Of a stretch of DNA of 64,000 nt, positions 1-64,000 are shown piece after piece (positions within the stretch are counted from its first letter, which is position 1; every line of letters begins with the position of its first letter). The stretch lies in assembly GCA_015486055.1 (NCBI GenBank), contig WFSJ01000018.1, positions 34,179 to 98,178 of the forward strand. The letters run 5' to 3'. The stretch comes from Acidobacteriota bacterium (GTDB lineage Bacteria; Acidobacteriota; Aminicenantia; S016-38). Under the pieces are notes generated by a model. The model made no database searches. It had not been told where the DNA came from and was given only the letters and a program-made list of their open reading frames with translations. The translations under genes and the position numbers were made by a program.

Positions 1-372
1 AGCTGCCTCCAGAGTCTTTGGAGGGAAACCAAGTCTTTTTAGGGTTGATACGGCTTCTGGTATTATTCCACTGCATAAACCTTTCCATCCTGCGTGTATT
101 GCTCCTACAAGTGTGTTTTCAATATTCCTTATTAGTATAGGGAGACAATCTGCTGTTTTTACAACCAGCAGGCGACCCTTCCTTTTGGTTATTATTGCAT
201 CACCTTCCCCTGATTCTTCAATAAGAATCTTGGAGGAATGTATCTGGTTCATCTGAAAAATCTCGTATTCTGGAAAAGAGGAGATGAGGATACTCTCTGA
301 AAGAAATTTAGTTCCAAACCCATAGACTATTCCTGCGGAAAAGAATGTGGAGATGCTAAGGGTCCTTAACAA
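1..372 (-). CDS. PgeF/YfiH-like laccase-domain protein (peptidoglycan editing factor). 5' part only, gene runs off the window start. Start uncertain (ATG at 252 or TTG at 372, the latter overlapping the murB 3' end)
   Basis: Manual translation of the minus strand gives ...EYEIFQMNQIHSSKILIEESGEGDAIITKRKGRLLVVKTADCLPILIRN...AIHAGWKGL... This contains the ADCLP and HAGW(K/R)G motifs typical of the DUF152/YfiH family. Not in the ORF track because it is truncated by the window edge. Confidence 0.55.
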   Translation of the reverse strand, partial: MLRTLSISTFFSAGIVYGFGTKFLSESILISSFPEYEIFQMNQIHSSKILIEESGEGDAIITKRKGRLLVVKTADCLPILIRNIENTLVGAIHAGWKGLCSGIIPEAVSTLKRLGFPPKTLEAA

Positions 373-1204
373 TTATTACCTCTTCTTCAAGCTCAATTGA
401 TAATTCCCTTCTTGCCCTTTCTTTGAGTATCTCTGCAAGTTTAAGAACATCCTTTGCCCTTGCCTTCCCTGAATTGATTATGAAGTTCGCATGGCCCTTA
501 AATACTTCCGCTCCTCCCACCTTTAAACCCTTTGCACCTATTTCCTCCAGGAGTTTTCCCGTAGCTATTTTATTCCCATCTGGGAGAAGGATATTCTTAA
601 AAAAACTTCCTGCACACGGGGTAGAAGCATCGGGATGTATTTTTCTCCTGTGTTCTAAAATCTTGAACATTCTTTCCTTTTCTTTTCCTTTTCCCTTTTT
701 GAGTTTAAACCAAGCTCTTATTATCACCCCACCATCCCTTTTGAACTGGGAGTCCCTGTATGCAAACCATATATTTTTACTTCTAATGATTTTCCCTTCC
801 TTCCAGTACTCTATTTCCTCTATAAAATTACTTATCTGTTTTCCAAAAGCTCCCGCATTCCCGTAAATTGCTCCTCCTAAGGTTCCTGGAATACCTGCAA
901 GATATTCTAATCCAGAAAAGCCTTTTTCTACACTATCTGCGACTATCTTTGAAAGGTCAACTCCTGCGTCTGCAACAATCCGTTTTTCATCAATTTGGCA
1001 TTCTCCTCCCCTGTTAAAAATGACCCTTTTCCTCAGGCCCTCGTCAGGGAAAAGGACATTTGTTCCCTTTCCAAAAATGAGGAAGTTTCCCTCAAGGACT
1101 TCCTTCAATTCCTCCCTTCCATTGACTATGACTACTTCCTTTGCTGGTCCACCTATTCTGAAGGATGAAAAGTTTGAGAGCGGAACTTCCTTTAAAATTT
1201 CCAT
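356..1204 (-). CDS. murB: UDP-N-acetylenolpyruvoylglucosamine reductase
   Basis: 282 aa. N-terminus EVPLSNFSSFRIGGPAKEVV plus GKGTNVLF and a GGAIYGNAGAFG FAD-binding/MurB signature. Confidence 0.9.
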   Translation of the reverse strand: MEILKEVPLSNFSSFRIGGPAKEVVIVNGREELKEVLEGNFLIFGKGTNVLFPDEGLRKRVIFNRGGECQIDEKRIVADAGVDLSKIVADSVEKGFSGLEYLAGIPGTLGGAIYGNAGAFGKQISNFIEEIEYWKEGKIIRSKNIWFAYRDSQFKRDGGVIIRAWFKLKKGKGKEKERMFKILEHRRKIHPDASTPCAGSFFKNILLPDGNKIATGKLLEEIGAKGLKVGGAEVFKGHANFIINSGKARAKDVLKLAEILKERARRELSIELEEEVIIVKDP

Positions 1205-1302
1205 GTCAAAAAAAGTTTACCTTAAGGAGCTTTCCTATCAAAGGGAATTTACAGGTAAAAATTCAAATGGGGGAAATAGGCTACTCTCTTCTGGCACGAT
1301 TT

Positions 1303-1331
1303 TTGAAGATTAATAAGTGAAAAAATAAAAA
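1303..1331 (+). promoter_or_regulatory. Candidate sigma70-type promoter for the comEA-like gene (TTGAAG-17 nt-TAAAAA, followed by AGGAGG SD)
   Basis: Read directly in the murB/comEA divergent intergenic region. The -10 is weak (TAAAAA). Confidence 0.3.
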
Positions 1332-1343
1332 AGGAGGCGCAAG

Positions 1344-1637
1344 ATGAAAAGGTTTTTAGCAAGTTTGGGAATGGTTATTTTGGTTCTGGGTGCAGCTCCA
1401 CTAATGGGAGCAAGCAAGGCAAGAAACCCTCAAAAGGCTGCAGTTTCAATTAACATCAACAAAGCTCCTGCCTCAGAGTTGGTGAAATTACCAGGAATAG
1501 GGCCAAAAAAGGCAGAGAGAATAGTTACTACAAGGAGAAGGATTGGAGGGTTCAAGAGAGTTGAGGACATAATGAAGGTAAAGGGAATAGGAGAGAAAAC
1601 CTTCAAGAGGATAAGGCCTATGATAAGGGTGAAGTGA
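1344..1637 (+). CDS. comEA: ComEA-like helix-hairpin-helix DNA-binding protein with N-terminal signal peptide
   Basis: 97 aa. Hydrophobic N-terminus, then an HhH motif (LPGIGPKKAERIV...VKGIGEKTFKRI), as in competence protein ComEA. Confidence 0.7.
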   Translation: MKRFLASLGMVILVLGAAPLMGASKARNPQKAAVSININKAPASELVKLPGIGPKKAERIVTTRRRIGGFKRVEDIMKVKGIGEKTFKRIRPMIRVK

Positions 1638-1646
1638 CTCTGCGAA

Positions 1647-1670
1647 GGAGGGGAGCAATCCCCTCCTTTA
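1647..1670 (+). terminator. Rho-independent terminator-like hairpin (GGAGGGGA-gcaa-TCCCCTCC) followed by TTTATGT. It lies between the convergent comEA-like and lptFG genes
   Basis: Perfect 8-bp GC-rich stem with a 4-nt loop, read directly. The T-tract is short and overlaps the lptFG stop codon. Confidence 0.45.
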
Positions 1671-3938
1671 TGTCCTTACGAAGGTAAAAAGAATAAGTCC
1701 TATAAGAAGAAATATTATATTTGCAGTCCAGGCAGCGAGGGTAGGGGATAAAATCATTGCTTCCCCTAAAGACTTGAAAACCCCAAGGAATGACCAATAA
1801 ATTCCTGCAAGGGCAAGACTCAAACCAATTCCTATGGTTGTTCCCTTAGTCCCAAGGATCAAACCAATGGGAATAGCCAGGAAAGCCATTATAAAAGCAG
1901 CCATTGGGAAAGAACCCTTCGTTTCAAGCTCAACCTTTAATCTATCCGTCCTGAAACCGTCGCTCTCCATTTCTTTTATATAATTATTCAGTTCCCCTAT
2001 GCTCATTTCATCAGGGGGTTTGATTTCTCTCACAAAAAAAGAGGGGGGTTCCCCTATATCCAGTCTCATAGTATCGGCCTGCTCAAATTTTCCATCGCCA
2101 GAAATAAAATCTCTGAACCAGATCCCTTTAAGAATCCACTTCCCTCCTCTCCAGAGAGCCTTTCTTGCATGAATTACTTTTTCCATTGAGAAGTCCTTTC
2201 CTGTTGAAATGAAAGTCAGGTCATAAAAAGTTTTTTCCCTCTCATCGTAGTGGAGGTAATGAAAAATCTTTCCTTTTGTGAATATCCACCTTCTGCTTAC
2301 GCGATAATGAGTCATAGGTTTTCTTCCCTTTATGAAGCTCTTGACAGCTTCTGCCTTTCTGTTTGAAATAGGGAGGACTTTTTCCTGTATTCCGTAAGAA
2401 ATAAAGCTTATCAATAGGGAAAAAGTAAGAAGGGGTATTGAAAATCGGAAAAGACTGATTCCCCCGGATTTTATCCCTGTGATTTCCCCCTTCCTGTGGA
2501 AAAGGGAAATTGTCACAATGAGAGAGACTAAAATAGTGAGGGGAAGTATGTAATAAAAAATCTGAGGGGAGAAGAAATAAAGGTATTTCAGGATGTAAAT
2601 AAAAGCTCTTTTGTTTTCAAAAAGGTCATCTATCAGTTCAAAAAAACTTATTAGAAGGGAAATTATATAAAGGGCAGAAAAGGCAATCAAGAAGACCTTG
2701 GACAAGTTTGATAATGCATATCTATCAATAGCAGAGAAAGGCCTTATTAACAAGCGCGGGAATTCTACTTCTATTTCCCTTGATTTCAATGGGATGCTTA
2801 TAGGCAGAGTTTTACCTCTCCTTGCTGGATTTAAAGAGCCTTTTATTCTTGGAAGAAGGGATAAGATAAAAAATATAATGAGAAAATTAGGAATCCATAG
2901 CCCAATTGAAGCAGGAAGCTTTCCTTGTTCCACGAAGCTTCTCCCTCCTGAATAAGCAACATAATAGAGAACGACTGTTATTATGGATAGAGCAAAGCCA
3001 AAGCCTGTTCCTCCCTTTTTTGTATTCACTGAAAGAAAAAGCCCTAAGATAACAAAAAGAAATGTTGCGAGGGCAAAAGCTATCCTTGTATGAATTTCCA
3101 TCATCAAAAATCTTTTTTTTAGCGGTGAAATTTCTCCTTCCTTCAGCTTCTTTAATATTGAAGGGAGTGTCTTTTCCCTAGGTCTTTCCCCGATTTTCAG
3201 CTTCGGGAAAACAAGGGAGCTCTTTAATTTTTCTACCGCTCTTTTAAAGTAGCTCCTGGAGTATTCCTCAGGTTTCAGGATATTGTAACTGTGGATTTCC
3301 CCGTCTTCAAGGTAGAAATAGGCCTCCCTTTTAGCCCTGTCTATTACGAGTTTCCCCTTCCTTGCGAATATTAATCTTTCTTCTTTTTTCGTGTATATTT
3401 CTATAAAAAGGTTTTCCCATAGACCTTTCCCTTTTTCCCCGACATATAGGGTAAGCTTTGGTATTCCTTCAAAGAAATTACCCCCCCTTATTTCTCTTTC
3501 TGTTTTGGAAATTGCCATTTCATAAAGAGATTTTTCAATTTTCAAATTTGCAGAGGGAGTTATGTACATATTAGTCATTAGATTTAGGAGAAAGAAAAAA
3601 ATTCCTAGGGCAAGAACGGGTCTTAAAAGCCTTGTTGTTGGTATTGCAAGAGTTCTTAAAGCAAGAATCTCTCTCTCGGCTGACATCCTGCTTATTCCCG
3701 CAAGAACACCCATAAGGAGGCTCATAGGAATAGTGATGGGAAGAAAGGAAAGGGTGAGATTTATAAGAAGAATCCCTATTTCAGAAATGGAAGCTCCTTT
3801 TAGAACCAACAACTGGGCAACCTCAAGAAGGCTTCCCATTATAAGGCCGAAGGAGAAAAGGAAAAATCCTATTATGGTGGAAGGAATAATTTCCTTCAGT
3901 ATGTATCTATCAAGGAGCACAAAAATAGAATACCACAT
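1668..3938 (-). CDS. Fused LptF/LptG-type LPS export permease (two YjgP/YjgQ domains in one 756-aa polypeptide)
   Basis: N-terminus DRYILKEIIPSTIIGFF is LptF/G-like. A second LptG-like start (FSAIDRYALSNLSKVFLIAFSAL) appears around residue 390, each followed by TM segments and a periplasmic domain. Confidence 0.75.
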   Translation of the reverse strand: MWYSIFVLLDRYILKEIIPSTIIGFFLFSFGLIMGSLLEVAQLLVLKGASISEIGILLINLTLSFLPITIPMSLLMGVLAGISRMSAEREILALRTLAIPTTRLLRPVLALGIFFFLLNLMTNMYITPSANLKIEKSLYEMAISKTEREIRGGNFFEGIPKLTLYVGEKGKGLWENLFIEIYTKKEERLIFARKGKLVIDRAKREAYFYLEDGEIHSYNILKPEEYSRSYFKRAVEKLKSSLVFPKLKIGERPREKTLPSILKKLKEGEISPLKKRFLMMEIHTRIAFALATFLFVILGLFLSVNTKKGGTGFGFALSIITVVLYYVAYSGGRSFVEQGKLPASIGLWIPNFLIIFFILSLLPRIKGSLNPARRGKTLPISIPLKSREIEVEFPRLLIRPFSAIDRYALSNLSKVFLIAFSALYIISLLISFFELIDDLFENKRAFIYILKYLYFFSPQIFYYILPLTILVSLIVTISLFHRKGEITGIKSGGISLFRFSIPLLTFSLLISFISYGIQEKVLPISNRKAEAVKSFIKGRKPMTHYRVSRRWIFTKGKIFHYLHYDEREKTFYDLTFISTGKDFSMEKVIHARKALWRGGKWILKGIWFRDFISGDGKFEQADTMRLDIGEPPSFFVREIKPPDEMSIGELNNYIKEMESDGFRTDRLKVELETKGSFPMAAFIMAFLAIPIGLILGTKGTTIGIGLSLALAGIYWSFLGVFKSLGEAMILSPTLAAWTANIIFLLIGLILFTFVRT

Positions 3939-3978
3939 TAAGGTTTTTAAAGGTTGATAGTTCTGATAGAATCCTCTT

Positions 3979-5274
3979 ATGGAAAGGGCTTACATTGAAG
4001 ATGTAGGGAAGCATATCGGTGAGGAAATAGAGATAAGGGGATGGGTCTACAACAAGAGATCAAGCGGCAGAGTGAGGTTTTTACTCGTGAGGGATGGGAC
4101 AGGAATAATTCAAGCGACTACCTACAGCAAAGGGAAAGATAACCCTCTTTTCAGGGAATTTGACAGATTGACCCAGGAGAGCTCAGTGATAATAAGGGGG
4201 AGGATAAAAGAGGAGAAGAGGGCCCCTGGAGGATACGAGATGGAGCTTGCAGAGATATCGCCGGTTCAGATTTCCGAGAATTATCCTATAACACCAAAAG
4301 AGCATGGTGTGGGATTTCTTATGAGTAATCGTCATCTCTGGCTCCGTTCTTCAAGGCAGCATGCGATATTGAGGATAAGGCACGAAATAATAAGGTCAAT
4401 AAGGGATTTTTTTGATAACGAGAAGAAATTCACTCTTATAGATGCGCCTATATTAACCCCTGCTGCCTGTGAAGGGACAACAACCCTTTTTGACACTGAC
4501 TACTTTGGGGAAAAAGCTTATCTCAGCCAGAGCGGACAGCTTTACATGGAGGCAGCTGCGATGGCGTTTGGAAAGGTTTATTGCTTCGGTCCTACATTCA
4601 GAGCAGAGAAATCCAAGACAAGGAGACATCTAATGGAATTCTGGATGGTTGAACCTGAGATCGCATATTTTAAGCTTGATGATGATATTGCCCTTGCTGA
4701 AGAACTTGTAGAATTTATAGTAAAAAGGGTGGTAGAGAAAAGAGGGGAGGAGCTACTGAAACTTGAAAGGAATGTAGAAATTCTGAAAAAAATAGAGAGA
4801 CCCTTTGTGAAGATGAGCTATGATGAGGCAATAGAAACATTAAAAAAGGAGGGCTTCCATATAAAATGGGGTGACGAAATCGGAGGGGATGAAGAGACTG
4901 TTCTTGCAAGCAAGTTTGAAAGCCCAATGGTCCTTCACAGATTTCCCGCGGCTCAGAAGGCATTCTACATGGAGCCCGACCCTGAAAGACCTGAACTTTC
5001 CCTTTCCTTTGATCTTCTTGCTCCAGAGGGCTATGGAGAAATAATAGGGGGTTCTGAAAGGATAAGTAATTATGACCTTCTCCTTGAGAGAATTAAGGAA
5101 AATAAATTACCGGGGGAAGCATTCAAATGGTATCTTGATCTGAGGAAATACGGCTCTGTTCCTCATTCTGGTTTTGGTATGGGAATTGAGAGAACTATTG
5201 CGTGGATAGCAGGGATTAAACATGTTAGGGAGACAATTCCATTCCCGAGATTGCTCTATAAAATCTACCCTTGA
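3979..5274 (+). CDS. asnS: Asparaginyl-tRNA synthetase
   Basis: 431 aa class IIb aaRS. N-terminal OB fold, [21 protein letters not shown] (FRAE rather than the FRDE of AspRS), C-terminal GFGMGIERT. Confidence 0.85.
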
Positions 5275-6545
5275 GAGTTGCTTTCATAAGTTTGGGCTGT
5301 GCAAAGGCTTTGGTGGATACTGAGATAATGATGGGAATATTGAAGGAAAATGGACATTCAATAACACCTGAGATTGAAAGTGCGGATGTTGTGGTTGTTA
5401 ATACCTGCTCCTTCATAGAAGATGCAAGGAAGGAAACAGAAGAAACTATAGAAGAGGTCCTTTCCCTTGGAAAAAGAATAGTTATTGCGGGCTGTTATGT
5501 TAATAGATATAGAAAAGCATTGAATAAAAGATTTCCAGGGATTTATTCGACAGTTTCTACAGAGGAGATCTCGAAGATAGAGGATGCAATTCACGGGATG
5601 AAACCCCATTATGACGGATTTTACCTCCAGTCTCACACAACTCCAAGACTTATATCTACTCCTCCTTCTTGGGCATACCTAAAAATCTCTGAGGGTTGTT
5701 CAAGAGGGTGCGCTTTTTGCGCAATACCAAAGATAAGGGGGTTTTACAGATCAAGAAGTATAGAGGACATCTCCATCGAGGCGAAAAGGCTTGAAGAAGG
5801 AGGAAGATTGGAAATGGACATAATTTCTCAGGACACAACTTATTTCGGGAATGACAGGGGAAAAAGCGAAATAATACCTCTTCTTGAGAAGATACTTTCC
5901 AATACTAAAAAATCATGGATAAGGCTTCTTTACCTTTATCCCTCGGAGGAGATTCTAAAAATTCTTCCTCTTTTTTCAGAGAAAAGGCTTCTTCCTTATT
6001 TTGACATTCCTTTTCAGCATGCAAACAGAGATGTACTTAAATCAATGGGAAGGCCATGGGATGGTAGAAAGTATCTTGAACTAATAGAGAAAATAAGAGA
6101 TTCAGTTGAGGATGCCACAATAAGAACTTCCCTTATAGTTGGATTTCCAACCGAGGGCCCTGCAGAATTTGATGAGCTTTTGAATTGGGTTTACAAGGCA
6201 AGAATAGATAGGCTCGGGATATTTACATACTCGAGGGAGAAAGGAACCAAAGCCTACGCTTTAGGAGATCCTGTGGGAGCAGAAGAAAAAAGCAGGAGAG
6301 CCGAACTTATAGCTCAGGCGCAGATTGAGATAAGCAAAGAGAAAAACAGAAGAATGGTAGGAAGAGAATTAGAAGTGGTAGTTGAGGGGAAATTAGGAGG
6401 AGACATTTCTTTTGCCAGATCATCTCATTTTGCTCCCGAGGTTGACGGCGGAATTTATATAAGAGGAAAAACTTCGTTGGGGGAATTTGCCAAGATAAAG
6501 ATAAATAGTTCTTCCATCTATGACCTTGAGGGAGAAGTTTTATGA
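5271..6545 (+). CDS. rimO: Ribosomal protein S12 methylthiotransferase RimO (radical SAM MTTase with C-terminal TRAM domain)
   Basis: N-terminal MTTase domain ([16 protein letters not shown]), radical-SAM [12 protein letters not shown]-terminal TRAM-like domain. TTG start with a 4-nt overlap of the asnS stop. Confidence 0.8.
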
Positions 6546-6988
6546 AGAAAATAGCCCTTCTCTGGGCCCACTTCTTTTTTATGGGATTTTTTCCCTTTTT
6601 TGCGGGAACATTTGTGAGCTTGATAATAGCAGCGGCCTATTTTTTCTTTCTTCAGAGCGTAAATCTATGGGTTATGGTAGTCATTTCGGCACTCGTTTTT
6701 TTGACAGGGATTCCGGCATCTTCATATGCCGAAGAATACCAGGGTAAGCAGGACCCAAAAAGCGTTGTCATAGATGAAGTTGCAGGCCAGCTAATAGCTC
6801 TTCTTTGGGCTAAAGGGCTCCTTCAGGTATCCATTGCCTTTGTTCTCTTTAGGATTTTTGATGGATTGAAGCCTTTCCCTCTGAGAAAGTTTGAGGACTT
6901 TGGTGGGGGACTTGGAATAATGATGGATGATGTTGGAGCCGGACTTTATTCCTTAGTTCTTGTTTCTCTATTTAGGCTTTTGAGCTAA
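6542..6988 (+). CDS. pgpA: Phosphatidylglycerophosphatase A
   Basis: 148 aa hydrophobic protein with PgpA motifs (DEVAGQLIALLW ... FRIFDGLKPFPL ... GGLGIMMDDVGAGLYS). ATGA overlap with the rimO stop. Confidence 0.8.
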   Translation: MKKIALLWAHFFFMGFFPFFAGTFVSLIIAAAYFFFLQSVNLWVMVVISALVFLTGIPASSYAEEYQGKQDPKSVVIDEVAGQLIALLWAKGLLQVSIAFVLFRIFDGLKPFPLRKFEDFGGGLGIMMDDVGAGLYSLVLVSLFRLLS

Positions 6989-7672
6989 TATGGCCAGAAA
7001 ACTCCCTTCATTAAAACCTTCCTTTGGCTTCTCTATCTTTTCGTCTTCCCCTGGCTGAAGGAATAATGTCTGGCCTGCTTTCCTGATGTGGAATCCGTTT
7101 GATAAAAGAATTTTCTTGATCTCCTTAAATGTGAAGAATCTGGCTATTTCGTAAAATGGAGAATCCTTCTTTATGTAAAATTTTCCCCATGAAGATTCTC
7201 TATCTATGAATGCAACCAAAAGTTCTCCTCCTGGGCTTAAAACTCTGTAGCTTTCCTGGATTACTTTGGAAGGCTTTTCCACGAAGCAAATGGTAATGGC
7301 TATAAGAATAGAGTTGAATGTAGCAGACTTAAAGGGTAACTTTTCTCCCACGCCCACAGCGGATTTTACCCCTCTTTTAATGGCAAACTTTAGCATTTTG
7401 ATGGATGGGTCTATACCGAATTTTATCCTCAATCTATGGGCAAATCTTCCTGTTCCTACACCCACCTCAAGGCTTTTTCCCCTGAAATTTCCCATAGAGT
7501 AAATAAGGTTGAGCTCGGACTCATAAAGTTTTTTGTGTTTTTCATACCAGAGTTCATACCTCTGGATGTTTCTCGAAAAAGCCTCAGCTTTCTTCCGAAG
7601 TTTTGAGGAGGGCATTAAATTTTTTGCTGAGGCGGGACTTATATCTACTTCCCTTGTTTTCGTGGAAGACAC
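6968..7672 (-). CDS. Class I SAM-dependent methyltransferase (UbiE/type-11 family). Start codon uncertain, since the track ORF overlaps the rpsT 3' end
   Basis: Motif I LEVGVGTGRFAHRL and post-I LSPGGELLVAFID. Confidence 0.65.
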   Translation of the reverse strand: MSSTKTREVDISPASAKNLMPSSKLRKKAEAFSRNIQRYELWYEKHKKLYESELNLIYSMGNFRGKSLEVGVGTGRFAHRLRIKFGIDPSIKMLKFAIKRGVKSAVGVGEKLPFKSATFNSILIAITICFVEKPSKVIQESYRVLSPGGELLVAFIDRESSWGKFYIKKDSPFYEIARFFTFKEIKKILLSNGFHIRKAGQTLFLQPGEDEKIEKPKEGFNEGSFLAILAQKPK

Positions 7673-7865
7673 CCTTCTTTACAGCTCTGTCTATCTCAAC
7701 CATGGTTTGTTTATAAAGGGATTTTGCCCCTTCAATATTCTTTGCTTCTATGGCAACCTTTAATTTTTTTATGAAGGTATTTGTCCTGGATTTTACGGCC
7801 CTGTTTATGACCCTTCTTCTCAGGTTCGCCCTCAATTCTTTTTTTGCTGAGCTTGTATTTGGCAT
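7584..7865 (-). CDS. rpsT: 30S ribosomal protein S20
   Basis: MPNTSSAKKELRANLRRRVINRAVKSRTNTFIKK... is typical S20. The internal ATG at 7865 has a GGAGG SD 7 nt upstream. Confidence 0.9.
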   Translation of the reverse strand: MPNTSSAKKELRANLRRRVINRAVKSRTNTFIKKLKVAIEAKNIEGAKSLYKQTMVEIDRAVKKGVFHENKGSRYKSRLSKKFNALLKTSEES

Positions 7866-7884
7866 ATTTACCTCCAAAGTCTAT

Positions 7885-7912
7885 ATTTTACAAAATCACT
7901 TTTCTTTGTCAA
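7885..7912 (-). promoter_or_regulatory. Candidate sigma70 promoter for rpsT (minus strand TTGACA-16 nt-TAAAAT, then GGAGG SD)
   Basis: Reverse complement of 7885-7912 read directly. Consensus -35 hexamer. Confidence 0.45.
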
Positions 7913-7922
7913 TAATTATACT

Positions 7923-8696
7923 ATGAAGAAGTTTCTCCTTTGGTTATCAGCTTTTATCATAACAGTTTTTCTTGCCTATTACCAGAGAGTTACAGGGCCA
8001 ACATATCCTGTAAAGGGAAAAGCTATGGATGTAGCATACAATCTCCCAAGGACTCACAATACAGGTAAAGACGCCTGTTTCAGGATAAAATCGCCCTACG
8101 AAGGCAAGGTTCTATTCAGGCATCATGGAACAAGTGAACCCTGGAAAGAATTGGAGATGAAAAGGGGTGGAGACTTTATTATAGGGTGTCTTCCTTCCCA
8201 ACCCCCTGCAGGTAAAATAGATTACATGGTTTTCCTGAGGATAAAGGGCGAAGAGCATTCCCTCAGAAAAAATCCAGTTACAATAAGATTCAAAGGGGAA
8301 GTTCCATTGGGAATACTTATCACCCATATATTGATTATATTTTTCGCCATGCTTTTTGCATCAAGAGCTGGTCTTGAAGCAATTTTCGGGGGAAACCTCA
8401 AGCCATATGTTTGTTGGACATTCTATCTCTTTCTACTTGGAGCCTTAGTCCTTGGGCCAATAGTTCAGAAATACGCATTCGGGGTTTTCTGGAGTGGATT
8501 TCCCTTGGGCCATGACCTTACCGATACAAAGGTTCTGGTTCCCATTCTTTTCTGGCTTTTCCTGTACATCAGGGCTCTAAAGGGGAAATTAAAGAGGAAA
8601 GAAGTTTTTATTGCCTGGGCATTTATGTTAATTGTTTTTCTAATTCCTCATAGCCTTCTTGGTTCCGAGCTCAAGTATACGAATCCTCCCGAGTAA
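7923..8696 (+). CDS. Hypothetical membrane protein (N-terminal TM, soluble central part, C-terminal multi-TM region)
   Basis: 257 aa. No recognisable motif. Hydrophobic segments at the N-terminus and from about residue 130. Confidence 0.45.
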   Translation: MKKFLLWLSAFIITVFLAYYQRVTGPTYPVKGKAMDVAYNLPRTHNTGKDACFRIKSPYEGKVLFRHHGTSEPWKELEMKRGGDFIIGCLPSQPPAGKIDYMVFLRIKGEEHSLRKNPVTIRFKGEVPLGILITHILIIFFAMLFASRAGLEAIFGGNLKPYVCWTFYLFLLGALVLGPIVQKYAFGVFWSGFPLGHDLTDTKVLVPILFWLFLYIRALKGKLKRKEVFIAWAFMLIVFLIPHSLLGSELKYTNPPE

Positions 8697-9020
8697 AGAT
8701 ATAATAAACCTCCATCCTTTTCCCTCGCACAGAAGGTCAATATGCCCTGTAGGTGCAACATATCCTGAGGGATGAAAAACTATTTTTTTACATGAGACTC
8801 TGCATCCCTTGAGCTTTAATTCCGATTTTAAAATCAATTTATCTCCGCTGCACAGGACAGGTATTTTTTCTCTTCCTATGAGAGAGGTTACCTTTGCTGC
8901 CCTCAGCTTGGTGAGGACAGCATCCCTCTTCCATGTTCTTCCTGGCCTTACAAGGAAAAACACCGGGATGGAAACTATGGCGAGCACGACAAGAACTTCA
9001 ATTAAGGAAAATCCCCTCAT
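8640..9020 (-). CDS. Minor pseudopilin, prepilin-type N-terminal domain (type II secretion/type IV pilus family)
   Basis: N-terminus MRGFSLIEVLVVLAIV gives the G|F-x-x-x-E prepilin peptidase cleavage and methylation motif. Confidence 0.7.
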   Translation of the reverse strand: MRGFSLIEVLVVLAIVSIPVFFLVRPGRTWKRDAVLTKLRAAKVTSLIGREKIPVLCSGDKLILKSELKLKGCRVSCKKIVFHPSGYVAPTGHIDLLCEGKGWRFIISLLGRIRILELGTKKAMRN

Positions 9021-9922
9021 TTTTCCACCTCTGATAAGGAAAATTTAGAAAAGGCGAGGGTTTCCTCAGGGAACTCCATTCTTGGGTAATAATCGATTTC
9101 TTCGGGTTTCCTCCTTAATTTCCATTCTCCCTGCACTCTCATAGCCTGAATTCCTCCTTCAAGAATCCCTTCTCCCTGAAAAATCACACTCTCGGCCAAT
9201 AATTCTGCTTTCAGGGTTCCTCCTCCTTTTATTGTGATTCTTGAGTCTCCAAAATAATCCTTGAAGAAACCCTCTCCAGAAGAGATGAGCACTGTTTTTT
9301 GAGAGGCGAAATTCTCAGTTTTTATTGGCCCAGAGCAGAGGAGGACAAAATCCGCTTCTCCTGATATATTGCATTGGCCATCAACTACAATGAAGGACTT
9401 GGCTTCTATATCCTGTCCGGAAGAACTGATGAGAGCTTTTCCATCTTTCCCGGTAATATGAGAGTTCCCGGAGACATAAATCCCTTCTCTTTTGCCTTTT
9501 ATGGTGTAGAAAGTATCAGAGATTTGAATTAATTCAGGTTCGCCGAAAACGGAGTTTATGATTTCCTCAGAGGATGGAAAATCATTTAGCTTGAGGTCGG
9601 GGAAAATAGAGAGAGGGGCAATGCCTTTAACAAATATTGCTTCTCCCAAAAGTGCAAGGTTACCTTCGCTGAAAAATCCTTTTGTATCCTTTATGTAATA
9701 TTCTTCCCTTTCCTCTAAGTTTTCAAAAATAGGTGCTGTTTCTCCATCCACACATGCTTCCCATTTTTCTTCAAGGGATTCTATTACTCTGGAATACTCC
9801 CTTACGGATTTCCAGCCCGAGGTTCCCCTTTTTAAGAGGCTTTCAGAAATTGAGATTATGAATATTGAGGAACTTAGGAGCAGAAGCAAAAGTATGATTG
9901 AAGCATAGGCAAAACCTTTCAT
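9017..9922 (-). CDS. Pseudopilin-like protein lacking Glu+5 (GspK/PilX-like candidate)
   Basis: 301 aa. N-terminus MKGFAYASIILLLLL has the prepilin-like hydrophobic helix but no Glu5. Lies in an operon with three canonical pseudopilins. Confidence 0.5.
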   Translation of the reverse strand: MKGFAYASIILLLLLLSSSIFIISISESLLKRGTSGWKSVREYSRVIESLEEKWEACVDGETAPIFENLEEREEYYIKDTKGFFSEGNLALLGEAIFVKGIAPLSIFPDLKLNDFPSSEEIINSVFGEPELIQISDTFYTIKGKREGIYVSGNSHITGKDGKALISSSGQDIEAKSFIVVDGQCNISGEADFVLLCSGPIKTENFASQKTVLISSGEGFFKDYFGDSRITIKGGGTLKAELLAESVIFQGEGILEGGIQAMRVQGEWKLRRKPEEIDYYPRMEFPEETLAFSKFSLSEVEK

Positions 9923-10437
9923 TTCATCCTCCTTAAATAGACTTGCCCGTTTAAGAAGATCTTGAGGGTTTCCCCGTTCACCTCCATTTTGAAATTTTCT
10001 ATCCCTTCTTCAAGTGGCTGGGGATTGGAGTCCGATATCTTCATATAAAGAGTGTTCCCTTTGAGATAGATATATTTTCTCCTGAGGGCAAGGAAAAATT
10101 TCCCTTCGTTGCATCCTCCTGCTAGCTTTCCTTCAACAAGATTTATTTTTCCTTTCCTGCCGTAAATCACTCTGCACTTTCCATTCTTTCCTATTCCAAT
10201 TCCTATTGCCCTGAAATATTCCCATCCTTTGCCCTGTTTTTTTAGAAGATATGAATTCCCTAAGTCACTGCCTAAAAGCCTGGCCAGAAGCGGAACCCTT
10301 GTTTTCTCCTGGGCTTTTCTCAACCTAACCACTGTCCTTCCCCCTATTTGGAAGAGTGAGAGCACCCCTTCCATAAGAATCATTGAAAGGGTTAGGCTTG
10401 CCATCGTTTCAACGAGGGAAAAGCCTGAGTTTCTCAT
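9919..10437 (-). CDS. Minor pseudopilin with prepilin N-terminal domain
   Basis: N-terminus MRNSGFSLVETMASLTLSMIL. Confidence 0.7.
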   Translation of the reverse strand: MRNSGFSLVETMASLTLSMILMEGVLSLFQIGGRTVVRLRKAQEKTRVPLLARLLGSDLGNSYLLKKQGKGWEYFRAIGIGIGKNGKCRVIYGRKGKINLVEGKLAGGCNEGKFFLALRRKYIYLKGNTLYMKISDSNPQPLEEGIENFKMEVNGETLKIFLNGQVYLRRMK

Positions 10438-10705
10438 TTTTGCCCTCCATGAATTTTTCTTTGAGGAAAATTCTCCTTTTTCCTCTCTTCAATTCAATGA
10501 ATTCTCCTGTTTTTTTCCACACAACCTTCTTGTAATTGCCTTTTTTTGTTATGGCCGCTCTTCTTGATGCTTCCTCAAGCTCCAAGTCCTCATTTGCTAT
10601 CCTCATATTCCTTACAGAACGGAGCACAAGGGACAAGAAGAAAAGAGAGACTAACGCCCAAATTGCCATCGAAATCAAGACTTCTAAGTAACTGAATCCT
10701 TTCAT
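10409..10705 (-). CDS. Pseudopilin with prepilin N-terminal domain (start taken at internal MKGFSYLEV)
   Basis: MKGFSYLEVLISMAIWALV. A GGAGG SD precedes the ATG at about 10705. Confidence 0.65.
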   Translation of the reverse strand: MKGFSYLEVLISMAIWALVSLFFLSLVLRSVRNMRIANEDLELEEASRRAAITKKGNYKKVVWKKTGEFIELKRGKRRIFLKEKFMEGKNEKLRLFPR

Positions 10706-10842
10706 TTTTACCTCCTGGCATAAATAGTGCAAGCAAAGTTCCAGAAAAAGTCCCTATCAACTGAGAGCTAAGAATCTTCCCTGTAAACTTTTCTTTACCA
10801 CTGTGAATTGGAGATCTATTCTGAAGATGTTAAAATCTCAAA

Positions 10843-12030
10843 GTGAAGAACCCGGAAAGCATTGTTCGCCTTCAAAGGGCATTAAATTATCCTGAGAAGC
10901 CCTATTCCCCGGGTGTAAAATACCTTGAGTATCCATTTACAGATATCTCTCAGGGAGAAAATCAGGTTTATTCAGGGATGAGAAATTTACTTAGAATCTC
11001 TGGGCTTGATAAGGAAAATTACAACAAAAGGGGATGGAATCCCATGAGAGAATTTGTAGGTCCCGGAGCCAAGATATTCATAAATCCAGGAGGGGCATTT
11101 GTGGATTCTCTTTCCCATCCTTCCTTGCTTAAGGTGATTCTTGACTATATTTACATAGCAACAGAAGGAAAAGCTGAAATTTTCGTTGGATTCTCACCTT
11201 TTGACTGGGAGACCGAGGAAGAGTTTAAACTGCCAGAGCCCGGAGGTAAGGATTTCAGGGTGAGATGGATTGACTTGAGGGAGGCAAATGGAGGAGATTC
11301 CCTTGGATACACTCAGATTGACCTTGGGGAAGCAAGCGAATTTTACAAATATAGGGGAAACTGGAAATTAATGTCAATGGATGGAGAGGTTGATACTCAT
11401 AAACCTCATATTGCGAGGTATTTTATTTCCACAACTGTTCTTTCAAGTGACCTTATCATAAATATAGCGAGACCAGCTCTTAATCCCTGGTTAGGAGTCA
11501 GTGGAATTTTGGCCTCAGCCCTCGGTTTTATTGGAAACCCTGAGAGGATCCCTTTATTTTCCAAAGGAGCAGCGTTATCTGGAGGAGACCAATGTCCAGG
11601 AGAGGAGAAGAAGGAATGCAAAAAAACAATGGGCAAGTGGTGGGGTAATGACACTCTGTGGAGGGCAGTCCTTGATATCAATAAGATAATTCTTTATTTT
11701 AATTATGACGGTTCAATCAGGCACGAAAAAAGGAAAATCCTCAGTTTCTTAGACGGCATTTCTATCTCAGGGAAGAAAGCAGGATTTTTAGCTGCGGGCT
11801 TAAGCCAAGGAATCCTTGATTGTGTTTCCTTAAAGCTAATGGGGTATGACTGGAAGAAAATCCCTCTCATTCTGAATTTCTTCACTATTTCAAGTTTCCC
11901 CCTTTCCCAGTTTTCCCCCAAAGATATAAGCGTCATCGCAGAGGATATATTTCTCAGCGGCAAATTTGATGAAATTGAGCCAGTAATTTCTCTTGGTGAA
12001 ATGAGAAGCTGGAAAGGAAAGCTGAGGTAA
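10843..12030 (+). CDS. Hypothetical protein, possibly DUF362-like
   Basis: 395 aa. No clear catalytic motif. The DUF362 resemblance is weak. Confidence 0.4.
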   Translation: MKNPESIVRLQRALNYPEKPYSPGVKYLEYPFTDISQGENQVYSGMRNLLRISGLDKENYNKRGWNPMREFVGPGAKIFINPGGAFVDSLSHPSLLKVILDYIYIATEGKAEIFVGFSPFDWETEEEFKLPEPGGKDFRVRWIDLREANGGDSLGYTQIDLGEASEFYKYRGNWKLMSMDGEVDTHKPHIARYFISTTVLSSDLIINIARPALNPWLGVSGILASALGFIGNPERIPLFSKGAALSGGDQCPGEEKKECKKTMGKWWGNDTLWRAVLDINKIILYFNYDGSIRHEKRKILSFLDGISISGKKAGFLAAGLSQGILDCVSLKLMGYDWKKIPLILNFFTISSFPLSQFSPKDISVIAEDIFLSGKFDEIEPVISLGEMRSWKGKLR

Positions 12031-12036
12031 TGGAGC

Positions 12037-13536
12037 TTACTTTACGTACCCAAGGGATTTTAAGAATCTTAGCTGATGTTTAATCTGAGCGGGGGTCATA
12101 TTTCCCTTCCTTTCTTTTACCATTGGAATTACTTTTTTCTCATATTTAAGGAGCATTCCTATCATTCCTTGCGTTTCTGATGTGAATTCTATTGGATGGA
12201 TCCCCAATCTGTCCTTTTTTAGGTTAAAAAAGAGAAATTCCTTCTTTTCAGGAGTATGTATAAGAAGAAATGAACCCTTTAGGAGGGAAAATCTGTCAAG
12301 TATAGCCTCAGGTTTAAAGGTTTCTTGAAAGAGGTAAGGATGCCCCTCCTTTTTGAAAAGGTCTATGCCCTTTATGTCCTGTGGAAGAGGAATTTTGGCA
12401 ATTTTCAGCACTGTTGGGAATATATCCATTATTGAGCGAAGCTCTTTTCTCTCCCCCTTTTTCCCATCAGGAGTTAGCATAAGGAGAGGAATCCTTGTAT
12501 AGACTGCATTAAGGAAGTGGACATGACCAAGGTGTTTTTTCCACTCTCCCATTCCTTCTCCGTGGTCTGCGAGAATGAACAAGTAAGTGTTTTTCAACAG
12601 TCCCATCTTTTCAAGCTTTTTGTATAGAAATTTGAACTGAGAATCCCAGTAATTTACTTCTTCTTTGTAAAATTCATGGGCTAATGGGGCCGTAGGGGAA
12701 GCTACAGGCTTTATTTTGCCTTCTCCTTCTTCGTTAAGGGTCAAATTGAAGCTTACCTTATTCTTTCTCTTAAGAAAGATAAGCTTCTCAGCTTCTCCGA
12801 TCTTTACCTTGTAATTTTCTCTCTTCCTGAGCCTTTTGTTCAATTTAACCGTCACCCTCACTGTTTCCCCTGGTTTTCCCTTTACAAAGAAAAGCTCCTT
12901 CTTAAGGAAGTTTACCTCCCCTGCTTTTTTGCCATTTACAAGTACTTCTCCGTCTGGCTCTAAATAGGGAGGAGCATAGGGCTCATGGGGGTCAGAATAA
13001 TGGACCCATAGGAAAAAGGGTTTTTTTATTTTTTTTAGCATAGGGAAAATGGCTTGATTTACCTCCGCTGCATTTTTGTAACACCTTGTTTTTGGGAAAT
13101 TATCGGAGTAATATTCAAACCCCCTTGAGATTCCGGTTGAAGAGTGAACGGTGCCTAAGGAAACAGCGGCCATTGTTGTATATCTCTTTTCTCTTAAAAT
13201 CTCTGCAAGAAGCTTAGTGGACCCTGTGTATATTAATCCATTGTTTGTTATTCCTAGTTCCCAAGGATATTTTGACGTAAAAAGGGAAAGATGCGCAGGG
13301 AGAGTTATGGGGATAGTTGTGTAAGTGTTGTTGAAATAGACGCCTCTTTTTTTCAGAGAGCTGAAAAATGGAGCTTCTGCCCCTCCAAGATCCTCCCTCA
13401 TTGTATCAACAACAATAATTATGAAATTGGGACGCAGGTTTCTTGGGGATGAGGAACAACCTTCCATTATCAGAAGGATTATCAACATTGTTATTGTGAA
13501 TAATCCTTTCAACCATCCGTAAGTTAATCTGTTCAT
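12037..13536 (-). CDS. Membrane-anchored type I phosphodiesterase/nucleotide pyrophosphatase (NPP) family enzyme, alkaline-phosphatase superfamily. Paralog A
   Basis: N-terminal TM helix. VVDTMREDLGG metal-site motif. TTIPITLPAHLSLFTSKYPWELGI matches the NPP catalytic-Thr block ([21 protein letters not shown]-like), not the C/S-x-P-x-R of sulfatases. Confidence 0.7.
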   Translation of the reverse strand: MNRLTYGWLKGLFTITMLIILLIMEGCSSSPRNLRPNFIIIVVDTMREDLGGAEAPFFSSLKKRGVYFNNTYTTIPITLPAHLSLFTSKYPWELGITNNGLIYTGSTKLLAEILREKRYTTMAAVSLGTVHSSTGISRGFEYYSDNFPKTRCYKNAAEVNQAIFPMLKKIKKPFFLWVHYSDPHEPYAPPYLEPDGEVLVNGKKAGEVNFLKKELFFVKGKPGETVRVTVKLNKRLRKRENYKVKIGEAEKLIFLKRKNKVSFNLTLNEEGEGKIKPVASPTAPLAHEFYKEEVNYWDSQFKFLYKKLEKMGLLKNTYLFILADHGEGMGEWKKHLGHVHFLNAVYTRIPLLMLTPDGKKGERKELRSIMDIFPTVLKIAKIPLPQDIKGIDLFKKEGHPYLFQETFKPEAILDRFSLLKGSFLLIHTPEKKEFLFFNLKKDRLGIHPIEFTSETQGMIGMLLKYEKKVIPMVKERKGNMTPAQIKHQLRFLKSLGYVK

Positions 13537-13594
13537 TTATCCCTCCGTTTGTCTTTATTTTAATGCATTTTCTCTAATTATATAAGGAAATTTC

Positions 13595-15076
13595 TCATCT
13601 GACATACCCGAGAGAGCGAAGCATCTCGAGAGATTTTTTATCTATGATTCTCTTTTTAAGCCTTCTCCTTGCAAACCTTTCATATTCTAAAACATCTTTC
13701 ATCATTTCATTGGCTTGCGAATTAAACTTTATGGGCTTTAAGGAAAGCCTATCCTTTTCTATATTAAAGAAGAAGGCAAAATTATTAATAGGAGTGTAAA
13801 TGAGTTGAAAAGGCGGTTTGATAATGGAAAATCTATCGAAAAAGGCCTCAGGTCTGAAAGTTTGAAGATAAAGACTTTTATGCTTCTTCTTTCCGAGGAG
13901 GCTGAATCCTCTCATTTTATGAGAGGATTTTATGCGAGCAAGTTCTAAAACTGTCGGGAAAACATCCATAATTGAGCAGAGCCTGCTATCTATTCCCTTG
14001 ATTTTTCCATTTGGTGACAAGAACAGCATCGGAATTCTCATATATACTCCGTTAAGGAAAAGAATATGCCCTATGTGTCCTTTCCATTCACCAAGGCCTT
14101 CACCATGGTCAGCAAGAATAAAAATATAGGTATTTCTAAGCAAACCTCTCTTTTTTAGTTCTTTATAAAGTTTCCTGAATTCCCTGTCCCAGTAAACTAC
14201 TTCCTCTTTATAAAACTTCCTTGCTTTTGCAACGCTCAATTTTATTTCCGGAATAAGGGAAATCTCCTTATTTTTTTCTGCCTCTATTTCTACTTGGAAA
14301 TAATTCTTTTCTATAGGGAATTTTTTCCCGTTTATCTTTATAGAGTAAAGAGCATCCTTAATCTTATGAATTATGTTTATTCTGACCTTTATTTTACTAT
14401 GAGATTTGTTTTTTATAAGGACCTTTTCCTCCTTTAAGAAAGTTATTTCCCCTTTTTTCTTTCCCTGAACGAATATCTCACTATCCGGTCTATAATAAGG
14501 AGGAACATAGGGCTCGTGAGGATCAGAATAATGGACCCAGAGGAAGAAGGGCCTTTTTAGGTTTGAGAGCATAGGGAGAAGAGCAGAATTTATTTCTTTT
14601 GCAGTCCTGTACCATCTTGTTTTGGGAAAGGAGTTGTTGAAGTATTGAAATCCTCTTGAAATTCCCGTGGAAGCCTGAAGTGTTCCCAAGGATACGATTG
14701 CCATAGTAGTGTATCCTTTTTCCCTTAATATTTCCTGAAGGAGCTTTGTCCCCTCTTTGTATTGCATTCCGTTGTTTACCACATGAAGCTCTGGGGGAAG
14801 TTTTGATGTAAGAAGGGAAAGATGAGCAGGCAGGGTTATGGGAATTGTGGTAAAGCAATTACTGAAATATTTTCCCCGCACTTTTAGGCTTTCGAAAAAA
14901 GGGGGGTTAGCTCCTCCAAGATCCTCCCTTAATGTGTCCACAACAACAATTACGAAGTTGGGTTTTTCCCTTTTTATGAGCAAAAAATATCCTATCAGGG
15001 TAAAAAGAATAGCCGCTATAATTATCAGGGATAGATACTTCAATTTTTCATGCTTGGATTTAATTCCTTCGCTCAA
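13595..15076 (-). CDS. Membrane-anchored NPP-family phosphodiesterase. Paralog B, a tandem duplicate of A
   Basis: About 50% identical to paralog A over its full length (NFVIVVVDTLREDLGG, TTIPITLPAHLSLLTSKLPPELHV). Confidence 0.7.
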   Translation of the reverse strand: MSEGIKSKHEKLKYLSLIIIAAILFTLIGYFLLIKREKPNFVIVVVDTLREDLGGANPPFFESLKVRGKYFSNCFTTIPITLPAHLSLLTSKLPPELHVVNNGMQYKEGTKLLQEILREKGYTTMAIVSLGTLQASTGISRGFQYFNNSFPKTRWYRTAKEINSALLPMLSNLKRPFFLWVHYSDPHEPYVPPYYRPDSEIFVQGKKKGEITFLKEEKVLIKNKSHSKIKVRINIIHKIKDALYSIKINGKKFPIEKNYFQVEIEAEKNKEISLIPEIKLSVAKARKFYKEEVVYWDREFRKLYKELKKRGLLRNTYIFILADHGEGLGEWKGHIGHILFLNGVYMRIPMLFLSPNGKIKGIDSRLCSIMDVFPTVLELARIKSSHKMRGFSLLGKKKHKSLYLQTFRPEAFFDRFSIIKPPFQLIYTPINNFAFFFNIEKDRLSLKPIKFNSQANEMMKDVLEYERFARRRLKKRIIDKKSLEMLRSLGYVR

Positions 15077-15101
15077 GTTTTCTCCTTCAGTTTAGACTGT
15101 G

Positions 15102-17315
15102 TTAATTAATATATCCAAGGGACTCAAGCACCTTTCTAAATTTCTTTATCTTTTTCTTAGAGAAGGGCTTTAGATCATGAGTTTTGTTGTATTCCTTGTT
15201 CCTTTTGAGCATTCCAAAAGCTTTCTGGCGGAGGAGCCCTGTTAGAAGAGGCTTGCTTGGCGCCAGGTTATGTTTTTCCTTGTCGTCCTCCTCTAAATTA
15301 TAGATTTCATCCCTTCCTTTATAATATATGTATTTGGTTTTCCCATCGGTGAGTCCAATGTTGAAAGCGTCAGAGTTCGCCCGGGAATATAACCATCTTT
15401 TTAGAAGTTTATCTGGCTTTCCAAGAAGTAAGGGAGCAAGGCTCGTTCCCTGAGTTTTCAATTTCGGCTTTATGCCCAATAAGTCATATATCGTGGGGGC
15501 AAAATCTACATTACTATAGGCTGTTTTCTCTACAGATTTTGCCTCTTTCTGACCTGGCATCTTTAGGAAAAATGGGATGTGAATCATTTCCTGATAGTTT
15601 GTAGTGTTATGGTCAAATTTGTAATGCTCATAGAAAGCTTCGCCGTGGTCGGTGCTTACAACTATTAAGGATTTTTCGTAAAGTCCCATGCTTTTTATAG
15701 TATCCAAAACCTTTCCAACAAGATAGTCAGCGTAATAAATGTTATTGAGGTAACAGTTATAAAGCCAATCTATGAACTTAGGAGGAGGATTAAAATCCTT
15801 CTCATATCTTCTTACCAATCTTTTTATAAACATTTGGTTATATCCGAGTGTCTTTTTAATTATATAAAATTGAGGAGGAGGATTGTACGGATAATGTGGA
15901 GGAAGAATATGGATGTACACAAAGTTTGGTTTATATGGATTTATTTTCCTTAAGGTTCTCACCATTAACTTTTCTTTCATGGTAGAATCGTTCAAGAATC
16001 CTATTTTCCCAATATATACAGTTTTATCAAAACGCCCTGAAATTCCGGTTCTTATTGGAATTGCACTCCCAGTTATCAAGAGGGTTGAATATCCAATATT
16101 TCTCAGCTCCTCTGGGAGGGTTAGAAGTTTTTTGCTTGCGATGTTTTTCACATCCCTTATGCCGTGAGCTTCAGGATATAAACCAGTCATGTAGGTAGCC
16201 ACACTTGCAGCAGTATATGGAGCGGAAGTATAAAATTTCTTGAAAGAAAAAGCTTGTTTCGAAAACTTCGTTATATTTGGGACCAGCTCCTTTTTCTCTA
16301 TTATGGTATTATATCTTGCGGCATCTATGAGTATTAAGAAAATATTTGGTTTTCCTTTGATGCGGCCGTTAAACTTGGGAGAAGCTTTTTTGTTTTCCAT
16401 GCCAGTTAAAGCAAGTTTCTTCCAAAGGAGTCTGTTCATCGGGTTCTTTGCCTTATAGATCAATCTTATCCCTATGAGCTTTCCGGCAAAAGACTTGAGA
16501 GAAATATTCCCCTTTCTTTTCTCTGAGTTTTTCAGCTGCAGAATTTTATCGGATATTATTTTTCCTTCTTTGCTCAGGATTGAGATTTTAAGGGTGGCTT
16601 TTGAGGTTTCCTTTTCTCCGATTGAGAGATTCTCTACCTCGTATCTCAGAAGGATTTTTCCCAAAGGAACAAAGAAAAACTCCATTGCTGAATTCGCAGG
16701 CTGAAAAATTCTCTCTGACTTCTTACTGAAAGGTTTTGGAAAAGGGAGTAAAAACTCTACATCTTTTAGGAAAATCAACCTGTGAGGTTTCTTTGTGTGT
16801 TCTTCTTGGAAAATTCTTTTTTCCTCTTCACCGAGCTCAAATTTCAGGAAATTTTCCCCTTCCTTAAGGAATTCTTTCTTTACAGGTATCTTTATCTCTT
16901 CTTCTGAGCTCTTTGCAAATATCTCCCTGCATTTATTCTTGTTAACGAAAATCAATATGTGGACCTTTTTTTTGTCAAAAAAATTTCCTTTTCTAACCTT
17001 GAAGTATAAGTTTCTATCTCTATTTGAAAAGTTGAAGAACCTTATCTTAGCAACAGGAGATGTCATATAAATTTCCTTTCCCTCGGGGTACCAACCGGAT
17101 ATAAAGAAATAGTAAGGATTTTTATTCGGGCTTTTCATGCTTACTGTCTCAGGGAAAAAGTTCTGCCAGCTCAAATTTTTGCTCAAATCATAAGCTCGTT
17201 TATATAATCCGCAGCTGTAGAAGAGGGAAGTTACTAAAGCGAAAAGCACCATAGTAAATATAAGAATCCTTCTATTCATAATTTGAGAATTCTTGCTTAC
17301 CTCATTTTTCTCCAT
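15102..17315 (-). CDS. NPP-family phosphodiesterase with an N-terminal extension of about 330 aa and unknown function. Paralog C
   Basis: C-terminal domain has FLILIDAARYNT and ...TYMTGLYPEAHGI, which matches the NPP [10 protein letters not shown] block almost exactly. N-terminal TM plus an uncharacterised region. Confidence 0.65.
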   Translation of the reverse strand: MEKNEVSKNSQIMNRRILIFTMVLFALVTSLFYSCGLYKRAYDLSKNLSWQNFFPETVSMKSPNKNPYYFFISGWYPEGKEIYMTSPVAKIRFFNFSNRDRNLYFKVRKGNFFDKKKVHILIFVNKNKCREIFAKSSEEEIKIPVKKEFLKEGENFLKFELGEEEKRIFQEEHTKKPHRLIFLKDVEFLLPFPKPFSKKSERIFQPANSAMEFFFVPLGKILLRYEVENLSIGEKETSKATLKISILSKEGKIISDKILQLKNSEKRKGNISLKSFAGKLIGIRLIYKAKNPMNRLLWKKLALTGMENKKASPKFNGRIKGKPNIFLILIDAARYNTIIEKKELVPNITKFSKQAFSFKKFYTSAPYTAASVATYMTGLYPEAHGIRDVKNIASKKLLTLPEELRNIGYSTLLITGSAIPIRTGISGRFDKTVYIGKIGFLNDSTMKEKLMVRTLRKINPYKPNFVYIHILPPHYPYNPPPQFYIIKKTLGYNQMFIKRLVRRYEKDFNPPPKFIDWLYNCYLNNIYYADYLVGKVLDTIKSMGLYEKSLIVVSTDHGEAFYEHYKFDHNTTNYQEMIHIPFFLKMPGQKEAKSVEKTAYSNVDFAPTIYDLLGIKPKLKTQGTSLAPLLLGKPDKLLKRWLYSRANSDAFNIGLTDGKTKYIYYKGRDEIYNLEEDDKEKHNLAPSKPLLTGLLRQKAFGMLKRNKEYNKTHDLKPFSKKKIKKFRKVLESLGYIN

Positions 17316-17389
17316 TATTTTCTCCGTATATGAGATGACTACTATAATGAGATTTCACAAGTTAATTTTATCACTTGTCCCCAATTGCT

Positions 17390-18619
17390 TCATATATAAA
17401 AAATCACCCTTGAAGATGCGAAGAACAGAGTATATATGGCTAAGAGGAAAAAGAAGCAAAGGAAAGTGTATTTTTCGCTCGCCTTATAACGGTGAGAAGC
17501 AAAAAGCAGAACGAAAAGGAGAAATATCTCATAAGAAATTCTCTCAGCGTTTCCTATGTGTCTCCATACTTTATGGTACTTTGTTGAAAGGATGAGAAGG
17601 GAATACAAGGGAAGGGAAATGCTAAGAGGTCCCCATTTTTTCCATAAAAGATAGATTGAAAACAGGAAAAGTAAAATAATGATAACCGAAAAGAAAACAG
17701 CGGCCTCCTTAATGCCTTTTCTATAAAATCCGTGAGATGTTGACCAGAAGAGTTTCGCTACGCCGCTAAAAGGAGTAGTTATAATTTCGGAATTTGAGAG
17801 AAAAGGTCTCCATCCGTAATCCGGGAAAAACCTCCATGTCAGAAAGATTTTCCACAGAAAATATGGAAAAATGGAGGAGAAGAGCAAGACTGGCCTTTTT
17901 GAAGACTTGGTCTTTAAGGATTCAAACGTAGCTAAGACCAGAACGAAGATTATGATAGTTTCTCTTGTAAGAATGGCAAGTGCGAAAAGCAGAGAAGAAA
18001 ATACGAATCTTTCCTTTATGTAGAAATAAAAGCCTCCCAGGAGAAAAGCGCCAGCCACAGCTTCAGGTAGGGCATAGAAGAGGGAGAAATAAAATGATGG
18101 GATTGCGAGGTAAATTAATGCCCAAAGAGGATCCTTACCATAAAATATGAGTATTTTCACGAGGAAAAAGGCTGAAAGAAAAATTGCAAGAAGGATTGTG
18201 TAAACCATTACTTCGGGATACAGCTCTGGTTTATCAAGGGAGAAAATCTTTACAAGGAGAGGAAAACCAATTCTCCCGTATCTATATGGGGGAATGTCTA
18301 AAAACTTCCTGTAAATTTTGGGTTTATCTTTATATTTTTCCGCAAAGGGATCAAAGGTTATAAAATAGAAAAATTGTCCATCATATCCGTGCTTTTTAAT
18401 AACTAAACCTTTTGTTAAATCTCCTCTTTCTTTCAATATTGGATTTTTGTCAATTCTCTTACTTGAGATTTTTAAAAACCCACTGTAATTTCCCCTATAT
18501 CTCTTTTTAAGGTAACCTCTCATCGCAGAGAAAAAAAACAGGAAAACCAAAATTGTAGCAATTGCTGACTTAACAAGGACATTCCTTTTGTTAAGAAGCA
18601 TCTTCAGCCTTTTTTTCAT
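17390..18619 (-). CDS. Polytopic integral membrane protein (at least 9 TM, aromatic-rich), possibly a GT-C-like glycosyl/mannosyl transferase
   Basis: 409 aa with hydrophobic helices throughout. Lies downstream of and co-directional with the NPP triplet. Confidence 0.4.
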   Translation of the reverse strand: MKKRLKMLLNKRNVLVKSAIATILVFLFFFSAMRGYLKKRYRGNYSGFLKISSKRIDKNPILKERGDLTKGLVIKKHGYDGQFFYFITFDPFAEKYKDKPKIYRKFLDIPPYRYGRIGFPLLVKIFSLDKPELYPEVMVYTILLAIFLSAFFLVKILIFYGKDPLWALIYLAIPSFYFSLFYALPEAVAGAFLLGGFYFYIKERFVFSSLLFALAILTRETIIIFVLVLATFESLKTKSSKRPVLLFSSIFPYFLWKIFLTWRFFPDYGWRPFLSNSEIITTPFSGVAKLFWSTSHGFYRKGIKEAAVFFSVIIILLFLFSIYLLWKKWGPLSISLPLYSLLILSTKYHKVWRHIGNAERISYEIFLLFVLLFASHRYKASEKYTFLCFFFLLAIYTLFFASSRVIFYI

Positions 18620-18665
18620 CTTCCAATTTTATCATCCTTGACAATCAGCTCGAGCTTGAATAATA

Positions 18666-19532
18666 TTGCTTTCTATGGAAATATTGGTAGCAGAAGAGGC
18701 AGGATTTTGTTTCGGGGTGAGAAGAGCAGTGAAGATTGCCTATGAAGCCCTTGAAAAGTGGGAGAAGGTTTATTCTTACGGAGAGCTAATCCACAATAAT
18801 CAATTTGTTGAGAAGCTTGAGAGGGATGGAATAAAAACTGCAAGGACAATGGATGAAATTCCTAATGGAGCTGCAGTTATAATAAGGTCCCATGGGATTT
18901 CCCCACAGGAGGAAAAGGAGCTTAAAAGGAGGTTTAAGGTAATTGATGCTACCTGTCCCTATGTGAAAAAATCCCAGAAGTTTGCATCAAAAACTCTCCG
19001 TGCAGGGATGGAACTTGTAATATTCGGGGACAGAAACCATCCTGAAATAATGGGGATTCTCGGTTATACCCAGGGCTCGGGAATCGTCATTTCAAGCCCG
19101 AAAGAAGTCATAGGGCTTCCTTTCAATCCCAAGAGAGCGGTAATTTCCCAGACAACAAACGACATTGAGGATTACAAAATTTTCGTGGGGAATCTTATGA
19201 ACACCTCTGAGAAACTTACAATTTACCAGACGATATGCTCTTCAACTATAGAAAAGCACAGGTCAGCTAAGGAGATAGCCTCAAAAGTCGATTTAATGCT
19301 CGTTATAGGCGGAAAACACAGCGCAAATACAAAAAAACTATTTACAGCCTGCAAGAGACTTCAGCCGAGAACCTATCATATAGAAACAGCAGAGGAATTG
19401 GACTTGATAGAGTGGGGAAATTATGAGAGAATAGGTATATCCGCAGGAGCTTCAACTCCTGATTTTGTAATAAATAAAGTGGTTGAAAAAATAAAGGAGG
19501 AAAGAAATGGCCGAGGGAAAAAGGAAGGGTGA
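18666..19532 (+). CDS. ispH: 4-hydroxy-3-methylbut-2-enyl diphosphate reductase
   Basis: MEILVAEEAGFCFGVRRAV and conserved Cys-containing segments of LytB/IspH. Confidence 0.9.
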   Translation: MLSMEILVAEEAGFCFGVRRAVKIAYEALEKWEKVYSYGELIHNNQFVEKLERDGIKTARTMDEIPNGAAVIIRSHGISPQEEKELKRRFKVIDATCPYVKKSQKFASKTLRAGMELVIFGDRNHPEIMGILGYTQGSGIVISSPKEVIGLPFNPKRAVISQTTNDIEDYKIFVGNLMNTSEKLTIYQTICSSTIEKHRSAKEIASKVDLMLVIGGKHSANTKKLFTACKRLQPRTYHIETAEELDLIEWGNYERIGISAGASTPDFVINKVVEKIKEERNGRGKKEG

Positions 19533-21153
19533 AGAAGACTACGAAAAGCTGCTTGAAGACTACAAATTCCAAGTGCCAACGAGCGGGGAGGTCATAAAGG
19601 GAAAGATACTGGAGATAAGAGGTAAGGAAGTAATAGTAGACATAGGTTCAAAGCTTGAAGGCGTCATTCCGCTTGAAGAATTTATGGACTGGAAGGGCGA
19701 AGTTCAGGTTAAGGAAGGGGACGAAGTTGAGGCTATTGTTGAAACAACCTCGGTCAGAGAAGGATATATTCCTCTTTCCAAGAGGAAGCTTGAAGTTAGA
19801 AAGGCCTTGGATAAAATAAATAAAGCTTACAAGGAAGGGAAAGCTATTGAGGGGATGATAGTAAGAAGGGAGAAAAAAGGATTTCTTGTGGATATAGAAG
19901 GAGTGAAGACATTTCTCCCCGGTTCCCAACTCGAACTGAGGCCTGTTAAGGATGCCTATAAATATATAGGAAAGAGTTTCCTTATGAAGATTCTTGATAT
20001 AAGGAAGACAAGAAACTCTATGTCAATAATAGTCTCGAGGAGAGTCCTTGTAGAGGATGAATTCAAAAGGAGGAAGGAAGAAGTTCTCTCAAGCATTAAA
20101 GAGGGAGAGTGGCGCAAGGGTACTGTTAAGAACTTAACAGATTTTGGGGTGTTCGTAAATCTTGGGGGGATAGATGGACTTTTACCTCTCAGTGAAATGA
20201 GCTGGGGGAGGGTGAATGACCCAAGGAAATTCTTCAAAGAAGGGGACGAAGTAGAAGTTCTTATTCTTAAATTTGATCCTGAGAAGGAAAAAATAATACT
20301 CGGATACAAGCAGAAGACCCCAGATCCATGGGAAAATATAGAGGAAAAGTACAAGAAGGGAGATAGAATTAGCGGCAGGGTGGTGAGCTTGACTGATTTT
20401 GGTGCTTTTATAGAGCTCGAAAATGGGGTCGAAGGCCTTATCAGAAACAGGGAACTGACCTGGAGCGAGCATATAAAGGACCCACATCAGATTATGAGCG
20501 AAGGAGAAATTGTGGAGGTAGAAGTCCTTTATGTTGACCCAAAAGAGAGGAAAATAGCTCTTAGTTATAAGAGGACCTTTCCCACCCCTATTGAGGTTTT
20601 TTCATCCGCTCATAGTGTAGGCGAGGTTTTAAAGGGCAAAGTGAAGGACATAAAGGATTTTGGGGCATTTATTGAGCTGGAACCTGGGGTTGAGGCCCTG
20701 ATGAGGAAATCCGATTTTTCCTGGGAAAGGGTTGATGACTTGAACGAGTATTTGAAGCAAGACGATGAGATGGAGGTTAAGATACTTGAGCTAAATCCCA
20801 AGGAAAGGAAAATAAGGGTTGGCAAAAAGCAACTGGTTGAAGATCCCTTTGAGGACTTTGCGGAGGAACATTCTGAAGGAGAGACAATTGAGGGGAAGGT
20901 GATAAATATTATAGAAAAAGGAATAATCTTGGAATTCGTCCCAGGCGTTACTTCCCTATTACCTAAAGGGAAGAAAGAATTTTCAATCGGGGATGTTCTG
21001 AAGGTCAATATAGTTTTGATAGATAAGAACAGGAGAAGATTGAAAGTTTCATGGATAGCAAGGAAAAAGAGAGAACACAGGGAACGGAAGGAAAATAAAG
21101 ACACCAAAAATCCTACCCTTGGAGACCTTTTGCCTGATCATCTGAAGAAATGA
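19507..21153 (+). CDS. rpsA: 30S ribosomal protein S1 (multiple S1 domains)
   Basis: 548 aa with five or six S1 repeats (GxV..I..fGaFV.L..g.eGL.h.SE). Overlaps the ispH 3' end by 26 nt. Confidence 0.85.
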   Translation: MAEGKRKGEEDYEKLLEDYKFQVPTSGEVIKGKILEIRGKEVIVDIGSKLEGVIPLEEFMDWKGEVQVKEGDEVEAIVETTSVREGYIPLSKRKLEVRKALDKINKAYKEGKAIEGMIVRREKKGFLVDIEGVKTFLPGSQLELRPVKDAYKYIGKSFLMKILDIRKTRNSMSIIVSRRVLVEDEFKRRKEEVLSSIKEGEWRKGTVKNLTDFGVFVNLGGIDGLLPLSEMSWGRVNDPRKFFKEGDEVEVLILKFDPEKEKIILGYKQKTPDPWENIEEKYKKGDRISGRVVSLTDFGAFIELENGVEGLIRNRELTWSEHIKDPHQIMSEGEIVEVEVLYVDPKERKIALSYKRTFPTPIEVFSSAHSVGEVLKGKVKDIKDFGAFIELEPGVEALMRKSDFSWERVDDLNEYLKQDDEMEVKILELNPKERKIRVGKKQLVEDPFEDFAEEHSEGETIEGKVINIIEKGIILEFVPGVTSLLPKGKKEFSIGDVLKVNIVLIDKNRRRLKVSWIARKKREHRERKENKDTKNPTLGDLLPDHLKK

Positions 21154-21656
21154 AATATATATACGCTCCATGGAGGTGGAAATATATAAAAAGGGCTATA
21201 AAGGGAGAAAAAACATGCATATTCTGCGATGCCCTTAAAAAGGAAGATGATGAGGCATTCATCCTTTATAGAGGGGAGAAAAACCTGATAATGATGAACA
21301 TTTACCCTTATAACAATGGGCATATAATGATAGCCCCTAAAGAACACATTCGAACACCAGCGGATGCGCCCTTAGAGGTAATGTATGAAATGTCTTTTCT
21401 TATCCAGGCTTCTCTCAGGGCATTAGGAATTCTCTTTTCTCCCCATGGATTTAATATAGGGATGAATGTGGGGAGAACGGCAGGTGCTGGCGTGGTAGAG
21501 CATTTCCATCTTCATATAGTTCCAAGATGGGAAGGAGATTCAAATTTCGTCTCTGTTTTCTCGGATACCAAGATCGTTGCTATGGATGTAAAGACGGTTT
21601 ACCAAAGATTGAAACCAGTTCTCTTAAAAGAGATAAATCTTATAAAGAAAGACTAA
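21150..21656 (+). CDS. HIT-family nucleotide hydrolase/transferase
   Basis: Histidine-triad motif HFHLHIVPRW. N-terminal CIFC zinc-binding-like motif. ATGA overlap with the rpsA stop. Confidence 0.8.
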   Translation: MKYIYAPWRWKYIKRAIKGEKTCIFCDALKKEDDEAFILYRGEKNLIMMNIYPYNNGHIMIAPKEHIRTPADAPLEVMYEMSFLIQASLRALGILFSPHGFNIGMNVGRTAGAGVVEHFHLHIVPRWEGDSNFVSVFSDTKIVAMDVKTVYQRLKPVLLKEINLIKKD

Positions 21657-21675
21657 AGAAATCTTATAATACCTA

Positions 21676-21704
21676 TTGAAAAATTTTCCCTATTGTTATA
21701 TAAT
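21676..21704 (+). promoter_or_regulatory. Near-consensus sigmaA promoter upstream of dnaK (TTGAAA-17 nt-TATAAT)
   Basis: Read directly. An AGGAGG SD lies 8 nt before the dnaK ATG. No CIRCE inverted repeat seen. Confidence 0.5.
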
Positions 21705-21736
21705 ATTTTTGTAAAAAAGAAATTAGGAGGAAAGAA

Positions 21737-23656
21737 ATGGGAAAGATAATAGGAATTGATCTTGGAACAACTAATTCTGTTGTGGCTGTCATGGAGGGTT
21801 CTGAGGTAAAAGTAATACAGAACCAAGAAGGGCAGAGAACTACCCCATCAATAGTAGCATTTCTCAAAGATGGGCAGATAATAGTAGGTCTCCCAGCTAA
21901 GAGGCAGGCAATAACAAATCCAGAAAGCACTGTGTATTCAATAAAAAGATTTATGGGAAGAAGGTATGATGAGGTTACCGAAGAGATAAAGATGGTTACC
22001 TATAAAGTTAGAAAGGGCCCACACGATGATGCAAGAGTCGAAGCGATGGGAAAGATGTATTCCCCTCCCGAAATTTCGGCAAAGGTTCTGATGAAACTTA
22101 AGGAAGCGGCAGAAGATTATCTGGGTGAAAAGGTTGCAGATGCAGTAATAACAGTTCCTGCATATTTTAATGATGCACAGAGGCAGGCTACAAAGGATGC
22201 AGGAACAATAGCAGGGCTTAATGTCAAGAGGATAATAAATGAGCCTACGGCGGCTGCCCTCGCTTACGGGCTTGATAAGAAAAAAGACCAGAAGATAGCG
22301 GTTTACGACTTCGGCGGTGGAACCTTTGATATATCAATACTTGAAATAGGCGAGGGTGTAATAGAGGTGAAATCGACGAATGGAAATACTCATCTTGGTG
22401 GAGACAACATTGACCAGAGGGTTATAGATTGGATGATAGAGGAGTTCAAAAAGGATACAGGGATAGACCTGAGGAAGGATAGAATGGCCCTACAGAGGCT
22501 AAAAGATGCGGCAGAGAAAGCAAAGATAGAGCTTTCCTCAACACTTGAGACAGAAATAAACCTTCCTTTTATAACTGCAGATTCATCTGGTCCCAAACAT
22601 CTTGTTATGAAGCTTACAAGGGCCAAGCTTGAATCTCTTATAGAAGATATGCTGAGGATGACTCTTGAGCCTTGCAAACAAGCGCTTGAAGATGCTGGCT
22701 TGAAGCCAGCGGACATTGATGAAATTATTCTTGTGGGTGGTTCCACCAGAATACCCAGGGTTCAACAGCTTGTTAAGGACTTCTTCGGAAAGGAACCCAA
22801 CAAGAGTGTAAATCCTGATGAAGTCGTTGCTGTTGGTGCAGCAATTCAGGGTGCTGTTCTTGGTGGGGAAATGAAGGATATTCTCCTTCTTGATGTAACA
22901 CCTCTTTCCCTTGGTGTTGAAACCCTTGGTGGAGTTGTTACGAGAATTATCCCGAGGAACACGACCATTCCTGTAAGAAAGAGTGAGACCTTTACAACTG
23001 CTGCAGATGGACAGACTTCTGTGGAAATACATGTTCTTCAGGGGGAAAGGGAAATGGCTAAGGACAATAGATCCCTTGGTAAATTCATACTCTCTGGTAT
23101 CCCTCCTGCTCCGAGAGGCATTCCAAAGATAGAAGTTTCCTATGACATAGATGCCAATGGAATACTCCATGTTTCTGCCAAGGACATGGCGACTGGTAAG
23201 CAGCAGAGCATAACAATAACTGGGAGTTCGGGCTTGAGTAAGGAAGAAATAGACAAGATGGTGAAGGAATCCGAAAGCCACAAAGAAGAGGACAGGAAAA
23301 GGAGAGAACTTGTTGAACTCAGGAACAAGGTTGATGCTCTCACCTATGAGCTTGAAAAGCTTGTGAAAGAGAATAAAGAGAAACTTTCCCCTGCCAATGC
23401 TGAGGAAGCTGAAAAGGTTATTTCAAGGTCAAAGGAAGTTCTGAATAGCCAGAATGAAAATGAGCTGAAGAAAGCATTTGATGAACTGAATTCAGTTAGT
23501 TCAAAAATTGCCCAAGAACTTTACTCTAAAGCCCAGGCCTCGCAGAAGAAAACTCAGCCAGAACAGGAGAAAGAGGCCAGCGAAACTTCACAGCAAAAGA
23601 GTTCCTCAGAATCTTCAGAGGATGTTATAGACGCTGAATACGAAGAAGGCAACTGA
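21737..23656 (+). CDS. dnaK: Chaperone DnaK (Hsp70)
   Basis: [27 protein letters not shown]-terminal EEGN-type tail. 639 aa. Confidence 0.95.
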
Positions 23657-23657
23657 G

Positions 23658-24041
23658 CTATCTGTTAAACCCTAATTCTCCAGGGTTGGATTCTTCCACT
23701 CTTATTGTAAATTTTTTTGAAATGGTTTGATTTTTTAGCTTTACAATTATCAATATATTTACCTGACCAGGGTTTATAAAACCAAATTCGTGGGTTGCTA
23801 CCCTCTTCCCACAGGTTTTTTCCTTCATTTCGTTTTTGTCACTTGAGAACCCTTTATACCAGTATGACCAACTTATATCCGCGCATTTGTAATTCCTGTT
23901 GAAGAAAATATAGGCAACCACGGAAAGGGGAGCCTTTCCTGCTCTTCTTGAAACATCAATATCAATTCCAGATTTAGAGTAAGGAGAGCAAAAGCTTAAA
24001 ACAATTGCCAGTAAAGAGTAATATAAAAATTTATTGCTCAT
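23658..24041 (-). CDS. Small secreted/lipoprotein-like hypothetical protein
   Basis: 127 aa. Hydrophobic N-terminus with LSFC (possible lipobox Cys). Confidence 0.4.
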   Translation of the reverse strand: MSNKFLYYSLLAIVLSFCSPYSKSGIDIDVSRRAGKAPLSVVAYIFFNRNYKCADISWSYWYKGFSSDKNEMKEKTCGKRVATHEFGFINPGQVNILIIVKLKNQTISKKFTIRVEESNPGELGFNR

Positions 24042-26449
24042 GCCCTATTTTACACCAGGTTGACAGTTTTCTAATAAGGTGGCATACTAAAAAAGTGGAT
24101 ACGAGAATTTATTATATTGCAGCAGGGATCATAATTCTATTTTTCATTTACAAAATCGTGTCCAAAGCCAATATTGATATTGGGAAGGTAATATCCTTTC
24201 TTTTTGGGGAGAAGGAGGCCAAATCCCGCGCAGCAAAGAAAGCTGAGAAAGAAGGGAATTTTGAACTTGCAGCCAAGCTTTATGAAGAGATAGGAGATAC
24301 TGAATCAGTAGAAAAAATTTGCAATAAGGAAGGATTGTATCAAATTGCAGGAGAAATGTTCGAAAGGAAAGGAAATTACGACAAGGCAGCAAGATATTAC
24401 ATCAAGCAGGGAAATTACCAGAGGGCTTCTGACCTCTATATTACGAAACTAAATAACCTTGAGAAAGCAGCCCAAGTTCTCAAGGAATCCAGAAGATATC
24501 ATGAAGCGGCCAAGTTGTATTATGAAAACAAAAAGTATAAGGAGGCCGGGGAACTCTACGAGAAAATAGGATTCCCTCTCAAAGCAGCCTATAGCTTTGA
24601 GCAAATGGGAGATATCAAGAGGGCAGCCCAAAATTATGAAAACTGGTATACTCAGAATTCTTCCTTTGATGTAGGGGAAATAGGTGAAAATGAGGAGAAA
24701 ATACTGAGGAAAGCCATAAAGTTTTACAGAAAAATGGGAGAGAGAGAAAAGGCCCTGAATTTAGCTTTAAGTTTAAAATGGATTTCCTTGGCGGGTGAAC
24801 TTTCGGAGGAATCCGGGGATCTATCAAAGGCTGCAAAGTACTACGAGGAGGCAAGAGACCTTGTAAAGGCTTCTAATGCGTACAGAAAGTTGGGAGATGT
24901 GGAAAGGGCGGAGAGATTATTGGGAGAGCATTTCCTCTCAGAAGGCATACAGGCCGAGGCCGCAAAGCACTTTGAAAAGGGGAGAGATTTTTCAAGGGCA
25001 GCTGAGCTGTATGAATGGAATAACGAGCCTTACAAGGGCGCTGTATGCTATGAGAAAGAGGGACACTGGCTCAAAGCCGGAGAACTTTACATAAAAGCTG
25101 GAGAACTTCGGGAAGGGGCCCGTTGCTTTGAGAAAGCAGGAGAATACCCCAGAGCAGCTGAGGTCTATAAAGAAATGGCTGAAAAAGAAAAGGATACTTC
25201 CAGAAGGAAGGACCTATACAAAGACGCAGAGGAGCTTTATGTGAAAGGGAGAAAATGGTTTGAAGCTGGAAGCATAGCATATTATTCCCTTGATGATTTT
25301 GAATCAGCCGTAGAATATTTACAAAGGCTTGACACTGAAGATCCGAATTTTGAGAAGGCAAGCTTTATGCTGGGTAAACTTTTCTTTGATAGAAAAGAGT
25401 ATGACCTTGCAGAGGAGAGATTTAATGCAGCGTTAAAAGAAGCTCCCATCTCAAAATTAAACCTTGATATATATTATAAATTAGGGCTTATAGCGGAAGA
25501 GAAGGGAGATTACAAGAAGGCTTTTGAAATATTCAGAGCTGTTAGCAGCTTTGACATTCATTACCTTGATGCTAAAGAAAGGATGCAAAAACTTTCCTCT
25601 GCTGTTCAGGAACTCCAGAAGCTTGAATTTATGGCGTCAGCCCCTGGAGAAAGATATAAGATAATAGAAGAAGTAGGGAAAGGAGGCATGGGGACAGTTT
25701 ATAAAGCAGAAGATAGGCTTTTGAGCAGGATAGTTGCTCTCAAGCTTCTTAGGGAAGCTCTCACTTTGAACAAAAGAGCTCTTGAAAGATTTATAGCAGA
25801 AGCAAGAACGGCTGCAAAACTGTCGCATCCCAATATCGTTATTGTATATGATGTGGGAAGGTTCAACGAGAAGTTTTTTATTGCGATGGAATATCTTGAG
25901 GGTAAAACTTTGCTCAATTATCTCAAAGAAAAGGGCGGATTTACCATAAGACAATTATTATTTATAGCTACGAGACTTTTTTCGGCTCTTTCTTATGCTC
26001 ACAAGAATAGAGTTATCCATAGAGATATAAAACCCCAAAACATAATACTGACAAAAGATAAAAAAATCAAAGTCATGGATTTTGGCCTTGCGATTCTATC
26101 TTCTGAAATAGACAAGGAAAGGGGAAGGATAACAGGGACTCCATATTATATGTCCCCCGAACAATGTAAAGGGATAGCGGTGGATGAAAGAAGCGATATA
26201 TACTCTGCAGGAGCCACTCTGTATCATCTTCTTGTTAATCGGCCCCCCTTTCATGCAAAAAGGAGAGAAGAAATTATAAGAAAACAGGTTGAGGAATTAC
26301 CTGTGTCTCCCTCCGCCTTCAGGCGAAACATCCCTCCTGAGTTTGAGGAGCTTGTTATGAAATGTTTAGCAAAGGAGAGGGGGAAAAGGTTCCAAAGTGC
26401 AAAAGAAGCTATTGAGGTTCTTGAAATTATAAGAAAGAAATATTTTTAA
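24005..26449 (+). CDS. Membrane-anchored Ser/Thr protein kinase with N-terminal Sel1/TPR-like repeat region and C-terminal Hanks-type kinase domain. The true start may be a GTG near 24093
   Basis: TM segment YYIAAGIIILFFIYKIV. About 19-20-aa A-x-x-Y-x-x-x-G repeats. Kinase motifs GKGGMGTVYKA, VALKLL, HRDIKPQNIIL, DFGLA, SPEQ. Confidence 0.8.
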   Translation: MPVKSNIKIYCSCPILHQVDSFLIRWHTKKVDTRIYYIAAGIIILFFIYKIVSKANIDIGKVISFLFGEKEAKSRAAKKAEKEGNFELAAKLYEEIGDTESVEKICNKEGLYQIAGEMFERKGNYDKAARYYIKQGNYQRASDLYITKLNNLEKAAQVLKESRRYHEAAKLYYENKKYKEAGELYEKIGFPLKAAYSFEQMGDIKRAAQNYENWYTQNSSFDVGEIGENEEKILRKAIKFYRKMGEREKALNLALSLKWISLAGELSEESGDLSKAAKYYEEARDLVKASNAYRKLGDVERAERLLGEHFLSEGIQAEAAKHFEKGRDFSRAAELYEWNNEPYKGAVCYEKEGHWLKAGELYIKAGELREGARCFEKAGEYPRAAEVYKEMAEKEKDTSRRKDLYKDAEELYVKGRKWFEAGSIAYYSLDDFESAVEYLQRLDTEDPNFEKASFMLGKLFFDRKEYDLAEERFNAALKEAPISKLNLDIYYKLGLIAEEKGDYKKAFEIFRAVSSFDIHYLDAKERMQKLSSAVQELQKLEFMASAPGERYKIIEEVGKGGMGTVYKAEDRLLSRIVALKLLREALTLNKRALERFIAEARTAAKLSHPNIVIVYDVGRFNEKFFIAMEYLEGKTLLNYLKEKGGFTIRQLLFIATRLFSALSYAHKNRVIHRDIKPQNIILTKDKKIKVMDFGLAILSSEIDKERGRITGTPYYMSPEQCKGIAVDERSDIYSAGATLYHLLVNRPPFHAKRREEIIRKQVEELPVSPSAFRRNIPPEFEELVMKCLAKERGKRFQSAKEAIEVLEIIRKKYF

Positions 26450-26466
26450 ATAATGGAGGATAAAAA

Positions 26467-27483
26467 ATGACTGAAGATACGGAGAGGGAAAAGAAACTAA
26501 AAGCTGCTATGGACTATATAGAGAAGGCTTTTGGAAAAGGCTCAATAATGAAGCTCGGGGAGAAGGGACCTCATGTAAGTGTGGATGTTATCCCTTCTGG
26601 GAGTATAAGATTGGATGCTGCCATGGGCATAGGGGGCTTTCCAAGGGGAAGGGTGACAGAAATATATGGTCAGGAAGCTTCTGGGAAAACTACTCTCGCC
26701 CTCCATGCAATAGCGGAAGCTCAGAGGGACGGGGGTAAAGCGGCCTTTTTAGATGTGGAACATGCTCTTGATCCAAATTATGCGCGGGCACTTGGAGTAA
26801 ATGTTGAAGAACTCCTTATTTCTCAGCCCGACTACGGGGAGCAGGCCCTTGAAATAGCTGAGATTCTTGTAAGAAGTGGAGCAGTAGAGCTTATAGTAGT
26901 AGATTCTGTAGCAGCTCTTGTTCCAAAAGCTGAACTTGAAGGAGATATGGGAGATTCACATATGGGGCTTATGGCAAGACTTATGAGTCAGGCTCTTAGA
27001 AAGCTGGCAGGAATAGTTAACAAATCAAACACAGCCCTTATGTTCATAAATCAAGTCAGGGAAAAGATCGGTGTGGTTTTTGGGAATCCTGAAACGACGA
27101 CAGGAGGAAAGGCCCTGAAGTTCTATTCTTCTCTAAGGGTGGAGGTCAAAAAACAGGCTTCCATAAAGCAGGGAGATACTGTTATTGGGAACTATGTAAG
27201 AGCGAAGATTGTAAAGAACAAGCTCGCTCCCCCCTTCAGGGAGACTACACTTGAGCTTATTTATGGGAAAGGAATAGACAGACTCGGAGATATTTTAGAT
27301 GCTGCTGTTAGTGTAGGCCTTATCGAAAAGGCTGGATCTTGGTATTCCTATAAAAATGAGAGAATCGGCCAGGGAAGGGATAACATAAAGAAACTTCTGG
27401 GTTCAAAGCCTGAGCTTTTAGAGGAAATAGAACTGGAGACGAGGAAAAGACTTGGGCTTATTTCAGAAGCTCAGAGTTCTTGA
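26467..27483 (+). CDS. recA: Recombinase RecA
   Basis: [12 protein letters not shown]-like Walker A ([12 protein letters not shown]) and the rest of the conserved RecA core. Confidence 0.95.
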
Positions 27484-28582
27484 AGCTTCTTCCTGCAGAA
27501 AATTCCCTCATGTCAAGGCCCCATGTTCCCTCTGTTATTTTGTTGGCTAATGCCCAGCCGACACCAGGGCCGAGCATAAACCCATGTCCGCTCATCCCAC
27601 TCCCAACATAAAAACCCTCAAGGTCTGTTTCGTCCACAATTGGACTTCCATCAGGGGTCATAGTATATGCGCCAGCCCACTGCCTAAGGACCTGAGCTTC
27701 TGAAAGTGCTGGAATTACCCTGGCCATTCTAAAGCTCATCTCTTTCAAGAACTGGAATGTGGAGTCAATTCTTCTCCCTGGGACCCTTGGCTCAGGAGTG
27801 TAGCACCCTATTATCTGGCCGTTTGATCTCTGCTGGAAATAGCACCCATCCTTTCTGTAGTCAACAATCATCGGGAGTGACATTCTCTTGCACCTTGTCG
27901 TTATGAAGGCTTCGTGTCTTTCAGGATAAAATGGAAGAGAAAGCCCTGCCATTTTCCCAACTTCTCCTGCCCATGGTCCGGCAGCATTTACAACGACATC
28001 GCTGTAAATTTTTTCTCCACCTTCAAGTTCCGCCCCTTTTGCCCTTCCACCTTCCTGGATTATTCCTACAACCTTTGTCCTTTTTCTTATCTCACCTCCT
28101 TTGGAAATTCCAAGGGCGAGGCCTTTTAAAACATAAAAAGGATAAGCCTGTCCGTCTTCAGGGGAATAAGCTCCACCGATTATTCCCTCATCCTCTATTT
28201 CGGGAATCAGCTTTTTAACTTCCTTTCTACCCATGAAGTTCACCTTAAGCCCAAAACTTTTCTGAAGCTTTATAGCTTTAAGGAACTTTTCCTTCTCTTC
28301 TTCTGTAAAAGCGAGGAAAAGATATCCAGACTTTTCAAACTCAACTGAGAACCCGAATTCCTCTTTCATTAAGGAAAAGAGTTCTACAGATTTTATGGCG
28401 AGCTTTATGGAGCAAGGAGTTGAGAACTGCTGCCTTATTCCACCTATACACCTTCCTGAGGATCCTGAGCCTAATCCTTCCTTTTCAAGGACAATGACCT
28501 TTTTCCCCTTCTTTGTTAGATAATAAGCGGTTGACAGACCAATCATACCGCCACCAATTATTATTGCATCCCAGTATTTCAT
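27458..28582 (-). CDS. FAD-dependent oxidoreductase of the DAO family (glycine oxidase ThiO / sarcosine oxidase beta-like)
   Basis: N-terminal dinucleotide fold [18 protein letters not shown]...VIVLEK. 374 aa. Confidence 0.7.
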
Positions 28583-28780
28583 ATAAACATTCTAAATAAA
28601 AGTTTCTCCTGAGGTCAAAAGAATGTTATTTAGCACTGAGGTGAAAAGAAAGTCCGAAGGTTCTGAGAACTCCATCCATAAATTTAATTTTCTGTTCCTA
28701 TAATAAAATAAGATTGAAAAAAGAGGAAAATTTTGTTAAGCTGTGCTTGTGAAAGTTAGAACTTTAACAAGAGGAAAGAA

Positions 28781-29404
28781 TTGATTCCTGAAGCAACAAT
28801 AAGAAGGTTAAGCATTTATCTTCGCTGCTTGCGCTATTCTTTAGCACAGGGAGAGTACATTGTTCAATCTATGGACATTGCAAGAAAATGTAGAGTATCC
28901 AGCTCCTTAATGCGGAAGGACCTTTCCTATTTTGGGGGATTTGGTATAAAGGGCAGGGGTTATGATACGAAAAAGCTCATTGAGGCAATAGAAAGAATAA
29001 TAGGAATACACATTAAAATAAAGTTAATAATAGTAGGGATGGGAAATCTTGGAAGGGCCCTCATCAGGCACTTAAAAGAGATTTCGTACTTCAAGATAAT
29101 AGGTGCCTTTGACAGGGACGAAAGAAAAGTGGGAGGAAAAATAGAGGATGTAGAAGTTTTTCATGAGTCCCGATTACCATCTTTCTTGAGAGAGAGAAAG
29201 CCTGAGATAGCTCTACTTGCAATACCTCCTGAATCCCTTCAGGAAGTTGTGAATCTCCTTGGAGAAGGTGAAATAAAGGGGATTTTAAGTTTCGCCCTTT
29301 CTCCTGTAAAAATTCCAGTGGGGGTGGAGATAAGCTTTGTGGAAATTGCCTCAGAGATAGAATATCTTTCTTACAAGATAAATAAAAGGGGGAGAGAGAA
29401 ATGA
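28781..29404 (+). CDS. rex: Redox-sensing transcriptional repressor Rex
   Basis: MIPEATIRRLSIYLRCL winged-helix N-terminus plus Rossmann IIVGMGNLGRAL. TTG start. The stop overlaps the mrpE ATG (ATGA). Confidence 0.8.
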   Translation: MIPEATIRRLSIYLRCLRYSLAQGEYIVQSMDIARKCRVSSSLMRKDLSYFGGFGIKGRGYDTKKLIEAIERIIGIHIKIKLIIVGMGNLGRALIRHLKEISYFKIIGAFDRDERKVGGKIEDVEVFHESRLPSFLRERKPEIALLAIPPESLQEVVNLLGEGEIKGILSFALSPVKIPVGVEISFVEIASEIEYLSYKINKRGREK

Positions 29405-29886
29405 ATGTTGTAGTATCAACTATAGTTCTCTTTGTAATCTGGGTGATAATGACCCAGAGCTTTGATCCTCAGGAGATGTCCGTTGGCCTTGTGGTTGCTG
29501 CCATAATTAGCCTCATGGCTCCAGGGGTTGCAGGGCCAGAGCCCAGGAAATGGCTTCAGCCAAAAAGGTACATTTACGCATTCATTTACATTTTTTATTT
29601 TCTCTATGCAATGGTTAAAGCCAATATTGATGTTGCTCTTAGAGTTATAAACCCGAAACTTCCCATCAATCCAGGTATTGTGAAGGTGAAGACAAAATTG
29701 AAAACAAATGCAGGGAAACTTGCTCTTGCCAATTCTATTACTCTCACTCCAGGAACGCTTTCTGTAGATATAAAGGGAAAATACTTATACATTCACTGGA
29801 TAGATGTGAAGAAGCCTGACATAGAAGGTGCAAGTCAAGAGATAGTCAGGGGATTTGAAAGATTTTTGGAGGTGATCTTTGAATAG
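29401..29886 (+). CDS. Mrp/Mnh-type cation:proton antiporter subunit E
   Basis: 161 aa MnhE-like (VLFVIWVIMTQSF, LTPGTLSVDI). Confidence 0.75.
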   Translation: MNVVVSTIVLFVIWVIMTQSFDPQEMSVGLVVAAIISLMAPGVAGPEPRKWLQPKRYIYAFIYIFYFLYAMVKANIDVALRVINPKLPINPGIVKVKTKLKTNAGKLALANSITLTPGTLSVDIKGKYLYIHWIDVKKPDIEGASQEIVRGFERFLEVIFE

Positions 29887-30136
29887 CCTTCTAATTATAG
29901 TTTTTGCCTTGGTAAGTCTGGCAACGATTTTGTCAGTTGTGAGAATATTTGTGGGTCCTACAATCTCGGACAGAGCTGTTGGCCTTGATACAGCCACCAC
30001 CATAACTACAGCAATGATAGTTCTCTTCTCTCAGATATTTCATAGGGGAATATTCTTGGATGTTGCTCTGGTTTACGCTGTTCTCGCCTTTTTAGGAGTA
30101 ATTGCCCTTGCTCGTTATCTTGAAGGAGGTGTCTAA
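29879..30136 (+). CDS. Mrp antiporter subunit F
   Basis: 85 aa with three TM, MnhF-like (GPTISDRAVGLDTATTI). Confidence 0.7.
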   Translation: MNSLLIIVFALVSLATILSVVRIFVGPTISDRAVGLDTATTITTAMIVLFSQIFHRGIFLDVALVYAVLAFLGVIALARYLEGGV

Positions 30137-30489
30137 TGATTTACAAAATTTTAGGGGAAGTTTTAATCTTCATCGGCGCTCTCTTTCTTTTCCTTGCAGG
30201 ACTTGGAATTGTAAGAATGCCAGATGTTTACAACAGGATGCAGACAGGGACAAAGGCAACAACTCTTGGTGCCATCTCTCTTATCATGGGGGTAGGGATC
30301 TATCATCCCCAGTGGATATTTAAAACAGGGATAATATCCCTTTTCATACTTCTTACAAATCCTGTCTCTTCTCATTCTCTTGCCAGGGCTTCCCACAACT
30401 CTGGAATTCCCCTTACCAAGGGTTCTGTCCTTGATAGATATGCAGAGGATAAGAAAAAGGGATTTAAGGAGGAAGAAAATGATTCTTGA
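30136..30489 (+). CDS. Mrp antiporter subunit G
   Basis: MnhG-like (GIVRMPDVYNRMQTGTKATTLG). GGAGG SD. Confidence 0.75.
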   Translation: MIYKILGEVLIFIGALFLFLAGLGIVRMPDVYNRMQTGTKATTLGAISLIMGVGIYHPQWIFKTGIISLFILLTNPVSSHSLARASHNSGIPLTKGSVLDRYAEDKKKGFKEEENDS

Positions 30490-30724
30490 ATACTTTATGA
30501 TTCTTCTTTTGCTTTTGATGGTTGGACTGGCAATTTATGCTGTTGAAACTAAGGACCTTCTTGCCTCTGTTATTGCCGCTGGGTTTGTTTCCCTTGTGGC
30601 TTCCATTGTTTATCTTTATCTTCAAGCTCCAGATGTGGCGATGACAGAAGCAGCTATTGGAGCCGGTCTTACCACTCTTATTTTCATAATAGCCATCAGA
30701 AAAACAGAGAGGCGTGAAAGATGA
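30479..30724 (+). CDS. Small MrpB-N-terminal-like membrane subunit (DUF4040-like), 81 aa
   Basis: Internal ATG at 30479 preceded by AAGGAGG. Two TM helices. Overlaps the mrpG 3' end. Confidence 0.5.
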   Translation: MILEYFMILLLLLMVGLAIYAVETKDLLASVIAAGFVSLVASIVYLYLQAPDVAMTEAAIGAGLTTLIFIIAIRKTERRER

Positions 30725-31458
30725 GAAAATGGATAGCCATAACATTCCTTTTAATTCTGGGATTCTTTATGTTGAGGATCGCAGGGGCATTTCCCTTTGG
30801 GGAGAATACATGGAAGGTTGCAAGGCAATATGTGAAGAATGTAACAGAAGAAAAATGGTGGGTTGCTGAGCATTATGTGGATAAGGGAATAAAAGAAAAC
30901 AGAGGCTCCAATCTAGTAACATCCATAGTTGTTAATTACAGAGGATTTGACACTCTTGGAGAAGTTACAGTCCTTTTCCTTGCCGCTACTGCCCTTGCTT
31001 TTTTACTTTCCTCCTGTACTTGCTTTAGAAAATATGAAAGGATAGAGGCAAGTCTTATCCTGAAAACGGCATCAGATACCCTTTATCCCCTTTTAATTCT
31101 TTTCGGAGCCTACATATTTATTCACGGGCACCTGACCCCTGGGGGAGGATTTCAGGGAGGAACTGTCATTGCGTCAGCTGTCATGCTTATGCTTCTTGCA
31201 CATTTTTCCTTCCATCCTAACCACGAAGTCCTCTCCGTCACCGAGGGTCTCGCTGGTATCGTATTTGCCGCCATTGGCCTTGCGGGGCTTATATGGGGCA
31301 GAAGCTTCCTTGCAAACAACATACTTCCATTGGGACATTGGAACAGACTATTTTCTGCCGGAGTAATTCCTCTGATATATATAGCCATAGGCTTTAAAGT
31401 AGGTTCCGAGCTTTCTGGCCTTATAACAGATATGTTTAAGGTAACAAAGGAGGAATAA
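30721..31458 (+). CDS. Mrp antiporter subunit B (MnhB domain)
   Basis: NLVTSIVVNYRGFDTLGEVTVLF is the MnhB signature. Confidence 0.7.
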   Translation: MRKWIAITFLLILGFFMLRIAGAFPFGENTWKVARQYVKNVTEEKWWVAEHYVDKGIKENRGSNLVTSIVVNYRGFDTLGEVTVLFLAATALAFLLSSCTCFRKYERIEASLILKTASDTLYPLLILFGAYIFIHGHLTPGGGFQGGTVIASAVMLMLLAHFSFHPNHEVLSVTEGLAGIVFAAIGLAGLIWGRSFLANNILPLGHWNRLFSAGVIPLIYIAIGFKVGSELSGLITDMFKVTKEE

Positions 31459-31808
31459 TGTTTTTCTTTGCTTCTTCAATTGCCTTAATTCTGATAGGTC
31501 TTTATGCAGTTCTTGTAAAGAGGAACATAATGAAAATGGTTATAGGGCTTTCCATAATGGACACAGGAGTGAATATCTTGATCATATCCTTGGGATTCAT
31601 AAGGGGAAAGACAGCACCCATCATAAACGCAAAAGACCTTCTTGTGAGAACTTCCTCAAAGGTTGTTGACCCTGTGCCTCAGGCCCTTGTTCTTACCGCG
31701 ATAGTTATAGGGGTGGCGGTTACCGCTGCAGCCCTTTCAATAGTTATGCTCATGTATAGCAAGAAGAAGAGCCTTGAAATAGAAGAATATAAGGAGCTGA
31801 AATGGTAA
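31458..31808 (+). CDS. Mrp antiporter subunit C (NuoK-like)
   Basis: 116 aa with three TM, NuoK/MnhC-like. Confidence 0.7.
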   Translation: MFFFASSIALILIGLYAVLVKRNIMKMVIGLSIMDTGVNILIISLGFIRGKTAPIINAKDLLVRTSSKVVDPVPQALVLTAIVIGVAVTAAALSIVMLMYSKKKSLEIEEYKELKW

Positions 31809-34800
31809 ATCCAATCTTGATAATAGCAATAACCTTAGCTTCTGCCTTTTTTATAGGGATACTTCAGGTTTACAGTAAACTCTGGGCGAAAGTTTTTTTC
31901 TTTCTCGTCCTTATATTTGATTTTGTAGCTGCTGGAGCCAACTTCTACGGTTTTCTTTCAGGGAAAATAACCTCTCCGATACTGGTAAAAATTGGGGGTT
32001 TTCCTCCTCCCATTGGAATAAACCTTTTTGTAGGAAAGGCCGAAGCTGCCATGGGATTCCTGATCTTTACCATTACTCTTCTTGGAGCCTATCATTTGGC
32101 AAGAAGAGGGATTCCTGAGCCTCAGGGTAAGGCAATGGTCCTTTTTCTCCTTCTCTCCCTTGGAGCAGCAGGGATAACTTTCACAGGTGATTTCTTCAAC
32201 CTATTTGTTTTCATTGAGATAACATCCATAGCGGCATATGGGCTTGTGGCTTCAGCAAAAACAGAAAAGTCCTTGGAAGCAGCATTTAAATATATGGTTA
32301 TAGGTTCTATAAGCTCCACCTTTATTCTTCTCGGTGTGGTTTTCCTTTATAAAGCCACAGGAAGCCTTAACATGCTTGACATTGCAAAAAAAGTGAAGAC
32401 TTTTCCTCTGACCCCTGTTTTCTCTCTCATTTCCCTTGTGTTTTTTGCAGGTCTTCTCATTGAACTGGAGGTTTTCCCCATAAATGGGTGGGCCCTTGAT
32501 GTCTATCAGGGGGCAGACCCTGTGGTTGTTGCAGTCCTTACGGGTGCTGCAGTGAAAGCTTTTTATTTGATATTTATAAAAGCAGGGGGATATCTTGCCC
32601 TCCCTTCTTTTTTCCAGCTTTCCCTTATATTTGGAGGAGGCACTTATCTGGTGAGCCAATTCCTTGCTTGGAGACAGAGGGATGTCCGAAGGCTTCTTGG
32701 ATATTCCTCAGTTGCTCAATTGGGGCTTTTAATCCTTTCAGCGGGCTTTTTCCTCAATAACTCTCTTCCTTCAAGCTCAAGGCATTTCATAGCTCTTGCG
32801 ATAGTTCTTTTCGTATTCAATCATTCCTTCGCCAAATCTTCCCTTTTTCTTTTAGTAGATAATGTGGAAACCAGGGAAATGGAAGGATGGAAGGGGATAT
32901 TGAAGAGGAATCCTCTTTTCAAGTTTATATTCTCCACCTCTGTTTTTTCCATAACAGGGGTTCCACCGTTCCCAGGATTTTGGGCAAAGCTTCTTCTAAT
33001 TTTTGCGATCCCAAAAGAGTATGCTTGGGTTGTAGGCCTTATCCTTCTTGGTGCTGTGGCTGAGATCGTTTATTATTTTAGATTTTACAGAATAGCATCG
33101 GATGGGGAGGGGGAGAAAGTAAAAAAGAACTTGGCTTCACCCCTTGCAGCCTCCCTGATTTTAATTACAGGAGGCGGGGTTGCGTGGTCCATGTTTTCAG
33201 GATATATGGGGATTATGTTTAATTCTCTTATAATTGTGTTCCTTATGGTCGCTGCAGCTATTTACATTTTTGGTTTCTCAAAGCCTCTTCAGTGGACCGC
33301 TTCCCTCGTTCTTCTTGGCTATGGAATTTACAGATTTCTTCCTTCAATGAAGGCAAATCTCCACGGATTTTTCCTTGCCCTTGTGTTTTTCGGAGGAGCG
33401 ATACTTCTTTTTGCCACATATCCCACATCAAAGAGGCTTTCGTGGAGTTTTTATCCTGCATATCTTGTTGTGATTTTTTCTCTTGTTGGAATAGCCCTTT
33501 CAACCAGCTGGTTGAATCTTTTCGTTTACTGGGAACTTATGAGCTGGTCTTCCTTCCTTCTTGTTAATATGGGAAAGAAGGCAAAAAGGGCTGCATGGAT
33601 TTATGCTATCTTTAGTTCAGCAGGGGCTTATTCGATGCTAGCAGGAATATATCTCCTGCCAAAGCTTTCAATAAGCAAGATCGGGGTAACTGGAGTGCTT
33701 ATTCCCGTTCTTCTAATCACAGGCTTCCTTGTTAAAATGGCAACCTCTCCCCTTCACATTTGGGCAAGGGATGCATATGGGGAAAGCCCTGATGAATTTA
33801 CTCCTCTTCTTTCTGGAATAATGTCAAAAATTGGGGTATTCGGATCTGCTCTTGTTTTTCTCTATGTAATAGCAAATATTTCTTCCGGTCCTGCTCTCAG
33901 GTATGGTCTTGCATGGCTTGGAGTTCTTACTGCTTTCTTTATGACCCTTCTTGCAGTTTTTCAGGAAGATCTAAAGAAACTCCTTGCTTATTCCTCTGTA
34001 GGCCAGGTAGGCTACATTCTTCTCGGCCTTGCCATTGCTACACCCCTTGGATGGAATGCTGCCCTTTACCACACTGTAGATCACTTCATTTTTAAGGGGC
34101 TTCTTTTTGTGGCTGCTGCAGGGATAATTTATCGTGTAGGAACTTCCTATCTTCCCCATATGGGAGGGCTTATAAGAAGGATGCCGCTTACTTTCCTTGC
34201 AGTGCTTATTGCGATAATTTCTCTTGCAGGGATTCCACCAATGGCTGGTTTTGCAGGGAAATGGCTTCTCTATTCTGCGCTTATTGAGAAACAATGGGTA
34301 TTTATTACGGTGGTTGCATTTTTAGCTTCCACGCTTGCCTTCCTTTATTGTTTCAAGATTCTCCATACTGTATTTCTCGGTCAGCTTCAGGACGAGAACA
34401 AAAATGCAAGAGAGGTCCCTTTTCCCATTGCTGCTGCCGAAACAATCCTTCTTGTTGCCACCGTAGCAATTGGAGCTTTTCCAAGGCTTCTTCTCGATCC
34501 CATAAACAAAGTGTTAAACAAGATTCCAGGGATGAAAAATTCCGGCTTGTTCTACGAAAAGACGCTTGGGGCAGTTTCGAAGCTCGGCCACTGGAATGCC
34601 CTTTTCCTTATGGTATTTACAGTGGGTTCTTTCATCTTTGCCCTTATATTCTTTGCCCTAACGTCAGCGAGGGTGAGGGAGGTTAAACAACTTGATGTGG
34701 GCTATGCGGGGGAAGTTCCCCGTCAAGTAGAGGATCTTCACTTTGGCTATGACCTTTATGCCCATTTCAGAAGAACGGTTAAATGGCTGATTTATCCTCT

Positions 34801-34951
34801 GGTTTCTAAAATATGGAAGGGAATTTATGAATGGACAGGGACCTTTGCCGAGGTTCTCAGGAGATTTTATACAGGAAATATAAATACATACGCAGCATAT
34901 GTGATTCTCATTTCAATATTAATTCTTCACTTCTTTGCTGGGGGGAAATGA
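31802..34951 (+). CDS. Fused double MrpD/NuoN/NuoM-like antiporter subunit (two proton-pumping modules, 1049 aa)
   Basis: First module has NuoN-like FNLFVFIEITSIAAYGL. Second module (from about residue 500) has WELMSWSSFLLV, as in the NuoL/M/N WExxG/SxxSYxLI block. At least 28 TM. Confidence 0.75.
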   Translation: MVNPILIIAITLASAFFIGILQVYSKLWAKVFFFLVLIFDFVAAGANFYGFLSGKITSPILVKIGGFPPPIGINLFVGKAEAAMGFLIFTITLLGAYHLARRGIPEPQGKAMVLFLLLSLGAAGITFTGDFFNLFVFIEITSIAAYGLVASAKTEKSLEAAFKYMVIGSISSTFILLGVVFLYKATGSLNMLDIAKKVKTFPLTPVFSLISLVFFAGLLIELEVFPINGWALDVYQGADPVVVAVLTGAAVKAFYLIFIKAGGYLALPSFFQLSLIFGGGTYLVSQFLAWRQRDVRRLLGYSSVAQLGLLILSAGFFLNNSLPSSSRHFIALAIVLFVFNHSFAKSSLFLLVDNVETREMEGWKGILKRNPLFKFIFSTSVFSITGVPPFPGFWAKLLLIFAIPKEYAWVVGLILLGAVAEIVYYFRFYRIASDGEGEKVKKNLASPLAASLILITGGGVAWSMFSGYMGIMFNSLIIVFLMVAAAIYIFGFSKPLQWTASLVLLGYGIYRFLPSMKANLHGFFLALVFFGGAILLFATYPTSKRLSWSFYPAYLVVIFSLVGIALSTSWLNLFVYWELMSWSSFLLVNMGKKAKRAAWIYAIFSSAGAYSMLAGIYLLPKLSISKIGVTGVLIPVLLITGFLVKMATSPLHIWARDAYGESPDEFTPLLSGIMSKIGVFGSALVFLYVIANISSGPALRYGLAWLGVLTAFFMTLLAVFQEDLKKLLAYSSVGQVGYILLGLAIATPLGWNAALYHTVDHFIFKGLLFVAAAGIIYRVGTSYLPHMGGLIRRMPLTFLAVLIAIISLAGIPPMAGFAGKWLLYSALIEKQWVFITVVAFLASTLAFLYCFKILHTVFLGQLQDENKNAREVPFPIAAAETILLVATVAIGAFPRLLLDPINKVLNKIPGMKNSGLFYEKTLGAVSKLGHWNALFLMVFTVGSFIFALIFFALTSARVREVKQLDVGYAGEVPRQVEDLHFGYDLYAHFRRTVKWLIYPLVSKIWKGIYEWTGTFAEVLRRFYTGNINTYAAYVILISILILHFFAGGK

Positions 34952-35859
34952 TGGGTGTCAAGATATTCTATGCTTTTATAGCTTTGATAGGGGGCATTGC
35001 TTATGGTCTCTTGCTCGGGGGGATTTCAAGGAAAATAACAGCAAGAATGCAAAACAGGAGAGGGCCGACCGTATTCCAGAACTTCATAGATGTGTGGAAA
35101 TTATTCAGAAAGAAGACAGCCATTTCACATGGGGTGATGTTCTACCTTGCTCCCATATTCAGGTTGCTTGGCGGAGCAGGGACTTTCCTTCTTGTCCCCA
35201 TCGTTGTAGGGAACTTTTATCTGAGCAATTTTTCCTTCGGTGGAGATCTTATAGTGATAATGTATTTCATGGTGATGGGATGCCTCGGAATGGCACTTGG
35301 AGCAGCGGAGAGCGGCCATCCTCATGCTCCTATCGGTGTTACAAGGGGGCTTGCACAAATGGCGGGTCAAGAGCTTCCCTTTATAATTTCAGTGGTTGTT
35401 CTAATGATTGTTGATAAAACCACCTCTGTAGAAGGAATAGTAATGGCGCAGCAGGGCGGGATACTTCACTGGCACATATTCACCTATCCTTTTGCAGCGA
35501 TTGCTGCTTTCATAAGCCTTTTAGGAATGATGACTTCCTATCCGTTCGAAATTGTGATGGCACCCCAAGAAATCGCCATTGGTCCTCCCACAGAGTTTAG
35601 CTCAACTTTCCTATCCTACATGTTTTCAGGGAGAAGTGTATTTGCTGTGGCAAAATATGTTCTCTTCATGGACCTTTTTCTTGGTGGTGCAACGAACCTC
35701 CTCTGGGCCTTTTTAAAAACCTTTCTGATTTTCCTGTGGCCATTGTTCATTACGGATGTTTTTCCTCGTTTCAAACTTGAGCAGTCAGTTTCCTTCTTCT
35801 GGACATGGCCAACACTTATAGGGCTGATAGATTTACTAAGAATATACATAGTGAGGTAA
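34948..35859 (+). CDS. NuoH/HycD/MbhM-like membrane subunit
   Basis: RKITARMQNRRGPTVFQNFIDVWKLFRK matches the NuoH R-x-x-x-x-QxRxGP motif. 4-nt overlap with the upstream gene. Confidence 0.8.
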   Translation: MMGVKIFYAFIALIGGIAYGLLLGGISRKITARMQNRRGPTVFQNFIDVWKLFRKKTAISHGVMFYLAPIFRLLGGAGTFLLVPIVVGNFYLSNFSFGGDLIVIMYFMVMGCLGMALGAAESGHPHAPIGVTRGLAQMAGQELPFIISVVVLMIVDKTTSVEGIVMAQQGGILHWHIFTYPFAAIAAFISLLGMMTSYPFEIVMAPQEIAIGPPTEFSSTFLSYMFSGRSVFAVAKYVLFMDLFLGGATNLLWAFLKTFLIFLWPLFITDVFPRFKLEQSVSFFWTWPTLIGLIDLLRIYIVR

Positions 35860-35861
35860 CT

Positions 35862-36434
35862 ATGGGAAAAGATAAATTTCTAAATGAAAAGCCTGAAAAA
35901 TTGACATATTCAGGTGTTTTTAAGAAGATTGACAACTGGGCAAGGGCAAGGTCCCTGTGGGTTGTCGCTTATGGAACAGGGTGCGGTGCCATTGAGCTTC
36001 GCCCTACCTTTACCTCAAGATTTGATGCGGAAAGGTTTGGGATGCGTATGGTTGGCACCCCCCGTCAGGCAGATGTCATCGTTGTAAGCGGTTATCTTAC
36101 TGTGAAAACCTTAAAGAGGGTAATAAGGGTTTACGAACAAATGCAGTCCCCGAAATATGTTGTTGCCCTTGGAGCCTGTCCTATAAACGGAGGTATGTAT
36201 TACGACTCCTACAATGCTATCAACCGCCTTGACCTTTATCTTCCAGTGGATATATGGGTAACAGGTTGCATGCCAAGACCGGAAGCCATTCTCGCAGGTT
36301 TCAAGAGGCTTCAGGAACTCATAGATGACGGAAAAGCAGACGGATGGAAGAAGTACATAGAGGCCCTTGATTGGTATAGAGGAAATCAGAGAAAAATCAT
36401 AAAGAACTGGCGAATGCCTAATTATAACTGGTGA
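35862..36434 (+). CDS. NuoB/hydrogenase small-subunit-like protein
   Basis: VAYGTGCGAIE, GACPINGG and TGCMPRPE N2-cluster-type motifs. The first motif carries a single Cys rather than CC. Confidence 0.8.
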   Translation: MGKDKFLNEKPEKLTYSGVFKKIDNWARARSLWVVAYGTGCGAIELRPTFTSRFDAERFGMRMVGTPRQADVIVVSGYLTVKTLKRVIRVYEQMQSPKYVVALGACPINGGMYYDSYNAINRLDLYLPVDIWVTGCMPRPEAILAGFKRLQELIDDGKADGWKKYIEALDWYRGNQRKIIKNWRMPNYNW

Positions 36435-36442
36435 GGTTGATA

Positions 36443-36973
36443 ATGAATATTATTGAGAGATTAAAGGAAAGATTTGAAGTTCTCATCGCAGAGAAAAAAA
36501 GAAAGGACCTCTTGATAATAGAGACAACAAAGAAGGGACTTATACCCATGCTTTTTTACCTTAAGGAATACGAAGGATACAGAACCCTCACCTTGATATC
36601 CTGTGTGGATTGGATAGAGGATAAAAAATTTCAGATGAGCTATATCCTATGGAACTTTAGAATGAAAGCGAATATCATCGTGAAGTTCATGCTTGATAGG
36701 GAAAACCCCGATTTTGAAACCGTATATAAATTGTGGCCCCAAGCAGAAGCCTACGAAAGAGAAATTCACGAAATGTTCGGGGTGAATTTTGAGGGCAATC
36801 CAACACAGAACGAGGAGCTCATCCTTGAGGATTGGGATAATATTCCTCCAATGAGGAGAGATTTTGATACTCTGAAATATTCAATGGAGAAGTTCGGGGA
36901 GAGGGAACCCAAGAGCCGAATAAATATAAGGAAGGAAATCTCTGAACAATATGACGAATGGAGAAGAAAATGA
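36443..36973 (+). CDS. NuoC (30-kDa)-like subunit
   Basis: TLTLISCVDW...ILWNF... and ...EREIHEMFGVNFEGNP are typical of NuoC/MbhK. Confidence 0.75.
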   Translation: MNIIERLKERFEVLIAEKKRKDLLIIETTKKGLIPMLFYLKEYEGYRTLTLISCVDWIEDKKFQMSYILWNFRMKANIIVKFMLDRENPDFETVYKLWPQAEAYEREIHEMFGVNFEGNPTQNEELILEDWDNIPPMRRDFDTLKYSMEKFGEREPKSRINIRKEISEQYDEWRRK

Positions 36974-38073
36974 GCACGGAAGAAGTTAGACTTTTCATAG
37001 GGCCTCAGCATCCCGGAGTTACCGGGAACATGAGTATAGAAGTTCTTCTTAAAGGGGATACAATCACATGGGCTAAAACCCACATAGGATATCTCCACAG
37101 GGCCTTTGAAAAACTTATGGAGCGGAGGATTTTCATAAAGAGCTTTCCCTTAGTTTGCAGAATATGTGTTCCAGAATCTGACACGAACGAGGAGAATTTA
37201 GCAAGGGGTCTTGAGGAACTTGCAGATATAGAAATTCCGGAAAGAGCAAAATGGATAAGGACATTGGTGCTTGAGCTTTCAAGACTTCAAATGTTTATAA
37301 TGTGGTATGGGGGGATAGCAGGCTCCATGGGACTTTCTACTCCTGTTCAGTGGGGGATAGGAGACAGGGATTACATCCTTGACCTTTTTGAAGAGCTTAC
37401 AGGGGGAAGGGTTTATCACATATATATTCTTCCAGGAGGTGTGAGGAAGGACCTTCCAGAGGGTTTTGAAGAAAGGGTTTTAAAGACAATGGATCTAATA
37501 GAGAGAAGGCTTCCTGAATACGATGAGCTCATAATGGATAATGCTGTGGAGCAGAAGAGATTAAAAGGACTTGCTCCTATCCCAAAGGAATGGGTAGAAG
37601 AAATGGGAATAACGGGTCCAGTGGCAAGGGCATGTGGTTTTCCCTACGATGTGAGGAAGAACAGTCCCTATGAGGCTTACGACAAATTGGATTTTGATGT
37701 GATAACAGAAGATGGATGCGATGTTTGGTCAATGCTACTTGTGAGGAGGAGAGAAATTGATCTTAGTATAAAACTTATAAGAGAAATAGTAAGTAAAATG
37801 CCCAAAGGAGAGTTCCTCACAAGGCTTCCTAATGTCCTTTACTGGGAGATACCAAAAGGAGAAACCTATGTAAAATCGGAGGCAACAAGAGGTGAATTTG
37901 GCTATTACATATTCACCGATGGTTCAGGAAAGCCGAGAAGAGTTCATGTAAAGGGTCCTTCTTTCATACACGGGATAACTCTTCTTGAGAGGCTTCTTGT
38001 TGGGCAGAACATAGCGGATGTAGCACCAATTTTGGTGGCTCTTCAAATTTGTCCACCAGAGATGGAAAGATAG
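36958..38073 (+). CDS. NuoD/[NiFe]-hydrogenase large-subunit-like protein with incomplete Ni-Fe ligand set
   Basis: LFIGPQHPGVTGNMSIEV...HIGYLHRAFEK matches NuoD/large subunit. An N-terminal CxxC is present (LVCRICVPE). The C-terminus has QICPPE, one Cys, in place of DPCxxC. Confidence 0.8.
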   Translation: MEKKMSTEEVRLFIGPQHPGVTGNMSIEVLLKGDTITWAKTHIGYLHRAFEKLMERRIFIKSFPLVCRICVPESDTNEENLARGLEELADIEIPERAKWIRTLVLELSRLQMFIMWYGGIAGSMGLSTPVQWGIGDRDYILDLFEELTGGRVYHIYILPGGVRKDLPEGFEERVLKTMDLIERRLPEYDELIMDNAVEQKRLKGLAPIPKEWVEEMGITGPVARACGFPYDVRKNSPYEAYDKLDFDVITEDGCDVWSMLLVRRREIDLSIKLIREIVSKMPKGEFLTRLPNVLYWEIPKGETYVKSEATRGEFGYYIFTDGSGKPRRVHVKGPSFIHGITLLERLLVGQNIADVAPILVALQICPPEMER

Positions 38074-38083
38074 GAGGGAAAAA

Positions 38084-39856
38084 ATGGGACTTAAGGAAGT
38101 TCTAAAACCTCTGGGGGCCTGGAGACAGATAGCTAGGAAACCCCACACAATTCTTGTTCCCAAGGTACATAGAGAGGCGGCCGAAAGATACAGAGGATTC
38201 CATGTTAATGATCTTGGAAAGTGCATAGGGTGTGGAACCTGTGCTGCAGTTTGTCCCAATGAGGCTATAGATATGGTAAAGATTGAAGGAATAGAAGGAA
38301 AGAAGGGAGATTCAGGATTCCGCCCCAGAATTGATTATGGAAGGTGTTGCTGGTGCGGTCTTTGTGTTGATTCCTGTCCCACAACATCCTTAAGAATGAC
38401 TAACGAGTATATCTGGATAAGGGAAGCCCCTGACGATTTTGTTTATATCCCAGGATATGACATAAAGGGATTTGAGCAGAAGGAAAAGGGATATAGAAAG
38501 GATAAGGAGCACAGCTTTACAGATTATCACAGGGTTCCCATGAGAGAAAAGGAACCAGAGGAAAGGCTCCAGACCTTTGCGGAAGTAGTGCTTGGTTATA
38601 CTGAAGAGGAAGCAAGAAAAGAGGCGGACCGTTGCATTGGCTGCGGGCTCTGTATATCAGGGTGCCCTGATAGAATGCACATCCCAGATTACATAAGGGC
38701 TGTAGCCTCAGGGGAATATGAGCGCTCTGTTAACATAATGTATGAGAATAATCCCTTTGCTGAGCTTTGCGGCAAGGTGTGCACGAGAAGATGCGAGAGC
38801 TATTGCTCCCTGGGGAATGAGGGAGATCCTGTTGCCATAAGATGGCTTAAGAGGTTCGCTACGGAGAGGTTTTCAGATCTTAAAGAAGTCATAAGAGCTA
38901 GGAAACAGGAATTAAAGGATAAATCCGTGGGGATAATAGGGGCGGGACCCGGAGGTCTCACTGCGGCCTATTACCTTGCCCTCAGAGGTTATAAGGTGAC
39001 AGTTTACGAGGCAATGCCAGAGGCAGGGGGAATGACTATGGCAGGGATACCCAAATACAGGTTTCCCCTTCCATCCCTTAAGAAGCAGGTGGAATTTATC
39101 CTGTCCCAGGGCGTCGAACTAAAAACCAATTACTTTGTTGACCCTGAGAAATTCAGAAATCTCATGGAAATCCACGATGCCATTTATCTTGGAGTCGGTC
39201 TTTTAAAACCATGGAAACTTGGGGTCCCGGGTGAAGACCATCCCAATGTTATATATGCTATTGATTACCTCAGGAAAGTGAACTTTAATGAGTCAGTAAA
39301 GATTGGCAATGAAGTTGTTGTAATTGGCGGTGGAGATGTTGCTATAGATGCAGCAAGAGTTTCTCGTCGATTCGGAGCAAAGGTTACCATTGGTTACAGA
39401 AGGAGAAAAGTAGATATGCCTGCAGACCGTGAGGAAATTGAGGGAGCAGAGGAAGAAGGGGTTGAGATCTGGGAGAAAATAATCCCGTTAAGAGTGGAAG
39501 ATGCGCCCGAGGGAAGAGTGAAACTCGTCTATGGAAAGGCCCGCATGGTAGACCAGGGACCTGGAAGAAGACCAAAGCCTGTTTTGATAGAAGGAGAAGA
39601 GTATGAAATTTTGGTTGACAGGATAATTGTTGCTATAGGACAGCAGGCAGATCTCACCTTTTTGCCCCAGGAGTTCGCAGAGAAGATGGAAGTAGAAAGA
39701 GGCCGCATAAAGGTGAATGAAAGGCAGATGACCTCCATCTCCGGAATTTTCGCAGGAGGAGATGTGGCAAACAGGGTTGCAGATGCCATATCAGCCATTG
39801 CAGATGGTTTACGCGCAGTGAAAGGCATAGAGCTTTATTTCCAGGGAAAATCCTGA
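38084..39856 (+). CDS. Fusion protein: NuoI-like 2x[4Fe-4S] ferredoxin domain plus GltD/NfnB/SudA-like NAD(P)H-dependent flavoprotein domain
   Basis: CIGCGTCAAVCP and CCWCGLCVDSCP are NuoI-like. CIGCGLCISGCP is a third ferredoxin motif. LCGKVCTRRCESYC matches the GltD N-terminal cluster. IIGAGPGGLTAAYYL...EAGG and VVVIGGGDVAIDAAR are the FAD and NAD(P) folds. Confidence 0.8.
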   Translation: MGLKEVLKPLGAWRQIARKPHTILVPKVHREAAERYRGFHVNDLGKCIGCGTCAAVCPNEAIDMVKIEGIEGKKGDSGFRPRIDYGRCCWCGLCVDSCPTTSLRMTNEYIWIREAPDDFVYIPGYDIKGFEQKEKGYRKDKEHSFTDYHRVPMREKEPEERLQTFAEVVLGYTEEEARKEADRCIGCGLCISGCPDRMHIPDYIRAVASGEYERSVNIMYENNPFAELCGKVCTRRCESYCSLGNEGDPVAIRWLKRFATERFSDLKEVIRARKQELKDKSVGIIGAGPGGLTAAYYLALRGYKVTVYEAMPEAGGMTMAGIPKYRFPLPSLKKQVEFILSQGVELKTNYFVDPEKFRNLMEIHDAIYLGVGLLKPWKLGVPGEDHPNVIYAIDYLRKVNFNESVKIGNEVVVIGGGDVAIDAARVSRRFGAKVTIGYRRRKVDMPADREEIEGAEEEGVEIWEKIIPLRVEDAPEGRVKLVYGKARMVDQGPGRRPKPVLIEGEEYEILVDRIIVAIGQQADLTFLPQEFAEKMEVERGRIKVNERQMTSISGIFAGGDVANRVADAISAIADGLRAVKGIELYFQGKS

Positions 39857-39911
39857 AGACTCTATTGAAATTTTTCTTGAAAAGGGAAGGAATTTTGTTT
39901 ATATTTTTCCT

Positions 39912-40280
39912 GTGAGAAAGAAAAGTGGATTTTATCTCTTCCTTTCATGGTTAATTCCGGGAGCTGGCCATTTTATCCTCGGGAAAAAGATAGAGGGCAT
40001 TGTAATTTTTCTTTCCATATTATATTTCTTCATTATCGGTATTATTCTTGGGGGAAGATTCATAGGAACGAATGAGGGATCTCCTCTTACAGTTTTTCTG
40101 ACATTTTCTGACCTCGGAAGCGGGATGTTTTATTTTATCGGGAAAGTATTAGGACTAGGAGCCCAGCTTAAGGCAAACTGGACAAGTGATTATGGGACTT
40201 TCTTTCTCGTAGGAGGAGGACTTATAAACTATCTTGCAGCAGTAAAGGCCTATGAAATAGCAGAAGGGATAAAGAAGTGA
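39912..40280 (+). CDS. TM2-domain-like small membrane protein
   Basis: SWLIPGAGHFILGKKIEGIVIFL resembles the TM2 G-x-H-R-F-Y-x-G block. 122 aa. Confidence 0.4.
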   Translation: MRKKSGFYLFLSWLIPGAGHFILGKKIEGIVIFLSILYFFIIGIILGGRFIGTNEGSPLTVFLTFSDLGSGMFYFIGKVLGLGAQLKANWTSDYGTFFLVGGGLINYLAAVKAYEIAEGIKK

Positions 40281-40443
40281 GAAGCTATATTTTGATTCTC
40301 CTCCTTTTTTCTGTCCCGGCTTCCGTGGACCTTGCACTTATAAGAAGGGATAAAAGAAAGGACAGGATGAAATACGGGATAAAATCCTTTCTGTGGATGG
40401 TCGTAGCCTCAATACTCTTCGGTTGGTTAATGTATATATTAAA

Positions 40444-42126
40444 ATGAGGAGATACTGCGGAAGCCTAAGGAAAAAGGATGTAGGGAAGGATGTCGTTGTA
40501 AAGGGTTGGGTACAGAGAACAAGAAACTTAGGGGCCCTTGTTTTTGCAGATATAAGGGATAGGGAAGGAGTAGTGCAAATAGTAGGAGGAAAGGAAGTTG
40601 GGGCTCTGAGGCCAGAATGGGTCGTTGAAATAAAGGGGAAGGTTGAAGAAAGAGAGGTGAAAAACCCATCCTTATCAACAGGGGAAATAGAGATAAAAGT
40701 CGAGTCTATGAAAGTTCTCAGCAAAGCTAAAATACCTCCTTTCCATGTTCTTGATGAAGTGGATGTTTCAGAAGAGGTAAGGCTCAGATATAGGTATATT
40801 GACCTTCGTCGTCCAAGGATGCAGAGGAATATTATATTGAGACACAGGATGGCAATGGTAGCAAGAACTTATCTTGACTCCCTAGGTTTTATTGAGGTGG
40901 AGACCCCAATCCTTACAAAATCAACTCCTGAAGGGGCAAGGGATTTTCTTGTTCCCTCAAGAAATTACAAAGGCAAATTTTATGCCCTTCCTCAGTCCCC
41001 TCAGCTTTTTAAGCAGCTTCTCATGATCTCGGGGCTTGATAGATATTTTCAACTTGCAAAATGCTTCAGGGATGAAGATCTGAGAGCTGATAGGCAGCCC
41101 GAATTTACACAAATAGATGTAGAGATGAGCTTTCCGCAAGAGGAGCAGATTATTGAAATAACAGAGGGTCTTTTGAAAGAAATGTTTGCAGCCTCCGGGA
41201 TCAATATTAGTGTTCCATTTCCCCAGCTTACATACAGGGAAGCAATGAATAGATATGGGAGTGATAAGCCAGATCTAAGGATACCTTACAAAATAGATGA
41301 TCTTACAGAAATGAGCATGGGTGGAGGAAATAGGATTATTGAGGAAGTAATTTATTCAGGCGGAAAATTACTCGGCATGAAAATACCGAATGGACTTACA
41401 AGGAAGGAAATTGATTCCCTAAATTCTTTCATAAAGGAACTTAGTGGAGATGGGATTTTCTGGCTGAAAATAGAAGATGGAATAAGAGGTAACCTGAAAG
41501 GAAATGAGGAATGGAAAGAGAAGCTTTGCGACTCTCTCGATCTTCACAAAGGGGACACAGCCGTTTTTGTGGCGGGGAAAGGGATCAAAGAATTGATGGG
41601 CTCTTTAAGGGTCAAGGCTGCAAGAATTAAAGGGGATGTGGAAGAAGGCATGAAATTCCTCTGGGTGAGGGATTTCCCCCTTTTTGAGCTTGATTCTGAG
41701 GGCAATTTAACATCAAACCATCATCCTTTTACATCTCCTGCAAATGAAGATGTTTCTATTTTGGAGAGGGAACCTCTTAAGGCGCTTTCAAGGACCTATG
41801 ATGTTGTGCTGAATGGAATTGAGCTTGGAGGAGGAGGCATAAGAATAAATGATGCCGAACTTCAGAGAAAGATACTTAAAATCCTCGGCATTGAGGAAAG
41901 CAGATTTTCTTTTCTGATAGAAGCTTTGGAACATGGAGCACCTCCCCATGGAGGAATTGCCCTCGGATTCGATAGAATTGTGATGATGGCCGCAGGGGAA
42001 GAATCAATAAGAGATGTTATAGCTTTCCCTAAAACTACCTCTGGCCTTTGTCTTCTAACAGGAACTCCTTCTGATGTAGATAAACCTCAGCTTAGGGACC
42101 TTGGGATAAAAATCACCTCCTCATAA
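40444..42126 (+). CDS. aspS: Aspartyl-tRNA synthetase (bacterial type)
   Basis: FRDEDLRADRQPEFTQIDVEMSF, the insertion (GAD) domain, C-terminal GGIALGFDRI. The track ORF starts at 40393, but the AspRS-like N-terminus MRRYCGSL begins about 40444. Confidence 0.9.
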   Translation: MRRYCGSLRKKDVGKDVVVKGWVQRTRNLGALVFADIRDREGVVQIVGGKEVGALRPEWVVEIKGKVEEREVKNPSLSTGEIEIKVESMKVLSKAKIPPFHVLDEVDVSEEVRLRYRYIDLRRPRMQRNIILRHRMAMVARTYLDSLGFIEVETPILTKSTPEGARDFLVPSRNYKGKFYALPQSPQLFKQLLMISGLDRYFQLAKCFRDEDLRADRQPEFTQIDVEMSFPQEEQIIEITEGLLKEMFAASGINISVPFPQLTYREAMNRYGSDKPDLRIPYKIDDLTEMSMGGGNRIIEEVIYSGGKLLGMKIPNGLTRKEIDSLNSFIKELSGDGIFWLKIEDGIRGNLKGNEEWKEKLCDSLDLHKGDTAVFVAGKGIKELMGSLRVKAARIKGDVEEGMKFLWVRDFPLFELDSEGNLTSNHHPFTSPANEDVSILEREPLKALSRTYDVVLNGIELGGGGIRINDAELQRKILKILGIEESRFSFLIEALEHGAPPHGGIALGFDRIVMMAAGEESIRDVIAFPKTTSGLCLLTGTPSDVDKPQLRDLGIKITSS

Positions 42127-42331
42127 AGTGGAGAGCTAATTCCCACGCTATATAGCTTATGAATAGGCAGAGGAAGGATGCAATCATAAGGGGAGAGGCA
42201 AATCCTCTTCCATAAAGAACCATTACAAGGGCAACAAAAGATAAAAGATATGCAAACCTTAGTGCTTTTTTTCTTTTTGGAGTGAAGGGTTTCAGGAAGA
42301 AGATGCTATATATAAATAATAACGCTGACAT
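42113..42331 (-). CDS. Small hydrophobic protein (2 TM). Start uncertain, since the track ORF (to 42466) overlaps tsaE
   Basis: Hydrophobic 72-117 aa ORF downstream of tsaE. No homology recognised. Confidence 0.25.
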   Translation of the reverse strand: MSALLFIYSIFFLKPFTPKRKKALRFAYLLSFVALVMVLYGRGFASPLMIASFLCLFISYIAWELALHFMRR

Positions 42332-42357
42332 AAAAAAGAAAGAAATTCCTATTATTG

Positions 42358-42795
42358 TCAATTTAATCTCTTTATCTCTATTTTTCTTTCCCCGTTTTCC
42401 TCTTCCTTTATTTTTACTTTTATAATTCTGGTTGACCATGGGAGTCCCTCGGCTTTTTCTCCCCACTCAACTGCCACAATTCCCATACCGAGAAAATCCT
42501 CAACACCGAGAAGCTCAATCTCCTTTTTATCTTCAACCCTGTAAAGGTCAATATGAAAAAGGAGCCCTTTTCCTGAATAGATATTCATTATTGTGAATGT
42601 AGGCGAGCTGACAAGTGATTCGTTTATACCCATCCCCCTTGCGAGTCCCTTCACGAAGACAGTCTTTCCTGAGGCTAAACTTCCATATAGAAGAATTACC
42701 TCATCTCCCCTGAGTCCTTCAGCAAGCGCTTCTGCTATTTCTTTTGTTTCTTCCTCTGATTTTGATATAAAACTATTCTTCATATTTAAAAGCAT
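42358..42795 (-). CDS. tsaE: tRNA t6A37 biosynthesis ATPase TsaE (YjeE)
   Basis: P-loop GSLASGKTVFVKGL, SPTFTIMNIY, VEWGE are TsaE hallmarks. Confidence 0.8.
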   Translation of the reverse strand: MLLNMKNSFISKSEEETKEIAEALAEGLRGDEVILLYGSLASGKTVFVKGLARGMGINESLVSSPTFTIMNIYSGKGLLFHIDLYRVEDKKEIELLGVEDFLGMGIVAVEWGEKAEGLPWSTRIIKVKIKEEENGERKIEIKRLN

Positions 42796-44353
42796 CGGGG
42801 AGGTGATGGATTATATCCATTGCCGAAAGGAAAGGCTGGGTAAGTTCAGTTGCCGCAAGGTCTCCTGAAAGACCGTGATACCCAACCGCTTCTACTAGAG
42901 ATTCTTCCATTTCGTCTTCTTCTGCCTGTGCAAGAAACCCTGCTATCATGCCTGTAAGGACGTCCCCTGCCCCACCTGTTGCCATCCCTGGATTCCCAGT
43001 TGCATTTATGTAAACGGTTCCGTCAGGAGAGCAAATCAGGGTTCTGTATCCCTTCAGGATAAGGTTTACCCCCTTTTCTAATGAAAATTTTCTTGCTTCC
43101 TCAATCCTGTTTTTCAGGAGTTCATCCTTCCCCTTTCCTGTGAGCCTTGAGAATTCGCCAGGATGGGGGGTTAAAACCGTAAATGTTTTAAACTCAGGGA
43201 AATATGGGAAGGAGGAAAGAAGATTAAGACCATCTGCATCTATTACCATTGGAACATTGACTTTTTTTATAAGTTCTTTAAGGAATTTCCCTGTTTCCCC
43301 TGAGGTTCCTAACCCTGGTCCAACTGCCACAACTGTTTTTCCTTTAAGCATTTCCTCTAACTGTGTAGAAGCTTCGGAAGATATTTCTCCATCCTTGTCC
43401 TTAAGCGGTAAACTCATTATTTCAGGCGGTATAGGAACCATTGGAAGGACCGGGGAAGGAGTTGCCAAAGTCACAAGGCCAGCTCCAGATTTTAATGCTC
43501 CTATTGCTGTCATGGCTGCAGCCCCTGTTTTTCCCAGGGAGCCTGCTATAACAAGGACATGACCGTAATTTCCTTTGTGGGAATTTTGCTCCCTTCTAAG
43601 AAGCTTTCTTGGAAAGAGCCCGTCAGGAAAGGTGAATCTGAAAGGGAGGTTCTCATCTTCATAAGCATCAGGGGGGATTCCGATTTTTACAACATCTGTG
43701 TCCCCGCAGTGTTCCTCCCCTGGGGGGAGAATGTGACCGAATTTTAGGGCCTCAAATGTCACAGTAAAATCTGCTTCTACAGCCCTTCCCATGACTTCCC
43801 CGTTCTCCGAAGATACTCCGGAAGGGAGGTCTACTGATAAAATTTTCTTCGCAAGCAGGTTTATATCATCTATTGCTCGCCTGTAAATCCCTTTGACTTC
43901 CCTTTTCAGGCCTGTTCCGAAAATTGCATCTACTACAAGGTCAGACCTTTCAACGAAAGGAAGCAATTCCTCCCATTCCTTCATTCCATTAACAAAAAAT
44001 ATATTTATCCCTGTCTTTTCAGCTGCCTGCAAATTAAGCTTTGCGTTTCCTTTGATTTTTTCAGGCGATGAGAGAACTATTAAATTTACTGTGAGTTCCT
44101 GGTTGTAAAGGTGACGGGCAGCAACGATCCCATCCCCCCCATTATTGCCTGGCCCGGAAATTACAGTGACAGTAAATACGTCTTCCATCTCCACTGCCTT
44201 TTTTGCCACCCATCCCCCTGCGTTTTCCATCAATATTCTTGAAGGTATGCCGTATTTCTCCTCTGCCTTTTTATCAAACTTTCCCATGAGTTCAGCATTA
44301 AAAACGGGAATTTCCTTCATTTTCTCCTCCTTTAAAATAATATCACAGCTCAA
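42773..44353 (-). CDS. nnr: Bifunctional NAD(P)H-hydrate repair enzyme Nnr (YjeF-N epimerase plus YjeF-C dehydratase)
   Basis: YjeF-N (GPGNNGGDG) and YjeF-C (GxGD...carbohydrate-kinase-like) halves. Classic nnr-tsaE adjacency. Confidence 0.85.
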   Translation of the reverse strand: MSCDIILKEEKMKEIPVFNAELMGKFDKKAEEKYGIPSRILMENAGGWVAKKAVEMEDVFTVTVISGPGNNGGDGIVAARHLYNQELTVNLIVLSSPEKIKGNAKLNLQAAEKTGINIFFVNGMKEWEELLPFVERSDLVVDAIFGTGLKREVKGIYRRAIDDINLLAKKILSVDLPSGVSSENGEVMGRAVEADFTVTFEALKFGHILPPGEEHCGDTDVVKIGIPPDAYEDENLPFRFTFPDGLFPRKLLRREQNSHKGNYGHVLVIAGSLGKTGAAAMTAIGALKSGAGLVTLATPSPVLPMVPIPPEIMSLPLKDKDGEISSEASTQLEEMLKGKTVVAVGPGLGTSGETGKFLKELIKKVNVPMVIDADGLNLLSSFPYFPEFKTFTVLTPHPGEFSRLTGKGKDELLKNRIEEARKFSLEKGVNLILKGYRTLICSPDGTVYINATGNPGMATGGAGDVLTGMIAGFLAQAEEDEMEESLVEAVGYHGLSGDLAATELTQPFLSAMDIIHHLPDAFKYEE

Positions 44354-44395
44354 CTTTTCTTTCTATGCTTCGTAAAATAATGTTGGAGGTGAAAA

Positions 44396-45229
44396 ATGAA
44401 GAAATTTTTTATTCTTTTTACTCTTTCAGCCTTTCTTATAGGGGGCAGCTTTCACGAGAAGAAGGAGTTCGCTGTAAAGGGAAGACCCGAGCTGAATCTT
44501 AAAATCATTGCAGGGAAAATTGAGGTTAAGCAGTGGAAGAAGAAAAAGGTAAAGGTCAACCTTAATGTTGAATACTGGGGTGAAAGACCAGAGGTTGTAA
44601 TTGAATCCCGTGGGAATTCAGTGTTTGTTAAGATGAAAGAACACCATGGAGTTTGCCTTTTCTGTCGGAGAAAAAGTCCAAGGGCTAACCTTATTGTTTT
44701 TGCTCCGGAAGGTTATTCAGCTTATCTTGAAGCAATAAGTGGGGATATTTATCTTGAAGGAGTAACTCACAGGATTAAGGCTTCCAGTGTCAGCGGGGAT
44801 ATTAAAATCTCTCGGCTTGAAGGCAGCACTTTCACTGCCAGCACAGTAAGTGGGGACATTGAAGGACAGGTCTTAAAGGCTGCATCCTCAAAATTACATT
44901 CTATCAGCGGGGATATATCCATCATGGAAATTCTTTCGGGGAGTATCAAGGGAAATACAGTAAGCGGAGATATTTCCCTCGGTATTGGAAGCTCTGATTT
45001 ACCCTCGGGCGAATGGTTTTTCAAAAGCGTTAGCGGAGATATAAAGGTGAACCTATTGGAGAAGGCAAAGCCAAATTTTTCAATAGAAGCAAGCACTGCA
45101 AGCGGGACTGTTAAAATTGACAATGAAGAGATTAAAGGGAAGATTAGGAAAATAAAAAAGATAATGGGGAATGGAGACATAAAAGTCAATCTTAAGAGTG
45201 TTTCCGGGGACATAATCTTCAATTATTAG
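44396..45229 (+). CDS. DUF4097-type beta-strand repeat protein (putative adhesin-like), secreted
   Basis: Signal peptide. Six or more SVSGDI(K/S)-type repeats. Confidence 0.65.
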   Translation: MKKFFILFTLSAFLIGGSFHEKKEFAVKGRPELNLKIIAGKIEVKQWKKKKVKVNLNVEYWGERPEVVIESRGNSVFVKMKEHHGVCLFCRRKSPRANLIVFAPEGYSAYLEAISGDIYLEGVTHRIKASSVSGDIKISRLEGSTFTASTVSGDIEGQVLKAASSKLHSISGDISIMEILSGSIKGNTVSGDISLGIGSSDLPSGEWFFKSVSGDIKVNLLEKAKPNFSIEASTASGTVKIDNEEIKGKIRKIKKIMGNGDIKVNLKSVSGDIIFNY

Positions 45230-45265
45230 TTATCTTTTGAGTGGAAGCACCGATAGGGAAAGATT

Positions 45266-47647
45266 TTACCTTTTTCTCCCTGTTTTAGCTTTCCATAGAG
45301 GAAAGACAATCTCTATTCTTGTTCCCTTTCCTTCTTGGCTTTCAACCTTTAAATTCCCACCGTGCTCAACGACGGTCTTATAAACCTGGATAAGACCGAG
45401 CCCAGTCCCTTCTTTTTTTGTAGTAAAAAATGGGGTGAAAATCTTGCCCATGAATTCCTTCTTTATTCCTTTTCCATTGTCTTCAACTGAGAGTAAAGCA
45501 TATCTGCGACCTTTCAATAGCGGAAATTTTTCCCTCCATTCCCTCTCAAGATTTATTTTCTTCACCTCCATTTTAATTTTCCCTGTTCCTTTTATTGCAT
45601 CTGCCGAGTTTTTTACTATGTTCAAAAGAGCCTGGCTTAGCTCGGAATCATTTGCATTTAAAATCGCCCCTTTCTCGCAGGAAAGCTCAATTTTTATTCT
45701 CTTCCCCATCAGTCTCCTCAATAGCTCTACTTCATTTTCAAGCCAGGCTCCAAGGTCTATTATTTTCTTTCCCCCTTCCGGAGCTTTTGCCCCAAATTTT
45801 AAGATTTTGCTGGGGAGAGAAGCTGATTTTAGGGAGAAATCCACTATTTTTCTCAGGTATTTTTCTCTTTCTTCCTGAGGCCCATTTAAAGCAGTCTGTG
45901 AAAGATTCGCTATGGTATTTAAAACATTGTTGAAATCATGAGCAGCCCCTGCGGATATTTCGCCAAGCGTCATAAACCTTTCATTTCTTTTCCTCTCTTC
46001 CTCTATGGCTTTTTCCTTAGTTATATCCCTCAATATCCCGGCTATCAGAGTTTTGCCCATAGCCTCAGTAGGATAAAGGGAAATATGGAATATCCTTTTT
46101 CCTTCCCCTATTTTTAATTCTATTTCCTTCTCTGCCTTTCCTTTTCTCTTCGCGATTTCTATGACTTTTTTTAAGTGCTTTGCTGTCTTCTCTGGGAGAA
46201 ATCCAGCAAGATTCTTTCCTTCGGCTTTTCCAAAAAGGATGTTTATGGGTGAGTTTGCAAGCTGAATTACTAAATCCCCATCCTCTTCCTTTGCTATGAA
46301 TAATCCTTCCTGAACGCCATTGAAAATCAGCGAGAGAAGTCCTCTTTCTTTCCTCAACTCCTGCTCTTTTGTATTCCTTTCCGCAAGGATTTTTGGGAGA
46401 ATTGAAAGCTCCTTAAGAAATTCTAAATTCTGCTCATCAAACTCCCTTTTCCCCTCCATTATTACGAGCCTCTCTTGGGAAGGGGCTGGGATAAATACAA
46501 ATCTTCCATTTGATACTATACCTTCTTGCAATTTATCTGGGATTTTTCCTGAATATTCTTTCCCTGTATAGGAAAATATAGTCTCTCGCTCAGAGCCTAA
46601 GACCCAAAGACCTTTTAGGTTAAGAAGCTCAAATGTTCCCTTTGCTAAATCAAGCATCCAACTTTTTATAGACCCACACTTTAGACCTTCTTCGGCCATT
46701 TTGTTCATGAACCTTGTTTTTCTTATTTCCTCCTCAAGTCTCTCTTTGAACCTCCTTTCATCAGTTACGTCAACCACCGTTGCTATTATCTGCTCTTCTC
46801 CTTTAAATTTTGATATTATTGAGAATATCTTGCTCCACACTATTTTGCCGTTTTTCTTCAAGAGCCTGGCATGGTACTCTGTTTCCCGTTCATCCCCTGA
46901 TATTTTCTTTTTGAAGGCTTCCTTTGCCTTCTTTCTATCCTGAGGATAATAAATGCTGAAGGCCTCTTTCCCTTTCAGTTCTTCAGGGCTGAAATTAAGC
47001 ATTTTTGAAAGAGTTTCGTTTACATACTTGAACTGAGGAGGATATTTAACAGTTGAAACAAATACCCCTATGATTTGATTGTTAAGGATTATTCTAAAGA
47101 AGTCAGCTAATTCCCTGCTGTCCCTTTCTCTAAGCTCAAGTTCCCTTTTCACTTTTACCCAATTTATTTCCCTTGAACACAATATGGAAATTAGAGAAAG
47201 AGCCTTTTCCTGATTCTGAGACAATTTTCCATCAGGTTCGAAGTAAATTACCCCCTCAAGTTTATTGTTCCATATGGGGATCAGGTATCCTTTCCCCTTT
47301 TTTAGGAAACCGTTTCTAAGGGATTTTTCCATTTTTCTGGTGAGTCCTTCTGATACAAAATCAGGGATGAAATACCTTGTGGAGATTACCTTTTGCCAGG
47401 TTTTTTTGTTCCTTCCTGCCCATAGCTTCTTACAGTTTATGCTGAAATATATTTCCTGGGCTGTTTCCCTTATAACATCTTCTTCAGTGAAAAGCTTTTT
47501 TCCATGGCCTAATTGTTCAGCTTCAAGCTCCATCCTGCGAGTCCCTTCTCCAGGAAATTCCAGATTATTCTCAGGAAAATCAAGAAAAGTTCTGATGAGT
47601 TTCCTTAAATACTCTTTTCCCTCCATCTTTTCCTCCTTAAAGGTCAA
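45266..47647 (-). CDS. Multi-PAS sensor histidine kinase (no cognate response regulator adjacent)
   Basis: H-box ISAGAAHDFNNVLNTI. HATPase N/G boxes (DNGKGI, GTGLGL). PAS-like segments upstream. Confidence 0.8.
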   Translation of the reverse strand: MTFKEEKMEGKEYLRKLIRTFLDFPENNLEFPGEGTRRMELEAEQLGHGKKLFTEEDVIRETAQEIYFSINCKKLWAGRNKKTWQKVISTRYFIPDFVSEGLTRKMEKSLRNGFLKKGKGYLIPIWNNKLEGVIYFEPDGKLSQNQEKALSLISILCSREINWVKVKRELELRERDSRELADFFRIILNNQIIGVFVSTVKYPPQFKYVNETLSKMLNFSPEELKGKEAFSIYYPQDRKKAKEAFKKKISGDERETEYHARLLKKNGKIVWSKIFSIISKFKGEEQIIATVVDVTDERRFKERLEEEIRKTRFMNKMAEEGLKCGSIKSWMLDLAKGTFELLNLKGLWVLGSERETIFSYTGKEYSGKIPDKLQEGIVSNGRFVFIPAPSQERLVIMEGKREFDEQNLEFLKELSILPKILAERNTKEQELRKERGLLSLIFNGVQEGLFIAKEEDGDLVIQLANSPINILFGKAEGKNLAGFLPEKTAKHLKKVIEIAKRKGKAEKEIELKIGEGKRIFHISLYPTEAMGKTLIAGILRDITKEKAIEEERKRNERFMTLGEISAGAAHDFNNVLNTIANLSQTALNGPQEEREKYLRKIVDFSLKSASLPSKILKFGAKAPEGGKKIIDLGAWLENEVELLRRLMGKRIKIELSCEKGAILNANDSELSQALLNIVKNSADAIKGTGKIKMEVKKINLEREWREKFPLLKGRRYALLSVEDNGKGIKKEFMGKIFTPFFTTKKEGTGLGLIQVYKTVVEHGGNLKVESQEGKGTRIEIVFPLWKAKTGRKR

Positions 47648-48041
47648 GGATTATCCTTGCCCTCAGGATTTCTCTCCTGTTTTCAATGTTAATTCTATGA
47701 AGGGTTATTGCCTTAATATAATTCTGCGGGGTTCCTCCCAGCTTTCCCACATTGAGAGTTGAGTCTAAATTGTTCTTTCCTATTTCCATCATTTTTACAT
47801 TGATTGGCAGAAGGAACTCCGAATCGTAAAAGAACAAAAGCTCCGAAAGCCATAGGAAAAGCCCTATTTCAATTTTCTCGAAGACTAAATTTATTTTCCT
47901 TTCTCCCTCAGGGTTTAGTTTTTTTCTCCCGCCAATTATCCTTCTTAAAGCGAAGGTTGCGTTTTTGAAAATTTCCTTCAGGGATTTTCCATATATGAAA
48001 ATTCCCATGTCCGCTGTGGTAGGAAAAGTTCTATATCTCAA
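47637..48041 (-). CDS. Archease-like protein
   Basis: FPTTADMGIFIYGKSLKEIFKNATFAL resembles the archease EHTADIG...LEELF N-terminus. C-terminal KAITLHRINIE resembles KAVTYH. Confidence 0.5.
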   Translation of the reverse strand: MRYRTFPTTADMGIFIYGKSLKEIFKNATFALRRIIGGRKKLNPEGERKINLVFEKIEIGLFLWLSELLFFYDSEFLLPINVKMMEIGKNNLDSTLNVGKLGGTPQNYIKAITLHRINIENRREILRARIILDL

Positions 48042-48852
48042 TTCCTCTTTTCCCTGCTAAGGCGATATTCGCCCTTATGAAGCCTTCAGGACTTCCTATG
48101 TCAAATCTTTTGCCTTCAAATCTGTAACCGAGGAGATTTCCTTCCTTTGCAAGATAATTAAGAGCATCTGTGAGCTGGATCTCTTTGTCCCTTCCAGGAG
48201 GTGTTTTCTCAAGGACAGGGAAAATTTCAGGGGTAAGGATGTATCTACCAATCACAGCAAGATTGGAGGGAGCTTCTCTAATGGGAGGCTTTTCAACAAG
48301 GGAGTCTATCTTATATGTTTTCTCCTTTATTTTTTTGCCCTTTACTATCCCATAGGCTGAAACCCTGTCTCTTTTCACTTGTTCAAGAGCTACAACAGCT
48401 TTCCCTGTCTTTAAGAAGACCTCCATCATCTGGGAAAGAACTGGTTTTTCCGAGATTATAAAATCATCAGGGAGAAGCACAGAGAAAGGTTCACTCCCGA
48501 CTATTTCCTTCGCTTTCAGGACGGCATGTCCAAGGCCCTTGGGTATTCCCTGCCTTACAGAGAGCACTTCTCCCATTTCTGAAATTGACCTTATAAGTTC
48601 GGCAAGCTCTTTTTCCCCTTTTGTTCTTAAGATGTTCTCAAGTTCCGTTTCCCTATCAAAGTAATTTATAATGGGTTCTTTTCCTTTTGCGGTGATGAAA
48701 ATTATCCAGTCAAAACCGCTCTTTAAAGCTTCTTCCACTGTGTAATGTATTGCAGGCCTATCGAAAATTGGAAGGAGTTCCTTAGGAATGGACTTTGTTG
48801 CTGGAAGCATCCTGGTCCCATATCCAGCAACAGGGAAAACAGCCTTTCTCAT
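48031..48852 (-). CDS. galU: UTP--glucose-1-phosphate uridylyltransferase
   Basis: AVFPVAGYGTRMLPATKSIPKELLPI and KPVLSQMME...VKGK are GalU-type. Confidence 0.8.
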   Translation of the reverse strand: MRKAVFPVAGYGTRMLPATKSIPKELLPIFDRPAIHYTVEEALKSGFDWIIFITAKGKEPIINYFDRETELENILRTKGEKELAELIRSISEMGEVLSVRQGIPKGLGHAVLKAKEIVGSEPFSVLLPDDFIISEKPVLSQMMEVFLKTGKAVVALEQVKRDRVSAYGIVKGKKIKEKTYKIDSLVEKPPIREAPSNLAVIGRYILTPEIFPVLEKTPPGRDKEIQLTDALNYLAKEGNLLGYRFEGKRFDIGSPEGFIRANIALAGKRGIEI

Positions 48853-48860
48853 GTTTTTTA

Positions 48861-48934
48861 TGGACGGTAGGGGATTCGAACCCCTGACCTTTGGCGTGCG
48901 AAACCAACGCTCTCCCGCCTGAGCTAACCGCCCC
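48861..48934 (-). tRNA. tRNA-Ala (anticodon CGC)
   Basis: Reverse complement GGGGCGGTTAGCTCAGGCGGGAGAGCGTTGGTTTCGCACGCCAAAGGTCAGGGGTTCGAATCCCCTACCGTCCA. D-loop, anticodon stem-loop (TTCGCAC) and TPsiC arm align with tRNA-Ala. My hand fold leaves the acceptor stem imperfect. Confidence 0.7.
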
Positions 48935-48945
48935 TTTTTATTATA

Positions 48946-50295
48946 TCAAAAATAAATGATAAACTCTGAAGAAGAAGGTCTGGTCTCTATATACTTTATT
49001 TCTTCTCTCTTCGTTTTTATCCATTTCTCAATGAGTGGGAGTGAGAATACCCCTTTTTCCAGAAGGTATTCATGATCATCTTCAAGTTCCTTAAGAGCTT
49101 CCTGAAGGGAAGAAGGCATATTTTCCTTTATGAAGGCTTTTCCCTTTTCCATAGGGCCATAGCCCATTTCTACGGGGTCAAGCTTCCTTTTAATCCCGTC
49201 AATACCTGCCATTATTATGGACGCCAAGATCAAATAGGGATTTCCTGTAAGGTCAGGAGTCCTGAGCTCTATCCTCGTTCTCATAGGATCTTTTATATAT
49301 CCGGGTATTCTTATTGCAGAAGCCCTGTTGCCTTTGGCAAAACTTATGGATGAAGGAGATTCAAGCCCTCCTGTTAGTCTTTTGTATGAATTTGTGGAAG
49401 CATTGGTGAATGCAGCTAAGGATTTTGCATGATAAAGAAGGCCTCCAATATAATTCATCGCTGTTTTGCTGAGGTTGGCATAACCGTCCTCGCTGTAAAA
49501 AACATTTTCATCCCCATTTACCATAAATTGGTGCAGATGCCAGCCTGTTCCTGCCTCTCCAAAAAGAGGCTTTGGCATAAAGGTGAGGTAAAGTCCAGAC
49601 TGGCGGGCTAAGTTCTTTAAGAGGTATTTAACCTTTATAGCGTTATCAGCAGTTTTTATTGTGGAGGTGAATCTTGTCTCTATTTCTTGCTGACCTGAGG
49701 GGCCTACCTCGTGATGGTGATATTTCACTTCTATTCCCCTCGCCTGGAGGAGTTTTACAGCAGAATTTCTGAATTCTGCGAATTCATCTTCGGGCATTTC
49801 CCTGTGATATCCATTAAAGAAGGTTCCTTCCTCTGAATTTAGATGAAACCCTCCACTTAGAGGTTCGAAATAGAATTCAGCATTTTTGAAAAGGTAAAAC
49901 TCATATTCAGGCCCCCAGAATATATCACTCCCAATATTTTCTTTTTTCAGTAGGGAAAAGCTCTTCTCTAAAACATATCTTGGGTCCATCTCATACCTTG
50001 TTCTTTTGGGGTCAGGAAGATGTATTGTGGTAAGGAAAGAAATGTTGGAGGTATTTTGAAATGGGTCCTCAAATCCTGTTTCAATTTCAGGAATGAGAAC
50101 CATATCAGAGGACTCAATCTTAACAAGATTATAGCTTGAGCCATCAAAACCCACACCCTCCTTTATTGCTTTTTCGATGAAATATTCAACAGGAAGAGTT
50201 ACATGGTGAAGTCTTCCAGGAAGGTCAACGGCCTTGAGATCTACAGTTTTTACTTTCTTGCTTTCGATGAGCTTTAAAACCTTTTCCATTTCCAC
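48946..50295 (-). CDS. glnA: Glutamine synthetase
   Basis: MPKPLFGEAGTGWHLHQ, NGYHRE...E motifs and a type I GS-like length (449 aa). Confidence 0.85.
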   Translation of the reverse strand: MEMEKVLKLIESKKVKTVDLKAVDLPGRLHHVTLPVEYFIEKAIKEGVGFDGSSYNLVKIESSDMVLIPEIETGFEDPFQNTSNISFLTTIHLPDPKRTRYEMDPRYVLEKSFSLLKKENIGSDIFWGPEYEFYLFKNAEFYFEPLSGGFHLNSEEGTFFNGYHREMPEDEFAEFRNSAVKLLQARGIEVKYHHHEVGPSGQQEIETRFTSTIKTADNAIKVKYLLKNLARQSGLYLTFMPKPLFGEAGTGWHLHQFMVNGDENVFYSEDGYANLSKTAMNYIGGLLYHAKSLAAFTNASTNSYKRLTGGLESPSSISFAKGNRASAIRIPGYIKDPMRTRIELRTPDLTGNPYLILASIIMAGIDGIKRKLDPVEMGYGPMEKGKAFIKENMPSSLQEALKELEDDHEYLLEKGVFSLPLIEKWIKTKREEIKYIETRPSSSEFIIYF

Positions 50296-50317
50296 CTCCA
50301 GTGCTATTATATCAAAT

Positions 50318-51532
50318 ATGGGAGAGAATGAACAGATGGAGGTAGAAAAGGACAGACTTAAAAGGGAATTAGATTTTCTTGGGAATGCAGATTACAGGGA
50401 GATATTTATTGAAGTATCCAGCAAATTTGAAATAAGAGATAGGAAGGGAAGGATAAAACAACAACTTATTTTGAACCATGGCAGCTCGGCAAGAACTATA
50501 ATCCAGGGTCAAGAAGCCATGTTTTCCTCACCTTCTCTCTATCCACAGAAAGGTGAAGTGCCGGAGAATTACCCTAATCATGACTTGCCCTCCCTTGTGA
50601 AACTGATCAAAGAGCTGAGGGAAAAAACAGATAAAGGAGAAATTACAGTCAGGAGTTTCAAAAGGAAAGTTTTTGTTTTCAACGATGAAGGTCTTAAGCA
50701 AAAAGAGGAATCTTTTATTTCAGTTAAGATGAAAGATGGAGATGTAATTTTAAGGTGGGCTTCTCCAAATAAAAGGCCGGCTGTTGATTTTCTTTACAAT
50801 GAATTTAAAACAAGGATTGAGGAAAGAAAAAAGACCAGACCCCTTCCAAAGGAAGGGGAAATCAGTTTCCTTGTGGAAGGAGAAGGTGGAGGAACCCTTA
50901 TTCATGAAATATTCTGGCATCCTTTAGAATTGGATTTTATACTTGAGGAAAATTCTCCATTTTCAGTGGAGGATCTGGGGAGGAAAATTACCTCAGAGGA
51001 AATATCAATTTACTCAAAGGGAAAAGGCATAGATGATGAAGGAAGCGAGCTTTCTCTCCATCCAATAGTTGAGGAGGGAATTCTTGCTTCCTTTCCCTCT
51101 TCAAGGTTAACCTCTTTGGTTTCGGGGTTACCTCTTGTGCCCCATGGGAGAAGAGAGAATTATCATTATCCTACCCTTGTTAGACCGCTCCACACTGTGG
51201 TTCTTCCTGGGAAGGAAAGCTATCTTGAGCTGCTTTCCAGAGTTAAAGAAGGGTGTTTTATAACAGAATTTTCAGGTGGGGAGATTGACCTAAAATCGAA
51301 ATGGGCTTACCTGACTGTTTCCAGGGGATACTGGATAGAGAAAGGGAGGGTGAAATTTCCCTTAAAGCCTTTTCTTGTTGCTATATCTCTGCCCCTTCTG
51401 GAAGGAGAGATATCCGTAGGGGCGGAATCCTTTGTTGAAGAGGGCCTTTTCTGTCATAAACGGTCTCAGGTCGTGAGATATTCCTCAGAGACACCAAATT
51501 TTATGGTTAAGGGTTATGGAAAGTCTGTATAA
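50318..51532 (+). CDS. TldD/PmbA-family putative metalloprotease (short form)
   Basis: GGTLIHEIFWHPLE has the HExxxH within a TldD-like GGxLxHE context. Start taken at internal MGENEQ after the glnA start. Confidence 0.5.
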   Translation: MGENEQMEVEKDRLKRELDFLGNADYREIFIEVSSKFEIRDRKGRIKQQLILNHGSSARTIIQGQEAMFSSPSLYPQKGEVPENYPNHDLPSLVKLIKELREKTDKGEITVRSFKRKVFVFNDEGLKQKEESFISVKMKDGDVILRWASPNKRPAVDFLYNEFKTRIEERKKTRPLPKEGEISFLVEGEGGGTLIHEIFWHPLELDFILEENSPFSVEDLGRKITSEEISIYSKGKGIDDEGSELSLHPIVEEGILASFPSSRLTSLVSGLPLVPHGRRENYHYPTLVRPLHTVVLPGKESYLELLSRVKEGCFITEFSGGEIDLKSKWAYLTVSRGYWIEKGRVKFPLKPFLVAISLPLLEGEISVGAESFVEEGLFCHKRSQVVRYSSETPNFMVKGYGKSV

Positions 51533-52517
51533 AGGATCTAACATATTGCTCGAGGAACTCAGGGAGAAAGAAATTGAAGGAGAGGTATGGGCTTTCAAGG
51601 AAAAATGGGCAGAAATTGAGAGGGGTAGACCAGAAAGAATAGCGGCAGGGAAAGAGCACGGGTTTGCACTGAGATGGAGAAAGGAAAGAGGAGGGACTTT
51701 TTTTCAATATACCCATGAAGCAAATCTTTCATTTGATTACTATCCTCTTATTATAAGTGAACCTGTGGATTTTCCCCTTCCCTCCGTCAACAAGTCATCA
51801 AAAGTATTAATTCATGACCCGGGTGGAATCACCTTTTTAAAGGGTCTAAGGCTTCCAGAGGACGTGGTCTATTACAGAGAAGTTGAAAGGTCTGTTTCCT
51901 TAATGAACACAAAAGGTTACAGGGGGGAATATAAAGAAACATCATTTTTATACACTTACAGGGAGGGAGACCTTGAATACAATGTTTGGACAAGGAAAAG
52001 GAAGAGGATAAACCCCCTCAGGGAAAGGTATGGAAGGAAATTAGTTCTCCACCCCGTAGTTACTTACAAATTGATAAATTATATTCTTTCTTCAAATATT
52101 CCCAACCTGAAGGATGTACAAATATCCATATTAGAAAATCCCAAGATAAACTTTGCTCCTGGTAGTTATCCCTTTGATGCTATTGGTATGGAAATGAAAA
52201 AGAGGGAAATATTCAAGAAAGGAAAACTCCTTTCCAAAAAGCCAGTTCATTATCTCAGGTTTTATCCCGAAAGCCCTCCATCGCTCCAATGGACAAACAT
52301 TGAGGTTTCCCTCCCTTATGTGAACTGCGAGGATTACTCCATAATAAAAGATATGTACATTTTCAGAGAATCAATTTCCCTTAAAGGGGAAAAAACTTAC
52401 ACATTTTCTGGGGGGATTGAGAATTTGCTAAAAAGGATAGAGGGTAAAATTGCAGATGGCTGGTTTATAGGCCCCCCTTTCATAAAATCTGATTATATTT
52501 TGGTTAACCCAAGTTAA
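51516..52517 (+). CDS. TldE/PmbA-like partner protein (no HExxxH)
   Basis: Overlaps the upstream gene by 17 nt. Weak family resemblance only. Confidence 0.35.
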   Translation: MESLYKGSNILLEELREKEIEGEVWAFKEKWAEIERGRPERIAAGKEHGFALRWRKERGGTFFQYTHEANLSFDYYPLIISEPVDFPLPSVNKSSKVLIHDPGGITFLKGLRLPEDVVYYREVERSVSLMNTKGYRGEYKETSFLYTYREGDLEYNVWTRKRKRINPLRERYGRKLVLHPVVTYKLINYILSSNIPNLKDVQISILENPKINFAPGSYPFDAIGMEMKKREIFKKGKLLSKKPVHYLRFYPESPPSLQWTNIEVSLPYVNCEDYSIIKDMYIFRESISLKGEKTYTFSGGIENLLKRIEGKIADGWFIGPPFIKSDYILVNPS

Positions 52518-52633
52518 TATTCGTAATCTTCCTGGAACTCAGGGAACCTGTCCTTTATCGTTTTTTTCCCGATAAAGTATCCGAAGAAAAAGGCTGTTCC
52601 AACAGCTAAAAAGAAGAAAAAGGAACTTTTCAT
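52514..52633 (-). CDS. 39-aa single-TM micro-protein (MKSSFFFFLAVGTAFFFGYFIGKKTIKDRFPEFQEDYEY)
   Basis: Absent from the ORF track (under 60 aa). A perfect AGGAGG sits 7 nt upstream of the ATG. Confidence 0.35.
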   Translation of the reverse strand: MKSSFFFFLAVGTAFFFGYFIGKKTIKDRFPEFQEDYEY

Positions 52634-52743
52634 TTTATCCTCCTGTTTATAGTTTATTACAATATTATCCCAGTGTGTCAAGTTCTTGACTTGCTAACCT
52701 TTTTTCTTTAAACTTTTTTCGTAAAAAATGTTAGGAGGTAAAA

Positions 52744-53451
52744 ATGAGGAAGATATTAATTCTCGTTGGAATGTTAGTTCTGGCATTTTCCAGTTTTGCC
52801 ATGGAAATTAAAGTCGGGAAAACTGATATGGAATGCTCTTTATTGATTCTAAAGAAAGAACCTAGAGCGAAAATTCTTTCCTCAATGGGAAAGGAATACG
52901 AAATGGCGTCTTTTTCGGATGGGAGTCTGGTATTTGTAAAGGGTAAGAGCCTCAAAAATGGAGGAGTTTACTTGATATTGAGTAGAAGAAGTAAACTTCC
53001 TCATGGGAGTTCGATTTACAGGATGGCGGGCTATGGAAAAGTTCTTAGGTTTGAAAGCGGGAAGGCTGTGGTTAAAGTGGAGAAGACATGCACTGCTGTG
53101 CACATTGGAGATTATCTTATCAGTTTTGTCCCCGAGGAGGAATTTGTTTTGAAGGTTCCTCCAATAAAAGAAGAAACGGTGGCACCTGAAGGTCCTTCTT
53201 TCTCAATTGTTTATATTGAGTCTGGGTTCCACCAGATTGGGGATGGCAGTTGGGCAGTGGTAAATGCAGGAGAAAAAGAAGGCCTCAAAAAAGGGGTTGT
53301 CCTTTCTATTTTTAGGGAGCTTGACGGAGTAAAAAAACCCATATCGAAGGCAGTTGTTATAAGAACATTTAATGGATTCTCTGTAGTAAGATTCTTTTCG
53401 GCAATTGACGCCGTGAAGAAAGGCGATTTAGCTTATAAGGGGAATAAATAA
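52744..53451 (+). CDS. Secreted hypothetical protein with two similar beta-rich half-domains
   Basis: Signal peptide MRKILILVGMLVLAFSSFA. Internal repeat (...GKAVVKVEKT... and ...SKAVVIRTFN...VKKGDLAY). Confidence 0.45.
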   Translation: MRKILILVGMLVLAFSSFAMEIKVGKTDMECSLLILKKEPRAKILSSMGKEYEMASFSDGSLVFVKGKSLKNGGVYLILSRRSKLPHGSSIYRMAGYGKVLRFESGKAVVKVEKTCTAVHIGDYLISFVPEEEFVLKVPPIKEETVAPEGPSFSIVYIESGFHQIGDGSWAVVNAGEKEGLKKGVVLSIFRELDGVKKPISKAVVIRTFNGFSVVRFFSAIDAVKKGDLAYKGNK

Positions 53452-53467
53452 GATATAGGGGGAAGAA

Positions 53468-53677
53468 ATGGAGAGAAGAAACTTATCTTCAAAGACCATA
53501 AGAATTGAAAATAAGAAATTTCATTTTGACCTCATGGAGAACCATAGAGGGAAGTATTTGAGAATAACAGAAAGAAGCGGGGGAAAATCCAGCATAGTAA
53601 TACCTGAAAGTGGATTGGAGGATTTCAGGGAAGCGTTTATAACATTCTTAGAGGAATTTAAATCCAGAGAGACGTAG
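53468..53677 (+). CDS. Bacterial PUR-alpha-like nucleic-acid-binding protein (DUF3276-like)
   Basis: KKFHFDLMENHRGKYLRITERSGGKSSIVIPESGLEDF resembles a Pur repeat. Confidence 0.45.
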   Translation: MERRNLSSKTIRIENKKFHFDLMENHRGKYLRITERSGGKSSIVIPESGLEDFREAFITFLEEFKSRET

Positions 53678-53727
53678 ATTAAGTTCCTCGTTTAATTACT
53701 TTCAAATTTTAATAAAAGGAGGTTCCT

Positions 53728-55044
53728 GTGAAAAAAAGAGTTCTCATAATGGGGGCAGCAGGGAGAGATTTTCATAATTTTAATGTTTATTTCAGGGATA
53801 AAGAGGAATATGAAGTTGTGGCTTTTACAGCTACCCAGATTCCCAATATAGAAGGGAGGGTGTATCCAGCTGAGCTTGCCGGGAAGCTTTATCCCAAAGG
53901 GATTCCAATTTACTCCGAAACTCAGCTTGAGGAAATTATAAAAAGGGAAAAAATAGATAAAGTTATATTTGCCTACAGCGATGTTTCCCACGAATATGTA
54001 ATGCACAAGGCATCTAAGGCCCTGGCTGCCGGGGCATCCTTTGTTCTTTTGGGTCCTTCGGAGACCATGATAAGTTCAAAGCTTCCCGTCATATCAGTTT
54101 GTGCAGTGAGGACAGGGTGTGGAAAGAGTCAAACAAGTAGAAAGATAGTGAAAATTCTAAGGGCACATGGGAAAAAAGTAGCAGTAATTCGCCATCCTAT
54201 GCCCTATGGAGATCTTATTGCCCAAAGGGTTCAGAGGTTCGCTTCCCTTAAGGATATGGATAAGGCAAGATGCACGATTGAGGAGAGAGAAGAATATGAG
54301 CCTCATATAAAAAATGGAGCCGTTGTATGGGCAGGCGTTGATTATGAGGCGATATTAACGGAGGCAGAGAAAGAAGCAGAGATAATACTTTGGGACGGTG
54401 GAAACAATGACCTTCCTTTCTATAGGTCCGATCTTCATTTTGTAGTGGCAGATCCACATAGACCTGGTCATGAGCTTATGTATTATCCTGGAGAGGCCAA
54501 TTTCAGGATGGCTGATGTGATAATAATTAACAAGGAGGAAACAGCCAGTAGGGGAGGGGTTGAAACTATATGGGATAACATAAAGAAATATAACCCCAAC
54601 GCGATTGTCATAGATGCTGCCTCTCCTTTGTTTGTAGAGAACTGGCAGGAAATAGCGGGTAAGAAAGTTCTTGTAATTGAGGATGGACCCACTGTTACCC
54701 ATGGAGGCATGGGATATGGAGCAGGATTTATGGCTGCAAAAAAATACGGAGCTGCTGAGATCATAAGCCCAAAGCCCTTTGCCGTGGGTTCGATAATAGA
54801 TACGTTTAATAAATATCCTCACCTTAAAGAAGTTCTTCCTGCCATGGGTTATAGTAAGAAACAGATAGATGAACTTGAAAAGACTGTTAATGGTTCGGAC
54901 GCAGAGCTTGTAATAATAGCAACGCCAATAGACCTTGGAAAGCTCATGAAAATAAGCAAGAAGAACTTAAGGGTTCTTTATGAACTTCAGGAGATAGGGT
55001 CTCCCACTTTAGAGGATGTTCTAAAACAGAGAAATTTAATATGA
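53728..55044 (+). CDS. Two-domain protein with a P-loop-like segment. Function unknown, possibly related to cyclic-2,3-diphosphoglycerate-synthetase-like proteins
   Basis: N-terminal Rossmann-like VLIMGAAGRDFHNFNV. Walker-A-like RTGCGKSQTSRKI. 438 aa. Family assignment is tentative. Confidence 0.4.
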   Translation: MKKRVLIMGAAGRDFHNFNVYFRDKEEYEVVAFTATQIPNIEGRVYPAELAGKLYPKGIPIYSETQLEEIIKREKIDKVIFAYSDVSHEYVMHKASKALAAGASFVLLGPSETMISSKLPVISVCAVRTGCGKSQTSRKIVKILRAHGKKVAVIRHPMPYGDLIAQRVQRFASLKDMDKARCTIEEREEYEPHIKNGAVVWAGVDYEAILTEAEKEAEIILWDGGNNDLPFYRSDLHFVVADPHRPGHELMYYPGEANFRMADVIIINKEETASRGGVETIWDNIKKYNPNAIVIDAASPLFVENWQEIAGKKVLVIEDGPTVTHGGMGYGAGFMAAKKYGAAEIISPKPFAVGSIIDTFNKYPHLKEVLPAMGYSKKQIDELEKTVNGSDAELVIIATPIDLGKLMKISKKNLRVLYELQEIGSPTLEDVLKQRNLI

Positions 55045-55991
55045 GAAGAGTAGCAATAATTGCTTTTGGGGGGAATGCTATTCTTCCTGCAGATATTAAG
55101 GGATCTCAGGAAGAGCAATTTGAAAGGGCAAGACAAGCAGCGGAACAGATTTCTGAGCTTGCAAAGAGAAATTATGATCTTGTGGTGGTCCACGGGAATG
55201 GACCTCAGGTGGGGAATCTTCTTCTCCAGATGGATATTGCCTCCCAGCTTATTTCTCCTTTTACGATTGAGGTGGCGGATGCCATGACAGAAGGTTCCAT
55301 GGGATACATGCTGCAAATATGGCTTGAGAATTATATGAGGAAGTTATCCTTAGATAAGGAGGTAACAACTGTGCTTACTCCTGTTCTCGTTGATCCCGAA
55401 GACCATGCATTTAAGAATCCTACAAAGCCGGTTGGACCTTTTTACACTGAGGAAAGGGCACGGGGGCTTGCAAAAGAAAAGGGATGGAAAATTGTTGAGG
55501 ATTCCGGGAGAGGATGGAGAAGGGTTGTCCCATCACCAAAGCCAATAGACGTCTTGAATAAGAGGATAATAAAGGCACTTGTGGATAAGGGGATGATAGT
55601 AATTGCTGGAGGGGGAGGAGGGATACCTGTAGTGATAAACAAGGATGGATTGATAATGGGGGTTGAAGCGGTTATAGATAAGGACCTTACAGCTTCTCTT
55701 ATAGCAAGGATAGTAAAAGCAGACCTACTGATAACTCTTACTGCAGTTGACCAAGTGTATGTTAATTATGGAAGGCCGACTCAAAGGCCTTTGAGAAAAA
55801 CAACTACAGAAGAGCTGGGGAGATACCTTCAGGAAGGTCAATTTCCCCAGGGTTCGATGGGCCCGAAAATTCAGGCCGCAATTGAATTCCTTGAGGATGG
55901 AGGCAAAGAGGTCTTGATCACGTCAACAAAGAAGATAAAAGCTGCCCTTGACGGTAGGGCAGGAACGATAATTTCGGGAGGAACACCATGA
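55041..55991 (+). CDS. arcC: Carbamate kinase
   Basis: VAIIAFGGNAILP...VVVHGNGPQVGNLLLQ and a C-terminal GGGGIPV-type motif. Confidence 0.9.
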   Translation: MRRVAIIAFGGNAILPADIKGSQEEQFERARQAAEQISELAKRNYDLVVVHGNGPQVGNLLLQMDIASQLISPFTIEVADAMTEGSMGYMLQIWLENYMRKLSLDKEVTTVLTPVLVDPEDHAFKNPTKPVGPFYTEERARGLAKEKGWKIVEDSGRGWRRVVPSPKPIDVLNKRIIKALVDKGMIVIAGGGGGIPVVINKDGLIMGVEAVIDKDLTASLIARIVKADLLITLTAVDQVYVNYGRPTQRPLRKTTTEELGRYLQEGQFPQGSMGPKIQAAIEFLEDGGKEVLITSTKKIKAALDGRAGTIISGGTP

Positions 55992-56890
55992 AGAAAGATC
56001 TTCTTACAATAAAGGATCTTACAAGCAAAGAGATATTTGACCTGTTTAAGCTTGCAAAGGATATGAAACAGAAACCCGACGCTTATAGGCAGGTGCTTAA
56101 AGGCAAAGTGCTCGCTATGATTTTTGAAAAGCCCTCTCTCAGAACGAGAGTTACCTTTGAGACTGGAATTTATCAGCTTGGAGGCATAGGAATATACCTT
56201 GCTCCTCAAGATATTAAGCTGGGCAAGAGAGAATCAGTAGAAGATGTTGCAAGAAACCTTTCAAGATGGGTTGATGGGATAATGATAAGAACATTCGCCC
56301 AGAAAATCCTTGAAAAAATGAGTGAGAATGCGAGCATTCCAGTTATAAACGCCCTATCAGACCTTTACCATCCTTGCCAGATTCTCGCTGACCTGTTTAC
56401 AATTTGGGAAAGGGGACACGACCTTTCGAAGTTTACCCTGGCTTATGTGGGAGATGGCAATAATATAGCTCATTCTTTTATTTGGGGCGCGGTAAGGACA
56501 GGATTCAAACTCAGAATAGCAACCCCTAAGGGCTATGAACCTAAAGAGGAAATATTGGGGGAAGCAAGAAAGGAAAAGGCCGATATAAAACTTTATATAA
56601 ACCCTAAGGAAGCCGTGAGGAATGCGAATGCAGTCTATACAGATGTTTGGACTTCTATGGGTCAGGAGGAAGAGAGGGAGAAGAGACTTAAAGTTTTCCC
56701 TCCGTATCAGGTTAACATGGAACTTTTCAGCTTCGCAAAAAAGGATGCTTATTTTATGCACTGTCTTCCTGCCCACAGGGGAGAGGAAGTTACTAATGAA
56801 GTTATAGATTCTTCTCGTTCAATAGTCCTTGACCAGGCAGAAAATAGGCTTCACATTCAGAAAGCTGTGATGAAGAGGCTTATGGGGTAA
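55988..56890 (+). CDS. argF: Ornithine carbamoyltransferase
   Basis: STRTR carbamoyl-phosphate site (SLRTRVTFE), HPCQ, HCLPAHRGEEV. Confidence 0.9.
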   Translation: MKKDLLTIKDLTSKEIFDLFKLAKDMKQKPDAYRQVLKGKVLAMIFEKPSLRTRVTFETGIYQLGGIGIYLAPQDIKLGKRESVEDVARNLSRWVDGIMIRTFAQKILEKMSENASIPVINALSDLYHPCQILADLFTIWERGHDLSKFTLAYVGDGNNIAHSFIWGAVRTGFKLRIATPKGYEPKEEILGEARKEKADIKLYINPKEAVRNANAVYTDVWTSMGQEEEREKRLKVFPPYQVNMELFSFAKKDAYFMHCLPAHRGEEVTNEVIDSSRSIVLDQAENRLHIQKAVMKRLMG

Positions 56891-58615
56891 ATGGAAAAGG
56901 AGAGGTTCTTAAGAAAGATCATAAAAAATGCTCAGGGGCCTGTTTCCGTGGAAAGAGCTGCTGAAGAATTTGCTCAAGGCCTTATGAAAGAAAGGTCTTT
57001 TGAGCCAGTAAAAATATACAATCCTGATTGTAAATACGAGGTGGGAAACCTTATTTATAAGGAATTTAATGAAAAACTCAGGTTGGGAAAGAGTAAATAT
57101 CAGGAGTTTGAGGGGCATGCTATTTTAAAAGTAACCGGCAAGAAATATTCTCCAGAATTTGGATGTTTTATGCTTACCCTCGAGTATGAAGGAGGGGGGA
57201 TTTTGAGAGAGCATTTCAGCTATTTAAAGAGGGCTAAGATCGGATTCTATCTCCCGAGTTATGAGCTGAAAGAATGCCCCCAGCTTCCAGAGGATGAAGA
57301 TCCCAGGAAAGAGGAAGTAAAACCCACTGAGGAAATTGTGAAAAACGCGAAAAGGGAAATAATTGAGATAGCAAAAAAGAGCCCCGACCTTTTCGTTTGG
57401 AGAGGCTATATTGACCTTGCCTCAAAGATACCAAAGGTTGAGGACAGCTTTGTAAAGCTTGTCGAAGAATATATGAGTGAAATGGGCAAGTCATCTTCAA
57501 CTGAGGAATTGGTAGAGAAAATTCTTGGGAAGCCAAAGGAAGATAATTCTTTCGGGAGATGGTGCCTTTCTCTGAGTAAAAGTTTAGAAGCACGCCAGTT
57601 GACCTTCGTTCTTGTTTCAAAGAAGGGTTTTGGAAGGTGGAATACATGGGTAAACCTTGTAAATTTAGAAAAAGATCTTCCGATAAGGGTAAGGAGGAAA
57701 CTCCCGATATTCTTTTCCCGCTCGAAGGTTGAAATAGATGCATATATGAGGGATTTTGAGAGAGGAGAGAAAAAAAGGGAGTCAAGGAACAGATACATTC
57801 TTTCTTGGCGGGAGGTTCTAAGTGGAGCAGTCAGAGTTAGGAGGGGGATGAGGAACATTTTGAAGGGAGAGCTTGATCTTGAAGGGAGAGAAAGAGGAAA
57901 GGCGTACAAGCTTTACTATTTTCCTGAGAAAAATTATATCCTCGGTCTTGGAAATTATTATAGGGAAAATTTCGTGGTTCAAGGGGCCCAGCTTTTCCTT
58001 GAATGGAAGGATGATCATTTTGATTTGTCCCTCAGGAAGGAGAAAAAGCCATTCCATGCTCCGATGCTAATTTATCAGCCAGAAGGAGATGAATTCATTC
58101 TAAAGGAAGCAGAATTGTCCTCTGAAATGGATGTTGAGAAGCATGTTTTTATAACGAGGGATGAGATAAAAGAAATTCTTGACAAAATGCACGAGTTTAG
58201 AGCGATAGGAGATCTGACAGCCCTGCTGAGAGAACTGGTAAAGGATTTTGGGGATCCTGAGCAATCCTTTAGAATCAATTATCTCAAGTTGTGGCATGTA
58301 GCGGAGCTCGTTCAAGGAATAAGTAAGGAAGAAGTGATTCTTTCCCTTTTAGGTAACGAGGAATTTGTCCAGGAAGAGGAATTCGGATATTTTAACCTTG
58401 ATCTTAACAAAGCTGCCAAAATACCAGTTGAGAGAGAGGAGAAGGTAGAAAAAAGACGAGAATGGGAGAGGAAAAGAATAGAGGTGGAGAACAAGAAAAT
58501 TCCTGATTTTGTGAAGAAGAAAAAGAAGGGCAAAAGAAAGCAGAAGAAATCTTCAAAGGTCAAGGAGGGCTTCTTCGCAGAGAAGCTTAAGGAAGCTATA
58601 GAGAAAAAGGATTAA
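56891..58615 (+). CDS. Hypothetical charged 574-aa protein with C-terminal poly-Lys tail
   Basis: No recognisable domain. C-terminal KKKKKGKRKQKKSSKVKEG. Starts 1 nt after the argF stop. Confidence 0.5.
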   Translation: MEKERFLRKIIKNAQGPVSVERAAEEFAQGLMKERSFEPVKIYNPDCKYEVGNLIYKEFNEKLRLGKSKYQEFEGHAILKVTGKKYSPEFGCFMLTLEYEGGGILREHFSYLKRAKIGFYLPSYELKECPQLPEDEDPRKEEVKPTEEIVKNAKREIIEIAKKSPDLFVWRGYIDLASKIPKVEDSFVKLVEEYMSEMGKSSSTEELVEKILGKPKEDNSFGRWCLSLSKSLEARQLTFVLVSKKGFGRWNTWVNLVNLEKDLPIRVRRKLPIFFSRSKVEIDAYMRDFERGEKKRESRNRYILSWREVLSGAVRVRRGMRNILKGELDLEGRERGKAYKLYYFPEKNYILGLGNYYRENFVVQGAQLFLEWKDDHFDLSLRKEKKPFHAPMLIYQPEGDEFILKEAELSSEMDVEKHVFITRDEIKEILDKMHEFRAIGDLTALLRELVKDFGDPEQSFRINYLKLWHVAELVQGISKEEVILSLLGNEEFVQEEEFGYFNLDLNKAAKIPVEREEKVEKRREWERKRIEVENKKIPDFVKKKKKGKRKQKKSSKVKEGFFAEKLKEAIEKKD

Positions 58616-59379
58616 AACCTGTAGCTGAGCCCTCCAGAAAGAGCGAATCCGTCCAGCACGCCGAATTCAATGGAGGAGCTAAGCTTCTCAAGCATTCTTA
58701 TTCTGAGCCCAAGAGAAAGTTTTACAAAGGGAAGAAATGATGGGACAGCTTCTTCCTCTTTCCTCAGTTCATCAAAGGTTTTGCTTTCATTTATGCTGTA
58801 GTCCTTAACCTTTCCAAGAATCTCAGATGTTCCGCTTCCTTTAAACTCAGCACTGCCTTTTAAGTATCCTGCTCCTCCCCCGAAAGTAAAGTATGGGGAA
58901 AGTATTCTTGAAGGTAGAAATTCCCATCTCAGTTCAGCAAGAAGTACTGGAGTAGAAATGTTAACCTTTCCAGTTCCGTTAAGCTTTAGATTATTTCCTT
59001 CCTTGTTGACATTTACCTTTCCATCAGCTTTGAGGTTCATGTTGATCTTCCTCAGGAAAAGCCCGAAGCTGAAACTTCCATTTTTTCCTCCAGGGTAAAG
59101 TCTGAAGCCCATACCGTAAATTCCTCCTGAGGAACTGAAGTTGGTGGAATGAGAATATTCTGCGCCTTCCAGTTCAGGATAATCTTTTTCTATAGTGCTT
59201 CTTATTGCCTCATCAATTTGGTCATCAGCAAGCCCTTCAATTTGTCCTTTAAGAGGATTGAGTGACCACATCCCACCTCCAATTATAAACTTTACACTTA
59301 CTCCCGCCCTTAGGAAAAGCCCGAAGCTTAAAAAAATTATTAATAGAGCTATTTTCCTCATACTTATATTCTGGGACAT
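58612..59379 (-). CDS. Outer-membrane beta-barrel protein (OmpW/OmpA-like porin family candidate)
   Basis: Signal peptide, alternating amphipathic beta-strands, C-terminal ...GGLSYRF with terminal Phe. Confidence 0.55.
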   Translation of the reverse strand: MSQNISMRKIALLIIFLSFGLFLRAGVSVKFIIGGGMWSLNPLKGQIEGLADDQIDEAIRSTIEKDYPELEGAEYSHSTNFSSSGGIYGMGFRLYPGGKNGSFSFGLFLRKINMNLKADGKVNVNKEGNNLKLNGTGKVNISTPVLLAELRWEFLPSRILSPYFTFGGGAGYLKGSAEFKGSGTSEILGKVKDYSINESKTFDELRKEEEAVPSFLPFVKLSLGLRIRMLEKLSSSIEFGVLDGFALSGGLSYRF

Positions 59380-59405
59380 TTTCAGGGGATGTCAAAAAAT
59401 AGCGA

Positions 59406-60533
59406 TTAGAATCCATTCCTGTATTTTTTGGCCACTTCTTCTGCTACTTCTAAAGTTGTATTACTCCCTCCGAGGTCATAAGTTCTTACCCTTCCCTCAT
59501 CAATGACCCTTTCTATCGCTCTCTCAAGTCGAGTGGCTTTTTCAGTTTCTTTGAGATAGTCTAACATCATCTTTACCGCAAGAAGGGTAGCTGTTGGGTT
59601 CACCTTGTATTGCCCGGCATATTTTGGGGCAGACCCATGGGTTGGTTCAAAGAGCCCAAGGTTATCCCCGATATTTCCTGAAGGCGAAAAGCCCATACCA
59701 CCCACAAGTTGCGCAGACAGGTCAGAGATTATGTCCCCAAAGAGGTTTTCGGCCACGAGGACCTCATACTTTTCCGGATTCTTAAGGAGCCACATCGTCA
59801 TAGCATCTATATTAGCTTCCCAGAGTTCTATTCCCGGATATTGCTCAGCAATATCCCTTGCTATTCTTGTCATAAGTCCCCCTGTTTCCCTGAGCACATT
59901 TGGCTTTTCAACAAGGGTAACTGATTTTTTCCCTGCGGTTTTCGCGTATTCAAAAGCTGCCCTCACTATTCTTTCGCATCCCTTTTTTGTCATTATTCTT
60001 GTAGAAATAGCTATTTCATCCGAAGGAACATCCTTGAACCTTTCCATCTTTGGGTTAATTAAAAGCGCGCTTTTTACTTCATCAGGGAGTGGATAAAATT
60101 CCACCCCTGCATAGAGACCCTCTGTGTTTTCTCTAAATATTACAAGGTCTATGTCATCCCTGTAATTTAAGGGATTTCCCTTGTAAGCCTTACATGGTCT
60201 AAGATTAATATAAAGGTCAAATTCCTGACGGAGCCTTACAATTGGTGAGAAATATTTATAACCCTTCCCCCTGAGTTCCAGGGCAAGTTCCTTCTGGGCT
60301 TCATCCTTGGGTTTTGAGGTAATCGCTCCCATAAGTACTGCATCCACTGACTTTAAGAGATCTATGGTTCTTTGGGGAAGAGGATTTCCCTCGTTCTTCC
60401 AGAATTCCCATCCTATACTCCCCTTTACATACTCAGCATCAAGCTTTATTTCCTCAAGAACGATTTCTGCAGCATCTAAAACATCCCTTCCTATCCCATC
60501 TCCTGGGAGGATAGCAATCTTATATTTAGCCAT
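59406..60533 (-). CDS. Isocitrate/isopropylmalate dehydrogenase-family enzyme (IDH, LeuB or tartrate DH-like)
   Basis: KIAILPGDGIG, NLFGDIISDLSAQLVGGMGFSPSGNIG. Confidence 0.8.
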   Translation of the reverse strand: MAKYKIAILPGDGIGRDVLDAAEIVLEEIKLDAEYVKGSIGWEFWKNEGNPLPQRTIDLLKSVDAVLMGAITSKPKDEAQKELALELRGKGYKYFSPIVRLRQEFDLYINLRPCKAYKGNPLNYRDDIDLVIFRENTEGLYAGVEFYPLPDEVKSALLINPKMERFKDVPSDEIAISTRIMTKKGCERIVRAAFEYAKTAGKKSVTLVEKPNVLRETGGLMTRIARDIAEQYPGIELWEANIDAMTMWLLKNPEKYEVLVAENLFGDIISDLSAQLVGGMGFSPSGNIGDNLGLFEPTHGSAPKYAGQYKVNPTATLLAVKMMLDYLKETEKATRLERAIERVIDEGRVRTYDLGGSNTTLEVAEEVAKKYRNGF

Positions 60534-60545
60534 TTTTTCCTCCTG

Positions 60546-61406
60546 TCATATTAATTTTTCAGCGAAAGTTGGCAAGCTGAATGCCCCGAAATGTATTCCC
60601 TTGTTATAGTATTTTGTTTCAAGGCCAAGTTCCATGTATTTTTCCTCCCTGAAGTTCTTTAAGGGATGAAGCTTATCGCTACAGAAGCAAAAACTCCACA
60701 TTGCACTGGGGTAAGCAGGAATCCATGACCAGTACATAAGGACATTACTGAAAAGTTTCCTTAGATAAGAGTATGTATTTTTTACAATGTCAGGGTGATA
60801 GAAAGGAGATTCTGTTTGGGCGACGAGGATTCCTCCTTCTCTCAGTCTTTTTTTTGCGTTAGAGAAAAATTCCTCTTTAAAAAGAACATCTGCTGGACCT
60901 ATAGGGTCTGGTGAGTCAATTATTATAACCTCGTATTTTCCAGTATCTGTTTTTACGAACTCTGCTCCGTCCCCGAATATAAGATTTAACCTCGGGTCAG
61001 AGAATCCTTTACTCATTATGGGGAAAAATTTTTTGCTGATTTCCACCACCTGTTGGTCTATTTCCACCATTTTTATTCTTTTTACCCCGGGATGGCGGGA
61101 AACTTCCTTTATGGTTCCGCCGTCTCCTCCTCCTATTACGAGAACTTCTTCCGGTGAGGGGTGAACAAAAAGTGGGACATGAGATATCATTTCATGATAG
61201 ATGAATTCGTCCCTCTCGGTAAACATTATTGACCCATAGAGCACTAACATTTTCCCGTATTCATAGGTATCAAAGACCTCAATTCTCTGGAACTTACTTT
61301 CCCCGCTGTAGAGAACCTTCTTGATCTTTAGAGTGAGGCCTGCAGTCCCATTGTGAAGCTCTGTATACCATAGATTCCATAGATTTTCAAAATATTTGAA
61401 ACTCAA
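60546..61406 (-). CDS. speE: Polyamine aminopropyltransferase (spermidine synthase)
   Basis: VLVIGGGDGGTIKEV, DGAEFV, IIIDSPDPIGPA. Confidence 0.85.
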   Translation of the reverse strand: MSFKYFENLWNLWYTELHNGTAGLTLKIKKVLYSGESKFQRIEVFDTYEYGKMLVLYGSIMFTERDEFIYHEMISHVPLFVHPSPEEVLVIGGGDGGTIKEVSRHPGVKRIKMVEIDQQVVEISKKFFPIMSKGFSDPRLNLIFGDGAEFVKTDTGKYEVIIIDSPDPIGPADVLFKEEFFSNAKKRLREGGILVAQTESPFYHPDIVKNTYSYLRKLFSNVLMYWSWIPAYPSAMWSFCFCSDKLHPLKNFREEKYMELGLETKYYNKGIHFGAFSLPTFAEKLI

Positions 61407-62515
61407 ATTTCTTCCTCCAATATTATTTTAGTTTTCTCTATCCCATTGAAATTGGATGCGCTGCTTGCCGTATAAGCCCCCATTGAGGGGAAGATAAGAA
61501 AATCCCCAATTTCAAGTTCCGGGAGAAGAACCTCCCTGTGAGTTACATCAAAGGAATCACAGGTGGGACCAGCTATAACTGATGGCCTCTTTTTCCCCTC
61601 TCTTTCTGTGACGATTGGATAATCTGCATGGTCATAAACCTTTCCCGAAAAGCTGCCATAGAGCCCGTCATCTATGTAATACCAATTCATTCCTTTCCTT
61701 TTAGCTTTCCCTACAACAGATGCTATAAGATAGCAGGAGTCTCCAATCATGAATCTTCCCGGCTCAGAGATGACCTCTATTCCGGAGAAATAATTCTCTA
61801 CAACCTGATTCGCCGGCTCTATAAAGTGCTCTATTGCCATTACGGGTTCCTTGTAAACAACAGGGAAACCTCCTCCTATGTCGAGAATCTCCATTTCAAA
61901 TCCTTCTGAAGAAAAGATATCAAAGAGCCTTTTTGCTATTTTTAAGGTTTCTATGTAGGGAAGCGGGTTGGTTGTCTGTGAACCAACATGGAAAGCAAGC
62001 CCCTTAGGCTTTAGCCCAAGAGAAAGTGCATATTTCATAAGCTCTTTTGCTTGGCCCGGCTCTGCCCCAAATTTCTCGGAGAGGTTTACCACACAAAAGG
62101 GATTTTTTACTTTAAGCCTTAAAAGGACCGGTGCTCCTTTCCATACTTCTGATATTTTTTCTATCTCGTTGATATTATCAAAAATCAGGGTCTTTACCCC
62201 GTAATCTCTCGCGAGCTCAATCTCGCCTATTTTTTTTATTGGCCGAGTGTATATCACTTTTTCACCGGTTAGACCCAAATCTTTGGCTAAGGAAAGTTCC
62301 CCTGGTGAGCTTACATCGAGTCCCATGCCCAACTTGACCATTTGTTCAACAATTTTTGGGTGAGGGTTTGCTTTAACAGCATAATAGGGAAATACATCAG
62401 GAAGGAGTTTCCTGATAAGGAGATATTTTTCCCTTATCCTTTCTGTTGAACAAACCAGAACAGGAGTTGAAAACTTTTCCCCTATTTCCTTAGCCTTTTT
62501 GAATCCTTCTCTCAT
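61403..62515 (-). CDS. PLP-dependent decarboxylase of the Orn/DAP/Arg family (alanine-racemase fold). An ornithine, arginine or carboxy(nor)spermidine decarboxylase candidate
   Basis: YAVKANPHPKIV (PLP-Lys), GxGLDVSSPGE, HVGSQ, C-terminal GAYT... Confidence 0.75.
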   Translation of the reverse strand: MREGFKKAKEIGEKFSTPVLVCSTERIREKYLLIRKLLPDVFPYYAVKANPHPKIVEQMVKLGMGLDVSSPGELSLAKDLGLTGEKVIYTRPIKKIGEIELARDYGVKTLIFDNINEIEKISEVWKGAPVLLRLKVKNPFCVVNLSEKFGAEPGQAKELMKYALSLGLKPKGLAFHVGSQTTNPLPYIETLKIAKRLFDIFSSEGFEMEILDIGGGFPVVYKEPVMAIEHFIEPANQVVENYFSGIEVISEPGRFMIGDSCYLIASVVGKAKRKGMNWYYIDDGLYGSFSGKVYDHADYPIVTEREGKKRPSVIAGPTCDSFDVTHREVLLPELEIGDFLIFPSMGAYTASSASNFNGIEKTKIILEEEI

Positions 62516-62545
62516 TTTCTGAATTATAACAAAGGCTTAAGAATG

Positions 62546-63220
62546 TTAATAACCAGCATTTGTCAGTATTATAAATCCTATATCATCCCCGTAGGGTGCG
62601 TCATTTGGCTTTGTCATTCTGTTTATCGTATCGGCAAAGGCAGTTGACCAAAGGGCATCAGGTCCAGCAGACAACACAAAAATCCTGTGTTCCAAAGCCA
62701 GACTTCCTCCTCTTGGATTCCCAGGAAAATACCTTGCGTTGACAACATAGGAATTTCCCCACGGATCATCAAGAATTTCATAATCTATATATGGCCCTCT
62801 CCAAGCATTCTTGCCTTTAATTGGATAATCCTGTCCTTCCTCGTTTTGGTTCTTTTCCCCTGTATTTTCATCTGGGTTGTTGTAAAAAAGGTAATCACTA
62901 ATTTGTTTATATATTCCAAGGGATCCCCAGTTATAAGCCCCCGGATGGGCGCTGGGCGTTTCTCCCTGGGGTATATGCTCCGGGTCTCCGACTATCCTGT
63001 CAATTCCCCCGGAAGGACCCGGCTCATTTGTAAAAGGCCATTTTCCCGTATCTTTGTGCAGAGTAAGAATTGCAGAAGATATTATTAACGTCTCGTTTTT
63101 TGCCCTTGCTATATACGCATCCTTCATTTGCTTTACGACGACAGGGATGAGAATCGAGGCCAAAATACTTACCATGGCAAGAACAACTATTATCTCTATA
63201 AGGGTGAATCCCCTTTTCAT
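62546..63220 (-). CDS. Type II secretion/type IV pilus pseudopilin (GspG-like N-terminus)
   Basis: MKRGFTLIEIIVVLAMVSILASILIP. Confidence 0.7.
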   Translation of the reverse strand: MKRGFTLIEIIVVLAMVSILASILIPVVVKQMKDAYIARAKNETLIISSAILTLHKDTGKWPFTNEPGPSGGIDRIVGDPEHIPQGETPSAHPGAYNWGSLGIYKQISDYLFYNNPDENTGEKNQNEEGQDYPIKGKNAWRGPYIDYEILDDPWGNSYVVNARYFPGNPRGGSLALEHRIFVLSAGPDALWSTAFADTINRMTKPNDAPYGDDIGFIILTNAGY

Positions 63221-63263
63221 AGATTTATTCTAACAGAAGCCCCTTCCATTATAAAATACACCT

Positions 63264-63995
63264 ATGATAGAAAAGATTCTGACATGCATTTTCTTTCCAC
63301 CAGGAGGATTCGTTTTTCTCCTTTTTATTTCCGGGCTTTTGATTGCGAGAGGCAAGAGAAAATCAGCCCTTTATCTGGTTCTTTTTTCGGCTGTTTTTCT
63401 TTATTTCCTTTCCACAAAGGCGGGGAGTGAGCTCTTTCTTCGTCCTCTTGAGGATTCTTACCCTCAGCCCGCTGCTTTAGATGGTGATGTTATTGTTGTC
63501 CTTGGAGGCGGGGAATTCGGCCATTGTCCGGATGGGATTTGTGTTTCATTATCTTCTATGAAAAGGTGTATGTTTGCTTTTTTTATTCAAAAAAGGGATT
63601 CTCTCCCGATAATAGTTGCGGGAGGAAAGCTCTTTGGCATGAATCGGACAGAAGCCGAAGTAATGGGAGATTTTTTGAGTTCTCTGGGTGCGAAGGGTGT
63701 GGTAGAGGAGAAGAGAACAATAAATACATGGGAACAAGGAAAGGTGATTTCAGGGATAATGAGGGAAAGAGGGTGGAAAAAGGCAATTCTTGTCACCTCA
63801 GCTTTTCATATGAGGAGAGCCGTTTACTCCCTCCAAAAAAATGGGGTCATTGTTATACCTGCCCCCACAGATTATAGAACCGACAGGGAAGGGTCAGTAT
63901 TAAGCTATTTACTCCCTGATTCTCGACACCTAAATCAAAGCTTTCTTGCGCTTCATGAATACATTGGTCTTCTTTATTACAGGCTGAGAAGATAA
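63264..63995 (+). CDS. DUF218 (ElyC/SanA/YdcF) family envelope protein
   Basis: N-terminal TM, VIVVLGGG motif, about 240 aa. Confidence 0.6.
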   Translation: MIEKILTCIFFPPGGFVFLLFISGLLIARGKRKSALYLVLFSAVFLYFLSTKAGSELFLRPLEDSYPQPAALDGDVIVVLGGGEFGHCPDGICVSLSSMKRCMFAFFIQKRDSLPIIVAGGKLFGMNRTEAEVMGDFLSSLGAKGVVEEKRTINTWEQGKVISGIMRERGWKKAILVTSAFHMRRAVYSLQKNGVIVIPAPTDYRTDREGSVLSYLLPDSRHLNQSFLALHEYIGLLYYRLRR

Positions 63996-64000
63996 AACCC

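Follow-up and report, generated by a model that had tools for sequence, protein, structure and literature searches.

Bacterial Hanks-type Ser/Thr kinases are usually pictured as receptors, with the kinase inside the cell and the sensor outside. In PknB and StkP, the L33D and D76A substitutions disrupt both the back-to-back interface and kinase function, and the in vivo activation model of PknB-type kinases is still debated (PMC13434768). A precedent for a TPR scaffold on a bacterial kinase is PknG of Mycobacterium and Corynebacterium, in which substrate phosphorylation is linked through the scaffold to the binding of partners (PMC8546545). PknG is a soluble protein that begins with a rubredoxin-like domain, followed by the kinase and then by a short canonical TPR. 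YabT of Bacillus subtilis, which phosphorylates RecA, is the precedent for a TM-anchored Hanks kinase with no sensor outside the cell (PMC3708118, PMC6333020). In YabT the kinase is N-terminal and the TM helix C-terminal, a basic juxtamembrane segment is present, there is no repeat array and activation occurs by DNA binding. Among eukaryotic kinases, Mps1 has an N-terminal docking TPR and a C-terminal kinase. Bub1 is laid out in the same way (PMC10996584), and these proteins, together with BubR1, are soluble kinetochore proteins with short canonical TPRs and kinases of an unrelated subfamily. In a survey of Planctomycetota and Myxobacteria, the TPR and WD40 arrays of Ser/Thr kinases lay at the C-terminus (PMC11032199).

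The kinase considered here is encoded in a 64,000-nucleotide stretch of DNA from an Acidobacteriota bacterium of the Aminicenantia, called the window below. An earlier note on this DNA, made from the letters alone, had described a TM anchor followed by repeats and, at the C-terminus, a complete Hanks kinase. This order is correct, with repeats occupying about 430 aa; it is reversed, as the note also stated, with respect to the usual bacterial kinases, and it is likewise the reverse of the arrangement found in the survey. The ORF on which that description was based, at 24005..26449 (+), is present in the ORF list with 814 aa, and its TTG start does overlap the divergent gene by exactly 37 nt. 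This start was rejected because of that overlap, because the first 30 codons are without counterpart among relatives, and because both the homologues and the deposited protein start at the GTG; the note had already moved the start to a GTG, which was right, except that the in-frame codon lies at 24095 and not at 24093. The NCBI and ENA deposit (P0001) is identical to the 784-aa product from this GTG, the alignment of the kinase homologues (770–812 aa) begins there, and AAGGTGG, a putative Shine–Dalgarno sequence at 24076–24082, is found 12 nt 5' of it. The best sigma-70-like promoter match of the region (10 of 12 matches) overlaps this putative Shine–Dalgarno sequence, and is only a lead, because the region holds just as many such sites as shuffling would lead one to expect. 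The features of the locus are collected in the table.

Table. Features of the kinase locus, in window positions (aa numbering from the GTG start).
Feature	Position	Strand	Remarks
Divergent gene, 127 aa	23658..24041	-	upstream of the kinase gene
Best sigma-70-like promoter match of the region	24060..24088	+	TTGACA, 17-nt spacer, CATACT, upstream TG
Kinase gene	24095..26449	+	784 aa + stop, GTG start; from ORF list
N-terminal TM anchor, single, aa 5-22 (IYYIAAGIIILFFIYKIV)	24107..24160	+	4-residue stub before it
Juxtamembrane helices, aa 29-52, including basic stretch (KEAKSRAAKKAEK)	24179..24250	+	AF2 helices 29-37 and 39-52
Short-helix alpha-solenoid, aa 56-364	24260..25186	+	autocorrelation, AF2, Pfam
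Transition helix before TPRs, aa 368-384	25196-25246	+	
Three canonical 34-aa TPR motifs, aa 386-486	25250..25552	+	canonical TPR pattern found
Long linker helix, TPR module to kinase, aa 493-515	25571..25639	+	AF2 helix
Hanks-type Ser/Thr kinase domain, aa 519-781	25649..26437	+	Pfam Pkinase E = 6e-56
Gly loop (GKGGMG)	25676-25693	+	coordinates checked by translation
K550	25742-25744	+	coordinates checked by translation
E569	25799-25801	+	coordinates checked by translation
HRDIKPQN	26018-26041	+	coordinates checked by translation
DFG	26078-26086	+	coordinates checked by translation
Activation segment	26078-26161	+	coordinates checked by translation
recA	26467..27483	+	17 nt downstream of the kinase gene; own GGAGG

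The C-terminal domain is, judged by its sequence, a complete and presumably catalytically competent Hanks kinase of the PknB/Stk1 type. It scores 190 bits against Pfam PF00069 (cut-off 31.7), and it has the GKGGMG loop, K550, E569, HRDIKPQN, DFG and SPE, none of which varies among 88 homologues; K550, the HRD Asp and DFG were the residues on whose presence the earlier note had staked its kinase assignment. Conservation across these homologues is 100% at G528, G530, K550, E569, H642-R643-D644, K646, N649, D662-F663-G664, T682, P688-E689, D701 and R765, so that the VAIK Lys, the alphaC Glu, the subdomain IX Asp and the subdomain XI Arg of the Hanks fold are all in place. The closest solved kinases are Staphylococcus aureus Stk1 (4eqm, 3e-55) and Mycobacterium tuberculosis PknB (8e-51). 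The NCBIfam profile PknB_PASTA_kin (NF033483) gives 322 bits, where the cut-off is 450, over only profile positions 6–266 of 563, which is the kinase part; no PASTA match is found in the window protein, which by this profile is not a PASTA kinase. R10, L33 and D76 of PknB, residues of the back-to-back interface, correspond in an ungapped alignment to R520, L543 and D586; in the 88 homologues L543 does not vary, and conservation is at least 90% for R520 and D586. In the activation loop a Ser or Thr occurs at position 680 in 69 of the 88 and at position 676 in 56; position 676 aligns with T173 of PknB, and the window protein has Arg there, not Thr or Ser. A blastp comparison with all window ORFs revealed no paralogue and no second kinase.

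Likeness to PknB, Stk1, PrkC and StkP is thus closest in the catalytic domain, an RD kinase in which no catalytic residue is missing, and it extends to the bitopic form with a single TM helix. The window protein reverses the order of the PASTA kinases, in which an N-terminal kinase is followed by the TM helix and by extracellular PASTA repeats: here the helix comes first and the kinase last. The hydrophobic anchor that the earlier note had seen is the top hydropathy window of the whole protein and is also modelled as a helix by AF2; an equivalent helix is found in 79 of the 88 homologues. Lys and Arg are more numerous in the C-terminal than in the N-terminal flank in 67 of these 79, and fewer in none of them (0/79), so that by the positive-inside rule, and in answer to the note's question of which side of the membrane the repeats face, repeats and kinase would both be cytoplasmic. 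The stub before the helix has a family median of 15 aa (range 0–59) against 4 in the window protein; no folded domain outside the cytoplasm, the mark of a receptor-type bacterial kinase, is predicted. The basic juxtamembrane stretch, with a family consensus of RxAKKAxKxG, recalls YabT. Membrane tethering is not obligatory in the family, because a subclade of 770-aa proteins (P0005–P0009) has no TM helix, with an upstream stop codon confirmed in one locus (L003).

Considering the repeats, the earlier note gave them a unit of 19–20 aa and a Sel1/TPR-like label. Its motif, A-x-x-(Y/F)-x-x-x-G-(D/N)-x-x-x-A, was confirmed, but it spans 13 residues itself, and this is the period: BLOSUM62 autocorrelation of the repeat region is highest at lag 13 (z = 9.3), then at 26 (z = 6.5), 39 and 52, with lags 19 and 20 near background (z about 1.9 and 1.8) and lag 34 at z = -0.8, which gives the repeats the statistical support that the note had asked for and rules out a 19–20-aa or 34-aa period for the main array. 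Of the 88 homologues, 86 have lags 13, 26 and 39 as their three highest, and 13 and 26 still lead in the remaining two. The unit, of consensus [YLF]-x-K-A-A-x-L-Y-E-K-x-G-D, consists in the AF2 model of a helix of 10 residues and a turn of 3, and the solenoid of aa 56–364 is built of 24 helices, 20 of 10–11 residues and four longer (14–16 residues), with 17 units at exact 13-aa spacing and the register broken at a loop (aa 189–197) and again at aa 269–285. No 39- or 78-nt tandem repeat, as a recent expansion at the DNA level might leave, is present in the sequence. This clean, natural 13-residue 'half-TPR' helical repeat could be of use in repeat-protein design and in the tuning of domain databases.

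Sel1 repeats are 36–44 aa long; since the periodicity is 13 aa, and Sel1 is missing from the 25 best of the 31 Pfam families matched, that part of the label was dropped. Nor is the main array one of canonical 34-aa TPRs, which have distinct A and B helices; its successive helices have one common motif, and the unit resembles, in our reading of the TPR consensus, only TPR positions 15–27 (GDYxxAIxxYxKA). The TPR label, for which the mark is a 34-residue helix-turn-helix motif with a W4-L7-G8-Y11-A20-F24-A27-P32 pattern, does hold for the three canonical motifs of aa 386–486, which follow the solenoid. AF2 confidence is high (pLDDT 92.8 for aa 1–525 and 90.5 at full length), and its fall at aa 510–520 indicates that the hinge between TPRs and kinase is probably flexible; with a pTM of 0.48, the full-length model leaves the orientation of kinase and solenoid relative to each other undefined.

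The same short-helix, ~13-residue register is seen in the IFT-A subunits IFT144/WDR19, IFT140 and IFT122, in IFT172, in the clathrin heavy-chain repeat and in SNAP. The best PDB sequence match of the solenoid is IFT144 (E = 1.2e-8), in which AAEMYERAGQFERAASIYIQTKNF aligns with AGEMFERKGNYDKAARYYIKQGNY of the window protein, and its best Foldseek match is the IFT-A chain 8bbg_A (E = 4e-9). Three Pfam families exceed their gathering cut-offs, namely PF24762 (TPR_IF140-IFT172; 28.3 against 26.8 bits), Clathrin PF00637 (35.6 against 29.6) and SNAP PF14938 (40.4 against 25); because the margins are small and the matches repeat-level, these point to the same type of repeat and not to orthology. The eukaryotic proteins differ in having N-terminal beta-propellers, no kinase and no TM helix. 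The family can be regarded as a bacterial source of the type of repeat from which IFT and coat solenoids are made in eukaryotes.

The arrangement, which the earlier note called unusual, is so with respect to the usual order but is no one-off, since it belongs to a sizeable conserved family. It is kept in at least 88 full-length homologues and in 45 species genomes, the latter set having been gathered with a 6-sequence repeat alignment that recovers only the subfamily with an AAE[LF][YF]EW[NE] signature. At 50% identity the solenoid module is spread over 1,217 clusters, of which 391 reach E <= 1e-10. Among 265 solenoid-carrying proteins, 167 have the kinase motif at the C-terminal end, 6 have it in a central position and not one has it at the N-terminus. 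A literature search for bacterial proteins that carry a TPR at the N-terminus and the kinase at the C-terminus gave only eukaryotic Bub1-type papers, and one for Aminicenantes, protein kinase and TPR gave nothing relevant among its top-ranked results. This is a real, conserved bacterial signalling enzyme, whose arrangement is unusual and not revolutionary. It does not overturn current understanding; in a phylum about which little is known, the family would represent a conserved logic other than that of the receptors, with a membrane-tethered kinase facing inward through a ~430-residue scaffold, and it provides a defined target for signalling studies in Aminicenantes and related uncultured lineages.

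The model that we favour, and consider fairly probable, is that of a Hanks kinase tethered to the inner membrane on its cytoplasmic side, which has no external sensor, docks through its scaffold and is activated through dimerisation. One N-terminal signal-anchor helix would insert N-out/C-in, leaving about 4 residues outside, and ~430 cytoplasmic residues would form an elongated alpha-solenoid on the 13-residue unit, followed by the three true TPRs. This scaffold would most likely serve as a protein–protein docking surface, recruiting substrates or partners, or in self-association; since no gene partner (FHA, PP2C or substrate) is conserved family-wide across the loci compared, the docking role is argued from the fold class. 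No FHA or PP2C partner is found among the 20 larger window ORFs searched with Pfam, nor among the neighbours on 6 related contigs. Through the linker helix, output would pass to the PknB/Stk1-like RD kinase, for which the most likely mode of activation is back-to-back dimerisation through the N-lobe, with the activation loop autophosphorylated in trans and local concentration at the membrane or the scaffold as the trigger. By analogy, the protein is best read as working like a scaffold kinase, such as PknG or the eukaryotic Bub1 and Mps1, and not like a PknB-type receptor. PknG shares the fusion of a Hanks kinase to a cytoplasmic TPR scaffold, but the window protein has no rubredoxin match, is membrane-anchored and carries its repeats, mostly 13-aa short-helix units, before the kinase; the likeness to Bub1, BubR1 and Mps1 is an analogy of layout only. 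DNA binding, by which YabT is activated, is not indicated for the window kinase.

The link of YabT to RecA does bear on an alternative, in which the kinase is a dedicated regulator of adjacent stress machinery that phosphorylates RecA and/or DnaK and ClpB, docked by the solenoid and TPRs. The earlier note had placed the gene between dnaK and recA, and in the window this is so, with dnaK upstream and recA downstream; no terminator-like site is found in the kinase–recA gap, and recA is probably co-transcribed with the kinase gene, as a neighbour and not a proven functional part. As a family feature the placement does not hold. Adjacency to recA recurs in 8 related species loci and is confined to the window's own clade, that to dnaK is confined to the window and its closest relative (L009), another clade has an acyl-CoA dehydrogenase as neighbour, with clpB divergently adjacent in 18 loci, and two further loci (P0113 and P0068) have neither recA nor the dehydrogenase. 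Such clade-dependence, and the fact that recA, dnaK and clpB are housekeeping genes whose clade-level synteny may be inherited by chance, weigh against this alternative; in its favour is the precedent of a TM-anchored, sensor-less kinase that phosphorylates RecA (PMC3708118).

The TPR module argues in the same direction. Its matches to chaperone cofactors are the default for three-TPR modules, because chaperone cofactors dominate the PDB. A two-carboxylate clamp of the Hop/Sti1 type has Lys and Asn in TPR1, Asn in TPR2, and Lys and Arg in TPR3 (helix A). These positions (K, N, N, K, R), read off a consensus-TPR alignment and mapped by motif position rather than by structure superposition, are F389, S393, M425, D458 and K462 here; the clamp residues are absent, and a chaperone-clamp TPR of this type was rejected. 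We therefore think a dedicated stress regulator unlikely.

It may also be supposed that the short-helix array mainly self-assembles into a membrane-associated lattice or filament, in the manner of a coat, IFT or clathrin-leg structure, with the kinase as a passenger that reports or regulates assembly. The solved structures most closely related to the 13-aa repeats, by sequence as well as by Foldseek, are indeed those of IFT-A subunits, and the Clathrin, SNAP and TPR_IF140-IFT172 families are above their cut-offs, but the similarity is at the level of the repeat and could be convergent, and global structural superposition is poor (TM-scores 0.2–0.3). There are 57 solenoid proteins with an N-terminal TM helix and no kinase motif, some of which may be contig-end fragments, and in some relatives (P0143) a beta-propeller is inserted in the solenoid. 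On balance self-assembly as the main function appears improbable. The stronger form of the idea, that the array is a true bacterial homologue of the eukaryotic coat/IFT-type alpha-solenoid (IFT-A, IFT172, clathrin leg), self-assembling on the cytoplasmic membrane with the kinase as its signalling output, is a long shot; if it were true, bacteria such as Aminicenantes would carry a membrane-bound, coat-like scaffold that can be combined with kinases, beta-propellers and helicases.

An anti-phage defence kinase related to PD-T4-6, MADS Mad6 or BREX PglW, with the repeat array sensing a phage protein, is very improbable: the PADLOC matches (PD-T4-6 up to E = 7e-93, mad6 7e-78) and the NCBIfam MADS6 match (6e-50) are confined to the generic kinase domain (aa 482–782) rather than full-length, with NCBIfam scores far under the curated cut-offs (170 against 460 bits and 88 against 990 bits), and, although defence proteins often use repeat arrays as sensors and UvrD-like helicases are fused to the same solenoid, no integrase or transposase is found among the ~30 named window proteins, no break in base composition is visible across the window (GC 0.37–0.45), and the kinase occurs as one locus per genome in the 45 species, its synteny with core genes (rpsA, dnaK, recA, clpB and the acyl-CoA dehydrogenase gene) being stable throughout each clade.

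The 784-aa protein combines two familiar components, a TPR-like alpha-solenoid and a Hanks kinase; with its homologues it makes up a clearly delimited, conserved and so far uncharacterised family marked by a distinctive repeat of 13 residues. The open reading frame proposed in an earlier note is present; its TTG start entails a 37-nt overlap with a divergent 127-aa gene. The following start codon in frame, a GTG preceded by AAGGTGG at a distance of 12 nt, gives the 784-aa product deposited in NCBI and ENA (P0001), and homologues of 770–812 aa align from it. For these reasons the gene is taken to begin there, at most 2 nt from the corrected GTG start that the note had favoured, and residues are numbered on the 784-aa form. 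The best promoter-like site ends 7 nt before this GTG and would give a leaderless or nearly leaderless transcript, which conflicts with the AAGGTGG Shine-Dalgarno sequence lying inside its spacer. The divergent gene had been called a lipoprotein gene; its product does have an N-terminal hydrophobic segment ending LSFC, but the Phe at −1 departs from the canonical lipobox. This product has no match in Pfam, NCBIfam or PADLOC, and its conservation is limited to the window's own contigs and the related contig L009 (60% identity).

The repeat motif described previously is real, but its unit is 13 aa rather than 19–20. By BLOSUM62 autocorrelation, z for the repeat region reaches 9.3 at lag 13 and 6.5 at lag 26, with further peaks at 39 and 52, while lags 19, 20 and 34 are at background; of 88 full-length homologues, 86 have 13, 26 and 39 as their three strongest lags, and 13 and 26 still lead in the other two. 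An AlphaFold2 model of aa 1–525, built from the 88-sequence alignment (mean pLDDT 92.8), has a TM helix at 3–21, two juxtamembrane helices, and 24 helices across aa 56–364, of which 20 have 10–11 residues with 3-residue turns and four are longer (14–16 residues). Spacing is exactly 13 aa in 17 units, with the consensus [YLF]-x-K-A-A-x-L-Y-E-K-x-G-D, and the register is interrupted near the loop at aa 189–197 and again at aa 269–285. In our reading each unit looks like a TPR's second half (GDYxxAIxxYxKA) that recurs with no helix of the A type. The array is old, since no tandem repeat survives in it at the nucleotide level. A long helix (493–515) connects the repeats to the kinase; the full-length model has a pLDDT of 90.5 and a pTM of only 0.48, and so does not define the orientation of kinase to solenoid.

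At E ≤ 1e-5, a word-indexed search returned 441 proteins. Among the 120 best, most have more than 88% query coverage, 28–68% identity and lengths of 750–1150 aa; their names say no more than ‘protein kinase’ or ‘TPR repeat protein’, and they come from MAGs of Aminicenantes, Acidobacteriota, Omnitrophota and Deltaproteobacteria. Scanning genomes for the subfamily signature AAE[LF][YF]EW[NE] gave 45 species-representative genomes with a single locus each, mostly labelled Candidatus Aminicenantes or Acidobacteriota; the ‘uncultured Clostridia’ labels on 12 are taken to be generic MAG labels. The contig of the window is likewise a scaffold of a MAG (ENA ERZ23495180, NCBI GCA_027006605.1). With the short-helix region as sole query, 1,217 clusters at 50% identity were obtained, 391 with E ≤ 1e-10. 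Of 265 retrieved proteins carrying this module, 167 have a C-terminal kinase motif, six a central one and none an N-terminal one; a further 57 have an N-terminal TM helix without a kinase motif. Other settings include solenoid-only proteins, a PQQ-type beta-propeller insertion before a C-terminal kinase, and UvrD-like helicase fusions. The propeller type, seen in P0143 (1100 aa) and about nine similar clusters (1088–1116 aa), lacks a TM helix and places a PQQ/BamB-type propeller (aa 289–511 in P0143) between two short-helix stretches, an arrangement that recalls coat and IFT proteins. In P0138, P0150 and P0163 (1215–1860 aa), UvrD/Rep-type helicase domains carry a C-terminal array of the 13-aa solenoid; the module thus serves effectors besides kinases.

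SNAP, Clathrin and TPR_IF140-IFT172 exceed their Pfam gathering scores, two of the three by small margins. Against PDB sequences, aa 55–364 alone match IFT144 (1.2e-8), a Tetrahymena IFT-A WD40 protein (1.7e-5), WDR19, IFT140 and IFT122, with the 13-residue register preserved; the top Foldseek matches are IFT-A chains (8bbg_A, 4e-9), yet with TM-scores of 0.2–0.3. The short repeats are shown to share their repeat type with the coat and IFT solenoids of eukaryotes, which does not imply common descent; there is a small chance that the link to coat-type solenoids is a more interesting one. Together with the kinase-less TM-solenoid relatives, these IFT-A-type repeats hint at a coat-like, self-assembling scaffold, a rival reading of low probability.

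Only one hydrophobic helix exceeds threshold. A TM helix is present in 79 homologues; the stub before it has a median of 15 aa, and the 15 residues after it contain more K+R than the 15 before in 67, equal numbers in 12 and fewer in none. This bias, with an ATP-dependent kinase on the same side, places repeats and kinase in the cytoplasm; an extracytoplasmic sensor is absent. One subclade (P0005–P0009) has lost the TM helix, with a stop codon directly upstream in locus L003.

The kinase domain matches Pfam Pkinase (E = 6e-56), and the NCBIfam PknB/Stk1 model over its kinase part only (322 bits; cut-off 450); among solved kinases it lies nearest to S. aureus Stk1 (4eqm, 3e-55) and M. tuberculosis PknB (8e-51). 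The complete Hanks kinase reported earlier is borne out: with coordinates checked by translation, G528, G530, K550, E569, H642-R643-D644, K646, N649, D662-F663-G664, T682, P688-E689, D701 and R765 are invariant in all 88 homologues, catalytic residues included, and the protein is predicted to be an active-type RD kinase. The back-to-back N-lobe interface needed for PknB and StkP activity is disrupted by L33D and D76A (PMC13434768). By ungapped alignment, PknB R10, L33 and D76 correspond to R520, L543 and D586; L543 is invariant and the other two at least 90% conserved. Activation-loop Ser/Thr occurs at position 680 in 69 of the 88 sequences and at 676, which aligns with PknB T173, in 56; the window protein has S669, S670 and T680.

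The best-supported reading is that of a sensor-less, membrane-tethered scaffold kinase, in which the solenoid-TPR array would offer a cytoplasmic surface for docking or self-association, and dimerisation with trans-autophosphorylation would switch on the PknB-like catalytic domain. Bacterial kinases display hundreds of architectures. In the bacterial Ser/Thr kinases surveyed, TPR and WD40 arrays lie at C-terminal ends (PMC11032199), and we found no description in the literature of a bacterial kinase with N-terminal anchor, cytoplasmic repeat array and C-terminal kinase. Precedents are the TPR scaffold of PknG (PMC8546545), the TM-anchored YabT, which has no extracellular domain and phosphorylates RecA (PMC3708118, PMC6333020), and eukaryotic Bub1, with N-terminal TPR and C-terminal kinase (PMC10996584).

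Gene order in the window is ispH, rpsA, HIT, dnaK, small gene (−), kinase, recA, FAD oxidoreductase (−), Rex and Mrp/Mbh-type antiporter. Comparison of 53 loci revealed two clade-specific arrangements. In the window's clade (47–69% identity to the window protein; eight related species loci and the window's own contigs) the kinase is followed by recA and FAD oxidoreductase (−); dnaK lies on its upstream side in the window and in L009 only. The larger clade (~38% identity, ~29 loci) has a response-regulator–LpxC fusion (−) and ClpB (−), then kinase, acyl-CoA dehydrogenase and FAD oxidoreductase (+). The distant members P0113 and P0068 have none of either clade's neighbours. Pfam scans of 20 of the window's larger ORFs revealed no FHA or PP2C gene, and blastp against all its ORFs no second kinase gene; the neighbours being clade-dependent, the neighbourhood names no substrate. 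The kinase–recA gap is 17 nt, recA has its own GGAGG and no terminator-like site was found in the gap, making co-transcription likely in the window's clade. A kinase directed at RecA or chaperones, a reading supported by this clade-level adjacency and the YabT precedent, is nonetheless unlikely, since neighbours change from clade to clade and a Hop-type carboxylate clamp is absent (F389, S393, M425, D458, K462). An anti-phage kinase is highly improbable: PADLOC and NCBIfam defence matches are confined to the kinase domain and score far short of cut-offs, and the gene belongs to the syntenic core.

Coordinates of the kinase gene and of other features in the window and in related loci
Feature	Position	Strand	Remarks
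Kinase gene (GTG start)	24095..26449	+	784 aa
Kinase reading frame (TTG start)	24005..26449	+	
Divergent gene	23658..24041	-	127 aa
Promoter-like site	24060-24097	+	TTGACA, 17-nt spacer, TG-CATACT
DAO-family FAD oxidoreductase	27458-28582	-	
Three consecutive sulfatase-family genes	12037-17315	-	499, 493, 737 aa
Protein with two LptF/LptG permease matches	1668-3938	-	756 aa; looks like fused LptF-LptG
Long Mrp/Mbh-type antiporter cluster	29401-38073	+	MnhE, MrpF, MnhG, MbhD, MbhE/MnhB, 1049-aa proton-antiporter subunit
Receiver-LpxC fusion	L004 1512-2828	-	
Receiver-LpxC fusion	L008 4460-5782	-	

In the larger Aminicenantes clade, the receiver-LpxC (UDP-3-O-acyl-GlcNAc deacetylase) fusion, seen in 16 further loci, is encoded upstream of the kinase gene and antiparallel to it, usually with clpB in between, and suggests phosphorylation-controlled lipid A synthesis. 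The FAD oxidoreductase lies at most two genes from the kinase in both clades, its strand flipping with the intervening gene (recA or acyl-CoA dehydrogenase); detected in 20 of the 53 loci, its spread across clades exceeds that of recA and of clpB, whereas acyl-CoA dehydrogenase is found in more (29), yet in one clade only. A sulfatase gene also occurs just upstream of the kinase in L003. The antiporter cluster lies directly downstream of the Rex-like redox repressor and is itself followed by the gene of a 49-kDa-type NADH dehydrogenase subunit.

What the first reader, a model, noticed from the sequence alone, without database searches (positions are those of the whole stretch)
28781..39856. 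Rex-led 13-gene operon encoding an Mrp-antiporter/complex-I-like (Mbx/MBS/Ehr-type) energy-converting complex wired to NAD(P)H
Seen in sequence: rex (TTG start) ends in an ATGA overlap with mrpE, so Rex is translationally coupled to the genes it would regulate. It is followed, with 1-11-nt overlaps or single-digit gaps, by mrpE, mrpF, mrpG, a small mrpB', mrpB, mrpC, a fused double MrpD, then NuoH-, NuoB-, NuoC- and NuoD-like genes and a NuoI::GltD fusion. No NuoE/F/G NADH-dehydrogenase module is present. Established: Mrp subunits, a duplicated MrpD (H and H') and an M-J-K-L-N order of hydrogenase-like subunits define the archaeal Mbh/Mbx(MBS) respiratory complexes and their Ehr relatives, which use ferredoxin. 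Rex represses NADH-producing or NADH-consuming fermentative and respiratory genes in response to NADH/NAD+. Inference: the terminal subunit carries its own GltD/NfnB-type NAD(P)H-binding flavoprotein module, so this appears to be an ion-translocating NAD(P)H-linked oxidoreductase of the group-4-hydrogenase lineage that has lost H2 chemistry. The acceptor is unknown (polysulfide, quinone or a low-potential carrier). It is autoregulated by a co-transcribed Rex. I do not know of a characterised complex with exactly this arrangement
Basis: partly seen in the sequence, partly recalled or inferred. Interest (0 to 1): 0.8.

Follow-up and report, generated by a model that had tools for sequence, protein, structure and literature searches.

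The report
Rex-led bacterial MBS/Mbx complex with NADPH module
This is an intact operon in a Candidatus Aminicenantes bacterium for a membrane-bound, complex-I-like ion pump of the archaeal sulfur-reducing MBS/Mbx type. Its last subunit is fused to an NADPH-binding flavoprotein and its first gene is the NADH sensor Rex. This layout is already recorded in Thermotoga and other bacteria, but no enzyme of this form has been studied biochemically.

Summary
Window 28781-39856 (+) holds rex followed by 12 tightly packed genes in the order of the Pyrococcus furiosus mbs (mbx) operon: A-B-C-D-E-G-H/H'(fused)-M-J-K-L-N.

- Every subunit tested has its best solved-structure match in MBS (PDB 6U8Y).
- The NuoD-like subunit keeps only two of the four Ni-Fe cysteines, so this is not a hydrogenase. 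It also lacks the complex-I quinone ligands.
- The NuoB-like subunit keeps the three-cysteine proximal-cluster motif of MBS.
- The last gene is a real, widely conserved fusion of MbsN/NuoI to an NfnB/GltD-type module. The module has 2x[4Fe-4S], FAD and an invariant YRR motif that indicates NADPH.
- The fusion occurs in Thermotogota, Bacteroidota, Calditrichota-like, Spirochaetota, WOR-3 and Acidobacteriota. It was noted for Thermotoga and proteobacteria in 2015, and a full-length NCBIfam model exists.
- Rex as the first gene is specific to an Aminicenantes-type clade. In Thermosipho, rex lies divergently next to the same operon.
- A 24-bp palindrome with Rex-type arms precedes rex in three diverged lineages.

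The most likely function is an NADPH-fed, ion-translocating sulfane-sulfur reductase that is derepressed when NADH is high. This function is inferred, not shown. I classify it as a new member of a known but biochemically uncharacterised kind, of moderate interest.

The parts
28747..28770 (.). 24-bp palindrome TTGTGAAAGTTAGAACTTTAACAA, the candidate Rex operator, ending 10 nt before the rex start codon
   Evidence: It is unique in the window (0.02 expected). It is conserved in L002, L003 and L005 while the flanks diverge. The same palindrome lies next to rex in four diverged rex-mbx contigs from metagenomes. The arms match the Rex half-site, but the spacer is 10 bp rather than 4 (consensus quoted in PMC6391272).
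28781..29404 (+). rex, redox-sensing (NADH/NAD+) transcriptional repressor, 207 aa, TTG start
   Evidence: Pfam Put_DNA-bind_N + CoA_binding. NCBIfam NF003995 at 199 bits against a cutoff of 126. TTG is the only start that keeps the winged helix. It has the R45-K46 recognition pair and a GMGNLG Rossmann motif (sequence, compared with T. maritima Rex residues in PMC8836258).
29401..29886 (+). mbsA (MrpE/MnhE-like), 161 aa
   Evidence: Pfam MNHE, E=1.8e-42. ATGA overlap with rex.
29879..30136 (+). mbsB (MrpF-like), 85 aa
   Evidence: Pfam MrpF_PhaF, E=1e-18.
30136..30489 (+). mbsC (MrpG-like), 117 aa
   Evidence: Pfam PhaG_MnhG_YufB, E=2e-25.
30479..30724 (+). mbsD (MbhD family), 81 aa. The likely start is the ATG at 30479, not the TTG at 30380.
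   Evidence: Pfam MbhD, E=3.8e-22. An AGGAGG site precedes the ATG at 30479. The homologues' gene lengths agree.
30721..31458 (+). mbsE (MbhE + MnhB domains in one protein, as in MBS), 245 aa
   Evidence: Pfam MbhE + MnhB. Best PDB hit 6u8y_E, E=4.7e-50.
31458..31808 (+). mbsG (MrpC/NuoK-like), 116 aa
   Evidence: Pfam Oxidored_q2, E=4.8e-25.
31802..34951 (+). Fused mbsH-mbsH' (two MrpD/NuoN/M-like antiporter modules), 1049 aa
   Evidence: The N-terminal half matches 6u8y_H (E=1.4e-66). The C-terminal half matches 6u8y_X (MbsH', E=1.1e-71), including the C-terminal helix-HL region. The fusion is contiguous in L002-L005, L009 and L011. The two genes are separate in L010, L012, L014 and L016.
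34948..35859 (+). mbsM (NuoH-like membrane anchor), 303 aa
   Evidence: Pfam NADHdh. Best PDB hit 6u8y_M, E=1.2e-35.
35862..36434 (+). mbsJ (NuoB-like, carries the proximal [4Fe-4S] cluster), 190 aa
   Evidence: Best PDB hit 6u8y_J, E=3.5e-66, aligned without gaps. The C28/C93/C123 equivalents are kept and C25 is Gly.
36431..36973 (+). mbsK (NuoC-like), 180 aa, GTG start
   Evidence: Pfam Complex1_30kDa. Best PDB hit 6u8y_K.
36958..38073 (+). mbsL (NuoD / [NiFe] large-subunit-like, without a Ni-Fe site), 371 aa
   Evidence: Best PDB hit 6u8y_L, E=6.9e-94, against MbhL at 2.4e-39. Only C70 and C365 remain (MbsL C85 and C385 equivalents). The Nqo4 H38 and Y87 equivalents are T22 and V71.
38084..39856 (+). 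mbsN::nfnB/gltD fusion, 590 aa. Residues ~1-137 are NuoI/MbsN-like (2x[4Fe-4S]). Residues ~150-590 are NfnB/GltD-like (2x[4Fe-4S], FAD, NADPH).
   Evidence: Pfam Fer4/Fer4_7 + Fer4_20 + Pyr_redox_2. PDB hits 6u8y_N (residues 6-137), 4ylf_B and 5jca_L (150-588). Eight invariant Cys and invariant Y438-R439-R440. AF2 model pLDDT 85.5 with best fold match 5jca_L, TM 0.88. NCBIfam PRK13984 aligns end to end.

Best explanation
[quoted passage not shown] The ferredoxin-facing subunit MbsN has acquired a C-terminal NfnB/GltD-type iron-sulfur flavoprotein.

Proposed mechanism:
1. NADPH donates a hydride to the FAD of the C-terminal module.
2. Electrons pass singly through the module's two [4Fe-4S] clusters, then the two clusters of the NuoI-like part, to the proximal [4Fe-4S] cluster in MbsJ.
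3. That cluster is held by three cysteines and reduces a sulfane-sulfur compound (polysulfide) in the chamber formed by MbsJ, MbsL, MbsM and MbsH'.
4. The chemistry at that interface drives H+ pumping by the fused MbsH-H' modules and Na+/H+ exchange by the Mrp-derived distal module.

The GltD-type module therefore plays the role that NuoEFG plays in complex I and FpoF plays in Fpo. Rex, the first gene of the operon, represses the operon from a palindrome just upstream when NADH/NAD+ is low and releases it when NADH accumulates. The complex would thus be made as an energy-conserving sink for surplus reducing equivalents, with an Nfn-type transhydrogenase plausibly converting NADH plus reduced ferredoxin into the NADPH it uses.

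Shown here: gene content and order, family membership at sequence level, cofactor-binding motifs, the fusion, and conservation of the Rex linkage and of the palindrome.
Inferred: direction of electron flow, NADPH as the physiological donor, sulfane sulfur as the acceptor, ion translocation, and Rex binding to this palindrome.
For: - Gene order A-B-C-D-E-G-H/H'-M-J-K-L-N is that of P. furiosus mbs (subunit roles from PMC7684303).
- Every subunit compared with the PDB hits 6U8Y best: L 6.9e-94, J 3.5e-66, H' 1.1e-71, H 1.4e-66, E 4.7e-50, M 1.2e-35, K 9.7e-16, N part 1.3e-23.
- MbsJ-like subunit: the three cluster cysteines are invariant, there is no indel relative to MbsJ, and the non-ligand C25 is Gly. 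This fits the three-Cys catalytic cluster described for MBS.
- MbsL-like subunit: two of four Ni-Fe cysteines remain.
- Fusion subunit: eight invariant Cys in the Fer4_20 part, two CxxCxxCxxxCP motifs in the NuoI part, and an invariant YRR motif. In T. maritima NfnB, YRR binds the 2'-phosphate of NADPH and it predicts NADP(H) use in DsrL (PMC7596348).
- The AF2 model is confident and superposes on NfnL.
- There is no NfnA-like partner in the operon, so a single linear electron path is the simplest reading.
- The T. maritima MBX operon is induced by S0 (PMC9431562).
- Rex linkage: rex is the first gene in the window, L002, L003, L005, L009 and L011. It is also adjacent to mrpE in L019, L027 and L031 and present beside the palindrome on the short contig L032. 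It is divergent and adjacent in Thermosipho, with two near-canonical Rex boxes in that intergenic region.
- The palindrome is unique in the window and conserved in front of rex in diverged lineages.
Against: - No biochemical data exist for any fused-type complex. The literature on bacterial Mbx assumes ferredoxin as donor, with either NADP+ or sulfur as acceptor.
- NADPH to polysulfide offers a much smaller potential drop than ferredoxin to polysulfide. Pumping by three or more ion modules would be thermodynamically tight unless in-vivo ratios help.
- Rex senses NADH, not NADPH, so the regulatory logic needs an extra transhydrogenase step.
- The palindrome has a 10-bp spacer rather than the canonical 4-bp one. 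One Rex dimer cannot bind it in the known way, and L009/L011 carry a different palindrome.
- 27 of the 33 metagenome contigs with the palindrome show no rex nearby.
- The Glu ligand of the NfnB proximal cluster (E117) is an invariant Lys here, so cluster properties may differ from NfnB.
- I could not obtain model coordinates to measure cluster-to-cluster distances across the fusion.
Confidence: 0.5

Rival explanations
1. Ferredoxin:NADP+ oxidoreductase, the classical 'Mbx' model. Reduced ferredoxin docks on the NuoI-like part. Electrons run outward through the GltD-type clusters to FAD and reduce NADP+. The membrane arm conserves the energy, making an Rnf-like function.
For: - This is the function assigned to the gltD-bearing mbx-like operons by Degli Esposti 2015 and to Mesotoga Mbx.
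- In NfnB the same two [4Fe-4S] clusters are the ferredoxin-facing branch.
- NfnAB-like genes lie directly downstream of the operon in L015, and a second GltD-like gene lies downstream in L006. This suggests traffic among the Fd, NADH and NADPH pools.
Against: - An electron path from Fd through MbsN to the flavin never visits the proximal cluster or the MbsJ/L/M chamber. That is where redox chemistry is coupled to ion movement in MBS, MBH and complex I, so such a reaction would be uncoupled.
- Yet the chamber-forming subunits and the three-Cys cluster motif are strictly conserved.
- P. furiosus Mbx was re-assigned from this function to sulfane reduction.
- Rex derepression at high NADH fits a sink for reductant better than a maker of more NADPH.
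Confidence: 0.22
2. Flavin-based electron bifurcation or confurcation on a membrane pump. The NfnB-type FAD splits the NADPH electron pair between a low-potential branch (ferredoxin, at the NuoI-type clusters) and a high-potential branch (the membrane-arm acceptor). Alternatively it merges Fd and a second donor.
For: - The flavoprotein module is closest in sequence and fold to the bifurcating subunits NfnB/NfnL.
- Related GltD-type modules occur in the bifurcating NfnABC/StnABC complexes.
Against: - Only one Fe-S path leaves the flavin in this subunit. No NfnA-type [2Fe-2S]/FAD partner is encoded in the operon or window.
- GltD and DPD have the same fold and do not bifurcate.
- The Glu ligand of the NfnB proximal cluster (E117) is replaced by an invariant Lys.
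Confidence: 0.07
3. NADPH:quinone oxidoreductase, a complex-I analogue with a different N-module that reduces menaquinone.
For: - The overall complex-I-like architecture.
- NCBIfam scores the D-like subunit above the cutoff of a NuoD model, NF004739 (395.6 bits against 360).
- Menaquinone-type biosynthesis genes (UbiA, UbiE-like) lie a few kb downstream in relative L009.
Against: - The two quinone-headgroup ligands of Nqo4 (His38, Tyr87) align to Thr22 and Val71.
- The NuoB-like subunit lacks the tandem-Cys motif of complex I and has the MBS-type loop.
- The PDB similarity ranking puts MBS well above any complex I.
Confidence: 0.05
4. A genuine group-4 [NiFe] hydrogenase (Mbh-type) that evolves H2.
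For: Homology of the J, K, L and N subunits to hydrogenase subunits (6cfw hits).
Against: - The L1 and L2 CxxC motifs are both incomplete. One Cys of each pair is missing, as in MbsL.
- MbhL scores far below MbsL (138 against 318 bits).
Confidence: 0.01

Closest known systems
Pyrococcus furiosus MBS (formerly Mbx), membrane-bound sulfane-sulfur reductase, PDB 6U8Y
   Same: - Identical subunit set and gene order (A, B, C, D, E, G, H, H', M, J, K, L, N).
- Best solved-structure match for every subunit tested.
- MbsE-type fusion of the MbhE and MnhB domains.
- Three-Cys proximal-cluster motif with the same loop length.
- Two vestigial Ni-Fe cysteines in the L subunit.
   Different: - H and H' are fused into one 1049-aa protein.
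- MbsN carries a C-terminal NfnB/GltD-type NADPH flavoprotein of about 440 aa, absent from the archaeal enzyme, which takes electrons from ferredoxin.
- MbsJ C25 is Gly.
- The host is bacterial.
- A Rex gene heads the operon, whereas SurR is the regulator in Thermococcales (title of ref. 41, seen).
Thermotogota MBX operon (T. maritima 13-subunit MBX; Thermosipho melanesiensis locus L012)
   Same: - The same operon, including the MbsN::GltD fusion (616 aa in Thermosipho).
- A rex gene immediately adjacent.
- The 'mbx-like operon with gltD-related flavoprotein' is described in PMC4758237.
- T. maritima mbxA is induced by S0 and thiosulfate (PMC9431562).
   Different: - In Thermosipho, rex is divergently transcribed rather than the first cistron.
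- H and H' are separate genes.
- A rubrerythrin-like gene ends the operon.
- The Rex boxes there are near-canonical 18-mers.
NfnB/NfnL (NADH-dependent ferredoxin:NADP+ oxidoreductase large subunit; 4YLF_B, 5JCA_L) and glutamate synthase small subunit GltD
   Same: - Fold match (TM 0.88 to 5jca_L).
- Two [4Fe-4S] sites, FAD and NAD(P)H Rossmann folds.
- The YRR NADPH motif.
   Different: - No NfnA or GltB partner.
- Fused behind a NuoI-type dicluster domain and encoded in a membrane-complex operon.
- The Glu ligand of the NfnB proximal cluster aligns to an invariant Lys.
Respiratory complex I (NuoEFG N-module) and archaeal Fpo (FpoF)
   Same: The same design principle. A soluble dehydrogenase module feeds a NuoI-NuoB cluster chain on an Mrp-derived pump.
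   Different: The input module is unrelated (GltD/NfnB type with FAD, rather than NuoF with FMN or FpoF). The acceptor site is of the MBS type, not the quinone or phenazine type.
Rex regulons of Gram-positive bacteria and Thermotogales
   Same: A Rex orthologue with a conserved recognition helix. The operator arms are TTGTGAA/TTCACAA. The target is a redox-balancing enzyme. Autoregulation is implied.
   Different: The operator is 24 bp (10-bp spacer) rather than 18 bp. Rex is co-transcribed as the first gene of its presumed target operon.

Membership tests
MBS/Mbx membrane-bound sulfane reductase | Thirteen-subunit set in the order A-B-C-D-E-G-H-H'-M-J-K-L-N (Mrp module plus the M-J-K-L-N hydrogenase-like module) | tested here: met
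   All are present in this order, with H and H' fused into one gene.
MBS/Mbx membrane-bound sulfane reductase | L subunit retains only two of the four Ni-Fe cysteines (MbsL C85 and C385) | tested here: met
   C70 (RIC) and C365 (CPPEMER) align to C85 and C385, and the other two positions are not Cys. An extra Cys67 is out of register.
MBS/Mbx membrane-bound sulfane reductase | Proximal [4Fe-4S] cluster of the J subunit held by three Cys on a loop shorter than in MBH (C28, C93, C123; C25 not a ligand) | tested here: met
   The alignment to MbsJ is gap-free, the three ligands are invariant in eight sequences, and the C25 position is Gly. This is sequence level only; the coordination itself cannot be seen.
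MBS/Mbx membrane-bound sulfane reductase | Reduced ferredoxin as electron donor | not testable with these tools
   The added NADPH module argues for a different or additional donor.
MBS/Mbx membrane-bound sulfane reductase | Polysulfide / dimethyl trisulfide reductase activity coupled to ion translocation | not testable with these tools
   The only indirect evidence is S0 induction of the T. maritima homologue (PMC9431562).
Group 4 [NiFe] hydrogenase (Mbh/Ech) | Intact L1 (RxCGxC) and L2 (DPCxxC) cysteine pairs in the large subunit | tested here: not met
   One Cys of each pair is missing.
Respiratory complex I (NADH:quinone oxidoreductase) | Quinone ligands His38 and Tyr87 (T. thermophilus Nqo4 numbering), and tandem Cys in NuoB | tested here: not met
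   Thr22 and Val71 at these positions; a single Cys in the GTGCG motif.
Respiratory complex I (NADH:quinone oxidoreductase) | NuoE/F/G NADH-dehydrogenase module | tested here: not met
   None in the operon or among the ORFs scanned across the 64-kb window (the longer ones). The rest of the genome was not seen.
NfnB/GltD-type iron-sulfur flavoprotein | N-terminal Fer4_20 domain with two [4Fe-4S] sites, plus FAD and NAD(P)H Rossmann domains | tested here: met
NfnB/GltD-type iron-sulfur flavoprotein | YRR motif that accommodates the 2'-phosphate of NADPH | tested here: met
   Y438-R439-R440 are invariant in 36 sequences and align to NfnB Y310-R311-R312.
Nfn transhydrogenase (bifurcating) | NfnA/NfnS partner with [2Fe-2S] and a second FAD | tested here: not met
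   No such gene in the operon or among the window ORFs scanned. NfnA-like genes occur next to the operon only in L015.
Rex redox-sensing repressor | Winged-helix N-domain plus NAD(H) Rossmann domain, scoring above the curated family cutoff | tested here: met
   (NF003995, 199 bits against 126).
Rex redox-sensing repressor | Canonical 18-bp operator TTGTGAANNNNTTCACAA near the regulated promoter | tested here: not met
   no match with fewer than 2 mismatches in the window, and none with 3 or fewer mismatches in the rex promoter region. A 24-bp palindrome with the same arms is present instead. Near-canonical boxes do occur in the Thermosipho locus.

The most novel reading that the evidence does not exclude
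The GltD/NfnB-type module is an independent solution to wiring pyridine nucleotides into a complex-I-type pump, and it retains the bifurcating chemistry of its Nfn relatives. On this reading the complex would be the first membrane-bound, ion-translocating flavin-based bifurcating or confurcating enzyme of the complex-I family. It would couple NADPH, ferredoxin and a sulfur acceptor in one machine. It would be controlled by a Rex clade that uses an unusual 24-bp operator.
Probability: 0.07. Interest if true: 0.85.

Novelty: new member of a known kind. Interest (0 to 1): 0.38.

Why it matters
Bacterial Mbx/MBS-like complexes are widespread in anaerobes, across at least six phylum-level lineages in this analysis. 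Metabolic reconstructions routinely annotate them as ferredoxin-dependent, as either Fd:NADP+ oxidoreductases or sulfur reductases.

The fused NADPH flavoprotein is conserved across these lineages and is hardly mentioned in the recent MBS literature. It implies that the bacterial enzymes have a different electron input from the archaeal enzyme whose structure is known. If NADPH is the donor, these complexes are a third, independent type of nucleotide-input module on the complex-I scaffold, after NuoEFG and FpoF. Energy budgets drawn for Thermotogota, Aminicenantes, Bacteroidota and other fermenters would then need revision.

The Rex linkage, seen in two phyla, gives a concrete testable prediction: expression should rise when NADH/NAD+ is high. 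The palindrome suggests a Rex subgroup with a non-canonical operator geometry.

The locus itself adds no new kind of system. It is a clean example of a known but uncharacterised one.

Tried and rejected
- **Frameshift artefact for the two fusions.** Rejected. The 1049-aa H-H' gene is contiguous in seven independent assemblies. The 590-aa fusion has more than 100 full-length homologues and at least 12 clusters at 50% identity of 580-620 aa.
- **True hydrogenase.** Rejected on the cysteine motifs.
- **Quinone reductase.** Disfavoured on the Nqo4 ligand positions.
- **Canonical Rex box near rex.** None found.
- **Promoter and terminator consensus scans.** Counts were no higher than in shuffled sequence, so they are uninformative.
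- **Downstream DUF6677 gene and upstream divergent FAD oxidoreductase (soxB/ThiO-like) as part of the unit.** Rejected. Neither is found in the relatives' flanks as far as they extend, which is only about 740 nt upstream, and a 55-nt gap with a promoter-like site precedes DUF6677.
- **Rfam and tRNA scans.** Only one tRNA-Ala, elsewhere in the window.
- **Literature.** No paper links Aminicenantes with Mbx. Ravcheev 2012 (the Rex regulon paper) and Wu 2018 (MBS biochemistry) are not held. I therefore could not check whether mbx is listed in the Thermotogales Rex regulon.
- **Model coordinates.** Not exposed, so cluster-to-cluster distances in the fusion subunit could not be measured.
- **Metagenome scan with the palindrome.** It returned many contigs without rex, next to small unknown ORFs, a TonB receptor/AhpC pair and a NuoE/HydC-like gene. 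These were left unexplained.

Full report
**1. Observation**

The + strand of window 28781-39856 carries 13 contiguous ORFs. Pfam and NCBIfam assign them as follows:
- Rex: Put_DNA-bind_N + CoA_binding; NF003995 at 199 bits against a cutoff of 126.
- MnhE, MrpF, MrpG, MbhD, MbhE+MnhB, and NuoK/MrpC.
- A 1049-aa protein with two Proton_antipo_M modules.
- NuoH, NuoB, NuoC and NuoD.
- A 590-aa protein with a NuoI-type dicluster domain followed by Fer4_20 and Pyr_redox_2.

The rex stop and the next start overlap as ATGA. With the most plausible starts, the junctions are overlaps of 1-16 nt or gaps of 2 and 10 nt, and most genes have a GGAGG-like ribosome-binding site.

The unit ends at 39856. The DUF6677 gene and aspS downstream, and recA and a FAD oxidoreductase upstream, were not found next to the operon in relatives. 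The relatives' upstream flanks reach only about 740 nt. The rest of the window holds housekeeping genes and no other energy-metabolism genes.

**2. Source organism and reality of the fusions**

The closest loci in species-representative genomes are Candidatus Aminicenantes MAGs, at 87-89% identity for the last gene. In L002, L003 and L005 all 13 genes recur in the same order, including a contiguous 1049-aa H-H' gene. More distant relatives (60-62% identity; L009, L011) keep both the rex-first layout and the H-H' fusion.

The 590-aa fusion protein has thousands of homologues. The top 120 are all 577-619 aa long with 96-100% query coverage. A search with only the N-terminal 160 residues finds at least a dozen clusters at 50% identity of 580-620 aa. 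Neither fusion is an assembly artefact.

**3. Family assignment**

The gene order equals that of the P. furiosus mbs (mbx) operon. Every subunit I compared with solved structures matches an MBS chain (6U8Y) best:

| Subunit | E-value | Comparison |
|---|---|---|
| L | 6.9e-94 | Nqo4 2.5e-68; MbhL 2.4e-39 |
| J | 3.5e-66 | |
| H' | 1.1e-71 | |
| H | 1.4e-66 | |
| E | 4.7e-50 | |
| M | 1.2e-35 | |
| K | 9.7e-16 | |
| N-terminal part of the last gene | 1.3e-23 | |

The MBS structure paper (PMC7684303) gives two diagnostic features.
- MbsL keeps two of the four Ni-Fe cysteines (C85, C385). Here C70 and C365 align to them and the other two are absent.
- The proximal [4Fe-4S] cluster of MbsJ is bound by only C28, C93 and C123, on a loop three residues shorter than in MBH. 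Here the alignment to MbsJ is gap-free, the three ligands are invariant in eight bacterial and archaeal sequences, and the non-ligand C25 is Gly.

The quinone ligands of complex I (Nqo4 His38, Tyr87) align to Thr22 and Val71. The complex is therefore of the MBS type. It is not a hydrogenase and not a canonical quinone reductase.

**4. The added module**

Residues ~150-590 of the last subunit match NfnB/NfnL, related NfnABC/StnABC subunits and GltD (E 1e-58 to 1e-86). An AlphaFold2 model (pLDDT 85.5, pTM 0.81) superposes on P. furiosus NfnL with a target-normalised TM-score of 0.88 and an rmsd of 2.3 Å.

In an alignment of 36 family members, several features are invariant:
- the eight cysteines of the Fer4_20 part;
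- the two CxxCxxCxxxCP motifs of the NuoI part;
- both dinucleotide-binding glycine motifs;
- Y438-R439-R440.

This YRR motif binds the 2'-phosphate of NADPH in T. maritima NfnB and predicts NADP(H) use in DsrL enzymes (PMC7596348). NADPH is therefore the likely nucleotide. One difference from NfnB is that the Glu ligand of its proximal cluster (E117) aligns to an invariant Lys. No NfnA-type partner is encoded nearby.

**5. Distribution and prior description**

The same operon with the fused last gene occurs in several lineages:
- a Flavobacteriaceae MAG and a Bacteroidota MAG (L006, L007);
- a hydrothermal-vent contig whose protein NCBI labels Caldithrix abyssi (L010);
- an Acidobacteria MAG (L013);
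- a Spirochaetaceae MAG (L015);
- WOR-3 (L016);
- the cultured Thermotogota species Thermosipho melanesiensis (L012).

[quoted passage not shown] He interpreted it as the NAD(P)+ site and noted a terminal rubrerythrin gene, which I also see in L012 and L013. NCBIfam holds a full-length model of the fused protein (PRK13984/NF010590). It aligns end to end at 632 bits, below its equivalog cutoff.

T. maritima MBX is described as a 13-subunit MBS homologue induced by S0 and thiosulfate (PMC9431562). Recent MBS papers treat bacterial homologues as ferredoxin-dependent and do not discuss the fusion. I found no biochemical study of a fused-type enzyme. I also found no paper on this complex in Aminicenantes.

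**6. The Rex link**

Rex heads the operon only in the Aminicenantes-type clade: the window, L002, L003, L005, L009 and L011. It also does so in a second, much more divergent group found in metagenomes (L019, L027, L031, L032). There Rex is 34-38% identical and MrpE about 50% identical.

In Thermosipho, a rex gene lies divergently and immediately upstream of mbxA. Two 2-mismatch matches to the canonical Rex box flank the intergenic region, and they are the only such matches in that 21.8-kb locus. Other lineages have an ArsR-type gene (L013), a MarR gene (L016) or no adjacent regulator (L010, L014, L015). Rex control is therefore recurrent but not universal.

In the window, a 24-bp palindrome (TTGTGAAAGTTAGAACTTTAACAA, 28747-28770) ends 10 nt before the rex start.
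- It is unique in the window, with 0.02 matches expected.
- It is conserved in L002, L003 and L005 while the flanks diverge.
- A near-perfect version (TTGTGAAAGTTATAACTTTCACAA) sits beside rex in the divergent metagenome group.
- Its arms are the Rex half-site, and the Rex recognition residues are conserved here (R45-K46; compare T. maritima R48-K49).
- Its spacer is 10 bp, against 4 bp in the consensus TTGTGAANNNNTTCACAA.

L009 and L011 carry a different palindrome that abuts the rex ATG. Binding of Rex to these sites is inferred, and the geometry is unexplained. Of the 33 metagenome contigs with the palindrome, 27 show no rex nearby. One of these has the palindrome upstream of a NuoE/HydC-like gene, a typical kind of Rex target. 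Others lie next to small unknown ORFs.

**7. Mechanism**

In every structurally known member of this superfamily, redox chemistry at the proximal cluster and its chamber drives the membrane arm. Accessory soluble modules (NuoEFG, FpoF) are electron inputs; this rests on established knowledge. The chamber-forming subunits and the MBS-type cluster motif are conserved here. Only one Fe-S path leaves the flavin.

The simplest model is therefore NADPH -> FAD -> 2x[4Fe-4S] -> 2x[4Fe-4S] (NuoI part) -> proximal [4Fe-4S] -> sulfane sulfur, coupled to H+/Na+ translocation. Rex derepression at high NADH fits a sink for reductant. Because the module looks NADPH-specific, an Nfn-type transhydrogenase would be needed to connect NADH and ferredoxin to it. 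NfnAB-like genes directly follow the operon in L015, and a second GltD-like gene follows it in L006.

The main rival is the older Fd:NADP+ oxidoreductase model. It is weakened because that electron path would bypass the coupling site. Bifurcation, quinone reduction and hydrogenase activity are less likely, for the reasons given under the rival explanations. Donor, acceptor, direction of flow and ion coupling are all inferred.

**8. Verdict**

The arrangement is not new: it is a member of the bacterial 'mbx-like with gltD' class, recorded since 2015 and present in cultured Thermotogota.

What this locus adds:
- rex as a translationally overlapped first cistron;
- an H-H' gene fusion;
- a non-canonical palindrome with Rex-type arms.

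These are clade-level variations. Interest is moderate. The class as a whole is biochemically uncharacterised and is probably mis-annotated as ferredoxin-dependent in many reconstructions.

Noticed in passing
window 12037-17315 (- strand): Three consecutive sulfatase-family genes (499, 493 and 737 aa; Pfam Sulfatase). The largest has an SGSH_C domain. This suggests use of sulfated glycans.
   Followed up: no
window 1668-3938 (- strand): A single 756-aa ORF with two LptF_LptG matches. It appears to be a fused LptF-LptG LPS-export permease.
   Followed up: no
window 42773-44353 (- strand): A bifunctional NAD(P)HX repair enzyme (YjeF_N + Carb_kinase), 2.9 kb downstream of the operon. Probably coincidental.
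   Followed up: no
window 3979-5274 (+) and 40393-42126 (+): Two class-II Asp/Asn-type tRNA synthetase genes. One is short (431 aa, no GAD domain). The other is a bacterial-type AspRS with a GAD domain (577 aa).
   Followed up: no
window 50234-52517, 53728-55044 and 56891-58615 (+): Several sizeable ORFs (432, 333, 438 and 574 aa). The last three had no Pfam match at E<=1e-5, and the 432-aa ORF was not scanned. They sit around an arginine/polyamine gene group (amino-acid kinase, OTCase, spermidine synthase, Orn/Arg decarboxylase).
   Followed up: partly
L015 12112-14540; L006 12678-14135: In a Spirochaetaceae MAG, an NfnA-like gene (DHODB_Fe-S_bind) and an NfnB-like gene lie directly downstream of the fused-type mbx operon. 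A Flavobacteriaceae MAG has a second GltD-like gene downstream. This hints at a functional link with transhydrogenation.
   Followed up: partly
L013 801-1148 and 11824-12276; L016 456-836; L012 11853-12356: Other lineages place a different regulator at the head of the same operon: an ArsR-type HTH in an Acidobacteria MAG and a divergent MarR in WOR-3. The operon often ends with a rubrerythrin-like gene.
   Followed up: partly
L017-L049 (metagenome contigs); e.g. L020 5891-5914, L040 1395-1418, L018 and L047 (two copies each): The 24-bp palindrome TTGTGAAAGTTNNAACTTTCACAA occurs in 27 further contigs without a nearby rex, many of low GC. One lies upstream of a NuoE/HydC-like gene, one between a TonB-receptor gene and an AhpC gene, and many lie next to small unknown ORFs. 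What binds it there is unknown.
   Followed up: partly
window 28781-29404 compared with L002, L003 and L005: Rex is much less conserved (about 60% identity) than the structural genes of the same operon (68-91%) among close Aminicenantes relatives. The window also lacks about 13 bp of the promoter region present in those relatives.
   Followed up: no

Follow-up and report, generated by a model that had tools for sequence, protein, structure and literature searches.

Complexes of the Mbx/MBS type are intermediates between the membrane-bound hydrogenases and complex I, and in all complex-I-type enzymes redox chemistry is coupled to ion pumping at the proximal cluster and the L/J/M chamber. In the MBS of P. 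furiosus, the proximal [4Fe-4S] cluster of MbsJ, bound by three cysteines, is regarded as the site of catalysis (PMC7684303, PMC8165549). Two cysteines of its large subunit MbsL, C85 and C385, are described as vestigial and dispensable (PMC7684303, PMC8165549), and the C85A/C385A double mutant keeps its polysulfide reductase activity (PMC7684303). Bacterial mbx-like operons, from Thermotoga and others, combine an Mrp module with homologues of NuoH, B, C and D, a GltD-like flavoprotein at the NuoI position and vestigial cysteines in the NuoD homologue (PMC4758237). The vestigial-cysteine pattern, the bacterial operons and the absence of a Ni-Fe centre from the MbsL/MbxL family had all been published before this work (PMC4758237, PMC7684303, PMC8165549). 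A NuoD homologue with a partial set of cysteines is the published hallmark of MbxL/MbsL, and the open reading frame singled out in an earlier note is ordinary in this respect. Members from Aminicenantes are not discussed in the literature that we found on bacterial mbx-like operons.

In this work we have analysed a stretch of 64,000 nucleotides (the window) from a Candidatus Aminicenantes bacterium, in which the gene for such a large subunit sits in a Rex-led, 12-gene Mrp-Mbx operon with the following features:

28781-29404, + strand: Rex-type redox-sensing repressor, first gene of the cluster (Pfam Put_DNA-bind_N and CoA_binding)
29401-29886, + strand: MrpE/MnhE-like membrane subunit, MbsA position (Pfam MNHE, E 1.8e-42)
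29879-30136, + strand: MrpF-like subunit (Pfam MrpF_PhaF, E 1e-18)
30136-30489, + strand: MrpG-like subunit (Pfam PhaG_MnhG_YufB, E 2e-25)
30479-30724, + strand: MbhD-like subunit (Pfam MbhD, E 1.4e-22); start set at an internal ATG of the ORF 30380-30724, homologous loci having genes of 81-83 aa
30721-31458, + strand: MbhE/MnhB-like subunit (Pfam MnhB and MbhE)
31458-31808, + strand: NuoK/MrpC-like subunit (Pfam Oxidored_q2, E 4.8e-25)
31802-34951, + strand: two fused antiporter-like (MrpD/NuoL-type) modules, 1049 aa (Pfam Proton_antipo_M in two stretches, and NADHdeh_related)
34948-35859, + strand: NuoH/MbsM-like membrane anchor of the peripheral arm (Pfam NADHdh, E 1.4e-50)
35805-36434, + strand: NuoB/MbsJ-like subunit of the proximal [4Fe-4S] cluster (best PDB match 6u8y_J; alternative start 35862)
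36431-36973, + strand: NuoC/MbsK-like subunit (Pfam Complex1_30kDa, E 1e-27)
36958-38073, + strand: NuoD/MbsL-like large subunit, Ni-Fe site absent, 371 aa plus stop (full-length match to 6u8y_L)
38084-39856, + strand: NuoI/MbsN-NfnB/GltD/SudA-like fusion protein, 590 aa (Pfam Fer4, Fer4_20 and Pyr_redox_2; PDB matches)

By their Pfam assignments the genes from 29401 to 39856 form an mrp-mbx cluster as expected for an MbsL/MbxL protein, in the order MrpE-F-G, MbhD, MbhE/MnhB, NuoK-like, HH', M, J, K, L, N, which is the Mrp-type order of MBS and recurs in the related loci L011, L015 and L016. The 1049-aa antiporter protein corresponds to MbsH plus MbsH', and this fusion, like the bacterial host, sets the operon apart from MBS; among the relatives the modules are fused in L011 and L016 (1043-1046 aa) and separate in L015 (523 and 666 aa). 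The ATG of the NuoH/MbsM-like gene overlaps the upstream stop as ATGA. At the front of the cluster rex and the MrpE-like gene overlap, stop on start, and a Rex homologue lies at an equal upstream distance in the Aminicenantes loci L002-L004 and L006; a conserved Rex as first gene would suit an operon that serves to re-oxidise NAD(P)H. A search for the Rex operator TTGTGAA-N6-TTCACAA with up to 3 mismatches gave 7 matches where 5.6 were expected, none of them upstream of rex. An imperfect palindrome is found at about 28734-28771, to which we attach no regulatory claim. The operon contains no NuoE, F or G, and we found no sulfur-metabolism genes adjoining it in the window. The fusion gene is followed by a DUF6677 gene and then by aspartyl-tRNA synthetase; we considered the DUF6677 gene (39912-40280) as a conserved accessory subunit and rejected it, since it is absent from every related locus.

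The large subunit is orthologous to MbsL over its full length, and in both sequence and fold it resembles MbsL more than NuoD or MbhL. The earlier note had described an open reading frame with the motif LVCRICVPESD and a C-terminus ALQICPPEMER with a single cysteine, and had compared the protein with the Mbx/MBS type. The frame was found at exactly that span, with the motifs at residues 65-75 and 361-371 and the terminal cysteine at C365, and MbsL is indeed the best solved relative. The protein has five cysteines in total, at 67, 70, 226, 254 and 365. It belongs to Pfam Complex1_49kDa (E 6e-70), and the full-length match to 6u8y_L (E 6.9e-94) exceeds that to Nqo4 (2.5e-68), with the hydrogenases MbhL (6cfw_L, E 2.4e-39) and HycE (7z0s_E, E 3.2e-27) weaker still. 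An AF2 monomer model (pLDDT 87.5, with the lowest confidence at residues 61-73 and the C-terminus) ranked 6u8y_L first in Foldseek (TMq 0.94, TMt 0.93, rmsd 2.2 A); the two proteins are 40% identical in that comparison, while TM values of 0.90-0.93 were obtained for many complex I structures. The MbsL signatures RICVPE and CPP(D/E)xxR are both present, the vestigial C85 and C385 corresponding to C70 and C365. The window protein departs from MbsL in the β1-β2 loop, which has a one-residue deletion in MbsL and is full-length here (HPGVTGN), and at Cys67, a conserved residue where MbsL has Leu82. In many metagenome-assembled genomes, genes of this kind carry database labels such as "NADH-quinone oxidoreductase subunit D", and "glutamate synthase small chain" is also met.

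The register of the two degenerate Ni-Fe motifs was taken from a MAFFT alignment of the large subunit with MbhL (6CFW_L), E. coli HycE, MbsL (6U8Y_L) and Nqo4:

37156-37176, + strand: degenerate L1 motif C-R-I-C-V-P-E, codons 67-73 (alignment, conservation)
38050-38070, + strand: degenerate L2 motif C-P-P-E-M-E-R, codons 365-371 (alignment, conservation)

The hydrogenase R-x-C-G-x-C pairs with R68-I69-C70-V71-P72-E73 with no gaps and at the same distance from the downstream (I/V)PERA block, and C365-P-P-E368 pairs with DPC-x-x-C. C70 is thus the first Ni-Fe cysteine and C365 the third, with Glu73 and Glu368 in place of the second and fourth, so that two of the four canonical ligands are left, one per motif, alongside the non-canonical C67. 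The CxxC that had been described as the retained N-terminal pair of hydrogenases is therefore a different one, C67-R-I-C70: it begins three residues too early, C67 being an additional cysteine at -3 relative to the L1 motif. The possibility had been left that a properly gapped alignment would reveal both CxxC pairs; in the alignment both second positions are Glu. The conclusion that there is no Ni-Fe centre stands, since Glu occupies two of the four positions that would bind the metal. The four-ligand pattern of group 4 [NiFe]-hydrogenases (RxCGxCxxxH, DPCxxCxx(H/R)) is likewise broken at the motif His, which is Asn77 (R-I-C-V-P-E-S-D-T-N). With MbhL and HycE, which have all four cysteines (RxCGxC, DPCxxC), the protein shares the fold, the motif positions, the conserved Arg before the first cysteine and a final Arg at the position where hydrogenases are processed and the mature proteins end. 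With Nqo4/NuoD/NDUFS2 it shares Arg68 (Nqo4 R84), whereas the complex I subunit lacks all four cysteines and binds quinone through H38 and Y87, which are T22 and V71 here; the corresponding His and Tyr are also absent from MbsL (PMC7684303). Complex I further differs in the tandem Cys-Cys of NuoB and in NADH input through NuoEFG. With C70 and C365 present, T22 and V71 at the quinone positions, GTGCG in the partner subunit and no NuoEFG in the operon, the protein is not a member of NuoD/Nqo4.

We followed these positions in 120 close homologues (57-89% identity) and in 80 more distant metagenomic relatives, 76 of which could be scored for C365. The motifs are not a matter of chance: all 120 close homologues have C70, E73, C365 and E368, and 118 of them have C67 as well. 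Both second-ligand columns are Glu or Asp in all 80 distant relatives, and in 200 of 200 overall. A search of representatives at 50% identity, which returned mostly NuoD and hydrogenase families, showed the 2-Cys pattern to be common among Mbx/Fpo-like clusters.

The partner subunits fit the same family. The NuoB/MbsJ-like protein has 6u8y_J as its best PDB match (E 3.5e-66) and contains three cysteines in all, C60, C125 and C155, equivalent to MbsJ C28, C93 and C123. Its motif GTGCG lacks the equivalent of MbsJ C25, a non-ligating cysteine that is wholly missing here and whose place is taken by Gly57 (numbered from the 35805 start), and the tandem Cys-Cys of NuoB is absent. As judged from its sequence, the subunit has the three-Cys proximal cluster expected of an MbsL/MbxL partner, and with three cysteines one iron of the cluster is left without a Cys ligand from this subunit; such an open iron on the proximal [4Fe-4S] cluster is what marks out the catalytic site of MBS.

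The last gene encodes a fusion. Residues 6-137 or so form a NuoI/MbsN-like 2x[4Fe-4S] domain (6u8y_N, E 1.3e-23 over residues 6-137), and residues from about 150 to 589 (~440 aa) an NfnB/GltD/SudA-like domain for FAD, NAD(P)H and 2x[4Fe-4S], with residues 150-588 matching T. maritima NfnB (4ylf_B, E 5e-83) and P. furiosus NfnI-L (5jca_L, E 1.5e-77) and Pfam E-values of 6.7e-28 for Fer4_20 and 2.5e-32 for Pyr_redox_2. CxxCxxCxxxCP motifs occur at 47, 88 and 184, GAGPGG at 286 and YRR at 438. The fused domain has the full architecture of the NfnB/NfnI-L/SudA/GltD iron-sulfur flavoproteins, with FAD and NADPH motifs and all eight cluster cysteines (C184/187/190/194 and C229/233/237/241), and the YRR motif suggests NADPH as the pyridine nucleotide. 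It differs from that family in being covalently joined to a complex-I-type NuoI domain. Electron bifurcation of the NfnB type requires an NfnA/SudB-type small subunit; no gene for such a [2Fe-2S]/FAD partner was found in or adjoining the operon, and we dropped bifurcation for this reason. The MbsN of MBS is free and docks ferredoxin, whereas the MbsN-like part here is fused to the NfnB-like domain. As far as published descriptions go, the bacterial mbx-like operons share the flavoprotein at this position, but there it is described as replacing NuoI (PMC4758237), while the window fusion retains the NuoI/MbsN 2x[4Fe-4S] domain. Of the 80 metagenomic relatives, 60 have the same fusion, and so do more than 100 proteins in the databases.

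Taken together, the comparison points to an MbsL/MbxL-type subunit of a bacterial, Mrp-linked Mbx/MBS-type respiratory complex, of a family that came from group-4 [NiFe]-hydrogenases and lost the Ni-Fe site, in which a wire between NAD(P)H and the proximal cluster would serve sulfane-sulfur reduction; we consider this reading, as a whole, to be the probable one. The fused flavoprotein would exchange electrons with NAD(P)H, and a chain of FAD, the two NfnB-like and then the two MbsN-like [4Fe-4S] clusters would connect it to the proximal cluster of the L/J/M chamber. A sulfane-sulfur substrate, for example polysulfide, would most likely be reduced on the open iron in the chamber, and the reaction would power the movement of ions through the Mrp module and the pair of fused antiporter-like modules. 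The acceptor of the bacterial members we infer solely from their similarity to MBS. By textbook midpoint potentials only about 50-100 mV lie between NAD(P)H and polysulfide, a small yield for a complex that has two antiporter-like modules to drive. The mbxA gene of T. maritima is induced 4.4-fold by S0 (PMC9431562), an indirect hint of polysulfide reductase activity.

Could the complex instead be an ion-translocating ferredoxin:NAD(P)+ oxidoreductase? In this original Mbx hypothesis, ferredoxin would reduce the MbsN-like clusters, the NfnB-like domain would reduce NADP+, and the NuoD-like subunit would be only structural or regulatory. The fused NADPH-type flavoprotein is exactly what the model requires, and it has been proposed for mbx-like operons (PMC4758237) and for Mesotoga (preprint 10.1101/322537). 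However, a route from ferredoxin through MbsN to FAD skips the proximal cluster and the L/J/M chamber, and yet the three-Cys proximal cluster is retained and the chamber motifs are among the best conserved segments of the large subunit, both in the 120 homologues and in a set of 43 sequences. For the archaeal Mbx, moreover, the assigned function has been revised from this one to sulfane reduction (PMC7684303). We give this model a modest chance of being right. A smaller chance goes to a complex I analogue with an alternative input, in which the NfnB-like domain would oxidise NAD(P)H and menaquinone would be reduced in the L/J/M chamber. Its driving force would be far larger, the chamber opening of MBS equals that of complex I in width (PMC7684303), and close homologues occur in metagenome-assembled genomes of Caldithrix, Ignavibacteriales and Acidobacteria, C. 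abyssi possessing a respiratory chain (PMC5317091). Against it, the residues in place of Nqo4 H38 and Y87 are fixed in the close homologues as Thr22 (116 of 120, with Pro in 4) and Val71 (all 120), the NuoB tandem Cys-Cys is missing, and MbsL is nearer than any NuoD in sequence and fold.

The other two alternatives concern the former Ni-Fe position itself. The earlier note had suggested that the retained cysteines bind a different metal or substrate, so that C67, C70 and C365 would form a new catalytic site. Their near-invariance in the closest 120 homologues would agree with this, as would the presence in every distant relative of either C66/C67 or the C70 and C365 pair. Nevertheless, the MbsL double mutant described above is still active, and otherwise intact operons have dispensed with C365 (36 of 76 relatives) and with C70 (20 of 80). 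Twenty relatives with covered C-termini have neither and keep a single thiol (C67 in 18, C66 in 2), which makes a metal site impossible there. We regard such a site as very unlikely, and C70 and C365 appear to be evolutionary vestiges. The least credible alternative, to which we give practically no weight, is a true energy-converting [NiFe]-hydrogenase whose motifs were misread: the homology to MbhL and HycE is real, but the acidic residues at the second-cysteine positions of the gap-free alignment already refute it. In addition, Gly23, invariant in the 43 sequences, stands opposite the Glu of the HycE D-E-P segment, presumably the proton-delivering residue of the hydrogenase.

The Cys67 column holds Glu in MbhL, Asp in HycE, Pro83 in Nqo4, Leu82 in MbsL and E73 in E. 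coli HyaB, and the new details here are that the cysteine is conserved and that it is kept in every case where the vestigial cysteines have gone. The raw association between the presence of Cys66/67 and the loss of C70/C365, uncorrected for shared ancestry, has a Fisher p of 2.5e-6. Cys67 may supply a thiol near the proximal cluster or a ligand to it, its placement being taken from homology to group-1 hydrogenases. A bolder and tentative idea, which we think rather unlikely to hold as a whole, is that Cys67, and not the vestigial Ni-Fe cysteines, could be the thiol that matters for function in the bacterial clade, either by completing the ligation of the proximal [4Fe-4S] cluster from the neighbouring subunit, as its fourth ligand, or by carrying a persulfide beside it, in a widespread sulfane-sulfur-respiring "complex I with NfnB-type NADPH input module". 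Two rules were tried and rejected. A cysteine swap, in which loss of MbsJ C25 is offset by gain of Cys67, has exceptions among the loci: CTGCG and Cys67 occur together in the archaeal DHVE2 loci L007-L009 and in several bacterial clades, and L059, L067 and L068 have no upstream cysteine at 66/67, L067 having GTGCG in its J subunit as well and hence neither cysteine (the J subunits of L059 and L068 were not recovered). Nor does Cys67 go together with the NfnB fusion: a Pro67 clade (LVPRICVPDP) is also fused (proteins of 609-671 aa), and the DHVE2 archaea combine Cys67 with an unfused MbsN.

To our knowledge, no bacterial complex of the Mbx/MBS type has been biochemically characterised. The bacterial version is abundant in uncultured anaerobes, among them Aminicenantes, Calditrichota, Ignavibacteriales, Acidobacteria and Bacteroidales. 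The value of the present locus lies in its context, an NADPH flavoprotein joined to the NuoI subunit together with a strictly three-Cys proximal cluster. Once established, the electron donor, the acceptor and the role of Cys67 would reveal how input modules were swapped in the evolution of complex I, and would also improve the metabolic annotation of many metagenome-assembled genomes.

The open reading frame of the NuoD/MbsL-like large (L) subunit is real, and both segments that the earlier note had read in it are present, LVCRICVPESD at residues 65-75 and ALQICPPEMER at the C-terminal end; its five cysteines are C67, C70, C226, C254 and C365. By far its best solved relative is Pyrococcus furiosus MbsL of MBS, the membrane-bound reductase of sulfane sulfur (6U8Y_L; E 6.9e-94, full length), with Nqo4 (E 2.5e-68) and MbhL (E 2.4e-39) found in the same search. 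An AlphaFold2 model (43 sequences; pLDDT 87.5, pTM 0.89) had 6u8y_L as its top Foldseek match (TMq 0.94, TMt 0.93, rmsd 2.2 Å). The protein is a member of the MbxL/MbsL family, and the gene order around it is that of mbx/mbs. Twelve genes encode the complex, this one being number eleven, and a Rex gene precedes the set. All of them point the same way, most with overlapping or adjoining ends.

Rex and complex genes in the window
28781-29404, + strand: Rex repressor gene, cluster leader, with translation coupled to that of the first Mrp-like gene
after Rex, + strand, in this order: MrpE-, MrpF-, MrpG-like, MbhD-like, MbhE/MnhB-like and NuoK-like complex genes
31802-34951, + strand: fused antiporter-like modules, 1049 aa, the two modules being MbsH and MbsH' in Pyrococcus
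between the antiporter fusion and the NuoI-like gene, + strand: NuoH-, NuoB-, NuoC- and NuoD-like complex genes
35805-36434, + strand: NuoB/MbsJ-like subunit, closest to MbsJ (E 3.5e-66)
36958-38073, + strand: NuoD/MbsL-like large subunit, 371 codons and a stop; Pfam Complex1_49kDa (NuoD family), E 6e-70
38084-39856, + strand: NuoI-like fusion protein, 590 aa, last complex gene

We aligned the L subunit with MbsL, Nqo4 and MbhL (6CFW_L), rebuilt from PDB matches, and with HycE from the E. coli K-12 genome. The hydrogenase L1 motif R-x-C-G-x-C (ERMCGIC in MbhL, DRVCGIC in HycE) aligned without gaps to R68-I-C70-V-P-E73, and the spacing from the Arg to the (I/V)PERA block is the same in the hydrogenases and in the L subunit; C70 is therefore the first Ni-Fe ligand and Glu73 stands at the second. 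Taken literally, the earlier note was correct: an N-terminal CxxC and a lone C-terminal Cys are there, but the CxxC that it took for the hydrogenase type is C67...C70, an error of register: position -3, the C67 column, holds Glu in MbhL, Asp in HycE, Pro83 in Nqo4 and Leu82 in MbsL. The L2 motif DPC-x-x-C aligned to (Q-I-)C365-P-P-E368, in which the first Cys is present and the second is Glu. Two of the four canonical ligands are thus left, one each in L1 and L2. P. furiosus MbsL retains the identical pair (C85 = C70, C385 = C365, numbered from the pairwise alignment), named as its two conserved residues (PMC7684303). Judged from the alignment, a Ni-Fe site is absent, as the earlier note had proposed and as is already published for the MbxL/MbsL family. 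The quinone ligands of complex I, H38 and Y87 of Nqo4, are T22 and V71 here, and the column of the Glu in the HycE D-E-P segment, putatively the proton-delivering residue, holds Gly23, which is invariant within the family.

Two of the partner subunits are also of note. The whole NuoB-like protein has three cysteines, C60, C125 and C155 (MbsJ C28, C93 and C123); MbsJ of P. furiosus retains a fourth, non-ligating C25, whereas the window subunit has Gly there. By its sequence, then, the NuoB-like subunit alone could not provide four Cys ligands for the proximal cluster. The site proposed for catalysis in MBS is a proximal cluster held by three Cys, one of its irons being open (PMC7684303). Residues 6-137 of the NuoI-like protein match MbsN (6u8y_N, E 1.3e-23); for residues 150-589 the matches are T. 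maritima NfnB (4ylf_B, E 5e-83), P. furiosus NfnI-L and GltD. The NfnB-like part is complete in motifs, with all eight cluster cysteines, the GAGPGG FAD fold and YRR in the NAD(P)H fold, and this gltD-like protein is clearly an MbsN::NfnB fusion of a 2x[4Fe-4S] domain and a FAD-NAD(P)H domain.

Are the retained cysteines of the L subunit important? No substitution of C70, E73, C365 or E368 occurs among 120 close homologues, 118 of which also have C67. For a wider sample, metagenome contigs were scanned with two peptide patterns that avoid the Cys motifs, so as not to bias it, which gave 80 loci at 45-61% identity (76 for positions 365 and 368). None of the 80 has the full Ni-Fe ligand set, position 73 being Glu or Asp in 80/80 and position 368 in 76/76. 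C70 is present in 60 of 80 and C365 in 40 of 76; both are gone in 20 loci (70 = A or N; 365 = Y, V or I), C365 alone in 16 and C70 alone in none. The upstream Cys is kept in three sister clades: one of 16 loci (L025, L028-L031, L036 and others) with C365 changed to Tyr, so that the C67..C70 'CxxC' alone is left; one of 10 (L033-L035, L039, L041-L043, L061, L063, L065) with Ala at 70 and Tyr at 365; and one of 10 (L070, L071, L087, L088, L092-L095, L097, L098) with Asn at 70 and Val, or Ile in L070, at 365. All 36 relatives that lack a canonical Cys have Cys at 67 (at 66 in a few), and all 17 without the upstream Cys retain C70 and C365 (raw Fisher p 2.5e-6, shared ancestry ignored; the independent events behind it are probably very few). 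The P. furiosus MbsL type has Leu/Pro67 with C70 and C365, and DHVE2 archaea have C-R-I-C-V-P-E, identical to the window motif. As these losses show, natural relatives can do without the vestigial pair, in agreement with the active C85A/C385A mutant of MbsL (PMC7684303). In the bacterial clades it is the non-canonical Cys67 that persists more. E. coli HyaB has E73-R-I-C76-G-V-C79, with E73 in the Cys67 column, and Cys67 directly precedes Arg68 (= Nqo4 R84); it may plausibly have a role close to the three-Cys cluster. Two further ideas, that Cys67 makes up for MbsJ C25 in a swap and that Cys67 is tied to the NfnB fusion, were rejected, as the clades combine these states differently.

Six Candidatus Aminicenantes MAGs encode 87-91% identical proteins in the same operon, with Rex at its head. 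Homologues of the L subunit number in thousands; the best 120 (57-89% identity) come from MAGs of Ignavibacteriales, Calditrichaeota, Aegiribacteria and Acidobacteria and, if named, are called "NADH-quinone oxidoreductase subunit D". The N-subunit fusion is as widespread (60 of 80 metagenomic relatives, >100 database proteins), labelled "FAD-dependent oxidoreductase" or "glutamate synthase small chain", the latter likely a mis-annotation. Degli Esposti had already described mbx-like operons in Thermotoga and proteobacteria; these include a flavoprotein related to gltD, and their NuoD homologue has vestigial cysteines (PMC4758237). S0 induces T. maritima mbxA 4.4-fold (PMC9431562). Our literature search found no paper naming Aminicenantes together with Mbx.

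Some related loci differ in arrangement. The antiporter modules are also fused in L011 (1046 aa) and L016 (1043 aa); in L015 they are split (523 + 666 aa) and MbsN is unfused. In L011 (11074-12054) and L016 (12179-13162), two different lineages, a DHO_dh gene (dihydroorotate/dihydropyrimidine dehydrogenase-like, ~326 aa), not present in the window, directly follows the fusion gene, a pairing that recalls the GltD-like/DHODH-like pair of dihydropyrimidine dehydrogenase (PreT/PreA). The NuoD-like gene at 9001-10190 is divided by a frameshift into 262-aa and 145-aa ORFs in both L016 (genome assembly GCA_000614865.1, BALJ01000004.1) and L017 (Logan contig DRR003245_238), which points to a pseudogene or else to an error in sequencing. 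Upstream of rex in the window lie an imperfect palindrome, TTGTTAA...TGAAAGTTAGAACTTTAACAA (28734-28771), a divergent DAO-family FAD oxidoreductase gene (27458-28582, - strand) and, farther away, recA and a gene for an 814-aa TPR-containing Ser/Thr protein kinase (24005-26449, + strand). A search for a canonical Rex box found none, and the surroundings of the operon in the window showed no genes for sulfur metabolism or hydrogenase maturation. The DUF6677 small membrane protein immediately downstream (39912-40280) was rejected as a conserved neighbour, being next to the operon in no related locus.

What, then, does the complex do? A true hydrogenase is refuted, since a proper alignment with MbhL, HycE, MbsL and Nqo4 did not bring out both CxxC pairs, and we give it practically no chance. 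The earlier note's suggestion that the retained cysteines form a new metal site is very improbable, being contradicted by the mutagenesis of MbsL and by the natural cysteine losses. An NAD(P)H:menaquinone oxidoreductase would be thermodynamically better, but the quinone residues are missing, and we regard it as unlikely. Somewhat less doubtful, though still well short of probable, is a ferredoxin:NADP+ oxidoreductase, which makes good use of the NfnB fusion but bypasses the coupling site.

We favour an MBS-like function. The signature resembles that of MBS, with a three-Cys proximal cluster and neither a Ni-Fe site nor quinone ligands. Covalently joined to the chain of clusters is an NfnB-type FAD/NAD(P)H module; there are also two antiporter-like modules together with an Mrp module, and Rex is encoded at the front of the gene cluster. 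Electrons would pass between NAD(P)H (probably NADPH) and the proximal cluster by way of FAD and four [4Fe-4S] clusters. Within the L/J/M chamber a sulfane-sulfur substrate may be reduced at the open iron, and this reduction would power ion export. Weak points of this mechanism are that NAD(P)H offers little driving force for reducing polysulfide and that the canonical Rex box is missing. Control by Rex would fit the disposal of excess reducing equivalents. New, though minor, are the occurrence in Aminicenantes, a J subunit with strictly three Cys, a Cys67 that is conserved and shows a complementary pattern of retention, and the gltD-like protein being clearly shown to be an MbsN::NfnB fusion. 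Of most value is perhaps not the L-subunit cysteines that were flagged at the outset but a bacterial complex of this type with a predicted link to NADPH.
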